Source: Lytechinus pictus
Lineage: Eukaryota
Assembly (NCBI RefSeq): GCF_037042905.1
Contig: NC_087257.1
Span: 10,602,001 to 10,666,000 of the forward strand
Length of the DNA: 64,000 bases
Direction: 5' to 3'
Part shown: piece by piece, positions 1-64,000 of the stretch
Numbering within the stretch: position 1 is the stretch's first letter
Layout of the letters: each line of letters starts with the position of its first letter
The notes under the pieces: model-generated
What the model was told of the DNA's origin: nothing
The model's input: the letters and a program-made list of their open reading frames with translations, nothing else
The model's database searches: none
Made by a program: the position numbers and the translations under genes

Positions 1-850
1 CACCGTTGTTTCATTTCACCTCCCAGCTGTTCATTGTCATTTGATGGGCATTTTCAATACATTACTGTGTTCTTGAATTAGCTGAGCGAAATCTCCATTA
101 TGAATTAATTGAGAACTCAAGCCTACGGAACTTGAAGGACCCAAACAACGCTAGAGTCGAAAATTTTCATTTTGATAAGGCATAAGTTTGATAGATATTA
201 GAGGAAACTGGTTATCTAATACGCCCACTGGTTAACGCTAAGGGTACATATTCCTTTCATATAAGATTTTATTTTCATATACTGTACCTCGCGTGTCCCT
301 GCCCCACCCCCCCCCCCCCCCGCCGAAAAAGGGGTTGACGAGCTTAAAGCAAAACAACAAATAATCAAAGAGAGAAATAAATATAAAAACTAAGAAAACT
401 ACATCCAGATCAACAATTCCCCTCTCACTATACTTGGCGAATTGGATGTAAAACGCAATAGGACAACAAATCATATTCCAGTATAATTAATGAAGACTTT
501 ATCGATAGCCCGACTCATCGGGGATGACAGTAATGGAACTTAGGATGCATATAGCATTGTTTCCTGTTTATTTTTTAATGTTTTTGTTTTGCCTTTCTTT
601 TGTATTTTTTAAAAATCTGATGCGCTATATTACTTAACTCACTGTACTTCTAACTTGATTCGGCCTACATGGCCCAGGGCAATGCGACGACACGCGACTC
701 AGTTTCATTTCCACCCTTCCCCTAGATGTGCTTTTCCCCCTAGGAGCATCGACTCTCTCTCTCTCTCTCTCCCTGTCTGTCTCTCTCAATCGATGGAACT
801 CAAACAATATTATTCCGAGCAAGAGTTGCCTATTTTTCATCTCTCAATAA

Positions 851-1875
851 GGGTGCGTTTATCCGCCACTTTTTCACCCTAGAATCATGATCTGAATCAT
901 GATTCAAATCATGATTCTGCAGAATCACGATAGTCGAAATTGAATATAATCATGATTAGAATCACAAACATGAAACACGAAAAAAGGGGCGTTTGGAAAG
1001 ACGTTTCTGCAGAATCACGTACGAAAATGTTCGAATAAACGATATCGTGATTTGAATCATGATTTTTTTTTTAAGTTTTTTCTCTGATATTTGTTTGTTA
1101 AACTCATCTGGTAGTGGTACGATGCAGTGTCTTAGAATATTATTTCATGATGTGCATAATGTATACGAGTTTAAGAGATTATTTTGTTCGAATTATTATT
1201 TACAATTATTACTTTGTAAACTGCATTGTATATGAAATTTGATTTGAGAGAAAAACAATAAAACATCTTAAAAAAAAAAAAATGATTATATGACCTCACT
1301 GTGTCGGGCTACTTTCGGTTTGACTCTTGCCAAGCTCAAGGCTCTCTATATGCTCATTGTATGTACATGATTATGTACTATATGCATGCATTTCTTGTCA
1401 TGTTCAAGTTCTGTGTTGGTCATCGCATCGTCCACTACTTTTCATTTTTTGGTCATGTCTTCAACTTCAAGTTCTAGTAAATTAATTAACTGGACAGACA
1501 ATGATCTCAGTTGTTGTTGAGTATAGAGTGTCAATATTAAATTGGATCTACGCTGAAATTCACTTCCGAACACCATTTTGGATAAACTAACAAGATGAAT
1601 AGAAGCATATGGACCCTATATGATAGAATTAAACAAAATTAGGTATAGACTGAATTCTGGAAGCAAAAGATTTTTCGAGAGCCGAAACACGTGCGAAAAA
1701 CTTCCTCTGTCAAACTGCGCACTAGTGATGCGCACTGGATTGGCCCGAATCTGAGGAGAAACAGCATTGGAATGAAGGTCGTCTAAACGCTGATTCTGTG
1801 ATATCGTGATTCATGTTTGTGTTTTGAATCATGATTCAAATCATGATTCTGGATTGAGGTCGCATAAACGCAGCC
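851..1875. mobile_element. PIF/Harbinger-type non-autonomous element (MITE)
   Basis: TIR GGGTGCGTTTAT (851) / ATAAACGCAGCC (to 1875), flanked by TAA on both sides (848-850, 1876-1878); subterminal AATCATGAT repeats at both ends. Confidence 0.75.
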
Positions 1876-2258
1876 TAAAATAAATATAGACATTAAGCTG
1901 TTTATCCTATCTCCATTCTACTAATATTCGTATAAATTCTGTGTTGTTCGATTGACTATCGAGATATATTATAATATAGCTACATCAATTACGGGCATTA
2001 TCATAATTATCTATTTTAACTGCATATATAAGTGAACCTTTTTGGCAAATATATAAAGTTCGAGTATAATGAAAGTACGAAGCCTACATGCACTACCAGA
2101 CTCGACTAACCATAAAAATGCAATGTACAATATCTGTGTTTTTATATCAAAGATAATTAACTTTAATGAGTTCAATTTTAGCACATTTTTATAATTTTAG
2201 CAATTTTTAGTTCAATTCAATCGCTGCTGCTTAACAGAAAACACGGATAAAACACTAT

Positions 2259-2572
2259 TTAATTACCTTTAACTCTTGATCGCGCAATGATAGTCTGCAA
2301 GTGAAGTTTATCATCTTTCTCGAAGTCGTTTTCAGGGTCCAATTCCTTCATACAAGTGTCTTCCAATTCTTCCATAGTTGGACAGTAGATCAAGTAGCCG
2401 ACTTCTTCGGATGGTCGGGGTAGCCCAGCCGAGGCCGCCGCTCTGCTAATGTAGTTCATGTTGGAGATTCTATTAGAAATAAAAAAGTACTTCATGAGAA
2501 CATGTTCACTTCGGAAGAAGACAGCTGTAGGTATACCGATGATGGCAAAAACAATGGGCTGGATCAAAATTC
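2259..2572 (-). pseudogene. Putative terminal exon of an unidentified (possibly decayed) membrane-protein gene
   Basis: Open frame ILIQPIVFAIIGIPTAVFF...RSRVKGN* with a hydrophobic helix then a charged tail, preceded by an acceptor-like ctgacag; no family recognised. Confidence 0.35.
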
Positions 2573-4599
2573 CTGTCAGTTCAGGGTAAATCAAACCTCG
2601 TCACTATGTGATCAAAATCATGATCGAGATATAGTGTGGTGGTATACACTTCGCTTATACACACATGGAGATAAACTATACTTCAGAGTAAATTGCACAT
2701 ATTATATATAAAGTACAAGTCGAGTACGCACATGCGCACACACCAACGTAAATGGGACATTATTAGGCCACCAAAAACACAGCAGGTCTATACTAATAGA
2801 GAACAAAGAACACGTGATAAAGCGAATTGTGGCCGTCGTGCCTGTAATCCTCAAATCTGCTTTCCATTCAGCTGGGTTTATTATTTTCCATTATATTTGG
2901 TAAAAACAAATGAAGTATTTTCTCCCAGGGGTACAATGACCGCGTCTGGGATCCGCCCCACCCCAAAAAAATACAGCAGCTGTTCAACCAGCATGCAAAA
3001 TGTATCGAGGTAACTCACACCCACACCCGTAATAGGAATATCTTCGTGAAGAGAATTTTTGGTCCAATGACGTCGACTTTACCGGTTCCTAACAGATAAC
3101 CGATCGATGTCAAAATATTTTTAGAGAGGACGATTCTGTGATACATTAACGAGCTAGGTTTCATCCATTAGATTCAAACTTCAAATCAAATAAATTTAAC
3201 AGAAGCGGGGAGTAGGCTTTGATATAAGATTTTTCTTCTTTTCTTTGTTTTGTTATGAATGAGTTATGCCAAACGAATATAACAGGGTTCTGAATCATAA
3301 CAATATGGGTATTCCCACTCATTCAATGAACAAGGTTATGATATAACCTTGTTCTCAGTTACATCTCCTTGTGTGGCAAAATATAAGGGTGGCAATTTTG
3401 GCTTATTTTCTCTTTTTCTATGGGACAAATGCTTGTTTTTCTTACAATGTCAGTTTCCATTACAGCTATTCATCATATAAATTGGCTCTTATGTAAATTT
3501 GATTCTTTAAATTACTTTTTCTTAATTAAAAATAGAGATTGAAAAATGAAATTTTTCTTGCCATATTACTATATTACTTTCCACCAATAGAGGGCGTACA
3601 CAAAAATATGTCCAAAATTCAAGTTTTTGAGCGCTCTGGTGAATACAAAAATTATTCCCAAGTTACTAATGAAAAATAAATTGCAACTGTATGGAAATTA
3701 GTAATTTTGGTCACTAAAGTGATATTTTAATGATTTTTTTAAGTGTGTGATATGTACAGCATTGGCATACCATAGTCCTAAGCTGTAGATTCCCCACAGA
3801 CAGGATGGTTGCAGTGAACAAGTGGGTATTCCTAACATTCCACTTGGCTTTGACCTTCCATGCGGTACATAATAGGCCTATCGATTTTCTGCTCGGGTGA
3901 TTTTCGAAAGCCCAGCTAAATGCAGTATATACCACTCATTCAATGAACAAGGTTATGATATATACCAGTTTCGAATTAATCAAGTTGATTAAATGAATTG
4001 CAATGATTGAATGATATGTTAATAGGACACCACGCAAGTTTCTCAAATTTAATTACCACTATGTTTTTTGTACCAGAGCCGACCAAAGAAAAATTATATT
4101 CTTACAAAAATTCAGTTTTTTAGGGTGTCCCCATCAATCCGATCATTTTGCGCGCATTTTAATGATCTGTCTTCGATACGATGGATTTTGCTTGTGTCTA
4201 TAATTTGCGCGTGTTTTTTTCCTTGTTTTATCCTTCTACTTTTGCACTTAAAAACTGTATGAAATAGTACACTCACATTTTGTCGGTCCTTGCTTGAATT
4301 CAGGTGTCTCGATAACGATGAACCTTACGTGTTCAAGTACATAGCTCGCGGCAATTGAGCAGCATCGTGTCCCTCTGTACGCGTATATTTATGGGCCCAT
4401 CGAAGTTGAAAAGAAAGGGCGCCAAAACGGATCCATCAATAATATGGCAGAACATAACAGGACTCCGCAAGTACAGTATAGTAGTAATAGTAGGCAATGC
4501 CTGTAAGCAGATAAAGGACGAGGATATTGCTTTTTTTTTTGTCCTCTACTAATTATAGAAGACTTCCTGTCTATACACACCGACTTAATTCACTATATA

Positions 4600-5390
4600 C
4601 ATGGGCGGAAATCCCAGGGGGACCAGGGGGACGCGTCCCCTATACCAAAAATAGTAGGGGGACACAATATCAAATGTCCCCCTTACTATTTTTGGTCTTT
4701 TATGATGGAGAAAAATACATAATAGTAATAGAAATAATAATAGTTCTTGTATAGCGCATAACACATTTAAGTGAAAACCTTTTTTTGCTTGTCAAATTTT
4801 TATTAATTAAAATGACCTTACATTTTGGGTGATAACCTTTTTTTTTTTGCTTGTCAAAGTTTCCAGCCAATGAGTGTATATACACCTAATGGACCGATCA
4901 TGCCCTTGCGTACCTACGGGGGGGGGGGGGCAGGGCGGCAGTCTGCCCCCCCTGACGATTCACGTACAACCCATGCAAAGGACGTATCCCTGCCCCCCTG
5001 ATGAGCTTGAAGACCTTTTTGCCCTCCCCTGACGAGCTTGAAGAGCGTTTTGCCCCCCCCCCCCCCGACGAGCTTGAAGACCTTTTTTTGTGATTGAAGA
5101 CTTTTTTTGCTTGTCAATTTTTTGGCTGACGGTTTTGCCCCCCCTCCCCCCCCCCCCCCCCTGTGGAAAATCCTAGGTACGCTACTGCCGACATGTACAT
5201 GTAATCTAAATCTAGTATAATTATGCTAGGCGGATTCACGGGCTGCCCCCCCCCCCCCCCCCACGGCATGAAAAAACATTTGTAGTGAAAAATATCGAGC
5301 ATACGTATACGCAGATGAGGACCTTATTTCTCGTCAAATTTTCTGAAGAAGAACTTTGACCCCCTTATGGAAACTTCTTGATCTGCCCTG
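4600..5390. repeat. Cluster of short GC-rich, poly-G/poly-C MITE-like repeats
   Basis: Several G/C runs, repeated gacgagcttgaagac and tttttttgcttgtcaa motifs, and short inverted ends (gcgtaccta / taggtacgc). Confidence 0.5.
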
Positions 5391-6392
5391 CAAACGCAGA
5401 CGGCAGTATCGATATGACTGGCGCTTATTACACTCTATTTGAGTTAGAGAATTATTCCGAATTGATTCGGAAGGGCGTGACATCGGCCGGGTTGAAAATC
5501 ACTGAGTCAAAGTGGCATGGGGGAGACGAGTCACTTTGACTTGAAGCAGAGTCATATGACTCTCAACTGGCATCATTCCGATATAAGAATGTATAGTATA
5601 TGCCTATAAAGGCCTATGTGAGACCGGCAATAAATGTATTAATGTATCATTTAACTGTTTAGGAATAGGGGGAGACCGGGGAGAAACTGAATGGGACATG
5701 GGGAGAAATGAGACACTCTTGTAACTTGAAAAAAAAAAAATCAGCCAATCAGCAAGCCGGTTACATCATTAGTAAAAAAAAAGGTGTACCTATATAATAT
5801 ACAGACATAGCTCTAAACAGGTTTATCAGTATCCTCTACAGCTCTACATGTAAGTTATAAACGAGTTTCTTTTGATATCCCTTCTTAGATGCCTTTTCAT
5901 CGTTCTTGTGAGTAAAATAAAGTATATCACATAGATATGGTAGGTCCTATATTATGCTATTTAGTAAGTTAATAAATGTGCAAACTTCTGAAGATAAAAT
6001 TGTTTGATAAAAGACAGGTTAGAAACCGTGACTGCCGTTTGATTTTATTTTTTTATTACTAAGGGGGAAATGTCCCATTTCTCCCCGTACTGTCCCATTT
6101 CCCCCAAGCACGTGTAAGTTCTACTTCAACACCTCCCCTCTTATAAAGGGGACTCATAACATCGTAAAGCTGAAGTCATTTGTACGTACCGAAACAAAAT
6201 GGAACTAATATAGTACACAATATCATCTTCTTTTTATCAAGTGACTTACATCATAAATCTGAAAATGAACGAATGCTCTGGGTCATCGGACAATGATTCT
6301 TTTCGGTATAAACTGCCCAAATATGTTACTATAAACTAGTTTATTGTCGGCAGTTGGATATCTTCAATGGCCGGCCTATGCAAGATATATAC

Positions 6393-8090
6393 CACTGGCG
6401 TAAATCCCGGGGGGATGGGGGGATATATCCCCCCCCCACTTTTCGAGGGGGGTGGCCTGTACAATCATCCCCCCCCCCCCACTTTTTACAAAAGAAATAA
6501 AAAAAAATCACAAGAGATAATTGTTTTATTGGTGAAAATTCTTCCTAAAATACCGCTTAACAAATAAAACAATATTATTGAATCATAAAATGCAAATAAA
6601 GAGCCAGTTCACCATTTCCAAACAAAATAATTATGTCCTTATTATAACATTGAAGAGAAACCCCCGTTTCTTCCAATTCATCAATGTTGGGGTCTTTGGG
6701 AAGGGATTAAGATGGATTGTCAAAAAATTTTGAATGTAATCTCTAATAAAACCATTAAACAATCATGAGGTAAAAAGATAATAATATTGGAGGGGTATTT
6801 GCCATATGGACATATACAGTAGCGTAACTACGGGGGGGGGCATGGGAGGCACATGCTCCCCCCATCGGCTGACAAAAAAACCCCGGGGAAATGGGGAAAA
6901 AGAGAAAAGAGGGAGAAAGGAAAAGAAACGTAGTGGGAAAGACGAAAGTATTATTCATTATAATGTTATATTATATTATAATTATGTTATGTTACATTAC
7001 ATAAGAAACATTTTTATGATAACTTTATGAAACATAAACATGGTGCTCGCATTGTCTGTTCAACGAGATATATAATCCTGTTGTACTAAAACATCCCATT
7101 TTCAAGTCAATATAAACCAAATACATTTCCTAGCACTTGAGTTATCATTGTTTTATGTAGTGACATAGGCCTATGCTTCTTTTACATGACTCAAAAAGTG
7201 ATTGCCCCATGTTAAGGTCTTCGTAGATATAAAAACATTTCCTGTCCGTGATTACATTCGCATTAGTGGATTGGTGAGATATGTCTGCTCTTCATGAATT
7301 CCTGAAATCAGTCCTTAAAATGTCCCTTTTTCTGATCTGAATATCAAAAATTTTCAGCTCGCGCTTCGCACTCGCATCATTTGGTTAATGAAATACGTAT
7401 GGTCCAAGTTAATTCCTACAAAGAAACCTTAGAACGCCCCACTTCAGGTCTGAATTATCTAACTTATCTAAATTTTCTGCTCGCGCTTCACGCTCGCAAT
7501 ATTTGATTAGTGAGATGCGTATGATAATCATGATTGCAATGACTACAAAAAGTGTTTCATGTGTTCAGATGTAATTCTAATAAAATCAGCAAGCGCTTGG
7601 CACTCGCATTAGATGACTATGGTGAGATATGCATACTCTTAATGGATTCCTAAAATATATTCCTTAAAATCTCGCTGTTTGGGGTCAAAATATACGAAAA
7701 TTTCAGCTCGCGCTCGCATTGTTTAGCGAGACAGGTAACTATCATGATTACGCAAATTTGATTATAATGTCCCTTTTTAGGTGTGAATATAAAAAAAATT
7801 CAGCTCGCGCTTCGCGCTCGCATTATTTGATCAGTGAGATACATATCCGTTCAATGACATTGTCCTTAAAATGTCTCTATTAGGTCAGAATAACTAGCAA
7901 CTGAGCGCACTTCGCGCGCTCACTCAGTGATTCAAAAATTTTGCTGGTGCCCCCACAATGCCGTGACCCACGGTACGCCACTGTGGACATATCAATTACA
8001 ATTCCTTGCATATCTAAAAACATGATTGCAAAAAAAAAGCCAAAATATTTCAGTCATCCCCCCACCCCTCAACACGGATTTACGCCAGTG
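6393..8090. mobile_element. hAT-like non-autonomous element (outer element of a nested pair)
   Basis: TIR CACTGGCGTAAATCC / GGATTTACGCCAGTG with a perfect 8-bp TSD ATATATAC (6385-6392, 8091-8098). Confidence 0.85.
6817..7983. mobile_element. Nested non-autonomous DNA transposon with internal tandem subrepeats
   Basis: Ends CAGTAGCGTA / TACGCCACTG; flanks TGGACATATA / TGGACATATC (9/10 identical); internal repeats of aaatttcagctcgcgcttcgcgctcgcatt. Confidence 0.75.
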
Positions 8091-8099
8091 ATATATACC

Positions 8100-10500
8100 C
8101 TCATCTGAACTCTAATATTTGTTATCACTTTGCAAATTTCATGGGCTTTCGACATATATCTGCTGATAGTCCTATACCAATATCACAAGGGACCGATAAA
8201 GCTGTAAGAGAGTATGTTTCTAAGCAATTGATTCAGATGAAAGACCAGATGTCGTCATTGGTAGAGTCATTAACCTCACCTACACAATTAAAGCAATATT
8301 AATTAATACTCAACTGAATGAAAGCCCATCTCATTCCATGGAGGTCACTGTCCCGATCGTCGAAGTAAACAACAGATACGATACTCTACTGCTTGATAAC
8401 ACTGATGATGAAGTAGAAGAAACAATCGCCATTGTAAAGAGATCTTGTGAGCAATTGGCAGATTACAGGCTGAAGAAAGAAATTGACTTCATATGCTAGC
8501 AAAGACAGTTGAGAATGAAAGAAGGAAGCTACAACAATGTGATGTTCTCACAATAGGAGATCCAATGATAAAGCCTCTTAATCCATCTACGATGTCCCCA
8601 ACAAAGATAATTAAACGTAAGACCCTTCCAGGTGCAAAATAGAAGATTTGTTTGAACCAACAAAGAATATGGTTGAAAAGACCAAGGAGATAGGTGATAT
8701 CTCCTTGAAAAGACCCTGCATAAAGAGGTCATCATACATGTTGGATCAAATAATCTGGCAGCGACTGACTCGATTACTACTGAAAAGAAAATAGAGTAAC
8801 TGGCCCTTTTAAGTCCAAGGTGAATGCACTTCAGTAGATGCAATGTCGATTAGTTCCATCATCATAAGCATCAGCATTTTTGCAATGATGGCATACCACT
8901 CAGACCTGAAAGAGATAGGCCTATATAATATAATAAACCAGATGGTGATCGAAATTGCGAATCTTCCAGACGATCTCAGACGATAATTAAAGGGGAATCC
9001 AACCCAAACAAAAACTTGTTTTTTGAGGAAAAAGGAAAATCAAGTTGATAGGTGAAAGTTTGAACAATATCGGACAAACAATAAGAAAGTAATGAATTTT
9101 CAAAAGCTGTGAATATTGGTAATCACTATAACCATGGAGACTTCAAATTGGCCGTATATGTGATGTCTTAGGCAAGGACTACTCTTCAATGTACTCCAAT
9201 ACATAAAATGGCTAAAATGACATTTTTTTTCAAAAGTTTTACTTCAAATTATATTTTTCTTTCATGAGGTCATAAAACAATATACTACCTGGGCTTTATT
9301 TAGATTACTGCCCCAGGGGAATTGGTAATTAGGAGAAAACCACAAATCACTGATAATAAAGTACATGGCCTATAGGAAAGTTGTCCTTGCCCCTTGTCAT
9401 AATTTACGTACCCAGTTGCCAATTTGAAATCTACATAGTCTTAGGGATCTCAATTTTAAAACAGCCATAACTTTCTTATTGCTTGTCCGATTGCTTTCAA
9501 ACTTTCACAATGCTGTTTTATTTATTTTTCTCCTTTCAAACACAACATTTATGACCAAGGCTGGATTCCCCTTTAACAAAGGCACGAGAATCGTAAAACT
9601 TTATCTTCCACCTATATGCTTCCAGACATCCCTTATCATCATCCCAGCATCATATCTCCATGACAATGCAGAACCCACATCTGCAACTTGCCATAGATGT
9701 ATCAAATTAACCTAAACTACAGTATATGGAATCACAAAATGAGTTATGCGCATGTTACCTCCTCCCATAACTACTCTGGATGCTTTTATTGCGGTGAAAC
9801 AAATCACAAATACCCAAACTGCCACTCCGGATAAAAAAAATCAAGTGCTACCTTTGTAATGAGCTTGGTCACAAACGTGAATTCTGCAAGAATATAAACT
9901 ACAACTATTACTAAAAATCTGGCCAGGAAGGCTGTGCCGATAAAGATGCGCAGAAGAAACACTTTCCAATTAAACAACTTAAGAAAAACAATAAACACTC
10001 GAGACTCTAAAACTTGAAAGTGGCGCATTTCAATATTCGCAGTTTGTTTGATAAACTAGATGAAATCAATTTTAATTTGAAAACTATGGATATTGATGTA
10101 TTATGTCTATCAGAGACATGGTTGAACAAGAATATTACTAGTGAAATTGTGAAAATTCAAGGATACTCCCTCTACGTGATAGATGATGACCGTCGAGGCG
10201 GCGGTGTCCGTGTATGTAAAGAGTACCCTAACATACATCGAAAGAGATGATCTTAGTGACAGTTCTTTAGAAGTAATCTGACTACAAATTCAAGGCCTGA
10301 AATTAGAAAAATTACTAATCTGTTGTATATATAGACCTCCAGACACAAATGCAGCTTATTTTGAGAAAATCACAGCACTTTGAAAAAGCAAATAACACAA
10401 ATATGGAATTACTTATTCTTGCATGGTGATTTGAATGTTAATTCATGATAATCCTGTTCATTGTCTTGAGAATCTGTTCTTGTTAACGCAATTGGTCACT
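8100..10500 (+). mobile_element. Degenerate CR1/L2-group LINE 5' fragment (ORF1 SGNH esterase remnant plus ORF2 APE endonuclease remnant)
   Basis: EVIIHVGSNNLA (8725-8760) resembles SGNH block III; 10014-10440 encodes HFNIRSL..DVLCLSETWL..RGGGV..CIYRPP..GDLNV (APE motifs) with frameshifts and stops. Confidence 0.8.
8991..9572. mobile_element. TTAA-targeting (Kolobok-like) MITE inserted in the LINE
   Basis: TTAA|AGGGGAATCC ... GGATTCCCCT|TTAA; related partial copy at ~54311-54690. Confidence 0.8.
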
Positions 10501-10589
10501 TTTGGCTCTGTATAGCCCCACTCCCCCTCGACAGTACCGCGGCCCCTCATTGGCTCGATCTTTACACTATATAGTTTTACTTCTGTTAA

Positions 10590-10880
10590 AGGAGAATGAA
10601 ACTCTTGGAGCAAGTTAGCTTTTGTGAAAGCAGAAAAATCAAAGAATAAGATCAACAAAAGTTTGAGTTAAATAGGACTAGCAATAGAAGAGTTATGAGC
10701 ATTTGAATGTCGAGATCACTAATGCTATGGAGATCATCCCATTGGCAATGCGACTAAGATCTATGATGTCACAGATGAACAACTCTCCCCTTTTGGACAC
10801 TGAAAATATACCCAAAAACATCTCTTTTTGCTCATTCTAATCATATGACAAACGATTCATCAATGATATAATGTTGTGAA
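10590..10880 (+). mobile_element. Left part of a TTAA-targeting MITE (family of 59681-60128)
   Basis: TTAA|AGGAGAATGAAAC...; collinear with the 59681 copy through gatcactaatgctatggagatc. Confidence 0.7.
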
Positions 10881-12369
10881 CAACGTTCTCGCTACCACGC
10901 GTCACGGTTGGCGGGCGCCGACAACCCTGAAAATTTTCAGGGCAAATCCGCCAACCGTGAACTTCCCCGACAACCGTGGCCGACAACTGTAAAACAGGCC
11001 TAGATCCACACAAAAAACTGAATAATATATTTAAAATAAAAACAATCTGCTTTTCAGATCCTAAAATAAACTTGTCGATTATTTCTTCCACGATTTCTTC
11101 CCGGGATTTCTTTGCTTCGCTACTATGCTGTATACGATACGACCTCGACTCGAGGCCCAATTTAACTCTCTCTCTCTTATCTGGGAAGTGCGAAGATGTT
11201 TACCTCGCATTTGCGTATCGCATTGCTCTCATTATTTACGTCTTTAAAATGGTAGTAAAATACGCTCAAAAATAAAGTGAGAAGAGAGGGGTACCGTGGG
11301 TTACTGGGTTGGGCAATGTAATTTAGATGTTACGAATTTCAGTTGATATTGTCATTTATTTTGTCAAAAGTAAAGTGTGTCAAAAAATAATATAAAAATT
11401 CGATCGAAATTTAGTTTCATCTCGTCCCAGGCCCCAGCCTTATTATAGCTACATCTACATGAATTCATTGAATGCATTTCTGATGACACTGCCGTAGAAC
11501 GAATTGAGAAAATTATTAAAAGATCACGTTAATAATGACAAAGCCACAGCCACAGGAATGGATTGATATAATGTCCAACTCATTTACTTACAGCAAAATG
11601 ATTATTCACATTTATATTCCAATTTTACTCCATAATTTCCAAAGTCTTGATCTCTACATCGATCTTTTGAAAGTGTTGATTAATTTCGCGACGGTGTGTC
11701 TACCAAGTTCTGTGTCACTGCACTAGCGCTCGCCATGGCCACATACATAATACAAATCGCACATGGCATCAAAATCTATCCGAGTCTTCCAAAATTAGAT
11801 GGGATCCAAAACCGATTTGAATGTATTTTTTTTCTTCAGATATTCATTGAATCTGTTATAATTTTCTTAAGTAATAATCTTTATTAATTTTATTCACGCT
11901 TTTTATCATATTACGACTCATTTTTTAATGTGAGTTATACGTACAGTGTATTTTCATTTGTATTGTTCTTTATTACTCTTTGCCTGCCAATTAGTCATTA
12001 CAGTGAATGCTTCATGAAAAAACAACTCCCGGTAACAACTACGATTTAAAATAAAATATTATTTGAAATTAATTTGTGTAAAGGAGAAAGAGAATAATGG
12101 GAGGTGGTCGTGGGCAATGTAAATGAAAATGATGGGATGTTTGTGACTTTGTGGGGGAGGGGATTGGCGAAAAGAAGTCAATGTTCGGAGCGAATTAAAT
12201 TAATATTCTTTTATGGATGTGTCTACTGTGATTGTGGCTGCATAATCTTTATGGCGAGTGGAAAATCAACCCTTGGACTTGGTCGGGAGGGGTACGTGAT
12301 TCAATAGATTTCAATAAAAGTACACATTCAACAAAGTGGAATTGACAATTCATTCACAGATATTCATTT

Positions 12370-12522
12370 CAGGGCCGCGGAAACAGGGGGGGGGGGCTGG
12401 GTGGGCTTCAGCTCCCCCACTTTTTTTTCCAAAACCATGTACAAAAACAGGACCACCTGATTGCGTTTTTTGCATGGTGGTCAGCCCCCCCCCCCCCTTT
12501 CAAGACCTTTCCGCGGCCCCTG
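12370..12522. mobile_element. Short GC-rich MITE with 5-bp TSD
   Basis: CAGGGCCGCGGAAA / TTTCCGCGGCCCCTG flanked by CATTT on both sides. Confidence 0.7.
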
Positions 12523-13406
12523 CATTTCAAGTACGAATTATTGAAGTTGATATGTGTGAACGTTTTAGAGGATATGTATTTCGTTTGCCCACGCCCACAT
12601 GAGTTGCTAGTATAATTTGAATATCGCTGGATGAATTTTTCAATTTCACTTATGTCGTTATATATGTTTTATATCGGAATTGTGTTTTATATATAGAGTT
12701 ATCTTTACAACGTCGTTAGCCTAATTACTGCGAGTGGATTATATTTATGAAATGAATTGGAATGTGAACGAGATCGACGCCCCAAAGCCGATGGCACGTG
12801 ATCTAATTAGTATTCACTTTCTGGGTTGAGCCAATCATTGTGCTTGAAAACGGGTTTCCCCGAATTCCCGCCCTTGGAATGACTGTGTACCATGTGCGTG
12901 ACCTGTTAACCTGTTGTATGAATGCGAATCAGCTGGTTTCGTGACCTCAAATATTCTTCATGTTGTTTACGCTGGATGGGGGCTATAAAAAGATCTTTCT
13001 GACTCTTTTTTTTTTCAATTTTAATAATCTGTTCGTGAATTTCTGTAACTTGAAAACTGATGCAATTTATTGAATCACGTACCTCGATCTTCCCACTCAT
13101 GGTGCAAGAAAATATTTTAAAAATTTAAAATCGCCAAAATATACATGTAAAGAAAGATTATTCAGCCGTCATCATCAGTAGTAGTATAGACATGTCTATA
13201 AATATGCATTCGCTTCGAATATTGACTTCTTCACCAATCCCACACACACGTACGATCTCAACATCCCCTTGTCATTGTCCACGCCACGACCCCTCCCCTT
13301 TCGCGCTCCCCCTTCGACCATCCTAGCTACAACCCCCCCCCCCCCTCTTCCTCTCTTTCACACACGCTGTATTTGTAGGCCTACATAGTGCATTATTTGA
13401 AAATAC

Positions 13407-13800
13407 AAATCTGCTTTCCTGTCAATTAAGCTTTACTTTCTAAACATTTTAAATCGCAATTAATTATAATAAGAACAAAATCGTAATATTAAAGTATGAT
13501 GAATGACTAAAAATATTTCTCCCGCTCGTGATGGACACATTCATTATTTTATAGGCGAGTATAGAACAATACAAATGAACATATAGCAATAATTGACAGT
13601 GAGTATAAATCTACTTTTCTGTCAATTAAGCTTTACTTTTAAAACATTTTAAATCGCAATTAATTATAATAAGAACAAAATCGTAATATTAAAGTATGAT
13701 GAATGACTAAAAATATTTATCCCGCTCGTGATGGACACATTCATTATTTTATAGGCGAGTATAGAACAATACAAATGAACATAGCAATAATTGACAGTGA
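13407..13800 (+). repeat. Tandem duplication, 200-bp unit, 2 copies
   Basis: aaatct.cttt.ctgtcaattaagctttac...ttgacagtga starts at 13407 and 13607, near identical. Confidence 0.9.
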
Positions 13801-14619
13801 TAAACGAATCTTGATTGGATATTATTAGTATAAACATCATCAGCAGAAGTCTTAATTATGAGAGTCATAGTTTCAGTGAGTATCTGAAAACAAAACAAAC
13901 ATGCAAATTATATCGTCTCATGAATACCGATGCCCATTATTTGGAAGCCTCGGAAGTTTTCTTCCGAGGCTTCCAAACAAAGTCGGAACAATCTTTGGAT
14001 TGAGTAAGGGCGTGGCGCGGCGCGCATGCGGTCCGTAGATGCATGTAGTCGATCGGTCATTGACACGCATTCTCAAAATGAATCGCACTTTCTAAGGACG
14101 TAGCGATCTAGACATTGTAAAGTATGGAGTACATTATCGATGTCATTGATGTGAATAAATCTATAAACTGTAAGTATAAAATGAGATTGAATATAAATCT
14201 TTTCTTTTGACCTTTTTCATCAGTACTTGCCTTTCTGCTTCAATCGATCGCAATTCGCGCAACCGTTACGGCTGTGTGGCCGGAGAAGCATTAAATAGAC
14301 ATAAAATGTGGTGCATTTAGCAGCAATCTAAGCTCGTCGATATTGATATTTTCGATAGCTACCGCGCTCCGCGCGGGAGGGGGGACACCCCCCTCCCGCG
14401 ACCCACCCCCCGTGCGTGCTTCGCACGCACACCAAGGCCGCTGCGCGGCTTGCGTATCATCGCTTCGCGCCGCCAAGCGTCAGAATGAACCTGGCGAGAA
14501 CGTTGGTTGTGAAACCTCTGTACTTGTCCTCTCATAAAGAGAACACGTCACCTTGTGATAGACTCCATAAAAGTGAGAATATAAGTGAAATAAGTACTAA
14601 AGTAATGAGGGAGTTGTAC

Positions 14620-14810
14620 GTGTGTGACATCACAGATCTTGGTCGCATTAATTGCCAATAGGAGGATCTACATGGCATTAGTGATCTCAATATTCAAATG
14701 CTCATAACTTTCTTATTATTCATTCAATCTTCCTCAAACTTTCAACAATATGTTTCTTTGATTTTTCTCTTTGATATGGATTCAGCTGGTTTCAAGGGTT
14801 TCATTCTCCT
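14620..14810 (-). mobile_element. Inverted left end of the 10590/59681 TTAA MITE family
   Basis: Reverse complement matches 10590-10780; ends GTTTCATTCTCCT|TTAA. Confidence 0.7.
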
Positions 14811-16848
14811 TTAATAAACATAAATAGCCATGCGGTCGCCCCCGGGGTCGCCCTGACTATTAATACTAGCCAAATGATATCATTTTTGTTTCATTCCTTA
14901 ACGCACCATCTCTATGTATGTTGCATCCGTGTATATGTCCCTTAATTGAACTCGTCCTCAATTAATTTCACATTGTAAAGCTAGTATACACTCTCCATCA
15001 GTATGTTCAGGAAATGGCAATTAGCAAATACGGAGCAGGCTATATAATTAGTCGTTTGCACAATGGACAAACCGTTATGCACAATGCTGTATTATAAAGA
15101 ACGACTGTACAGATAGGGTGTACATTCATCAGATGCATGGCTTTGCGGGTACGGTAAGCATGCACGGTAGGGTCCCGCGGGTAAGGTTTAATTAAATTAT
15201 GTAGCATTCGAATAGCATACACATTTATGCATGTCCATTTAAATCCAATCCGTATTAAGAAGTTGATGTGAATAAGAAGGGAAACAAAATCACATAGGCA
15301 CATTTACGGCATTTCATCGAAATTAAAAATAAAATAAGAAATTTAAATCATTTCTTAGTTCTGTTAAATTTTAGTACAGCGCTATATAGACAATGCGGGG
15401 GGGGGGGCAGATCGAGGACCGCGGTAAATTGGTAGAAGCGGACAGTGTCCTACTGGTGCGCAAAAAGAAACGAAATACTGCATGGCAAGAGCATGGTAGG
15501 ATTTATTAATGAAAATTTACAGGATCGACCTGAGAGCAATTTTTATGTTTTCCAATCAATGTGATATAAGAATTAGATAACAACTTTGCATGAAACTATT
15601 ATATTGGAAAATTCTTATCAAGAATAATTGACAATTTGCTTAAACCGTCGTAAAACAAGTAAAATAAATGTCATTAATGAATGCCGATTTACCTTGATTG
15701 GCGAAGAGATATGGCGTAAACTTCTCTAGGTAGCGGCAGTGTCCAATGGCAACTAAATAATCATACTGGTGTAAGAAAAAAAAATCGAAATCTGGCTCCA
15801 TTGGCTAATCATAGTCTCACTTGCTTCGTGAGATGGCGCCCTGTTAGACAGCGTTACCGTATTGGGCAGAATTCAGAGTTGCATTGACCATATTATATTC
15901 ACACTCGAGGTCAATGCCGAGGATCTGGAGGGTGGGGTGGGGGTGGAAGGGGGTGGCACTGCCCCTATCCCTTTGCCTTGGCTTTTTATTTCATATGTGC
16001 CCACCCCATCCCATTTGGTCAATCGTGGATCCTCCTTGTTGTCAAGCCCAACCCCCTGCAGCAAAAAAGTAATTTTAGATAATAAATAAAATCACATTTT
16101 TATTAGGCTTATTTAAGGGCTTTTCAGTTAAACGTGAATGTTCAAGCCTAAAATGCCATCAAAATTTCATTACATTTTGATGTGAAATAAGAGAAATTAA
16201 AATAAATGTAAAGTCCGCATATTTTCACAAACAGTTATATGCACATCGGCAATGACGGAATCGATTACGTCACACATGCACTGACTATTTGGATATGTTA
16301 ACATTTTTTCATGCAAAATGTATATCTATATATATATATATATATATTCTGATAGAATAGTTTTAATATGTACATTTCTATGATTTGGTTGAGTTCTGTC
16401 ACTGCTTGTATTGCGTTCAGATCGTCACTTTATGTTGGCAGAGATCACATAGAAGTAAGGGAGATCGGCCGGGGACAATAAAAACATATTTTTCCAAATT
16501 TGACTTTATTAAAACTTTATTAAAACTAAATATTTGCTTTATCAAAGGGTATTATGCACTTAACAGATCCAAGATTTTTACCATAAAGATATTAGCCCCA
16601 TATATGATAAAACATGACAGTGTTTTACTCATTTACATAATATTTTCCACTTGCTATATGGGGAACGCTTTGGATTTTTGAGGTTGTTTTGGCTTCACCC
16701 TTTAACTGTAGAAATATACATCAATTTCTATTTGGGTTCTGCATCTATGTACATTAAATTATGTACCGACTGTGGTAAAACAATGCACATTATGCTTTTT
16801 AACTTGAATGCTGCATTCTTTGCCAAAGAAAGTTATAATATTTCTTAA

Positions 16849-17457
16849 AGGACAAGATCACCCCAACAAAAAGTTGATTCGAATAAAATGAGAAAAATCC
16901 AGCAACTATAACACTGAAAATGTCATCAAAATCGGATGTAAAATAAGAAAGGAGTGACATTTTGAAGTGTCTCTTAATTTCACAAAATAGTTATATGCAC
17001 ATCCCGGTCGAACTGAATCACTCACTCACTATTTCTTTTGTATTTTATGAAATATGAAATATTCTGATTTACTCATCATTGTCTTGTGTAACAATTGTGT
17101 AACAAAATTTAATTTCTCCCTAAACATGTGGCATTACCATTGTTTAACTTCATGGTTCAGTCAAGTTGGTCCTTATTGTCAAATCTCTAAAAATTGAAAC
17201 ATTGTATAATTCAAACAATAAAAAACAAAAGAAATAGTGAGTGAGGGACATCATCCATTCTCTCATTTGCATGTGACTAAACTATAACATAGTTATTGAA
17301 AAAAATTGTGAAAAATAAGCAAAACTTTAAATATGATAATTTTTTTATATCACATCCAATTTTGATGAAATATTCAGCATTATACTTGTCTATTTTTTCT
17401 CTATTGAAGCCCCGGGGATTGATGCAAATCAAAATGTTTCTGAGGTGGACTTGACCT
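16849..17457. mobile_element. TTAA-targeting (Kolobok-like) MITE, high-copy family
   Basis: TTAA|AGGACAAG ... CTTGACCT|TTAA; partial copies at ~38600-38955, ~47217-47480 and ~60280-60617. Confidence 0.8.
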
Positions 17458-17706
17458 TTAAAGAGGGTGAAAATTACAGCTTTGTCTGAAATCAAAACAA
17501 AAAAAATGTATATGCCTCTTTTTCGGACAAAAAGATCTTTAACAAAAGGTATCCATTCCCGAATTACTGTTTTATTCAGAGATCATGTGTACGAAAGACT
17601 TTTTATTAGATATGTAATATTATTGCAATGAAGATAAAATGACAAATAAGTCAAATGGGAAGTTTACTGGTATCAAGCCTTAAATAGGCGTGATAGGACA
17701 GCCATG

Positions 17707-17982
17707 TGGAGCGTTGTGGCCCAGTGGATTAGTCTTCGGACTTTGAAACAGAGGGTCGTGGGTTCGAATCCCAGCCATGACGTCATTTCCTTCAGCAAGA
17801 AACTGATCCACAGTGTGTCGCACTCAACCCAGGTGAGGTAAATGGGTACCGGTAGGAAGTAATTCCTTAAAAAGCTGTGTGCGCTATGAACGCCTATATA
17901 GCTTAGCCGGGTAATATAGGAGCGCCTTGAGCACCTAACAAGGTGGATATGTGCGCAATATAAATACCCTATATTATTATTA
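17707..17982 (+). mobile_element. tRNA-derived SINE (Meta-like central domain)
   Basis: A box TGGCCCAGTGG, B box GGTTCGAATCC, central ctcaacccaggtgaggtaaatgggtacc, (ATT)n tail; homologous to 41900-42187. Confidence 0.85.
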
Positions 17983-18191
17983 ATTACCCAGTTTAAGAAG
18001 ACATCACGCACGCAACTCAGGTGGTAAAGGAGTACCTTGAAGTTTATTCCTTGAAATGATTTCCCATTTCTGTAGTAGGCTTGCCAGACTAAAACCAGGG
18101 TAAACATATCAAAGTCCGTTAACACATACTGGAACATAATCGATATGCCCTTATATAAAGGAACTTAGTAGTACTAGTATTATTCTTTTTT

Positions 18192-19352
18192 TTAGATGAT
18201 TTGTCCTCGGTTCCACACCCATACCATTTCAGTGACATTTAAATCCGATATGAAAACATATGCATTCACTCGATGCACTCGACGGTTGTAGCTCTCATCC
18301 TCTTTGAATTTGAATAACAGAAATCTGTCAATGTCACGGACTTCAACTCCCGCCTTCTGCAAGCACATTCCCAGGAAGACGTCCTCCCATTTGAAGATGG
18401 GCGTGGTTAAGGCAGCCCTGTAGGCCTTCTGGACCACGTCTGAAGACAATACATAGGCACCTCCGTTCAGGTATGGCGGGAAAGTGGGGAAGGGGTAGTC
18501 GTCTTCTGATACATAGAACTTCTTCTTTGCATTCCGCACCGGCGCTGTCCAGACCCATGTTTTCCCAGTGGCGTAGTCGGTAAGTGGTGCGTTGGTCAGC
18601 ACTTTGTCATGGAAGAGCCGTTGGTTCATCATGGTGTCGTCGTCGATCTTCATGGCGTACTGGGCGTGTCTGCAGTAGTTGGTCACCCATTTCAACCCCA
18701 TCACCGTCTTCACGGTCAGGTTGAGGTAGCTGTCAACAAAGTCCTCCTGGACGATGTCTCCATGGTGAGCGGACTCTGAATCAATATCTCGTTGCAGAGT
18801 TTCATTGGATGTGGCGCCGAGAAGGAAAACTGTCCGCACCACTCCCTTTCCTCTTAACATGCTTAAAGAGTCCCAGTGTCTCCGGTCCCCGTAAGTTTTT
18901 CGAATCGTCTGTCGTCTGAGAAAATGATGAGGTGCGGATATCGAATAGAAAATCACAAATACCTTCAATCTCTTTCCACTATTTTTCAAGCAAGTCCGTG
19001 ATGGGTTGTGGATGTATTTGTAGTCATGTGGATCCGTCTGACCATTCAGTTGACCAGCATCGTTTTTATTTAGTTTGTCCTCTTTTTTGGGGACCACAGC
19101 ATCGTCAGAAGAGTGTTTTTCACCTCCGGCAACCAAGTCAGCTTCTTCCTCAAGAGCCACCAGACGATTATCGCCTACCAGTCCTTTGACCACGGTGGCA
19201 TGCTGGCGTCGGATGTGATCCGGGGCTTGTGAGATGCTGATCTGGATTTGTTCCTCCATTCGGACAACCTGACCAAACTGTGACAGAGAACCCAGCAGGA
19301 GCACACCACTCAAGAAGCCAATGGAATAAAGCATAAGACTTCTACGCGACAT
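18192..19352 (-). CDS. Beta-1,3-galactosyltransferase family (GT31, B3GALT1-like), single coding exon, type II membrane protein
   Basis: N-terminal TM (LYSIGFLSGVLLLGSL), stem region, motifs RRQTIRKTYG, GDIVQEDFVDSYLNLTVKT, KIDDD (DxD), PPYLNGGAYVLS, EDVFLG; ATG at 19352 chosen just before the TM. Confidence 0.92.
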   Translation of the reverse strand: MSRRSLMLYSIGFLSGVLLLGSLSQFGQVVRMEEQIQISISQAPDHIRRQHATVVKGLVGDNRLVALEEEADLVAGGEKHSSDDAVVPKKEDKLNKNDAGQLNGQTDPHDYKYIHNPSRTCLKNSGKRLKVFVIFYSISAPHHFLRRQTIRKTYGDRRHWDSLSMLRGKGVVRTVFLLGATSNETLQRDIDSESAHHGDIVQEDFVDSYLNLTVKTVMGLKWVTNYCRHAQYAMKIDDDTMMNQRLFHDKVLTNAPLTDYATGKTWVWTAPVRNAKKKFYVSEDDYPFPTFPPYLNGGAYVLSSDVVQKAYRAALTTPIFKWEDVFLGMCLQKAGVEVRDIDRFLLFKFKEDESYNRRVHRVNAYVFISDLNVTEMVWVWNRGQII

Positions 19353-21034
19353 GTTAAACGATACTATTAGGTCATCAGCATGTAGGAATGAAGTTTCTAT
19401 AGTCCATCGAGGTCGAAATTGAATATTCATCAAAATATGAGCAGAAACGCGTTTGTATAGGCCATATAGGGCATACACCAACAGTCACACCTCTTCCAAT
19501 GTAAACTGTTCTTTGATTTATTTTAACACAAGATCCGATAGATACTTTCTTAGTGCGGAGATGTTGACGAGAAGGCGCATTCCGGTAAATAGCTTCCTGC
19601 TATTGTGTTGCACTTGCTCCCACTAAATGTTTAGGACTGATGGCTTTCGTTTGTTTGCTGGTGATTCAACCACCCTTTCACTGTTATTTTCTAACACTTT
19701 CTAACTAGGTCGGATGAGAAGTTAGCCTATGTATATTGGGATGTATAGCTGTAGTTGTTACTGCACAAAATTGACAACAAACTTGATAGAACATCATTCT
19801 GTAGTGAAAAAACGTCAGGGAGGAAACATTTACCGTGAATGAAGTCAGCTTGGTCAGAAAAGATGCATAATACCAAACAACATTCTGAATCATAGCTCTT
19901 TAAAATTGGACAGAAGTTTTGATTGGTGCAAAAATGATAGCGTTTTTTTTTTTCTTGTTCAACCGCCGAAAGATATAATTTTATTTTTTTGCACCACGCA
20001 TGCCATGTAGATGAGTAAATACAATATTATAATGGCTTTCTGTAATTGCAAATTTGTTCGAAAGATGTAGATTATATTTCTTTTTATCTTCGTTCTCGAC
20101 TACTTATGAAACTCTATATAATTTATGGCCATTGATATAATTTTATCTTTCATATCATTTTCTGCAAAGGTATAAATTTTCATATGGACCTGGTAAATAA
20201 ATAGATAAATAAATAAATAAATAAGTATATAGTGAAGTCATATAAGCGATACAATTATATTCAATTGTATTTGAAAATAAAAGGAAAGGGATATTGTAAA
20301 AGGAAAAATACCTCTTTTTGCAGGTTATATTTTCATTTTGTTTATTTGCTTATATTCCTTGCATTGTATATTTGTCTTGTATCATTTTGTACTTCTTGTT
20401 ATGAACAAAATGCTGGCAATTGCCAGTGAAGTTCTAATAAATTCAATTCAAATTCAATTCAATTCATGAAAACAGAAGTGCGTTTTAATGTTTTCTAATT
20501 TCATAATAACAACAGTTTTATTCTATTTTGTATCTAAATTGTCCATAATGATCCCCGGAATGATCCCAAACATTCTTCATGCAAGTTGTGATGTTTAAGC
20601 CTATTTCATTATAAAAGTTTTATTGAACTATACCGTGCTGGTTAACACGAAAGTCATCTACCTATTTCCGACATAATATGTCCGAATTAGTTTCTGAAAA
20701 ATATGATTTAAAAGCAATTCCCTGATTGATGCTCAAATGATTGATTGTAAGTGAACTCTGCAGTATAGCCGCATCATACCACATAAGCAAACGAATTAGA
20801 AACAAACATTGTGTGAGGAAGTTTGTCTTCTTTGCTACCGAATAGAACATGTCTTCTCTTTTGTTATGGTATATTTGCTCGACTCTCTGTAAACATTATT
20901 TGCTACAAGTGGTCTCTACTAAAAAGACACAAATCTGTGTGTCTTCATTCGATCGTTCTGGTCTATAAGCCGTCTATCGTATCTATAAACGTCTCTCTAA
21001 AAATCTCTCCCTGAAAACAACTTTAACAGTCTTA

Positions 21035-21260
21035 TGGGGCGTTGCAAGAAACTTGCGATCAATTGCAAGTCAACATTCTTTCCAAAAATCAAGCATAAGC
21101 CGTGCAATTAAGTGCAAATTTGCAATTGATCGCTAATATGCTCCATGAAACAAGGAACGTAGTCTGATTTGCTATAGTTAAAAGTTATCAATCAATTGTG
21201 AAATTGCAACAGAATATTTGCGATTGATTGCAAATATTTGAATATTATTGCAACACCCCC
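21035..21260. mobile_element. PIF/Harbinger MITE
   Basis: GGGGCGTTGCAA / TTGCAACACCCCC, TWA flanks; second copy at 46785-47002. Confidence 0.75.
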
Positions 21261-22799
21261 TAAGAAAACCAAGGTCTGATTATCTAAGCATCGAAGGTGG
21301 CGCTACACACTGTAAAAACGCTGTTTAAGCCCGTCACTCTAACAACTATTTCTTTAAATTTTAAACAGTTGTTTAAACTTTTTGTAACAACTTGTTTAAA
21401 GTTTAAACAACAGTTGTTAGAGTGATGGACTTAAACAATATTGCTTAACAGTTTTAACAGATAACAGATAACGTATAGTGTTAAGTATATGAGTTGTTAA
21501 TGTTTCTATTACTTTGTAAAGAGATGATATTCATTTGCTATATGTATATTCTTTTGTATATGTCAAGAATTGAAGTTGTTATCAAATAAAAACCTTTTGA
21601 TTAAAAAGAATCTTTCACCCTGAAAATTTTGAAAAATTGGTCTGAAAGGAGCCAGTTTTAATCCGGTGACAGAAATTTCTTATTTGTATTGTTATTGAAT
21701 GAAATCATTCATTTAAAAAATTGTTACTGAGAAACAGGCGGATGGAAAAAGAATAAAATTCTAGGATGAAATATAATAATATGTTCATGTCAGGATTTTA
21801 TACATGACATTATCTTTATAAACTTTACCCCTCCCGGCAACCAATTGCATTTGGCGTGCCCCGTTTATTTTACCACGTACCCTCTTATATGTCACTTCAT
21901 TTTAGTTAGTATTATTGATCAAGGCTTATATGATGTAAAATAATTTGAGAACATAAAAAAAAAATGAGAATTGAAATTTAAAAGAGTGTATAGAAAGGAA
22001 TTAACTTAAAAAAAAGACTATAGAGTAAAAATGGCTCATATTCAGGCCAATTTTTCAATAATTTCAGTTCGCGCCTCGCGCTCGCATTATTGGTCTAATC
22101 CTTACATATCCGTAGTTCCTATTTTTGTTGTAGAAATAAAGATAACATAATTTATACTTGAAGCTTACCCACCCACCCCGCTGGCATACAGATGAGGTTT
22201 GGGAGCCATGGACCCCACCCCCCCCCCCCCAAAAAAAAAAAAAAAAAAAAAAAAAATGAATAAATGAATAAATAAATAAATAAATAAATAAAAATGAATA
22301 ATTATAATAATGAATATAAAATAAAATGAAAAAGTATCACGACCAAGAAAGAATTAGGAGAATAGGGAGAAAAGGAAAAGCAAAAATGGCGAAGTGACAT
22401 TTATCACAAAATCATTTTTTTGTTTTTAAATATGTCTAACGCCGGCCCTTACACAATGTCTGAATACCCTAAATTTGTATACCGGTACTTGTTGCGCCAC
22501 AGACACCCCCCCCCCCCCCCCCAATCAAAAAAGAGGGAAATCCCTCACTACATGATTGTGAACAATATTTTGTGAGCATGCAGTCATCCTCCCCCTCCCC
22601 CATCCATCGATAATTATAACCCATGGGTTTGTTACCAATGAATTTTCTTCATTTTGTTATAAATATTGCTAGGGGTTCCTAAAGTCACGAGAACCAAATA
22701 GTTTAAGTGACTTCATTATTTTCCTCTCTAGTAGAGTCTAGAGAATAAATACACTATTTTCTAACTTACTCTATTTGGCGAATACACCTGTTTGCTTGG

Positions 22800-22870
22800 T
22801 TACAGCGCATGCGTTTTGGCACTTGTTCAGCGGCACTTAGCAACGTATGTGTACATGCATTGTGACGTAT
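22800..22870 (+). promoter_or_regulatory. Putative CFAP210 promoter with RFX X-box half-site
   Basis: GGCACTTAGCAAC (22832-22844), NRF1-like GCGCATGCG (~22805) and CRE-like TGACGTA (~22863), within ~140-200 bp upstream of the ATG; RFX regulation of ciliary genes is established. Confidence 0.45.
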
Positions 22871-23006
22871 TGGCGATGCGATGACTGGTGTGCCGCAGCG
22901 TTGGAAAACGAGGAAAGTTGAGAATATCAAGAAAACTGACTAAATATCATTATCAAACAGGAATATATTTGCAATATTTAATAACTATTAATTATCATCT
23001 ACATCC

Positions 23007-23055
23007 ATGGCTCAAGAGCAAGTACGGCATGGCCGAAGGAGAGGGCAAACAAAGA
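23007..23055 (+). CDS. CFAP210: CFAP210/CCDC173 exon 1
   Basis: MAQEQVRHGRRRGQTK resembles the vertebrate N-terminus (VRFGRRxGR); donor gtaagt at 23056; phase 1 fits exon 2. Confidence 0.8.
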
Positions 23056-24006
23056 GTAAGTAACTGAAATAGTATTCATCTGTCTCCGACTCCGGGATCT
23101 GTCTCTGGCATCCCCGCCATAGCCCACGTCGCGCTGCCGCTGCGCCGGCGCGCCTGGCCGCGATATGTGCAAAGCTAGCATAATTGGCTTGGGCTGGCAT
23201 GCAGCGACTGTTAGTGTTGGGATGGGGGGTCGGGTGTCCGTACACTTTATATTTTTGAAGCCTTCTTTTTTGTCTTTGGATTACACTAAAAATATGAATT
23301 CAAGGCCTTATCCTGAAATAAGCCGCCTCTCTTCTCGTGTGTGTCAGTGTGTGTGCGCTCGAGCTTGTTCATGTTGTGTACAAAGACAATAGACATGGGA
23401 GAGGAAAGAAGTCACCGCCGCTGACGAAATGAACGGCAGTTAATGGAGTGGTGACTTAAACCAGGATAATGCCGAATTCAATAGTTGTAATCATGTTCTA
23501 TTTTGTTCTCTAGATCTATAATATTTCCTAACATTTTGTACTAAAAATTGATGAAACTTCGCTTGTATAAATTTTTCCAAATGACTTTCTAAAATTAATC
23601 GTCCGGAGTTTTTTTAGATGAAGCCAGGACAGGTTGTTTGCGCGCCTAACTGTTACTTAGTTAAAAATGACCGAACATTGGACATGACTTTGTTTAACGT
23701 TCCACGATAATCTTATTTGATTTTAAAGAGCAAGTGCGCCAAAAGTCTCATCCAATATAGACAGCTGGCAGCCGTCTGTTTCGAGGAGTTTTTAAACATT
23801 TTTTTATTTTTTAAATTTCTCCTCATACACAGACGGCTCGCTATCGTGCTGCCACCATTAGGGGACTTACAATGCAAAATCCCCCCGTCGGGGCTCTTCA
23901 ATTTTTGTCTTTAATGAATCAAACTTTTGAAAATTAATGCGACTGAAATGCAAAGTAATATTCCCTCTTTTCATTAATTGCCCCAAAACGGGGAAAATCA
24001 AGTTAA

Positions 24007-25458
24007 AGTTGAATTAAGAAGACGATTCCAAATATTGAGATATTTACATTAATAGCAACCTTACAACCCCCCAAACACTAATAGGTGATTCGACCCCCCA
24101 TTTTCTTTTTTCAAAATAGTGAATTTGAACGATTTATCCCTACCCATTTTCCTGAGTTCGCTCCTGCAATGCCTACCGAGACGGGTGTTCTTTGAGTGTG
24201 ACGTCACCGGGGGGTATTCGGTCCCGGTTTAGTAAACAAGGCAGTGCCGTTTTGTGTACTATGCACGTACTCCTTCATATGGAATAACTGCAGTTGAAGT
24301 TGTATCTGCGAGCCATAGAACTTGCAAAGAGGAAATGATTAAAATATTTGTGGCCGTACTATTATTCCAAATATGTGAATTCCCTCAGAATGATACCATA
24401 GACCCTAAAGGAATAATTTCAAGGTGAATAATATGAAATTTGATCGAGATCTTCTCACCAGTCGATAACGTAGCAGACGTGTTATTATGACATATTTATC
24501 CGCGTGTGACGCGGCTCTTGCAAAAAAACACAGTTGGTTGCGGAATTGCTTTGTGCCGACCGGCCGCCCGCTCCGGCGCAGCTAGCTGTCGAGCTACCGT
24601 ACCGTTCTTGTTGTCTTCAACCATAGAGCTGTATACTAATTACTATATATCTTTCTGTCTTCAACTCACTTCCGAATTGCGTTTGTATGTGTGACGGTGA
24701 CCCCTAGCGTAATTAAATATAGAAAACAACTCAGAAGGCCGAGAAAGAATACTATACGTTTGGTTCAAGATTGTTCTGTGGAATGAGCTATGAGTGGAAA
24801 TGATCCAGAGGATATAAAAGTGGAGTCAAAGACAAAAGAAAAGAAGAAAAAACGCCAGGGGATCGCTGCACGGCCATGAACTAAGTCGACATACCAGACC
24901 ATAACAGTACACTCAATGCCTGAGTGTTGTGTGTACTAGTATTATGCGTTCAGCGCGCGCTGAGCTAGCCGCCGGAATTACTTTCCAGCTACTCACTTGA
25001 TTGAACATCGTGATAAAATAAATGAGAAATAGTGAAAATATCATTCAATAACTCACTGTTTGCTATCTTACATCATGATTGAAGAGTTCATGGTGGTTAT
25101 TCATACTGTTTTTTATACAGGGAAAGTAAAGATTTGTACATATCAGTCCTATTTGTTTGATTTGAGTTGCTTTGAAAAAAAATTGTAAAATATCTTTCTC
25201 TCTCTGCATAGCATTTCTGTATGACATTCAGGCACCTCTTATACTAAATTCCCCCCGGTGACGTCACACTCCGAGTGACTTTTCTGTACACTCGTCTCTC
25301 GGGCTCTGACAGGTGGCTAATTTCATAGACTTTCAAAGCAAAATATCGAGAAGGCAGAGGATTATTGTGACATGCTATGTGTTTGAACAACTTATATATA
25401 CTATATATTGTATGTAGAACCTATATTTATGGAAACTCACCCCCTTCTTAATTCAACT
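24007..25458. mobile_element. TTAA-targeting non-autonomous element in CFAP210 intron 1
   Basis: TTAA|AGTTGAATTAAGAAG ... CTTCTTAATTCAACT|TTAA; internal inverted pair gagtgtgacgtcaccgggggg / ccccccggtgacgtcacactc. Confidence 0.8.
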
Positions 25459-25817
25459 TTAAAAGGAACAAAAACAGTGACTTACCTCGGCTGTCGCGCA
25501 ACTTCACTGCCCTGTTTTATCCGAACTTAATACACATAAACATATGGCCATTGAGTCCCCTGTACAGATTGCGCTAGAACTTCGGTCTCTGTATTTGGTG
25601 AGTGAAGCCAACATGGTTCAGCTGAACAACCAACATAACAGAGACTGAAGCTATTGGTCTACATCCAATGAAGACCAAAAAGCCTGCCAGGCGTAACATT
25701 AGGCATACCGTAGGCCTAGATTTACGTTAGTCTCATCGTCTAAAGTGAAAAACAATGGTGTCCCAGCCCGAGGGCTGAGGCGAGAAGCCTGTGGCCTGCT
25801 GTGCTGTGTGCAGTGTT

Positions 25818-26612
25818 TAGGGACAGTGATTTTCCGCGATCGCGGAAAACGGACGGAATTCACGGAAAGGGCCTTTTGAAACGGAAAATGGCATTTCAAA
25901 CGGAAAATCACGGAAAACGTATTTTCCCTCAAAATACACAGAATAGCAACAGAAATTACTCCAAAATCACAACAAAATGAGAATATTAAATGGCAAAAAA
26001 AACCCAGAAAACACGATCTTACTTCGCTACTATCATGACAATTCACACATCGTGACTGCACTCGACATCAGCACACTCGATTGTACCCCGCACCGTACCC
26101 GTACCCGGCCGGCCGGGTTGGGCTTCACATGCACACATGTATCGTTCAACTACATGTACACAGTTGTGTGTTGCTGCCCTCTACGTTTGAAGATGTAACA
26201 GCACGATATCGTGGTCTTAAAATCCAAGATGGCGGATTGGGAAAAGACGATGACTGATGATAACGATGTCCAAAACCCCCCAAAATTATCGATGAAATAT
26301 CATTTCACCGTGAAATAATGCTAATAATATGAAAGGTGAGGATGTATGCATGCAAAATGGGTGTGTTAGAATATTTTATTCACCCGCATAGATCCGATTA
26401 GAACGGATTTTATTGTGTTGTTGGTACAGTAGCAGATACAAATTTTGACCAGTGCGAGTGTGCATGTAAATGTGTAAACGGAATTGTCACTTTTCCGTGT
26501 GTACAAAGTCTATGGGGAAACGGAATTTCCGTTTTCTGACATGCTGAAACGGAATTTGAGATTTTCTGAAACGGAAAAGGCAATTTTTTGAAATGGAAAA
26601 TCACTGTCCCTA
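25818..26612. mobile_element. hAT-like MITE with 6-bp TSD
   Basis: TIR TAGGGACAGTGATTTTCC / GGAAAATCACTGTCCCTA; AGTGTT on both flanks; ACGGAA subterminal repeats; end fragment again at ~31702. Confidence 0.8.
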
Positions 26613-27191
26613 AGTGTTTCCACAGTCACAGATCCAAAATAAATTTCCCGAAACTGAATCCCAAATTTTCTGAAATAGATATTTTCTGGAATTATCAAAT
26701 TTGATTTAAAAATCAGGCAATAATACAGCGAGCCTGAATTTGATTTGGTTCAGGTGGCCAAGGAATTAGCATTATTTTGTTCATGCCCTCTTTAAAAATC
26801 AGAACAAATTACAAAATGCGAGTGGAAAATTTTGAGCTACATATCAGTATGGAAGTATACCGCACAGTATAACCTGAATTTGTTGCTAGGTAGACCTCTA
26901 ATTGTTTAATTGTAATTTTCAGATTTTACCTTTAATTAAGTTCATTAACTATTACACACATACACACTTAGGATGAAATATTGAGATTATCAATTCAAAT
27001 TGAAAATTGTAACGAAAAATAATAGAGTGTAGATTAGGTTCTTTGTAATTATTTTACAAACATTGCTGGAAATATTTTTGTTATCAGTTTACTCTAGCCT
27101 CTAGGCCTATGTGAAAAAAGGGAATGTTTTCTTACCTAGATAGAGAAATACACATGTACTTAGTGAATCAAGTATGTTATTGCTTCCTCAG

Positions 27192-27436
27192 ATTCACCGA
27201 TGGGTAATCGGTCGAAGATGGCTCCCCAAGGCGGACCCGCAGGAGGCATGCTCCTTCCTGATGGCACAGATCTCCGTGAGGTCACTATTCTCTCGAAATC
27301 AGACTGGTCTCGTATTGGGGCTCAGCTGGAGCGGAAGCAGCGGGAGGAGGAAGCAATTCGAGCCAAGCGGGAAGCCAAAGAAGCCCTTCAACAACAGACA
27401 AAGGATATGGTCAAAAATTGGAGTAACACTATCGCT
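27192..27436 (+). CDS. CFAP210: CFAP210/CCDC173 exon 2
   Basis: cctcag acceptor, gtaagt donor; ..DLREVTILSKSDWSRI..VKNWSNTIA. Confidence 0.92.
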
Positions 27437-28037
27437 GTAAGTATTGGTGTCTCATAGAGTATCTTCAAAGGGTGCCAGGGTTGGAGGACTCTGCTACAAG
27501 TAGATCAGAGTCAAAGCTTTCTAATTTTCCCTCTTGATAAAGATATGTGAAAATTGCACGTTAGCATCAATGCTCGTTTTCGTATCCATGGTAACTGAAA
27601 TATCTACCAGAATACAAATATCTATGTAAATGATAAAAAGTTTTCAACCGCAAGTTCTTTCATGCTAAAATTGAATGAAAATCGGTTAGATTATACCAAT
27701 ACTTACAAGTTTTTAAGTCATAGCAATGATCAAGCACATTTCAGAGAAGTTGAGTATTAAATTGTATAATTACTATACTTCAAACTTTTAGGGACATGAA
27801 AGAATATTCCCTGAAGGAAAGTGCAAGAATATGATAAAAATATAATGTTTTGAACAAATGGCAATAATTTCTCCAATTGCTTGAGTTTATAAGGCAGTGT
27901 TCACTATCATTTTAAGTACCCGCTGCTACCAGTAGCTGTTTCCAGTATGTATTTAAATTCTATGTAACTATACATGGTATTAAATATTTTTGGAGTTTTG
28001 ACTATAGTTTACCCATCATTCTCACTTTCACCTTCAG

Positions 28038-28211
28038 GGTCAAAGGTTACAGAAGCTAGAAGCCCGCAAGATCAGAGAAGAGAAGGAAGAAGCAGAGCGG
28101 GTCCAAATTGACATTGAAGAAGCCAAATATCAAGCACAAAAGAGAAAAGAAGCCATTGAGAAAGCAAAGACGCTACAGTATTATCAGACAGACAGGGTTA
28201 AAGGATTCCAT
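28038..28211 (+). CDS. CFAP210: CFAP210/CCDC173 exon 3
   Basis: ttcag / gtaagt; GQRLQKLEARK..YYQTDRVKGFH matches the CCDC173 motif QTERVKxFH. Confidence 0.93.
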
Positions 28212-28587
28212 GTAAGTTTAGTTGGTAGATTGCTAATTGGTCTACACACACTTGCAAGTATTCTGAAGTCGGGTTTAAGTTAGACTACTGGCTAACTCTG
28301 TGCTAAAACTATGGAAAGCCAAAAATGTCAAAATTTTCCTTACATTGTATGTTTCTTATGTGCTCTTTCCTAACTCTTGTATGGTGAAGACAGCTGTCTT
28401 ATTTACCCTTTTCAGACAATTAAGAATGATTTGAGAGCCAAAGGAGCCACGATTTATGCCATGATTGGCTATCCATAGTTAAACCACAACTTTCGACCAG
28501 AGTTTAATAAACCCGACGTCAAATTATGGGCCGCTTTGTCTACTTGGTCTCGTCTTAGATGACCTAATCAGACTTTGTCTACTACCA

Positions 28588-28866
28588 GGGCCCCATCTTA
28601 CAAAGAGTTAAGATTCATCCGAGCAACCTCAAATAAATGGAAATTCATCAATGTCAGAAACTTTTCTTTAGCAAATTTGCCCTACAGATGTCCTTTGAAA
28701 AAAAAGAGACTCACACTGAATTTTCAAGAAAACAATGATTGTATGAATATACATGATCATATCTAAAAAATATTTTGAACACAGGTCTAGTTTAGATGTT
28801 GACGTTGCTGGCTTTCCCTAGTTGTGGTTGATCGGATCAGTCGTAACTCTTTGTAAGACGGGGTCC
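28588..28866. mobile_element. MITE
   Basis: gggccccatcttacaaagagtta / taactctttgtaagacggggtcc inverted ends; similar small palindromic MITEs at ~28940-29072, ~33791-33882 and ~33961-34095. Confidence 0.65.
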
Positions 28867-29467
28867 AGTTTGTCCATTAGAATGGATTAGCTATCTGAGA
28901 AGTTGACCATCTGCTTTTAGACCAAGTGAATATAAACCTGGGCCTCTTAACACAAAGCTTAACGATCATTGCAGAACATTGTTTCTACGATTGATTGCAT
29001 TGACAAAATTGTACAATCCATTGTGAAAATCAAGCGTAAGATTAATCGCCAACCTTTGTGTTACGAGACCCTGAATTGAGTGACTGAAAATGATTTCGCT
29101 CATAGAGTGCATGCAAGAAAATTATATTTAGACGTTTTTTCAAGTTTATAGTTTCCTTTATGTAAATTCTAATTCTGATCAGTCTATAAGTAGTCGAAAA
29201 TGGAAAACTTCCTAATTTAATTGTTTCTATAAAACTGCTTTCACTTTTATTTTGAAACACATTTACAACGTGTCAAGCGGGATCCTCTATCTCTCTCTTT
29301 TTTCTTCCTTTATCAGACCCTTAATTTAATTACATTTTACATATTTATAGATCTCTGTGACAACTTCACTAACTCTTATAACTGGCCATAGTACTTGACA
29401 TGCATAAATTTTATCTAACTGCTTTTTATGTGTTCTTTGATATTCTGCTTTGTTTACTGTTTGACAG

Positions 29468-29673
29468 GGAGCCCTACTGCTTACCGAAGTACTGAAAGAG
29501 CGTGACGCACAGTTGGAACTGAAGAAGGCTAGAGAGGCTGCTATGGGAGGCAAGGACAAGGAGCTTTTACTCCGAGAACAGAGGGAGCTTGAAGAAGGTA
29601 TACTAGCAGACCAGGAGAAAGCCCTAAAAAGGCTCCAGGATCGCAAAGTTATCGCAGATTTTCAATCCCAGCA
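29468..29673 (+). CDS. CFAP210: CFAP210/CCDC173 exon 4
   Basis: tgacag / gtaagt; GALLLTEVLKERDAQLE...; ends in phase 2. Confidence 0.93.
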
Positions 29674-29813
29674 GTAAGTCTACTTTTAAAAATCCATATT
29701 ATTATTTTATTTTTATTATTTATATGTTAATCTTAGAAATGGGGGTCTTCACCCTGCAAGCTCTGCTTTTTAGTCGGGTCTCTTTCTCTTTCAATTTCAT
29801 GCTGTTATTGTAT

Positions 29814-31595
29814 TAGTGCTGCAAGTCAGGCGGCATGTTCGGGTTCTGTTCGGTTCGGCAGGGTTCGGCAAATTTTTTCCGAACTTTGGTTCGGTTCGGG
29901 GTTCGGCAATAAATGCGCAATTAAATTATTAACATATAAAACTAGGGATTGCCAACCCTCGAAAAAATTATCCTATTATAATTCTGTCGTATATTTATAA
30001 TAAATTTTGTTTCTAAAAAGAATGGTTATAAAAATTGCTGCATAACTTTCTTTTATTTATTTCAATCTTGAAACCAAAAATAAGAGTCATTTCTACTTTC
30101 ATTTTTAAATTGAATAAAAAAAAACCAAAGAAAATAATGTTGATAACGAGAGAATGAGGACAGAAACAGAATTACAAAGAACAGAATATTTTTTTGTTCA
30201 TTGATTATTCCATGTAGATATGATCATGATCGATTACAATGCCATTGCAAACGCAGCTTCTCCGATTGGAAAGTGTTGATCGGGAATGTCGGAATAGTAG
30301 ACAAACAACCTCCACTCAACTGTTATACTGGTAAAATTCACATTCCAAAGAATATGAAATCTTTTAAAAAGTCCCTATTTTCCGAAAAGTGGTTAAATCT
30401 GGTCAATCAATTACTTTAAAAAGATAAAATATCAGTCCATTCTTGGTCCCGAAAGATCGACACTAGAGTGACTTCAAACATATTTCCAACACGAAAATGA
30501 GTACATGGGACTGTACTGTGTATTTTAGTGTTATGAAATCACTCTGCGTTGATCGTCAGAACCAAGACGGAACTGAAAATTTATCATTTCATTTTCAGTA
30601 AATGACCAGATTAAACAACTTTTTAGAAAATATTGACAATGGAAAAACATTTCAAATTCGGAATATGAATTTTACCAGCATAATAGCAACTGAGAGCAGG
30701 TTGTTTGGACTTCCTGTTTCAACTTTCCTTATCAACCATTTCCGGTACACGATCAGGGAACATGCGTTGACTTGCTTTGAATTTTTATCTTTTCTGTTTT
30801 TTCTAACCTCATTCCTTCATCTCTTATTTATTTATCTTTGATATTGATATGTATATTTCAGAAGGTGAAATATACATACTTTACCATTACTTTGTCAGTC
30901 ACAAGGAATGAATTTATGTCAGTTTTTTTTCTATTATTAAATACAAAACAATTACATGTACGCCCGATCACAATCATGATCGATTACAGTTATACGTAAT
31001 TCAACTACACTTTTTAACCGAGTTTAGCTTAAAATGTTCCCACATTTTATGAGAAAAAAAAAAATTCATGGTAATAAAAAAACTGAGACTGATAAAAATT
31101 CAATCAAAGACAAGACCGAAACTGTCATACTTTGTCATTTACGAGGAATGAATTTATGTCTTGTCCTTTTTCTTAATTAAATAGAAAACAATTAGGTCCG
31201 ATTACGATCACGATCGATTACGGCAATACGTAATTCAACCACACTTTTATACCGAGTTTAGCTTCAAATGTCCCCTCATTTAATGAAGAAAAAATATATT
31301 CATGTTAATAAAATATTCTTAAGTTGATAACAATTCAATCAAAGACAAGATGTGAGCTTAAATAGTGGATTAAAAAAATATTTTGTGTGGAATTCTTATT
31401 GTGCACAATCACTAACCAATATTTTTGTTTCATTTTATATTTTAATATATGTAGTCCCCGCTTTATTTATATTACGTAGTAAAATAAATGTGCCTAATTT
31501 TTTTCTTACCGAACCACCGAACTAGGCCTTTGTGTTCGGTCCGGTTCGGAAGTGCCAAGTTTGGCGAACTTCCGTTCGGTTCGGCTACAGCACTA
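29814..31595. mobile_element. hAT non-autonomous element in CFAP210 intron 4
   Basis: TAGTGCTG / CAGCACTA ends, perfect 8-bp TSD TATTGTAT, GTTCG subterminal repeats, internal ~240-bp tandem duplication (~30880-31350). Confidence 0.85.
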
Positions 31596-32212
31596 TATTG
31601 TATTGTATGAATTGATCACATGTTGTCTATATGTAAATTGCACTATCATTGTAAATATGAAAAGATAGAAAGAGGAAACGAAATGAATTGAATATGACTA
31701 TTAGGGGCAGTGATTTTCCATTTCAGAACTTTGTTTTCCTTTTATAAAAACCTGTAATGCTGTTTCAAACTTTATCTATTAAAGTGGAAATTGCATGTTG
31801 TCATAGAAATGTACAGAGCGAAAAACATGATTTCTGTTTGGCAAAGGTAAATTCAATGAATTTTTACTTGATAGTAGTTTGTTCATAAATTTGATATTAG
31901 TGTCTAGTGTAAGTCCAGTAGTTTTGGTGAATCCTACAAACAAAGCGATTCTACTTATGATACAGTAGTGATAAGTGCTGTATAAGCATACATATTATAA
32001 ATATCTAAAGGACAGTTAGATGAATAAATATTCGTTCAATGTAGTGTTCTAGAAATTTGTTATATTTTGTTAAATTCAATTAAATCTTAATTTTAATGTG
32101 TGGATGCACAAATATTCCTTCAAATGTTGTATTCTGGAATTTTTTTATTATTTGCTAAATTTATTTAAAACTTTTAACATTCCCCCCCCCCTCCAATTTT
32201 ACATATTTGTAG

Positions 32213-32509
32213 GGTTCAAGAACACTTACAGCAGAGTGAAATTGACAAGATCCAGGATGTGCGCGAGGGACGGGAACTCAAAGAACAGGTGGATTACTAC
32301 AACGCAGAGCGCGCCAAGATTGAACGTATCCGTCTCGGTGAGAAGCAGGACCTGATGCACTCGCATCTCAAGACCGTAGCCGACCGGGACTTGATCCGCG
32401 CCGCCCAGCAGCAGAAAGAGGAGGAGGAGGAAGAGGAGATCCGCATCTTTGCAGCAGCGAAATCAAAGATGACAAAGCTGAGGCGGGAGAGGGAGAAAGA
32501 ACTTTGGCA
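32213..32509 (+). CDS. CFAP210: CFAP210/CCDC173 exon 5
   Basis: ttgtag / gtaagt; coiled-coil E/K/R/Q-rich; phases 2/2 consistent. Confidence 0.92.
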
Positions 32510-33146
32510 GTAAGTGTACCCCTAATTGCACTTTCGGGTGTCTACAAATCAACAACCTTTTCTGATAGTTATTATTTTCAATCCAACCTAGAAGAATTTT
32601 TTTTTCCTCAGAATCAAAATGTCACTGACTTCAGAGCATCTTGTGTTTTGAGGTTTCATATAATCAAGAGCAATATACTAGCTAAGGCTAGCCAGCACGT
32701 GTGACATTTAGTTTGTTAAGTCATGAAAACTGGTGTTCATTTCCTCAGGAAAGTCATAAAACGTTAGAGCAGTTTGAGAAATCCTGGAATTTCAAATTTG
32801 ACATAGTTTACATGTAGGAATGTTTAGACATTTTGACGAGACTGGCTACTTGTCCAACATAAATCATGTACTGTATTCCTTTCATAATACTTTTTTTTTC
32901 TATGAATTGTAGCCTTGTATCATACAATGTATACCCCTCCCCCTACAAATCCAGCAAATGTAGATTGCAATTTTACATTCTGTGTAAGATTTTGTAGTTT
33001 TCATATGCAAAACACGTGATAATAACATCTGCTATTCAAATTTTGTGTTTTGTTTTTTTCTTTAGTCCCTGTACCATGTATCCAAGTTATCAACTGATAT
33101 CTGACTTCTTAAATAAGCTTCCTAAACCTTTTTTTTTCTTCTATAG

Positions 33147-33329
33147 ACAAAGACAAGACCATGTGAATCGTATGGTGAATGATCTTGACAGCCAACATAA
33201 GGCAAAGGCTGATGATGAAGACGATCGAATCGCCAAGGCAGTAGCCGACCGGGAAGCCGCCAGGGAGAAGGAGATGCAAGAGAAAGAAGCCAGGCTGGAG
33301 GAAGATCTCAAACAGATGGCTATTCACAG
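33147..33329 (+). CDS. CFAP210: CFAP210/CCDC173 exon 6
   Basis: ctatag / gtcagt; QRQDHVNRM..AIHR; phases 2/2. Confidence 0.9.
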
Positions 33330-34166
33330 GTCAGTTACAATTGCTTTCATTGTCAGGCGCCCTTATTGGGAAGTCGGTTAAACTTTGACCTTGGTCTAAT
33401 TCAATGCTTTAATTATGGGAAGCCAAAATTTCTAAATTTGTTTGCAATGTATTTTTGCATTGTTTGTTCCCATAATTTTGATGTTGAAGAGACTTATTTA
33501 TTTTATCTGCATGTAGACCATTACGGATGATCTTAGTGTCATATGAGCTAATGGATTTAGCTTTTTTTCTACTTTTAAAGATATGTGACGCATTTGGCTC
33601 TCCATATTTATATCATGACAAGAAAGGAATTTAACAACTTATTCATGATACATGTACATGTAGTGCTGCCATTTTGTTTTCATGTAATGAGGTACTCGAT
33701 AAGCGTTGCATTCAACTTTAATACTTGTAACCAGTATTGAAGTTTAATGTAACAACACTTGTCAACAGTTGTTTGACCTTATCCTTCTTCTGGGGCCCAT
33801 AACCCAAAGCTTGGCATTGTAGGACATTTTTGTACGATTGATTGACTACAACGAAGATTAATCGCTAGTGTTACGGGCCCCTGGATGCAGCTTTGATGGC
33901 TAGCATTGTTTGTGAGAAGGCTTTAGACAAACCATGTGGCCGGAACACAATATTGATTCCTGGGCCCTGTAACATAGCTTTATAGCGTTTGATCGCGGTG
34001 CTGTTTTTTACGACTGATCATGTACAATAAACAATGTAATCAATCATACAAATCAGCCCCATGTTCTATCGCTAAGCTTGATGTTACAGGGCCTTGATCT
34101 CGGGCTAATTAAAATGATTGGGTGCCACAAAGTTAATCTTGAGCTTCCGGCTCTTTTACTTTTCAG

Positions 34167-34701
34167 AACTCAGCAAATGAAGCAGAAGGAGAAAGAGGAA
34201 CGTCAAGAGAGACGCCGCGAGCTGGAGGCCCTCCACCTGAAGATGGAGGCAGATCGCCTCTTCGCCAAGAAGCAGGAGGAAAAGATAAAGCAGATTAGAA
34301 GCGAGAATGAAAACCTCAAGAGCTTCCACGGCAAGCAGATCGAAGAGCATCGCGAGGTGGAGCTGATGAACCGTGCCGAACAACTCGAAATGGACAAGAA
34401 GAATATCGATCTGCTGGCCGTGGAGGAGCAGCAGTTCCAGGAGTATGCAGGAAAGGTCATCAAGCACTGCAAGGAAGGAGGACGCAACGTCTATCCTCTT
34501 GAGAAGGCAGCCAGGGAAGGACATGGCGGTGGCCACGGACCTGTCTTCGATGGCAAGGGTGGTATCCGGCCGAGCTATCTGACCAACGACAGAGTCGGGG
34601 TCGAGCTGCCTTACTACCAAAAAGGAAGCACTGACGAGGTTAAATACGCACATATCGGGAAGCCCTCCAACACAAGGAAGCGTCTAGGATTCGTTTGGTA
34701 G
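34167..34701 (+). CDS. CFAP210: CFAP210/CCDC173 exon 7 (terminal)
   Basis: tttcag acceptor; GPVFDGKGGIRPSY..GVELP..RKRLGFVW* matches the CCDC173 C-terminus; total CDS 1689 nt = 562 aa; AATAAA at 35169. Confidence 0.95.
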
Positions 34702-37700
34702 ATGGCTAGATGTTTAAACCGCAAACTGGACTTGTTGGACAATGCTGCCATATTTGAGGTTCCCTGCACATTATTCTGTGTCTAAAAAGAATTTTTAAGC
34801 AACCGGTTTATCTACAATGTGTGGTATTTGGACCAACATATCTTTGTTAATAAGAATGAACGCGAGTGGTCGGAGAACTGGTTTATGACATCAGAAGTTG
34901 TGAACCTGCCTGGCCTGTAGATAAATGTAAATATCAGAAAATTTATCATACAAGAATGATTATGTGGGTATTATGTGAGTATTTCAGGGTGATATGATGT
35001 AAAATCACACCAAGAACTGTTAATTTCTTTCTTCCATGGTAATTTATGCTTCTTTGTCTCAAACCGTCCTCTATGAAATATCTTTACTATGCATTCTCTA
35101 AAAGAAAAGGACTCTGAGTGTTAGGTATACATGTATATGATGAACAGTAGAATTGTGCCTTGAAATGTAATAAATGGAAATTTGTTGAGCATTACATGAT
35201 TTGCACCTTGTACAATAGCAACAAAAATAATTATTACCCTAAAATGATTTTGGTTTGGAGTCTATTCATTCCGTCCAATTTGTATTAAGAAAAATAATTA
35301 TATCTGGCAAAAATACCTTGGATAGCAATTTATATTGACACAGAATAGATAAGAAGAATATCTGGTTGATTAAGTCACACAGTCAAAACCTGTTGAACAG
35401 AATCTGTATCACATAAAGGGTTAATTGGACTCAAAGAGCCAGTCACGTACATGTGCATGAATTTTTACATGTTTTGCAAATTTGTTGATAAATACCCAAT
35501 ATAGTGCCTGCCTGCCTCGTGGTCAAACTAATGAATTAATGCTGTGTCATGTTTTACATCAAGTTATGACTGAAGTTTACATGTAACTTGAGGAGGTGCT
35601 CAAAAGTTAGTGAACCCCACCAGAAAAGAAACATAGTCTTCACAAGTTCCGCCATGTTTTAGATATTTAATTGTGAAATCAGGTGATAAAATATTACATT
35701 TGATAAAAGCTTGTTTCTCTGGGTTCATTAACATTGTAGTGTTGTTGTCTACATTCAACACTCAGCATGAAAGAGTGAATTTTGTGGTGGGGTTCACTAA
35801 CTTTCGAGCACAACTGTATTATCTCAGTAAAGTCCTTTCTGCTGAGAATGATAAAGTCACCCTGTCAAATGACATCGTTCCTAATTTTAAACCTTTCCCT
35901 GGCGTGTTCAAATGCTTAAAACATATGCTTTCTTTTGATTCTTCACTCCTGCGGCATTGTTAATGAAACTTTCTATATTAACACATCTGCAATTTCAGTA
36001 TAAAGCTACTAAAGTCATTTAATTTGATTGGCTGATAGTAAACTTGTTATAGAAATTGTGCATGTTATTATAACAAGTCTTTATGATATGAGCCCGTGCC
36101 CTCAGATGATTGAACTGGGGTGTTTCATAAAAGGTTAAGTCCGACTAAATGTCAGGCTTGAGTGCCAATGCACACATAAGTCATTGATGAATATTTTAGA
36201 GAGTTTTTCATCTCATGTCCGTGATCTGACCAATGTGATGATGCATCATATGCTGCAAGCAACTGGAAATTAATCCCAAAATAGACTGGGCTATTTCGAC
36301 GCCTAAGAATACGGGGGGGGGGCCTGATTCGGCCCCCCTTATGATCTCGATTGCAACTTCAGTATATTAAATTCAAATGAACAACTTCTTTATTAAATGT
36401 AGCATATATCATTCATTCTGATTATCCCATGCAATAGGTTAAATCATTTTATACCTGTCAATTCAAGGACCAAACAGATCTGAGGAAAGTTAGAACTGCG
36501 CTTATAATAATGGTTTGATGATTCACATAAAGAAAGAGATAAATACACTTTTTTTTCAGGAAGAGTTTTATTTGATTTCAAATGATGTGTATCACTAGGA
36601 AGCACACATGTACATGTATATAAATAAAATTCTACATATAATATAATTCAGTAGAAATTGGCAAATAGTAATACATAAATTTACCCACATATTTCCATTA
36701 TGCATAAGTACACGTACTACGTTATAATAATGTATTCCACAAGGCCTTTAATATTTGGCAAAACTTTGTTCAGTGTTAAAACTGTAAATAATAATTCATG
36801 TTGAATAATTATCCATAATAAATATCCTGAAAAGGAAAAATGTTAAAAAACACGTGTTGCTTGTTGTCATTTTGTAAGTAGTTTGCTAAGATTTGTGGCT
36901 GTTTAATAGATAAAATGTGATATCACATACATCAAACAGGGTTAATCATAGATAAAGTGTGACACATTCAAGACTGGTTCAATAATGTAAGAAATCAAGG
37001 TCACATGGAACATACATTAATGTTTTGATGCAACAATGCAATGCATTTTGTTCTTATTTCTTTATCAAAATTACTGCAATTTGTTTCCTCTGTTTGAAAA
37101 AAAAAATGCATAGAGTAGGGGTAGTATACTATTTCATAACAAAAATATTCTGTTTACCTCCCTGAATCTTGCGAAGCTGTTCACAATCCTGGCACCTTGC
37201 TTTATACATATTTTTAAAAACAAAAACTGCAAACTTGACACAGAAGCACTCTTTTTTCTCATAAAATCAACTGCAATCAAAAAGTACACACACACACATT
37301 GGAAAAATTCTTGCATAATACTTCAACTCTCAAACCTATTACCATGAGAGTTATACAGACAAAGATACAATTTTATCTGAATTCTGAAAACCTCTAATGA
37401 AGAGTACTTTATGAAGTACTGGCAATAAAAATTATTTTGTTAAATTTCTCATAAAAATTATTTTCAATGTATTTCAGCTGAGAAGCAGATATCTTTGGAT
37501 GTGATATGATATATACGATCAAATTTTAGCTGAAAATGGACAGAAAATCATCACACATGTTGAAAATAATACATACATTCCAGTAAAAGCCTGATTTTTC
37601 AAAACACAATATTACTATCACATATAAATGAATATAAAATCTGAGAATATATAATGTGGGAATAAGTTTTTTATGAAATGCATAGATTAACAGCAGCCAC

Positions 37701-38007
37701 AAATCAAGGGTTAAAAAACACAAAAAAACTGCATCACCACTCACAAATTTGCCAGGCACAAAAAAGAACCCCCCCCAAAAAAAAAAAAAAAGTTGTCCCC
37801 ACAAAGAGACCATTTTCGGCCTCGTCATCCCTAGAAAACCCCATTGAAGAAAATTGGCCTTTGCTACAAGTGAAACTTTATTGTAAATAAAGTTTCACTT
37901 GTATAATAAAGTGAAAGAAATGAAAATGAGAGAATAGATACGTAGAAGAAGCTTTAGTCAATGTCCCTCAGAGCTGTCATCCATTCTGAATCAAAGGTTG
38001 AAAAAAT

Positions 38008-38064
38008 GCCTCTGCCGGGAATCGAACCCGGGTCTCTAGCTGAGAATGCCAAGAGAGTTGCCAC
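38008..38064 (-). pseudogene. 5'-truncated tRNA-like fragment (Glu-CTC-like) or SINE head
   Basis: Minus strand ...ttggcattctcagctagagacCCGGGTTCGATTCCCGGcagaggca has a T-arm/B box; the 5' acceptor strand is absent. Confidence 0.5.
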
Positions 38065-40049
38065 AAGTTTTTTTCATTTATCTACTTTATTTCTATATTA
38101 TATACATGTAGTTGTTTGGAGGTGTTGGAGGTTGGCAGATGGAGATATCCCCAAAAATGTTTTCAACAAAAGAATTTCACTTCTTCTTGTCAATTTTTTG
38201 TTATCTATACTATGGTATCATTTTTCAAAGAAAAAAAATATATAGAAATTTACAGTTGAACTCATAAAATATGTATACAAATCACTTCCTTTATATTATA
38301 TAATAATGGTTACTTCATGTAATGCCAATAAAAAAGACATTAATCAATCAGTAAAATTATTTTGAATCTTAATTATTACACCTTTGATTTAATTTCATTT
38401 AATGTGAATTATATTGGCAAGACTAAGATAACCATATACACTGCATGCAAAAAAAAAAATGATCATGAATAAATCAACGGCATTAAACAAAAAATTGTAG
38501 GTGTTTTTTAATTCTTTCACCGTATAGGACTAGAAAATCAGAATGATTCATTGTTTAGTTCATCTGCTATGGAACACTTGAAACAATATTTTTAATTTTT
38601 GTAGATTTGACAAATAAGGACCAACTTGACTGAACCATTATGTTAAAACAATGGTAATACCACATGTTCAGGGAGGAATAAAAATTTGTTTAATAGGAAA
38701 ACGGAGAAAATTTGAATATTTCAAATTTCATATAATAAAATGCAACAGAAATAGTGAGTGAGAGATGTCATCAGTCCCCTCATTTGCATACCGACCAGGA
38801 TGTGAATATAACTGTTTTGTAAAATTAAGCAAAACTTTAATATGTCATAACTTTCTTATTTTACATCCGATTTAGATGAAATTTTTTAGTGTTATGCTTG
38901 TTGGATTTTTTTCTTTTTATTCGAGTAAACTTTTTGTTGGGGTGGACTTGTCCTTTAAATGAAAATAAAAACATTGGCGAAGGAAGGCATTAGATTTAAT
39001 TCTAAACCTTAATAGCAGAGCAGGATACTTGTCATATTTGAATTCTGATAGATAAAAAAATACATTGCATGACTACTACACTTTCCCAATATAATTCACG
39101 TTCAATGCTACTAGAGCATAATTCAAATTACTGACCCTCTACGAAAGCTTTAGAAAGGCTTTGATAATAAAGCATTCCAAAACCTTTTACATTACAACTG
39201 AAAAAGAAAATAGTCATGACACTTACAACAAATTGTTTGGCCATTATCAACAAGATCAAAGCCATTATTTATATCTTGACAAAAACATTAAAAAATATTC
39301 CTGTATATTATTGCACCTTTTGAAATATTGTTGGCATTAAAACACTACGAAAAAAAATAGGTGGAACATGCTACCAAAAAAAAATAGAACATGCATGATA
39401 GAGCCTTTGCCATTGTGTCATATTTTTATCAAAGCTCCTAGACCTGGGGAGCATTTCACGATACAAAAAAATCTGTGATTTTCCACTTTGTACTGTTATA
39501 AGCTACTGAAATCCATACGTCTGATTGGCTAAGAGCAAATAAGTCACTGAAAATCACTGACTAAATTGATCGTGAAACACTCCTCAGGGAAAGGCTGGAT
39601 AACTCGGCCAAAGATTCAGGTATATAATGTATAATAAATGTACCTAAATCTTTCCATACAAATCAAAATTGTATATTATCATGTATAGGTTAAAACTTTA
39701 CATATATATATATCCATCCGTTTGCAATTTCTTTTACAAAATAAAGGTTCTTTGAGCTTCAAGCTGAATTCATCTTCTCATTATTTTATTCCTACCATTA
39801 AAGCATCACATGGTATGGAAAAGAAGATCTTTGGATAATAAGTAATTTTTACCTTATTTTGCCAGCATCTACCGCAATTATCTTTATACTCCAGCTTGTA
39901 TTCAGACAAATACATGTATCTTTGTCTCCTCAATATTGGTCTTCTGTATTGCTGTTGACCTAGTAGTATTGCTTTTGTTTCTGAATTACTTACGTGGTCT
40001 ACTAGCAGTTGGTCTGATCCTCAAATCATGTACACCATTAAGGCTGAAC

Positions 40050-41470
40050 CCACTTGGTCTACTCTCAGTTCGTCTTACACCATCATGGCTAAACGCACTT
40101 GTTCTACTAGCAGATGGTCTAACTCTCAGTTCGTCTAACACCATCATGGATAAACGCACTTGTTCTACTAGCAGATGGTCTAACTCTCAGTTCGTCTAAC
40201 ACCATCATGGTTAAACGCATTTGGTCTACTAGCAGATGGTCTAACTCTCACCATCATGGCTAAACGCACTTGTTCTACTAGCAGATGGTCTAACTCTCAG
40301 TTCGTCTAACACCATCATGGCTAAACCCACTTGGTCTACTTGCAGATGGTCTAATTCTCAGTTCGTCTAACACCATCATGGCTAAACGCACTTGTTCTAC
40401 TAGCAGATGGTCTAACTCTCAGTTTGTCTAACACCACCATGGCTAAACCCACTTGGTCTATTTGCAGATGGTCTAACTCTCAGTTTGTCTAACACCATCA
40501 TGGCTAAACCCACTTGGTCTACTTGCAGATGGTCTAATTCTCAGTTTGTCTAACACCATCATGGCTAAACCCACTTGGTCTACTAGCAGATGGTCTAATT
40601 CTCAGTTTGTCTAACACCATCAAGGCTAAATGCATTTGGTCTACTAGCAGATGGTCTAACTCTCAGTTCGTCTAACACCATCATGGCTAAACGCACTTGG
40701 TCTACTAGCAGATGGTCTAACTCTCAGTTTGTCTTAACACCACCATGGCTAAACGCATTTGGTCTACTAGCAGATGGTTTAACTCTCAGTTTGTCTAACA
40801 CCATCATGGCTAAACCCACTTGGTCTATTAGCAGATGGTCTAACTCTCAGTTTGTCTAACACCATCATGGCTAAACCCACTTGGTCTACTAGCAGATGGT
40901 CTAATTCTCAGTTTGTCTAACACCATCAAGGCTAAATGCATTTGGTCTACTAGCAGATGGTCTAACTCTCAGTTCGTCTAACACCATCATGGCTAAACGC
41001 ACTTGGTCTACTAGCAGATGGTCTAACTCTCAGTTCGTCTAACACCATCATGGCTAAATGTACTTGGTCTACTAGCAGATGGTTTAACTCTCAGTTTGTC
41101 TAACACCATCATGGCTAAACCCACTTGGTCTACTTGCAGATGTTCTAACTCTCAGTTTGTCTAACACCGTCATGGCTAAATGTACTTGGTCTACTAGCAG
41201 ATGGTTTAACTCTCAGCTCGTCTAACACCATCATGGCTAAACCCACTTGGTCTATTAGCAGATGGTCTAACTCTCAGTTCGTCTAACACCATCATGGCAA
41301 AACCCACTTGGTCTACTTGCAGATCGTCTAACACCATCATGGCTAAACCCACTTGGTCTATTAGCAGATGGTTTAACTCTCAGTTCGTCTAACACCATCA
41401 TGGCTAAACCCACTTGGTCTACTTGCAGATCGTCTATAACACCACCATGGCTAAATTCACCTGGTCTACT
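40050..41470 (+). repeat. 61-bp minisatellite, ~23 units, made of four ~15-bp subunits
   Basis: Unit accatcatggctaaacgcacttggtctactagcagatggtctaactctcagttcgtctaac starts at 40079, 40140, 40201, 40311, 40372 ... 41441. Confidence 0.95.
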
Positions 41471-41899
41471 ACCTATCTGGTTCTAGTTTGGCCCAGGCAT
41501 CACTTGGTCTAATATTCAATTGGACGAACTGTCATTTCGTCTAATGCCACGAAGGTCTAATCTGTATTTCATCTACTTATCATTTTTCACTTTGACAAAT
41601 CAAAATTTTAGGTTAAAATGCAGTTCATAAAATCATACGTGTAGTTTCAGATGACGTCAAAGTGGAGGGGATAACATTGGGAAACCTGTGCATTAGATCA
41701 TAAAAACAATGATTTATCACAGCTTGATGCACAGGTTTTTATTGTTTATCCTCTAACATGTCTGCATGTGGGATCTCTCTATAGAGTAAGTTGAGCTACT
41801 CCAAGAGCATATTAGACGAAATGGGTGTGGCCAATACTGGAAATAGACAAAATGGTACATGGGCCAAATGGCAAAGTTATGGTTGATCACATGGTTAGT

Positions 41900-42187
41900 A
41901 ATAATTAATAACAAACTATATTGTGCAATTCATACATATACTCAACTGCGCCTTACAAAAATGTTATTATTATCATTATGACCCCGGCTATAGCCGTGCT
42001 GCCTACAGGCGCCCTGGCATTCAAGGAATTTCTTCCTACCGGGTACCCAGTCGCCTCACCTGGGTTGAGTGCAGCACAATGTGGGAAAATTTCTTGCTGA
42101 AGGAAAACACGACCACGGCTGGGAATCGAACCCATGTCCCTAAGATTGAAAGATGAGAGTCATCACCACAAGACCATTACGCCCCCA
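41900..42187 (-). mobile_element. tRNA-derived SINE (same family as 17707)
   Basis: Minus-strand B box GGTTCGATTCC, cactcaacccaggtgaggcgactgggtacc core, AT-rich simple-repeat tail. Confidence 0.8.
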
Positions 42188-42282
42188 AATAGTAGACAAA
42201 CCGGTTGTAGATGAAACCATTTGGGATTAGACCAAATGGATTGTAGACCAAATGAGAGTAGACCAAGTGGCAATGTACTCTG

Positions 42283-42346
42283 TCATGCCTCTTTCCTGAA
42301 CTTGATTTTAGCGTTGTCCAAGTACAGACAATCATCGATAAAGTAA
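42283..42346 (-). CDS. PGAP3: PGAP3 terminal coding exon
   Basis: tatacag acceptor; (S)YFIDDCLYLDNAKIKFRKEA* resembles the PGAP3 C-terminus (FLEDDSLYL). Confidence 0.85.
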
Positions 42347-42886
42347 CTGTATAATAAAAGAAAGAAAGGAGAAATTAGCAATGTGCAGAGACAATCATCA
42401 ACAAAGTAACTGCATATTGAAAGAAAAGAAGGTTAAAAAAAGACATTCAGAATGGATTTAACTGATAGAAGAAACAAACGAGAAAGTTTTCATAAGCAAA
42501 ATCATAGATAATGTCTGACTTCCTATTTACTAAACCTCCCTGAAAGGAATGAATTACTTTACACTCCACAAAAATATTATATAAATCATAATCAAATAAA
42601 GATGATAGGGAGTGTTGTATGACATCAACCGCTATCTCATATACGCATCTTATATCTTAGCCTTCTTACTTTTCAACCACTTTTGATGAAATTGTAGGCA
42701 TTGAGCCTGTTTGACTTTCTCTACTTATTTATTATAATAAACATTTTGTTGGGGTAGGCTTAATTTTTTAACATATGATGCATTTCAGATTGACCAACCA
42801 CACAGATATCACCAATGGCATCTTTGAGCCGTTGAAGCTTCTTGGCTTGCCCTAAACAAGAACTTTCATGACATATTACATTTGTA

Positions 42887-43138
42887 GAGGTGCTGTGACT
42901 CGGTGGATGAGTCTCAAGACTTTGAAACACAAGGTCCAGAGTTCAAGTCCCACAGCAGCACTCACGTCCTTTGGCAAGGCATTTATCTACATTTGCCACT
43001 CTCCACCCAGAGTAAATGGATTGTAGTAAATGGATAGCCGGTAAGAAGAAATTTCTTGAATGCTTGAGTCCCAATAAGGGTAGCCATGAAAAGCCGGGGG
43101 TGATGCAGTACTTAGAAACACTGTATTCCGCACTAAAT
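42887..43138 (+). mobile_element. Diverged tRNA-derived SINE
   Basis: tRNA-like head gactttgaaac..GAGTTCAAGTCC, core gtcctttggcaaggcatt..ctccacccagagtaaatgg. Confidence 0.65.
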
Positions 43139-43438
43139 AAAGGCTTGGTCCATCTGCACTTACGGATGCAGAGAGGATGTAAAACGGAAAAGAATCTTGC
43201 AATTCGTTGGAAAACATTATGTAACTGTTGTGTACTCTTTGCATACATGTTTTATATACACTGTATGTTTTCTATATCCATCGAGCATCCGTCTACTATG
43301 ATTTAATTGTTCGCCCATTTTGTCCATTGTCTGGAGCGCTGTATTCGTTATGAATACGTTTTGTGTCCGTTGGCCAGTGGGACGAGGCCTTAATGTTGCA
43401 AATTATAATTACTTCATATATGTTTCTGGAACACCTAC

Positions 43439-43643
43439 CTTGAATAGAGAAATGCTATTGGGATTGTGCTTGCATGCCAGAGAGAGTGGGCATCGAACGT
43501 CCACCAGAGAGGGGGAAAGTCCAACACTTCTAGCAAGAGACAGAGGTTGATCGTCACAACGGATGCGATGGCCTTCCATAGATAAGGCTGCTGTTTTATG
43601 TTCCATAAGCTCCACGCCACAATCAGGATAAAATTCAAAATCG
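43439..43643 (-). CDS. PGAP3: PGAP3 coding exon 6
   Basis: ctacag / gtaggt; LLEVLDFPPLWWTFDAHSLWH (HxxxH motif of Per1/CREST). Confidence 0.95.
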
Positions 43644-44077
43644 CTGTAGATAAAATAATGTAAGAGACATGGAGGGTGGGGCGGCATAAAAGAGAGTAAT
43701 ATCTGTCGTCTATAAGGTCAGTGACTATGACTGATGAAACTAGACGTAAAATTTTTCCATTTATACCAGCTTGGCGTTTACCAGAAAAAAGCTGTCCTGC
43801 CGAGTTCCTACTGGAATTACCATAAACAGAAAAAGAAACAGATCTATTATTGATGGGGATTGGGATGGGAGCGTGAAGTCGGAAAGAAATTTTGATGCTC
43901 TGTAATAGTTCCATACTTTCACATATTGATATCATTGAAGTTACGAACTGCCAAAGAAGAACTGATCGAGAAATGGATAAGAGATCGAACTATTATAGTA
44001 GGCTACCTAAAAGAGGAGGGAAAAGGGAAAAGATGGAAAAAAATATGCAAAGTAAGCAAAGTCCAAGGAGAGAGAGA

Positions 44078-44121
<44 letters not shown>

Positions 44122-45959
44122 GGAGACCAAGGGAGAGAAAGAGAGAAGAGAGGAAGGTATGAGATAGAACAAAAGGGTAATTACAAATTAAAGATAATTA
44201 TAAAATAGGTGTATTATTTCAAGCATCGCGATTGGCCAGTACGCGTCACATGACATCCAACTTCTTTGGTGCACTGCACGGCAGTGCAAAAGGTGCGCAA
44301 CGAAAATTGACATTGCACGCTCAAGCAAACCAATGCGGTAGAAGTCCCGGGAGAAGTCCAACAAAACTGTACTGTAACTTTTTAAGAATTTGTTTCTGTG
44401 TTGCTATTTTATAAAACTAATAATGCACTTGCTCTGTCGTGCGTAAAAGTAAATGCAGAGAAAGCTCGGTTTCTTCAGATGGTGCACACTGGGCACTCGC
44501 CGCCAGCGGCTCGTGCACAGTGCGGCACCTATCTAAAGAAACCTCGCGTGCTCTGCATTTCCACTAACGCTCTCGGCTGCATGCATTATTTGTATAATAC
44601 CAGTTGTGGTAACGATCTCAAAATGACATTACGTCAAACCCCCGTTTGGAGAAAGACCGCAGTTCAGATTGCAAACTGCGGTTCTTTACCCCAAATTTCG
44701 TTAGAAAATCTCAATAACATTTCCAAGCCCTGATAAACCCATCTTGGCCAGGTAATCCCAGTTCACCTCCACAGGCCAGTAAATGCGTTGAGCCAAGGAC
44801 GAAATGATAAACAACAGCTGTGCTATTACGTAAGACTTCTCTGACTGGAGAAGGACCTTCGGAATGAAATTATTGTATTCGATATTTAATCACGTTTTCA
44901 AAGGCATATTATATTCAGACATCCAATATTATTCCATTTTCAATTTCGAACGAATAAAATCGACCTCGAAATAAGGAAGAAAGAAAGAAAGAAAGAAAAA
45001 AAAAAGAAAGAAAGAAAGAAGAAAAAAGTTGCACTTTCACCGCGTGTATACATGGAACTCCATAGCAGGCTCTTAAGACACTCACCAGAACTACACACAT
45101 TGCAATCCATCGTGTGTGCCCCCCCTGCTGTGACTGTATATGCTGGGCTGTTGTGTTATCTTCGGACCGAGGTCAAGAAACAGGTGTTTCTATACTTAAA
45201 TTTCATGCTTGGGGCAATTAGGGTTTGTAGTACTTGGAGAAGAGAATTGAGGAAAAGGAAAACTGGGGTATAGTGTTCTCAAATGGAGGTTTTTCGTCAT
45301 GGAGTGAACAGAATCTAATGAAATTACTACCAAACTGTTTGTATGTATAAATAAAAAAATATGTGCCAAATAGCTCTGGAAGAAAATGCGTAATTGCTGA
45401 GAAATGAGCAAGATAAGCACGGGATTCGATCAAATGTTGGGTATTTTTTCTGAAGCAATATTAATACACTGTCCCACATATGCTTTTCTGTGTTAGTGAT
45501 CATCAGAATTATCGATTTTGAGCTAAGATTTCATGATTTGCAGAGATAATTTTACATTAATGTAACAGATCTAGATGCATGATAATATTTTGACAAGTAA
45601 CCTTGATTTAAAAAGAATTTCTCATGGAATAATAGTTCGCTGCAACTACTGTCTTTTACCTTTACGGGAAAGGGAGTTGGTTGAGGGGGGTAAGAGAGGG
45701 AAGTGGAGGCAAATGCAGAAGGTATGAAAGGAAGAGAAGGAAGAACAGCTTAATATAATTTACTCTTCCAAAATAATGCTGATAGTTAATGTATCTTGCC
45801 AAAGAAGTATTTACTGTAGGAAAATTAAAAAAAAATCAAATTTTTTACATGCTACATCTCCGTCGGGAGTTTGCTCTTCCATATATTTACTTTTTCCATA
45901 TGTATGAATATCAGTTTGCAATAACGTACAATTAACTTTGCTTTGTACCTTTGACTCAC

Positions 45960-46108
45960 CTGTTGTAATATTGACCTTCATATTGTAACCATAATCAAAA
46001 CGAATCAACGCCAGGAAGCAGACGTGTCTGAGGTAGAAAAGAGATGTGACAGCAGCGATTCCTACGGCTACTTTCATGTTCATCCCGTTGTCCCGAACAG
46101 CAAATATT
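45960..46108 (-). CDS. PGAP3: PGAP3 coding exon 5
   Basis: ttctag / gtgagt; RFDYGYNMKVN motif. Confidence 0.93.
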
Positions 46109-46784
46109 CTAGAAATACAGACAAGAAATACCAGCATTTTAAATCAAAATTAGACAAGCATATTAAACCGCAGATAGGAGGGGGGGGCAGAAGATTTGAC
46201 CGCAACCCATTAAATTGGAAGCAAAATTCATTTTGGAATGATGACCTCTTTTGTTACGCTTGTAAATTTTTTTTTTCCGCAGATGAAAAATGTGAGTGAT
46301 GCCCCCCCCCCTTTTTTTGCTTGTCCAATATTTCTGTTATTATGTTATCATTCAAGTAGGCCTGTTTTTCAAGAATACTATGTTGCATTGTGGGTTAGAA
46401 TCCTGGCTAGCTTTCAGTAACTGAGGACTTGAGATGGTGCTACACTACACAAGGCTTTTAGTTCGTATTTGCTTTAAAGAGGTTGCAAGTAAGTTCATAA
46501 ACAAGTTTCCTCTCCACCAGAGAAAAACCTTTTTATTTTTAGTTTTGTCAAAATTAATTCATTCCTACTATACATGTACATACCTGTACATGTATAGCTC
46601 TATAGAGGCCTTCTCTTACTTCTATTCATTTCTATATTCTAATCAATATTCCTTTATTTCAACCTATCATTGGAACGCATCTCTTGATTTTATTCTTTAA
46701 AAAATCAATTATTTTCATTTGTTTATTCAGTACTTGAGTGACCGAACAGCCAAGTGCTGTTTTTCTTAAGGGTTCACACTCTTA

Positions 46785-47002
46785 GGGGGCGTTGCAAGAA
46801 ACGTACGATCAATTGCAAGTCTATTTTCGTTCCCGAAATCAAGCGCCGGGCAATTAATTGTAAACTTGCGATTGATTGCTTATCTGCTCCATGAAACAAG
46901 GAGTGTAATCTTATTTGCCATAGTTAAAAGTGATCAATCAATTGTGTAAAATTGCAACAGAATATTTGCGATTGATTGCAAATATTTTCTTGCAACACCC
47001 CC
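46785..47002. mobile_element. PIF/Harbinger MITE
   Basis: TTA|GGGGGCGTTGCAAGAAA ... TTTCTTGCAACACCCCC|TTA. Confidence 0.85.
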
Positions 47003-47026
47003 TTAGACAATCTGTGAAACACCTAC

Positions 47027-47088
47027 CTTAGTAATGTTGCTGTTAAGCCGGACAAGACAAGAGAATACGCACAATAGTAGTCCATTTT
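47027..47088 (-). CDS. PGAP3: PGAP3 coding exon 4
   Basis: ctccag / gtaggt; KMDYYCAYSLVL. Confidence 0.92.
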
Positions 47089-48127
47089 CTGGAGAAGAAA
47101 AAGCAGATCACAGTGAAATAATTTTGACATTTGTTTAGTTCACTCCCTTCAAGCCTTCTAATATTTCTCTTTCTTTCATTGGATTCGATGAAATTTCCTT
47201 TGCGTTCATCCTTTAAAGGACAAGGCCAACCCAACAAAAAGTTGATTTGAATAAAAAGAGAAAAATCAACAAGCATGACACTGAAAATTCCATCAAAATC
47301 AGATGTAAAATAAGAAAGTTATGACATTTTTAAAGTTTCGCTTAATTTTACAAAACAGTTACATGCACATCCTGGTCGGTATGCAAATGAGGAAACTGAT
47401 GACGTCATCCACTCAATATTTATTTTGTATTTTATTTTCTAATGTTCTCATCATTGTCAAGTGAAACAACGATTAATTCCTAGGTTTAAAACCTAGGTTT
47501 AACACAAATTTATACAAGAATTTTAAAACCACACTTATATGGAATGCTGGGCTTCGTAAATTATCTTTCTTATTAGTAGCAATTATAATGTATCAATTCA
47601 TTATTCAAATTCATAATATTTTTGCATTTTGTTATTCTTTCCATTTCATGACTCTGTGAATTTTTCATTTGACAACTTTTTGCAGCAGGATAAGAATAAT
47701 TTTAACTGGTGAATGACACTAAGAACTTGCACTCCATAAAAGAGTGCCAGTTAAACCCGGTTTAATTAAACCATGGCTATCATAAAATACCAACCATTAC
47801 ATATAAAACTGTACAATACAGCTATCCATTCAAAATACAAAAATTTAAACCTGTCCCCATCTAAATATGCTGGCACTGCCACAGCTCTTTTTCAAGGAGT
47901 GATATTTAAAGAATGCAAGTGATTTCATGAGGCAAAACTAGTAGAATGTACAAATCAGGATACTTGAAAAATCAGAAACTTACAACCACAACACTAATCA
48001 GAACTATACTGCTACCTTATATACTACTTTTGATTCTTGTTATATTCATAATAAATATATAGAAATCGGGTTGACAAGAAAGAATTTTTCAAATCATGTA
48101 ATAATTGTGAAAGAGAACAAAACACAC

Positions 48128-48190
48128 CTCTGTCCAGGCTAAATCTCTGGAGTGGAAGACTGTTGACCATATCCAAGCATTTACTGCAAT
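48128..48190 (-). CDS. PGAP3: PGAP3 coding exon 3
   Basis: caacag / gtgtgt; NAWIWSTVFHSRD (SxxxH motif). Confidence 0.93.
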
Positions 48191-48201
48191 CTGTTGAAAT
48201 C

Positions 48202-48234
<33 letters not shown>

Positions 48235-48267
48235 AAAGAAAGTTTGAAAACCTATTGAATGTCTAGA

Positions 48268-48576
48268 CAGGGTTCCCACAGTGATTTGAAAACAGAATTC
48301 CATGACTTTTCCATGACTAAATTGCTACTTTCCATGAATTTCCGGGAGTTATGTAGAATTTGGGATGTCACAAAACTGGGAAAAATGGAAATCATGACAC
48401 CAATTATAATAGCAGAATATGATCACAGAGTATGAGAGTTGCGAGACATGACAAACTGGAAAGCTGCCATAGCCAAGAGGTAAATGCAATTCCATGACTT
48501 ATCACAAATTTTCCAAATTCCCTGACTTTCCATGATCAAATTTTTTCCAGGATTTTCCATGACTGTGGGAACCATG
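48268..48576. mobile_element. MITE with 5-bp TSD (hAT5-like)
   Basis: CAGGGTTCCCACAGT / ACTGTGGGAACCATG, TSD CTAGA, TTCCATGA subterminal repeats. Confidence 0.8.
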
Positions 48577-48586
48577 CTAGATTGAT

Positions 48587-50762
48587 GTCGAATGTCTAGA
48601 TTGATAGGAGAGTCATTTTTAACCTATAACTTTCATATAAAGAAACCGAACACCGTTATTCCTATTTTCTTTGATTTGGCACCACAAGAGAAGACAATAG
48701 AACTGTAGAGACATACGATTTTCATTTCTAAATTAAGAACCCATTCGCCATATGACCAATGGGTGAGAAAGAAAGTTTGAAAACTTGTCGAATGTCTAGA
48801 TTGATAGGAGAGTCATTTTTAACCTATAACTTTCATATAAAGAAACCGAACACTATTATTCCTATTTTCTTTGATTTGGCACAATAAGAGAAGATATGGA
48901 ACTTTAGAGACAAACGATTTTCATTTCTAAATTAAGAATCCATTCGCCATATGACCAATGGGTCAGAAAGAAAGTTTGAAAACTTGTCGAATGTCTAGAT
49001 TGATAGGAGAGTCATTTTTAACCTATAACTTTCATATAAAGAAACCGAACACTGTTATTCCTATTTTCTTTCATTTGGCACAATAAGAGAAGATATGGAA
49101 CTTAAGAGACAAACGATTTTCATTTCTAAATTAAGAATCCAATCGCCATATGACCAATGGGTGAGAAAGAAAGTTTGAAAACTTGTCGAATGTCTAGATT
49201 GATAGGAGAGTCATTTTTAACCTATAACTTTCATACAAAGAAACCGAACACTGTTATTCGTATTTACTTTGATTTGGCACCACAAGAGAAGACAATAGAA
49301 CTTTAGAGACATACGATTTTCATTTCTAAATTAAGAATCCATTCGCCATATGACCAATGGGTGAGAAAGAAAGTTTGAAAACTTGTCAAATGTCTAGATT
49401 GAGAGGAGAGTCATTTTTAACCTATAACTTTCATATAAAGAAACCGAACACTATTTATTCCTATTTTCTTTGATTTGGCACAATAAGAGAAGATGTGGAA
49501 CTTTAGAGAAAAACGATTTTCATTTCTAAATTAAGAACCCATTCGCCATATGACCAATGGGTCAGAAAGAAAGTTTGAAAACTTGTCGAATGTCTAGATT
49601 GATAGGAGAGTCATTTTTAACCTATAACTTTCATATAAAGAAACCGAACACTGTTATTCCTATTTTCTTTGATTTGGCACCACAAGAGAAGACAATAGAA
49701 CTGGAGAGACATACGATTTTCATTTCTAAATTAAGAACCCATTCGCCATATGACCAATGGGTGAGAAAGAAAGTTTGAAAACTTGTCGAATGTCTAGATT
49801 GATAGGAGAGTCATTTTTAACCTATAACTTTCATATAAAGAAACCGAACACTATTATTCCTATTTTCTTTGATTTGGCACAATAAGAGAAGATATGGAAC
49901 TTTAGAGACAAACGATTGTCATTTCTAAATTAAGAACCCATTCGCCATATGACCAATGGGTGAGAAAGAAAGTTTGAAAACTTGTCGAATGTCTAGATTG
50001 ATAGGAGAGTCATTTTTAACCTATAACTTTCATATAAAGAAACCGAACACTATTTATTCCTATTTTCTTTGATTTGGCACAATAAGAGAAGATATGGAAC
50101 TTTAGAGACAAACGATTTTCATTTCTAAATTAAGAATCCATTCGCCATACGACCAATGGGTCAGAAAGAAAGTTTGAAAACTTGTTGAATGTCTAGATTG
50201 ATAGGAGAGTCATTTTAACCTATAACTTTCATATAAAGAAACCGAACACTATTTATTCCTATTTTCTTTGATTTGGCACAATAAGATAAGATATGGAACT
50301 TTAGAGACAAATGATTTTCATTTCTAAATTAAGAATCCATTCGCCATATGACCAATGGGTGAGAAAGAAAGTTTGAAAACTTGTCGAATGTCTAATTTGA
50401 TAGGAGAGTCATTTTTAACCTATAACTTTCATATAAAGAAACCAAACACTGTTATTCCTATTTTCTTTGATTTGGCACCACAAGAGAAGACAATAGGACT
50501 TTAGAGACATACGATTTTCATTTCCAAATTGAGAATCCATTCGCCATACGACCAATGGGTCAGATAGAAGTTTGAAAACTTGTTGAATGTCTAGATTGAT
50601 AGGAGAGTCATTTTTAACCTATAACTTTCATATAAAGAAACCAAACACTGTTATTCCTATTTTCTTTGATTTGGTACCACAAAAAGAGAAGACTTATGGA
50701 ACATTAGAGAAATACAATTTTCATTCCAAATAAAAAATCCATTCGCCATATATGACCAGTGG
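48587..50762 (+). repeat. ~199-200-bp satellite, 11 units, in a PGAP3 intron
   Basis: gaatgtctagattgatagg recurs at about 48590, 48790, 48989, 49188, 49388, 49588, 49788, 49987, 50187, 50386 and 50585. Confidence 0.97.
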
Positions 50763-51028
50763 GTATCTCCTCTAAAAACTGTACCCACTCAAATAATTTT
50801 CCTGGTATCGGATTGCAATGTGCTCCACCTTTCTTTTTCTTAAAGACTGCTACACAAAAAGTAATTTGTGTAGTATAAATAGTTTACAAAGGACTGTACA
50901 GAAAGTAGTTGAGAGCTATTTTATGACCAAAATTCTAATCATATTTGGGGGAAAAAATATTCCCCATCACTCATCTGTTAATAACGCATCATGTATGCTA
51001 TATTAAATGAAAAAGAAGACTCTTTTAA

Positions 51029-51952
51029 GGACGTTCCACAGTTAAAGTGAAATCCATGTCATTTTCACCAAACTTTGCACATAGATACTTTAGAACCTGA
51101 ATATTCGAAATATGCAAGAATTAACATAGGTCCATGTGCTTGATTTTTTGCTAGAGGGCTTCAAAGTTCACCCAACTGGATGTTCTTAAGAATTGCGCAT
51201 TCAAAAGAATTTGTCATTTTTAGACCTCGCAAGATCACTACAATGAATTTAAACCTCCATTACTCAGTCAAAATACATGAAAAAGTCATCAAATTTCACA
51301 AGAGAGTTAATAATTGTATCGTTAGAATGGAGAATCTGTTTATACTGCTATTTGTTTACAATAAACAGCACTGTCAGTTCTTAAAAATGGCGTAAAAGAT
51401 AACAAAAACCCAATCTCAAAAATGTGAAATTTCAATAACTACAAAAGGACAATAAATGCTGCACTTTATTCAAAATCCATGTCATTTTTACCACCATTTG
51501 CAAAGTTGTAGAGGAAGGTATACCTAAGAGGTGCAAACATTAAAAAATAGGGGTTCATGTGCTTGTTTTCAAATTTTTACCATTTTTACTAGAGCAAATG
51601 TGCTATTTAAAACACCAAAAATGCGCCAAATGCTTTGTATCTATGTGCAGAAAAAATCAAATCCACTCTACCATTTATTCAAACTCGGGGTTATATTCGT
51701 GATTCTTGGCAGCACTGCAGAGTAAAGTATTATGAAATTGTAGAGATATTTTTTTTAATGGTCCATGGAATAATTCCAGTTTTTTAGCTTCATAAAATAA
51801 CGCATCGGATCTGCAGTTCGAGTGCAGATGATGAGAAAAATCAGTTCATACCCACAGCTAATTAATCACCTGTTCATCCATTGTGACATCAGCGCGCAGA
51901 GTGTAAAATATGTGCTGATTATAATGCGCACAAACATAACTGTGGAACGTCC
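51029..51952. mobile_element. TTAA-targeting (Kolobok-like) non-autonomous element
   Basis: TTAA|GGACGTTCCACAGTTA ... TAACTGTGGAACGTCC|TTAA. Confidence 0.85.
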
Positions 51953-52126
51953 TTAAGATTTAATAATTATATTTAAGATATATACATGTATCATATAAGA
52001 TTCTTTAAGATTGAATAATTATATTTTTCACTGAGTTATGATAAACATCAATAATTCTCAATTACATTCTCGTTTTGTTTTTTTAGTTTTTATGGACACA
52101 CTGTTTAACACTTCTACAATACTTAC

Positions 52127-52279
52127 CATACCCTGTGCTAAACCAACGTAATACATGGGTGCTGTATTAGGAACCTTCTTTCTCAACTGGAAAATATTGA
52201 AGACTTGAGCGAAACCATTAGCGATAGAAAAGATGACAGATGCCGGTTCCTGGACTCCTAATATTCTGATAAAGGGCCA
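52127..52279 (-). CDS. PGAP3: PGAP3 coding exon 2
   Basis: tttcag / gtaagt; WPFIRILGVQEPASVIFS. Confidence 0.95.
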
Positions 52280-52594
52280 CTGAAAAAAAATCAAGTACAT
52301 GGAATTTGTTACCTAAACTTATCTTACAATGAAGTATAAAACTTGAGTATTATATCACTGAAAATCACAAAATTCAAACTTTCCTCCTCCTAAACTTTTT
52401 CAACATTACTGTACCAGGGCAGTTCTGAAGCCAAGCAGTTTAAAAGGCAAATCCACTTATTTTCTTTCAAATGAAAATTATCATTTAAACTTATACTCAT
52501 TTCAATGACATCTAAAATAAATCTAAGGTGGACACATTACATATATTCCAAAATATATCGGGCATTGCAAGCAAATGTAGAAGGAAATATTTTA

Positions 52595-53600
52595 CTTCTT
52601 ATTATCTTCCCCTCAATCCTTTCCTCATTTTCCTTCTCCTTCATCATTTTCTTTCTCCCCCTTCTCCTTCTTTTTCCTCACTCACCATCTTCTTCTTCCT
52701 CCTCCTTCTCTCCCTCTTCCTCCTCCTTTTTCTTTTTACTCCTACGTCATCTTCTTCTTCCCCCTCCTCCTTCTATTCCTTCTCCTTCATCTTCTCCTCT
52801 TCTTCTCTTCCTCCTCCCCTCCTTTTTTCCACCTTATTCATCTTCTTCTTCCTTCTCCTCATCCTATTCATCTCCTTCCTTCTCCTCCTTCTTCCCCCTC
52901 CTCCCATTTCCTTCTCCTTCATCTTCTCATATTTTTCTCTCCCTCCTGCTCCTCCTTCCCTTTTCCACCTCATTCATCTTCTTCCTTCTCCTCATCCTAT
53001 TCACCCCCTCCTTCTCCTCCTTTTTACTCCTTCATCATATTCTTCTTCCTCCTCCTTCTACTTCCTTCTCCTTCATCTTCTTCTCTCCCTCCTTCTTTTT
53101 TCCACCTCATTTATCTTCTTCTTCCTTCTCCTCATCCTATTCATCCACTCCTTCACCTCCTTCTTCCCCTCCTCCTATTTCCTTCATCTTCTCATCTTCT
53201 TCTCTCCCTCCTGCTCCTCCTTTCTTTTTCCACCTCATTCATCTTCTTCCTTCTCCTCATCCTATTCACCCCCCTCCTCCTCCTTTTTACTCCATCATAT
53301 TCTTCTTCCTCCTTCTTCTATTTCCTTCTCCTTCATCTTTTCATCTTCTTCTCTTCCTCCTCCCCCTCCTTCTTTTTTCCACCTCATTCATCTTCTTCTT
53401 CCTTCTCCTCATCCTATTCATCCCCCTCCTTCTCCTTCTTTCTCCTCCTCCTCCTTCATCTTATTCCTCCTTTTCTTTCCTTCTCCTTCACCACTTTCTT
53501 CCTCCTCCCCTCCTCCGTTCATCTTCTCCCTCCCCCTCCTCACCCTCCTTAATCTTCTTCTTCTTTCTCCTCCTTCTTCTTCTCTTCCTTTTCCTCCTTT
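52595..53600. repeat. ~1-kb CT-rich low-complexity tract with ~130-150-bp higher-order repeats
   Basis: Almost G-free + strand; ttccacctcattcatcttcttccttctcctcatcctattca recurs at ~52828, 52963, 53100, 53229 and 53378. Confidence 0.9.
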
Positions 53601-53661
53601 AACCAGTTTATTCACAGATAATCACTCAAGAATCACAACCTTCATTTTCTCTAATATTTAC

Positions 53662-53976
53662 CTTGCCATAAAACTGTGGAATGGAAGAAATGGGGGTCCC
53701 CTCCCTGATCAGATGACTGACTGTTGTCCACATCGACAGGTAGCGGCACTCATGTTTACAGTCCCAGCCAAGCATCCACAGTACTAGGGGTTGGTCTCCA
53801 TGGAAGTGATTCAGCTGCTCCGGGGTGCTACAGTTCTGGTTCAGGCATGCACGAAGAAGGTTTCTGTGAACCTTGTGACGGTCACCTTCTGAAGCAATGA
53901 CTTCTTGCAGAAGACACAGAATCGATCCCAGGATGAGGATTATGATGTATGGATAGGTCTTCCAGGTAGGCTTCAT
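53662..53976 (-). CDS. PGAP3: PGAP3 (Per1-like GPI remodelling protein) first coding exon
   Basis: Signal peptide, ASEGD, CxxxNC, GWDCKHECRYLSMW, PQFYGK, gtaaat donor; an upstream acceptor at ~54012 implies a 5'UTR exon further right; total CDS 1011 nt = 336 aa. Confidence 0.95.
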
Positions 53977-55757
53977 AGCGATTTATTTATATAAATTCAT
54001 CATTTACGAATCTGAAGATTTTAAAAAGATGAAAACTCTAGTTTAGACATACAGGTCTAACAGTCATTCAATACTTTCAAATACAGCTAGCAGCAAACTC
54101 ATTCCTCATCTTTCACAAAGTGTGTCCCCATTATATATCTCACTCCACTATTTTCAACACATATAGTCTATGCATATTTTTTTTTTCCATATTTCCCTTT
54201 CTTCCTTTTCAGGAAAATATATAGTGAGTAATTGCATTACTGAACGACCTTGTATTACTGAAATGTGCACATTTACTCATCAGAAAATAATTCCACAATA
54301 TCATGCTTAAAGGGAAATCCAACCCAAATAAAAATTTGCATTTAGAGCAAAAAGAAAAATCAGACTAGCTGATAGGGATGAAAGTTTGAACAATATCGGA
54401 CAAACAATAACTGAATAAGAAAATTATGAATTTTCAAAAGTTGTAAATATTAGTTATCACTATATCATGGAGACTTCAAATTGGCCGCATTGTGATGTGG
54501 TAGTAATGTAAGGCAAGAACTACTCTTAATACCGTACTCCAATACATAGGCCTAACATGGCTAAAATGTCATTTTTTCAAAAGTTTTACTTCAAATTATA
54601 TTTTACTTTCATGAGGACATAAAACATATACTACATATTATATTTAGATTACTGCCCCAGGGGAATGGGTACTTAGGAGAAAACCTCAAATCTAGCTAGA
54701 TTTGACAAACTTAATCTTAAACATGGTAGTGGATCTTATTAGCAAACACTTTTCATAAATTCAATCATATCAATCATAATATTGTCACAAAATTCATCAA
54801 ACTTTCATCATAAATACATACAAAATATATTATAAATATGTAAACATTTTGCCAAAATCTTTTTTCTCTTTTATCAGCTTCCAATCACACCCCTCTTCGC
54901 ATATTAGTCACTTGAAAATGGTAAATAATACCGAACATGTGTTTTCTGTGGGAAAAGTTGGAAAAACAGCAAAATCACTGATCAGGTATTTTTACAATAT
55001 TTTATTATTTTGAGAAAATAAACACTTTGAAAATGTGCTTTAACCAGTTTTCATCACCTTTCTATTCAAGATCCCTTTGGAAGGATGTTGCGAAGTTTTG
55101 AGCTATTGGAATCATTTTCAGACGTGTATGATGCACGCATTTGGTGGTAACACAAGGCCAGTCGGTAATGCAATCACTAACTAGATCTATCTAGGTATAC
55201 TATAGATCTAATGTTAGTTTTCAAGATTTTTGAAATCTTGTTGCTTTTTAGTTTGTTTTTTATTCCCTTTTATTTCCTTCAATAACCATCATCTGTTCGG
55301 AGAACATGGAGAAGAAGGCCTACTCCCCCTACACATTTGCTGATGAAAATTTCACTGTACTTTGTTCCCTTGTGTTGATTTTTGTCTTTGTTTTTCTCTC
55401 TCATGCTTTTTATGCTCAAGATAGGTTTATCGCTAATCAGAACCGCAATGCATCATGGGATAAAAAAGGGGGCAAGGACAAGGTAGCTAGCTCCGGCCTC
55501 CGGTCTCTCTCCTTTTTAATCCCATCATGCTTTGCACTGTAGCTACCTCTGTTGATATTTGCCGATTTGCGATAAACCTATTTTGATGATCAAATTTTTC
55601 AAAATTTCAAAAATATGATTTTTTGAAATTAGATGTAACGCTGGTATACCGTATATAGATCTTGATGAGTCGAATAAATTTTGCTTAGATTCTAAATCTA
55701 ATTGATCTAGGCCCACTCACACGTATTGCGAGGCCAGGTTAGTATTAGTAAGTATAC

Positions 55758-55915
55758 TAACCTCGCACCACGAACCGCGTTTGGCAGTGGATTTCTAACT
55801 AGTGGGTCGCGCGTGCTGGGATCTCACTTATTGGGTCCACAACACACGACTTCTATGACTAGGCTATGACTATGGCTTGAATTTTCTGTGCGCAGCGGCA
55901 TGTAATGAACCCTTG
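55758..55915 (+). repeat. Dispersed repeat, second copy at ~63139-63285
   Basis: Shared taacctcgcac..gtttggcagtggatttctaactagtgggtcgcgcgtgctg..ttttctgtgcgc.gcggcatgt.atgaacccttg. Confidence 0.8.
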
Positions 55916-55989
55916 GCTGGGTGATCTAGGCCTAAGCTAAGGCAAGCAAAATTTATTCGACTCATCAAATTTTGAAAAATCATCTTACC

Positions 55990-57025
55990 CAAGGCTCGAC
56001 ATTAGCGGTGGCCCGGTGGCCCAGGGCCACCAGAAATTCACCTCGGGCAACCATTATTGAAAAAATATTAAGTTTTGGTGGCCCGAATCGGGCAACCAAT
56101 AATTTTCAGAAAAGCGCAATTTTTCTCCCCATTTTGCATGCATTTATCAACTTTCTACAGTTCAAATTGCAAGCCAGTTCGTCATGCGCCCTTTTTGTTG
56201 ATCTACACACAAACACACACACACAAAGTTGGCCTACCGCTATACATGTAGCATTAAGTAGCTTTTATCCAGCCGGCCGGGCCGGCCGGCTGGCTTGAGC
56301 TTTGCATGCTTGAAGCAGCTGTGCGCGCGTTAGCAGCCTATTCAGACTCAGGGAGCTGCAATACGAAATGTTGCTGCTAAGAAATCTTCCACAGAACTGT
56401 GAAAATCCAAGTCAAAGTCACATTTTACACCAATGAAATGCCCTTCTACAGACCTTTTTGCTAAAATCTGGTGTATCCTGATTATTTGCAAGCATTAAAA
56501 AGAGGAATCATGACCTCTCTTTTGACTCAAAAAGACCGATTTCCAAATGAAAATAATACACATAAAAACACATAGGTGAGTACATCACAGTCCCACATGT
56601 GCATTTGTATGTATGTTGTTACTTGGTTTCTTTCGAAGCTGTGTCTTTTCCGGTCTTTTCTAGCCAAAAATAAACAGACAGTTACTTTCATTCTTTCTTG
56701 TTTATAAATGACTTCTTAAACAACTCTTGAGAAAGTAAATACTTTGGGAAGGCATTTCATTAATATGAAATGTGAATTTTTCCAACATACATGTATTGGC
56801 AAATTTAGGGAAGGAATTTTCTCACACTTTTTTTTGCCCTTTTATTATTTTCTTTCATTTTTTTTGACAGTGGTTAAACCATTTATACCCATTTATTCAT
56901 TTTTAATGTTTTTCTTTATATTTTTCGGGCCACCAAACTTTAATATCGGGCCACAAAAAAAAATTATTTGAAGGTTTTGGTGGCCCGAACGGGCCACCAC
57001 CAAAAAAAGTTAATGTGGAGCCTTG
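55990..57025. mobile_element. Non-autonomous DNA transposon with 7-bp TSD (P-element-like)
   Basis: CAAGGCTCGACATTA / TAATGTGGAGCCTTG, TSD TCTTACC, GGTGGCCCG subterminal repeats. Confidence 0.8.
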
Positions 57026-57483
57026 TCTTACCTAATAGATCTATATAGTATGTGTGCCAAAAATGGCTTCTCGTGACTAATTGCCAAATAGACATAAATT
57101 AAGAAGAAGGGTAGACGATCGCGATGCAAATGCAATCCTCCTTTTTTTAGAAATTGGCCAACATCATGAACATCAAATGAAATAGGTGGGACTGAGCAAA
57201 AATCAACAGCAACAACTAAATGACTCTCAAGTAACAATTTCGCCAGAATATCACATAAAATTGTAATACTAATATCTTTAAAATTACAATGCCCATAAGA
57301 CCTTAAGAAATAAGTTAATTGCCGGGAAAAAAAAGAAGAAAATGCTCATTTTACCTTATTCCTAATTTTCTTGCACTGCGGCTCTTAAACTTAGCGACAA
57401 ATAAACGTACCTTGTGCTCGCTGCATAAATTCCTCTTTTGTCTTTCGTTGTATGGTATTGGCAATTAGTCATATTTGGCCATA

Positions 57484-57668
57484 ACTGGGCGTTGTGGCGT
57501 GCGCCTGTAATCCAAGCTGAGCTGTGGGGAGGGGAAGTTACAAATTGATGCAGAGGTTCGAGCCCTGGTCACGTCTTTCGGATGGTGACGTTAAAGGTCG
57601 GTCCCAGACGTAAATAATCATATCTGATTGATACACGTCTGACAAAACTCAAATACACACACACACAC
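57484..57668 (+). mobile_element. SINE-like element with a 7SL(SRP)-Alu-domain-like head
   Basis: ACTGGGCGTTGTGGCGTGCGCCTGTAATCCAAGCT head, B box GGTTCGAGCCC (57555-57565), Deu-like gtctttcggatggtgacgttaaa, 3' stem-loop, (CA)n tail, flanks TGGCCATA/TGACCACA. Confidence 0.65.
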
Positions 57669-58976
57669 TGACCACAGAGAGTTATTTGTCTACTACGCCA
57701 CTGACATAGTTCGGTTTATTTGATTGTCTACATAATTATTTGTACATCAGGAATTATGATTTACATCCGGCCTCCGACCTTTAACGTCACCCCATTCTAA
57801 AGAAATACCACTGTCGTATAGATGAAGGGGGGGGGGTCAGGGGAATTAAGCCCCCCCCCCCCCAAAAAAAAAAAAAAAAAAAAAGCTCACATAGTGACAA
57901 AGGAAACAATTAGGATAAAAAGAAAAGGAATGGAAGAAGTTGGAATGTGATATTATTTGCTGAATATCACAATATTAGCTTTTTGATCGAATCAACATTG
58001 TCGAAATTCTAGCTCTTGAATTAATTGTACTGACTTTTTAGAAGTTTGGTCGGTGGATCCCGGCGGTCCCTCGAAACGTTGGCTCACTTTGAAAGACGTT
58101 GCACTGGTCTAGACCTCTGTATAATATTCGTAACTGTGTTGCTTGGATTACGGGCATGCAAAGTTTAGGTGTCCTGTGAATCAATTCATTTATTTTCCGC
58201 TTGCATTCTTTTTTCATATTTAAAAAGTTCGACATTTATATTACAAAAATCCAATTTTGCCATAGATTTTCACATAACATTCAGAAAATGATATCATATT
58301 TCAAGCTTTTCTGTTTCCTTCAGTTCTTTCCTTTTCTCTTGGTCGTAAGAAAATGGGGAGGGGCAAATAAGCGCCCCCTTCCATCTCAGTATGCCACAGT
58401 TACTGGATATATATCCTAATAGTTGCACACAAGCGCGTTTCTATATCGACTAAAAAATTTGAAGTGCTTAATCAGGTGGCTAGTATGATGTGACGATATC
58501 CTATGACGACATTGCCTAAACAAAGGGATGAAATATACTTACAGAGTAGGGAATTGACCAAGTTTTGGGGTTTTCTGAATTGTTCATGAAGAGGAAACAT
58601 TATCTCAATCAAATAGCCCTATATAGTGCGTACGCGAAGCGCGAGGTGATTTATTATTTTTTTATTTTAATTCAGACATGAAAATGGGGCATTTAAATCG
58701 ACAGGCAATCCTCTCTTATTTTCAATTTTGTCCCTTCTCATTTTTCCCCAACGTTTTTTTAACCTCTATATACAGTCTATACTCTTAAGAGTTGTCTCTT
58801 CACTTTCCCCCATTTTATATGCGCCGTCATGCAGCGGACCGCGGCCCCTATATTGGTATCACTAATTTGGCAAACAAATCAGTTAAAACTTGAAAACTAA
58901 TCGGGAAGTCGCTAAATTCCCCAGGCTTAATTCGATTATTTCAGCTGAAACAACTACAAGAGGGCCTATCCTATAA

Positions 58977-59201
58977 AGGACGCACCATTAATCCAGGGGA
59001 GGGGCTTGAAGTAATAAAAAAAAAACTTTACTCGCCATCAGAGTAAAAAAAAACTTGGTCCTCTTGATCTACATCTGAAAGGTGAAAAAAAATCTGTCTC
59101 AATGGAGAAAGGAAAACAAAAACTTTGCTCAAAGATGAAAGGGAAAAAATGCATCGACCCAAACTTCTAGCCCCCCCCCTGAGTATCTAATGGTGCGTCC
59201 C
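58977..59201. mobile_element. PIF/Harbinger MITE
   Basis: TAA|AGGACGCACCATTA ... TAATGGTGCGTCCC|TAA. Confidence 0.75.
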
Positions 59202-59680
59202 TAAATCGATAGTAGATAGCATATCAGATTCGGTAGGCCTATACGTGGGGGAAACCTTGGATACGTTTGAAGACTGGAAAAAAATGTAGGCTTTATAATA
59301 ATTATATAATTAGTGAGCATTATCTCGTTCACACAGGGAGACCGTGGCGACATGGTATCGTAGGTATGCTATTGAACTTTGTCTTTTCTAATTGAGATAA
59401 AAATTCGATCAATTTCTGGAGAAAATAAAATCATCCCTGAAATGGGGGAACAATTATATATATAAAAAATAAAAATCACTCTTTCCTTCCCATCCAGCAA
59501 TCCCTATATCCTGATTGATCGCTACTCGCCTGGCCTTTTTTTCATGCAGTCTTAGTTTGCTTGGAGGTCTCAGTGGATCATGCCTGGTTTTGATTTAGCT
59601 AGACATGAACGATTTTATGAAATAATTTGAGTTTGTTATTTTAAATTACATTTTGTTACCAGTAAAATAAATTGATTTAA

Positions 59681-60128
59681 AGGAGAATAAAACCTTTGGA
59701 ACAAGTGGGCTTGTGTGGAAAGAGAAGAATGAAAGAATACGATCAAAGAAAATTTGAGAAAAATCGGACAGATAATGAAAGAGAGTTATGAGCATTTCTT
59801 TGGGATCACTAATGCTATGGAGATCCTCCCATTAGCAATGCGACAAATATGTCACATGTGAACAACTTTTTCTTTGATGGACTAAGACACCCCCAAAATG
59901 TCTCTTTGTGCTCTTTCTTATGGTGATTTAAACGCTTTATCCATAATGTATTCTTTGAAAATCTGTATTACATGCCTATATACAGAAATAAACATGATCT
60001 AAACTTTAAATGCTCATAACTTTCTTATTGCATAGGCCTATTCATATTTTCTCAAACTTTTGTTGATCTGTTTCTTTAATTGTTCTGTTTTCAAACAAGC
60101 TATCTTGTTCCAAAGGTTTCATTTTCCT
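59681..60128. mobile_element. TTAA-targeting MITE (near full-length member of the 10590 family)
   Basis: TTAA|AGGAGAATAAAACCTTTGGAACAAG ... CTTGTTCCAAAGGTTTCATTTTCCTTAA. Confidence 0.8.
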
Positions 60129-61089
60129 TAAATATTTAATATGACCATAGCATTTTTAAAACTCTATCTAATAGGGAAAATCACCTGTCTGAAAAAGGGA
60201 AAAAACTTTGTTTTTTTTTTCACACATTTTTAAGAGGCCAGATTAAGCTTTTTATAAAATATTATAATTTTCTCCTCCTTGTCAAGTGAAACAAAGTTTC
60301 ATTTCTCCCTGAACAAGTGGAATTACCATTGTTTGATACTATATGGTTCAGTCAAGTTGGTCCTTATTGTCAAATCTATAAAAAAAATGAAATATTGTAT
60401 AATTCAAACAATAAAAACAAAAGAAATAGTGAGTGATGGACATCATGGACTAACTCACCTAGTTGTGCATATCACTATTTTGTGAAAAATAAGCGAAACT
60501 TCAAAATGTCAATACTTTCTTATTTTACATCCGATTTTGATGAAATTTTCAGCACTATGCTAGTTTGATTTTTCTCTATTTATTCAAGTCAGCATTTGTC
60601 TGTCGTGGACTTGACCTTTAAATATGGTGGTTTCTTTCTTTCCCCCCACCCCCTATTTTTTTTTCTAATTGGAATACAGTACAGTTTGTTTACAGTATCC
60701 GTTATTTATTTACATTTTGTGACTTTTCGTACACCGTGTATAGTCGGTCTTCTACTTTTTTACACGCTACTTTCACCATCTCGAAATTGGTCGCTAGTAA
60801 TAGATAAGACCGAGCACCCGCGGCAATTATGCCATGAACGTGAGTGTGCTGCTGGCCGCCGGGTCAGCGCCCCGCTAGCTAAGGCCCGGCTTCCCCATGC
60901 TATACTGTACTGTACTGTAGCTATAGCTACTAGCACTCGATCGCTGGCGCAACATTATTCTTGCTTTGGGACTGGGAACGTTGAAGAACGGAGCGCGAGT
61001 TCGAGGTGATATTTAGCTATTTCTTCGAGGACCGGTATTGTATTGTGGATATATATTCGACTCTGAAAACTTGTCATCCCCAATCAGAA

Positions 61090-61203
61090 ATGGCAGAGAG
61101 TGACTTAAAAGACAATGAAGAAAAAGACTCTGGAGAATCAGATGATCGCGGGTCAATTTTGCATGTTGTTGTGGTCGGTTTTCATCACAAGCGAGGATGC
61201 CAG
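61090..61203 (+). CDS. AVL9: AVL9 (DENN-related late secretory pathway protein) exon 1; gene continues beyond the window
   Basis: ILHVVVVGFHHKRGCQ matches the AVL9 N-terminal motif VLHIVVVGFHHKKGCQ; donor gtacga at 61204. Confidence 0.88.
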
Positions 61204-61357
61204 GTACGAATTTACGATTGCTCTCTCGCCTCGTCCGCGCCGCCGGTGGACGTAGCGGCGGATCCGGTGCCTGGTACCTCAGCTCAGCCTCAGGCGATCG
61301 GGTTCTGATATTACTAGGCTCCACTACACTTCACTACCGCTACCCTCCGCTCTAGCC

Positions 61358-62257
61358 TACCTCAAGCGATGTTCGTACAGGCTCCACTCCACTTCACTAC
61401 CGGCTACGCTCCACCTACCCGAACATCGAGCCTGTGATTCACAGGAGTTCACAGTGTTCACAGTGTGAACTCGTTTGGATACTTTGTCTTTGAGAGGCAA
61501 AGCCAAAGGTGGGAAAAAAAAAAATTATTGTAAAAATTATAGTAGGCCCTAGGCCTAGGCCTAATCCTATACCTACCGTAACGATAAAAAAAATAGCTTA
61601 ATTTCTTACTCTACACCTGTCCCTAGCCTTATTTCATTCCGTGTCCATCCTCCGATTATCCTCAAAATTGGTGATTTTGGGCCAGTATCTAATTCCTCAC
61701 ATGTAATTATTCACGGCCGATTTCAAAACATCGCATGCGATCATGCGAGGGTCGCAGGTCAAACAGCATGAATATATATTGGATGGCTCCGAAAATACCA
61801 GAAATATTCTAAGTAAGAGTTTGGGAAAATATTCCACGAATCAGTGGAATATTTTCCCAAACTCTTTTTCTCGTATTTTCTGAGCCATCCAATATATTAT
61901 AATATAAATATTCATGCTGTTTGACCTGCGAACCTCGCATGCGATGTTTTGAAATCAGCAGTGAATAATTACGTGTGAGGAATTAGATACTGGCCCAAAA
62001 GGCCAAAATCACCAATTTTGAGGATAACCGGAGGATGTACACGGAGTGAAATAAGGGTGTAGACTAGAGTAAGAAATTAAGCTATTTTGCTTTCTCGTAA
62101 TATTTTTTTCTATAATTTTTACAATAAATATCTTTTTTTTCCCACCTTTGCCTCTCGGAGTATCCGAACGAGTTCACGGGCTCGATGTTCGGGTAGGTGG
62201 AGCGTAGGGTAGCGGTAGTGAAGTGGAGTGGAGCCTGTACGAACATCGCTTGAGGTA
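61358..62257. repeat. ~900-bp imperfect palindrome in AVL9 intron 1
   Basis: tacctcaagcgatgttcgtacaggctcc... mirrored by ...ggagcctgtacgaacatcgcttgaggta; centre gagtttgggaaaatattccac-gaatca-gtggaatattttcccaaactc at ~61841. Confidence 0.92.
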
Positions 62258-62599
62258 CCCTCCGCTCCACCTATGAAAGAATGATCGGAGGGTAGCTGTA
62301 ATGAAATGTAATGGAGCCTATCCAAACCCTCGCCTGAGTTGAGGTAGGTGCCTGGCGTGGCAGAAACGGTATTAGTACTGGCCATGGCCATGCCGGCGGA
62401 TCGTGGTCCAACATTCACAACTCCAGCGGATTCAGTACCAATTTCTCTTTGGCAGATATCGCTCTTGCTATTATTCATGCACGTATCGTATACGTCACGT
62501 GGTACGTGTCTGCGTGCGATAGATCTATCTCAAAGACAAAGACTTGAAAGAGTCAAAGTCAACGATCAACCGGGTCAACCCCCGCCCCCCCCCCCCCCC

Positions 62600-63053
62600 C
62601 AGTAGAGGTGCACAGCCAATATAGGAGACTATCTCCCATGAGAGAGATTATCTCCAATGTCAGAGACTTTTGTAAAGAATTTGGGTATCCAATAGGCCAA
62701 TTTCAGAGACAGTGTCCAGTTTGGGTGACCAATTTCCTTTGTTTACATTTGCTGCAAAAGGATTACCTTGGCGGCAAATAAAAATGTGATAGGCAGATTC
62801 CTCATGAAAAATTACCCCTTTTCACAGTCTACTTCAAAAATTCACCGTCTACTTTTGTTTTGATAAGGATTGTTGTAATGTTGTCATCCACACAAAACAA
62901 ATGGGCTTCTGACCTCAGTGAGACAAATTTTAGATGGAAAAAATTATGCTTTTGTTGGTGTTGTTCTTTTGTTCTCTTGCAAAGCAAGTCTCCAATATGG
63001 GAGATTGTCTCCTGTATTGGAGAGTCTCCCATATTGGCTGTGCGCCTCTACTG
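62600..63053. mobile_element. hAT-like MITE inserted in a poly-C run
   Basis: CAGTAGAGGTGCACAGCCAATAT / ATATTGGCTGTGCGCCTCTACTG with C runs on both flanks. Confidence 0.75.
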
Positions 63054-64000
63054 CCCCCCCCCATCGCGATATTGCCAGAGCCGCGCTGCCGAGGCACTAC
63101 ACTAGACTTGTGCGAGGTTGGTAAGTATTAGTATTTTCTAACCTCGCACACAGATCCACGTTTGGCAGTGGATTTCTAACTAGTGGGTCGCGCGTGCTGC
63201 GATGCGATGCCACTTCTGGCGTGCATTACACACGACTTCTATTGCTTGATTTTTCTGTGCGCGGCGGCATGTGATGAACCCTTGAAGGCTGCCGAGGGTG
63301 ACGTCATAATTAATAGATCTGCACATAGTCAATCTGAACCAAATCTGCAAACATCAAACCCGGCGGACATGGTTCCAAGTCATGCAAGTAAACTATGAAC
63401 GATATTTGCCGTTAAGAACGATATCTGCCAGCGCGTGGATACCGTATCCGCCGATGGACAAATCCGCCGCTACACCGGTCCGCGCCGCGACCCTAGTGCT
63501 CGCTTGCACTCTAGTCAGTGTGGCTTGAAACAATGGCACCAATAAAAATCTATGATGGGGGGGGGGACCTAAAGATACGCACTTTGTTACAACCAATAAA
63601 ACTATGACATTTAAAATATATTTCCAAGTTGTCTTTCATACTCTACTTTGTCGTAATATACTTTGTGGTAATATTCTAAACCCAGACATTATTGGACCAA
63701 GAAAAAATATCACAAAACTCGCGTTCTAACTTTGCAGTGTAATACAAAAATCTTTCCGTGTTTTCCGAACACCTCTTGATTTTGCCGCCCGATATAAGAA
63801 GGAGTCTTAAAGCTACACACTCGATTTATCATGCAAAGAAAAAGTATTTCCTGAGCCTCAATTTGTAAAATATGTTCAAATTGTTAGGTACCGTAGATAA
63901 ATATTAAATTATAGTGAATATAACTCAAAAATTCCAAACATTTACAGGTTTTCTCTGCTTTTAGTGATTTTATGCAGCCTCTGCTGAAAAAACTTGATAG

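What the first reader, a model, noticed from the sequence alone, without database searches (positions are those of the whole stretch)
57484..57668. Candidate 7SL(SRP)-RNA-derived chimeric SINE in an invertebrate genome
Seen: the first 35 nt (ACTGGGCGTTGTGGCGTGCGCCTGTAATCCAAGCT) match 27/35 positions of the human 7SL/Alu 5' domain as I recall it. They keep the GGGCG:CGCCT helix and the UGUAA turn, the SRP9/14-binding motif. A Pol III B box follows at about +72, roughly Alu-like spacing. Next come a segment resembling the start of the Deu domain (gtctttcggatg..gacgt.aaa), a 3' stem-loop and a (CA)n tail. The element is bracketed by TGGCCATA/TGACCACA, a 6/8 TSD with both differences transitions. 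No 7SL S-domain follows, so it is not an SRP gene. Established: 7SL-derived SINEs are rare, known to me from Alu/B1 in Euarchontoglires and a hagfish family. Inference: this may be an independent origin of an Alu-like, SRP9/14-hijacking retroposon in an echinoderm-like genome.
Basis: partly seen in the sequence, partly recalled or inferred. Interest (0 to 1): 0.85.

Follow-up and report, generated by a model that had tools for sequence, protein, structure and literature searches.

The report
Sea-urchin SINE with 7SL-derived head
A 185-base mobile element in the painted sea urchin (Lytechinus pictus) starts with a copy of the first ~50 bases of signal-recognition-particle (7SL) RNA, a kind of 'Alu-like' head so far described only in a few vertebrate lineages, and a second copy in a sister species shows that it has moved.

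Summary
Window 57484-57668 reads as quoted. Its first ~55 nt are the only significant Rfam match: Metazoa_SRP, 5' Alu-domain helices H2-H3-H4 with the UGUAAU turn. There is no S domain and no tRNA or 5S hit.

The window is Lytechinus pictus, 3.6 kb upstream of a PGAP3-like gene.

A second full-length copy lies in an L. variegatus PGAP3 intron. It has the same 7SL-like head, spacer, B box, body and tail, and is 94.6% identical apart from one 10-nt indel. The orthologous L. pictus site is empty and carries a single CATAA. So this is a mobile family, not a one-off chimera. A decayed third relative sits at about 58071-58162(-).

From the B box to the tail, the element recurs at 83-91% identity in three marine-metagenome contigs. 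Their heads are different and not 7SL-like. The head was therefore swapped onto an existing SINE body.

Unresolved:
- Copy number: only one further copy in 265 kb sampled.
- The host's own 7SL sequence.
- Repbase/Dfam status.
- The partner LINE.
- Whether the core is a Deu/Nin domain.
- SRP9/14 binding.

Unlike Alu, B1, Urop and the hagfish SINE1, only the 5' half of the Alu domain is kept.

The parts
57476..57483 (+). Putative 5' target-site duplication, TGGCCATA
   Evidence: Matches 57669-57676 at 6/8. Chance rate is 0.8% at exact boundaries and 3.2% with 0-3 nt of slack. There is no empty-site confirmation for this copy.
57484..57539 (+). 7SL (SRP RNA) 5' Alu-domain-like head. H2 5' strand ACU; H3 GGGCGU../..GCGCCU with loop containing UGGC; UGUAAU turn at 57506-57511; H4 UCC/GGA with a loop enlarged by 10 nt; H2 3' strand AGU.
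   Evidence: cmscan Metazoa_SRP: 24.5 bits, E=2e-4. The L. variegatus copy gives 29.3 bits, E=5.8e-6, with canonical loop sizes. No tRNA found.
57540..57552 (+). Spacer ACAAATTGATGCA of unknown origin, between the 7SL-derived part and the B-box module
   Evidence: Identical but for one base in the L. variegatus copy. Recognisable in the decayed copy at 58071-58162.
57553..57572 (+). T-arm-like hairpin carrying a canonical Pol III B box, GGTTCGAGCCC (57555-57565). This is where the module shared with SINEs that have other heads begins.
   Evidence: Alignment of five copies. The stem keeps pairing through changes on both sides in 3 of 4 pairs.
57573..57604 (+). Conserved central core, GTCTTTCGGATGGTGACGTTAAAGGTCGG(TCC)
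   Evidence: Nearly invariant in five copies. Also shared at ~77-80% identity by unrelated partial elements at 57723-57815(-) and L051:6142-6193. So it behaves like a shared SINE central domain.
57605..57641 (+). 3' stem-loop, CAGACGU...ACGUCUG, with an inner AAUCAU/GAUUGA stem. Presumed recognition site for the partner LINE.
   Evidence: Predicted in the single-sequence fold and in the consensus fold of five copies. The pairs are conserved and show little variation.
57642..57668 (+). A-rich linker ACAAAACTCAAAT followed by the (AC)7 simple-repeat tail (57655-57668)
   Evidence: Relatives end in (AC)3, (CA)n or (CAAC)n.
57669..57676 (+). Putative 3' target-site duplication, TGACCACA
   Evidence: See 57476-57483.
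58071..58162 (-). Probable old, decayed relative with the same chimeric order: GCCCGTAATCCAAGC, then GTTACGAAT spacer, then CAGAGGT..ACGTCTTTC. Most of H3 is missing.
   Evidence: Local alignment score 21, against a maximum of 15.5 in 1478 control tiles of the window. nhmmer E=0.05 in 329 kb. Marginal but top-ranked.
57723..57815 (-). Partial copy of the central core from another, 5'-truncated SINE in inverted orientation. Not part of the element. It explains the weak 'MIR8562' long-hairpin hits.
47735..47739 (+). Empty target site (CATAA, within cttgcactc^cataaaag). This is orthologous to the L. variegatus insertion of the same SINE.
   Evidence: L. variegatus reads ggcactcTATAA[ACTGGGCG...ACACAC]CATAAAAGTG. 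L. pictus reads ttgcactcCATAAAAGAG.

Best explanation
This is a copy of a real, recently mobile SINE family of Lytechinus sea urchins with a composite head.

The first ~47-56 nt derive from the 5' end of 7SL/SRP RNA: the Alu-domain 5' fold H2-H3-H4 with the UGUAAU turn. This piece is joined through a 13-nt spacer to an older SINE module. That module consists of a T-arm-like hairpin with a canonical B box, a conserved central core, a 3' stem-loop and a simple-repeat tail.

Proposed mechanism:
1. RNA polymerase III transcribes the element from an internal promoter. The promoter uses an A-box-like stretch in the 7SL-derived part and the B box at +72.
2. The 3' stem-loop and (CA)n tail are recognised by the reverse transcriptase of a still unidentified non-L1 LINE.
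3. Target-primed reverse transcription inserts the copy with a short (5-8 bp) duplication.
4. The 7SL-derived 5' fold may also bind SRP9/14 and bring the RNA to ribosomes that are making the LINE protein, as proposed for Alu.

Shown here: the sequence and structure similarity to SRP RNA, the family status, the presence/absence polymorphism between species, and the modular head swap.

Inferred: Pol III transcription, LINE dependence and SRP9/14 binding.
For: - SRP similarity. Metazoa_SRP is the only significant Rfam hit on both full copies: E=2e-4 and E=5.8e-6, 29.3 bits. Both alignments start at model position 1 and cover H2, H3, the turn and H4. In H2 both consensus G-C pairs are A-U pairs here, so pairing is kept.
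- No tRNA or 5S signal from ARAGORN or cmscan.
- Second copy. L. variegatus L065:13907-14073(-) is 158/167 identical plus one 10-nt indel. It has the same start, the same spacer and the same junctions.
- Empty site. The orthologous L. pictus site carries a single CATAA.
- The window copy keeps the state seen in the relatives at all 5 body positions where the L. variegatus copy differs, so it looks young.
- Head swap. The module from the B box to the tail recurs at 83-91% identity in three metagenome contigs. Their heads are different and give no SRP hit.
- A decayed third copy with the same order of parts lies at 58071-58162(-).
Against: - Only 46-56 nt are 7SL-like. Both scores are far below the Rfam gathering score of 70.
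- The fold is no more stable than shuffled sequence (z=+0.9).
- The 3' half of the Alu domain (the helix 5 strands), kept by every described 7SL SINE, is absent.
- Only one further full copy was found in 265 kb of other Lytechinus DNA, so the family may be small.
- The TSD of the window copy is imperfect (6/8), although the copy otherwise looks young.
- The host's own 7SL gene was not available for comparison.
- No partner LINE was found.
Confidence: 0.75

Rival explanations
1. The 7SL-derived piece serves only as a promoter and 5' end (A-box region and defined start). SRP9/14 and ribosome docking play no part in mobilisation.
For: Only the 5' half of the Alu domain is kept. In the window copy the H4 loop is enlarged by 10 nt, and two H3 pairs are mismatched. 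Folding energy is unremarkable. Relatives with other heads share the same body and tail, so the body/tail module can evidently work with other heads.
Against: H2, H3, the invariant UGUAAU turn and the H4 stem are all retained in two copies. The loop residues that form the tertiary loop-loop contacts in SRP RNA (GG in the H3 loop, C in the H4 loop) are present. From established knowledge, not tested here: the 50-nt 5' domain alone can bind SRP9/14 (SA50 complex, Weichenrieder et al. 2000).
Confidence: 0.4
2. The copies are sporadic chimeric retrocopies rather than a self-propagating SINE. On this reading, a LINE reverse transcriptase copying an ordinary SINE RNA switched template to 7SL RNA.
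For: Template switching to small RNAs is a known source of chimeras (discussed in PMC7245038). The 7SL part ends exactly at the RNA's 5' end. Copy density is low.
Against: Two copies at unrelated sites in two species share the same 7SL breakpoint and the same 13-nt spacer, with one base different. They also share the same junction with the B-box module. A third decayed copy has the same order. Independent switches would not reproduce this.
Confidence: 0.05
3. The resemblance to 7SL is fortuitous. The head is a diverged tRNA-derived sequence or a GC-rich sequence of unknown origin.
For: The match is short and below the Rfam gathering score. The following module has a tRNA-type B box and T-arm. 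Relatives have heads with A/B-box-like motifs.
Against: Scaling the E-value of 5.8e-6 (802 nt searched, 4227 families) to this one family over a ~1-Gb genome, both strands, gives about 0.003. That is my own calculation. The match starts at model position 1 and keeps all three helices and the turn. No tRNA signal was found on the head. The relatives' heads give no SRP hit.
Confidence: 0.07

Closest known systems
SINE1-1_EBu (Ebu1-1), hagfish Eptatretus burgeri (Kojima 2020, PMC7245038)
   Same: A 7SL-derived head grafted onto an older SINE body. Not L1-dependent in design: it has a structured 3' region and a simple-repeat tail. It arose independently of Alu/B1.
   Different: The hagfish element keeps both the 5' and the 3' 7SL segments (a complete Alu domain). 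It has a bipartite RTE-derived tail with (AAC)n and about 2,400 copies, and its host is a vertebrate. The sea-urchin element keeps only the 5' ~50 nt and takes its B box from a T-arm-like module. It ends in (CA)n. Its LINE partner and copy number are unknown.
Alu / B1 / FLAM-PB1 (Euarchontoglires) and Urop (shrew mole; 10.1101/2024.08.25.609555)
   Same: The 5' end corresponds to 7SL position 1 onward, with H3, the UGUAAU turn and H4. The S domain is absent. The B box lies at a similar distance (+72 here; 76-86 in human 7SL according to PMC7245038).
   Different: Those elements consist solely of 7SL sequence (5' plus 3' parts), have poly(A) tails and use L1. This element lacks the 3' Alu-domain strand, has a tRNA-type B box and a foreign body, and has no poly(A).
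Tree-shrew Tu type II/III and other 7SL-tRNA composite SINEs (cited in PMC7245038 and 10.1101/2024.08.25.609555)
   Same: 7SL-derived and tRNA-type sequence are combined within one SINE.
   Different: Those descend from the single supraprimate 7SL SINE lineage and are dimers or trimers of near-complete units. Here a 7SL fragment replaces only the 5' part of one monomer's head.
Sea-urchin SINE2 families with conserved central domains (SINE2-1/2/3_SP: Meta, Deu/Nin, CORE; PMC4824008, PMC5804259)
   Same: Same host group. The element is modular, with a conserved central core shared between families and a simple-repeat tail.
   Different: All of those are described with tRNA-derived heads.

Membership tests
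SRP RNA gene (Rfam RF00017 Metazoa_SRP) | Full-length match at or above the gathering score (70 bits), including the S domain | tested here: not met
   24.5 and 29.3 bits. Only model positions ~1-47 are matched and the central ~230-250 positions are deleted. It is not an SRP gene.
SINE (SINEBase definition, PMC3531059) | Short (<1 kb) interspersed, non-tandem repeat | tested here: met
   167-185 nt. Copies lie at unrelated sites in L. pictus and L. variegatus.
SINE (SINEBase definition, PMC3531059) | [quoted passage not shown] | not testable with these tools
   No tool searches a host genome by DNA. In 265 kb of sampled Lytechinus DNA there was one further full copy. That is compatible with anything from tens to thousands of copies.
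SINE (SINEBase definition, PMC3531059) | At least 60% identity with tRNA, 5S rRNA or 7SL RNA over at least 60 nt | tested here: not met
   Identity to the Rfam Metazoa_SRP consensus is about 74% (34/46, my count), but over only 46-56 nt. The host 7SL was not available.
SINE1 (7SL-derived SINEs: Alu, B1, Urop, SINE1-1_EBu) | 5' part derived from the 5' end of 7SL RNA | tested here: met
   Metazoa_SRP is the only significant Rfam hit, the match starts at model position 1, and H2/H3/turn/H4 are kept.
SINE1 (7SL-derived SINEs: Alu, B1, Urop, SINE1-1_EBu) | Retention of the 3' 7SL segment, so that a complete Alu domain (with the helix 5 strands) can form. Human positions ~267-299 are shared by all described families (PMC7245038). 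| tested here: not met
   After the H2 3' strand, the cmscan alignments have no credible match to the model (low posterior). The following sequence is a spacer plus the T-arm/B-box module.
SINE1 (7SL-derived SINEs: Alu, B1, Urop, SINE1-1_EBu) | Evidence of retroposition: copies at different loci, flanking duplications, empty orthologous sites | tested here: met
   The L. variegatus insertion is flanked by TATAA/CATAA, and the L. pictus site is empty with one CATAA. The window copy is flanked by a 6/8 8-mer.
SINE1 (7SL-derived SINEs: Alu, B1, Urop, SINE1-1_EBu) | SRP9/14 binding by the Alu-domain RNA | not testable with these tools
   Only the sequence and structure prerequisites can be seen: the UGUAAU turn, H3, H4 and the loop G/C residues.
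SINE2 (tRNA-derived SINEs) | Head recognisably derived from a tRNA | tested here: not met
   ARAGORN finds none, and cmscan gives no tRNA hit at E<=10 on the element. Only a T-arm-like hairpin with a B box remains.
DeuSINE / Nin-domain superfamily | Central domain homologous to the Deu/Nin consensus | not testable with these tools
   No Deu/Nin consensus is held by any tool or readable supplement. The core does behave as a domain shared between SINE families.

The most novel reading that the evidence does not exclude
This would be a fourth independent origin of a 7SL-headed SINE, and the first outside vertebrates. Only the 50-nt 5' domain of the SRP Alu domain (the minimal SRP9/14-binding module) would have been captured, onto a LINE-dependent SINE body. 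That would imply that this minimal module is enough to give a retroposon an advantage with a non-L1 partner.
Probability: 0.3. Interest if true: 0.8.

Novelty: new variant of a known kind. Interest (0 to 1): 0.62.

Why it matters
SINEs that start from 7SL RNA are regarded as exceptional. The literature found here counts three origins, all in vertebrates: supraprimates, a shrew mole and hagfish. Their parallel retention of the Alu domain is the main comparative argument that SRP9/14 binding helps SINEs capture LINE machinery.

A sea-urchin family would add an invertebrate origin. It keeps only the 5' half of that domain, borrows its B box from another module and uses a non-L1-type tail. Lytechinus is easy to handle experimentally, for example by embryo injection and in transgenic lines. 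That would allow a natural test of which part of the Alu domain matters.

If the family proves to be tiny or already catalogued, it is just one more composite SINE.

Tried and rejected
- Whole-window Rfam scan at gathering thresholds and ARAGORN: nothing.
- Self-BLAST of the element in the window: only the core fragment at 57746-57803 and a weak hit at ~58150.
- Pattern scans for the head:
  - Viral contigs: none.
  - Genome contigs: none with the strict pattern. The looser pattern gave 12 hits, about the number expected by chance, with no extended similarity.
It gave 47 loci, of which 3 were true relatives. The head itself could therefore not be searched there.
- Empty-site test for the window copy: impossible. 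L. pictus / L. variegatus collinearity stops at window 57379 = L065 4320, 105 bp before the element.
- Sampling of 12 further Lytechinus loci (265 kb) found only the L065 copy and no 7SL gene.
- Partner LINE: L022 carries an 835-aa reverse-transcriptase ORF 0.7 kb upstream of its SINE copy. That LINE appears to end in a (CATTGT)n run before the SINE, so I rejected it as a demonstrated partner. Its homologues are all unnamed metagenome proteins, so the organism of L022 stays unknown. L072:14514-14550 is a weak tail-like hit that led nowhere.
- 'tRNA-derived' status of the relatives' heads: not demonstrable. The best hit was tRNA-like mascRNA at E=1.8.
- Deu/Nin consensus: not obtainable, because no supplements are held.
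- Literature searches for sequence strings and for an echinoderm 7SL SINE: nothing relevant.
- The MIR8562 'hits' are just the hairpin formed by two inverted SINE cores, and lie far below threshold.

Full report
**Observation**

A permissive Rfam scan of 57300-57900 gives one significant match, Metazoa_SRP (RF00017), at 24.5 bits and E=2e-4.

The alignment runs from model position 1. It covers helix 2 (ACU...AGU), helix 3, the UGUAA turn and helix 4, then deletes the whole S domain. The whole-window scan at gathering thresholds finds nothing, and ARAGORN finds no tRNA.

- a canonical B box, GGTTCGAGCCC, at +72 (57555-57565);
- a 3' stem-loop at 57605-57641;
- an (AC)7 tail at 57655-57668.

The flanking 8-mers TGGCCATA and TGACCACA match 6/8. 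In this window that happens by chance at 0.8% of positions with exact boundaries, or 3.2% with a little slack.

**Host and context**

A single-exon galactosyltransferase ORF at 18192-19481(-) is 94% identical to a Lytechinus pictus protein.

Window 42000-63976 is 100% identical to L. pictus assembly GCA_037042905.1, chromosome record CM073238.1 (locus L064).

A PGAP3/Per1-like gene occupies 42286-53907 on the minus strand. The element lies about 3.6 kb upstream of its first coding exon, in repeat-rich intergenic DNA.

**It is a family, and it has moved**

The orthologous L. variegatus locus (L065, GCA_018143015.1) contains a second full-length copy at 13907-14073(-), inside a PGAP3 intron. The two copies compare as follows:
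- both start with the same ACTGGGCG;
- both have the same 7SL-like head, and the same 13-nt spacer with one base different;
- both have the same B-box module, core, stem-loop and (AC)n tail;
- they are 158/167 identical, plus one 10-nt indel in the helix 4 loop.

The L. variegatus head scores higher against Metazoa_SRP (29.3 bits, E=5.8e-6), with canonical loop sizes. Both G-C pairs of the consensus helix 2 are A-U pairs here, so pairing is kept.

The insertion site reads:
- L. variegatus: ggcactcTATAA[element]CATAAAAGTG
- L. pictus (window 47726-47745): ttgcactcCATAAAAGAG

The L. pictus site has no element and a single CATAA, so it is a clean empty site. The family was therefore active after, or around, the split of the two species.

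The two copies differ at five body positions. At four the window copy has the base shared by all three outside relatives. At the fifth it has the base of two of them, and the third shares the L. variegatus base. The window copy has 10 CpGs, with an observed/expected ratio of 0.90 against 0.73 for the window as a whole. So it looks young.

A third, decayed relative with the same order of parts lies 0.5 kb away on the other strand, at about 58071-58162. Its local-alignment score is 21, against a maximum of 15.5 in 1478 control tiles. nhmmer gives E=0.05.

**Copy number**

No tool searches the host genome by DNA. I fetched 12 further Lytechinus loci (265 kb) through protein look-ups. Apart from L065, none holds a copy with this head. 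The family may be modest in size, and the number is not known.

**Chimeric origin**

A scan of metagenome contigs for the core 17-mer found three true relatives: L031, L042 and L022. They match the element from the B-box module to the tail at 83-91% identity.

Their 5' parts are different. They contain A-box-like and B-box motifs, give no SRP hit and give no significant tRNA hit.

In the five-copy alignment, homology begins at the T-arm-like hairpin, whose stem shows compensatory changes. It becomes almost invariant from GTC(A/G)CGTCTTTCGG onward.

The central core alone also occurs in other partial elements: 57723-57815(-) and L051:6142-6193. The simplest reading is that a 7SL 5' fragment replaced the front of the head of an existing SINE. 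Kojima proposed the same for the hagfish SINE1 (PMC7245038).

**Mechanism**

Shown:
- the similarity to the SRP Alu 5' domain;
- the modular structure;
- mobility.

Inferred:
- transcription by RNA polymerase III from the 7SL-derived A-box region and the B box at +72;
- recognition of the 3' stem-loop and simple-repeat tail by a LINE of the 'stringent' type;
- insertion by target-primed reverse transcription with 5-8 bp duplications.

More speculative is binding of SRP9/14 to the 5' fold. The prerequisites are present: the UGUAAU turn, H3, H4 and the loop G and C residues. It is established knowledge, not tested here, that the 50-nt 5' domain alone can bind SRP9/14.

Against a structural role:
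- the fold is no more stable than shuffled sequence;
- the window copy has an enlarged H4 loop.

**Comparison and membership**

It is not an SRP gene, because it falls below the gathering score and has no S domain.

It works like a SINE1, but differs from every described one. Alu, B1, Urop and SINE1-1_EBu all keep both the 5' and the 3' 7SL segments. This element keeps only the 5' ~50 nt.

It also falls short of SINEBase's formal requirement of a 60-nt overlap with 7SL (PMC3531059). I therefore call it a SINE with a composite head whose 5' part is 7SL-derived. It is not a standard member of SINE1.

The Deu/Nin label for the core could not be tested.

**Novelty**

Kojima (2020, PMC7245038) states that well-defined SINE1 families are known only from Euarchontoglires and hagfish. 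Kosushkin et al. (2024, 10.1101/2024.08.25.609555) count three independent origins, all in vertebrates.

My literature searches found no echinoderm or other invertebrate case. Repbase and Dfam could not be queried, so an unpublished entry cannot be excluded.

**Verdict**

Copy number, the host 7SL comparison, database status, the LINE partner and SRP9/14 binding remain open.

Noticed in passing
window 57379/57380 versus L065 4320: Collinearity between L. pictus and L. variegatus upstream of PGAP3 stops abruptly here. L. variegatus continues into a GC-rich stretch and what looks like the first exon of another gene (ATGGAATCTTTTTCTACTGAA...). That sequence is not found in window 57380-64000. This is either a rearrangement or an assembly difference.
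   Followed up: partly
window 48586-50764: An array of ten or more copies of a ~200-bp unit lies inside a PGAP3 intron. All its units match one ~150-bp stretch of L. variegatus (L065 12590-12738) within collinear sequence. This suggests a tandem expansion specific to L. pictus.
   Followed up: partly
window 39956-41464: Tandem array of a 61-bp unit (about 22 registers, up to 94% identity between units). It has a related inverted segment at 42222-42270.
   Followed up: no
window 61358-61402 and 62213-62257 (with nested pairs 61612-61680/62003-62071 and 61675-61740/61935-62000): A perfect 45-bp inverted repeat, 810 bp apart, with further nested inverted repeats. It looks like a foldback or TIR-type transposon.
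   Followed up: no
window 57851-57885, 22213-22256, 308-347, 6466-6509, 62583-62622: A recurring run of about 13 C followed by a long A run or other sequence. At 57816-57885 it is preceded by a G9 run. It may be the end of another repeat family.
   Followed up: no
window 16825-17010, 38734-38958, 47209-47436, 60457-60641 and others: A dispersed repeat family beginning TTAAAGG(A/G)..., present in both orientations at 75-90% identity. One copy (47209-47436) is an L. pictus-specific insertion next to the empty SINE site.
   Followed up: partly
L065 22457-22528: ARAGORN calls a tRNA-Thr(CGT) just downstream of PGAP3 in L. variegatus. It lies in a ~200-bp stretch with no counterpart in the window, and it did not reach the Rfam tRNA gathering score. 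It may be the head of a tRNA-derived SINE.
   Followed up: no
L049 1489-1560; L050 3082-3153 and 3597-3668; L071 6476-7363 (three); L068 7736-7807: High-scoring tRNA matches (55-61 bits), several with the same score (60.9 bits), near galactosyltransferase paralogues in L. variegatus. They are either tRNA gene clusters or young tRNA-headed repeats.
   Followed up: no
L022 215-2722 and ~3130-3190: A metagenome contig with a SINE relative also carries an 835-aa LINE reverse-transcriptase ORF that ends in a (CATTGT)n run. All close homologues are unnamed metagenome proteins, so the source organism is unknown.
   Followed up: partly
window 52505-53787: Long CT-rich low-complexity tract giving spurious ORFs of 365-419 aa on the plus strand. 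It overlaps the region of the first coding exon of the minus-strand PGAP3-like gene (53662-53907).
   Followed up: no
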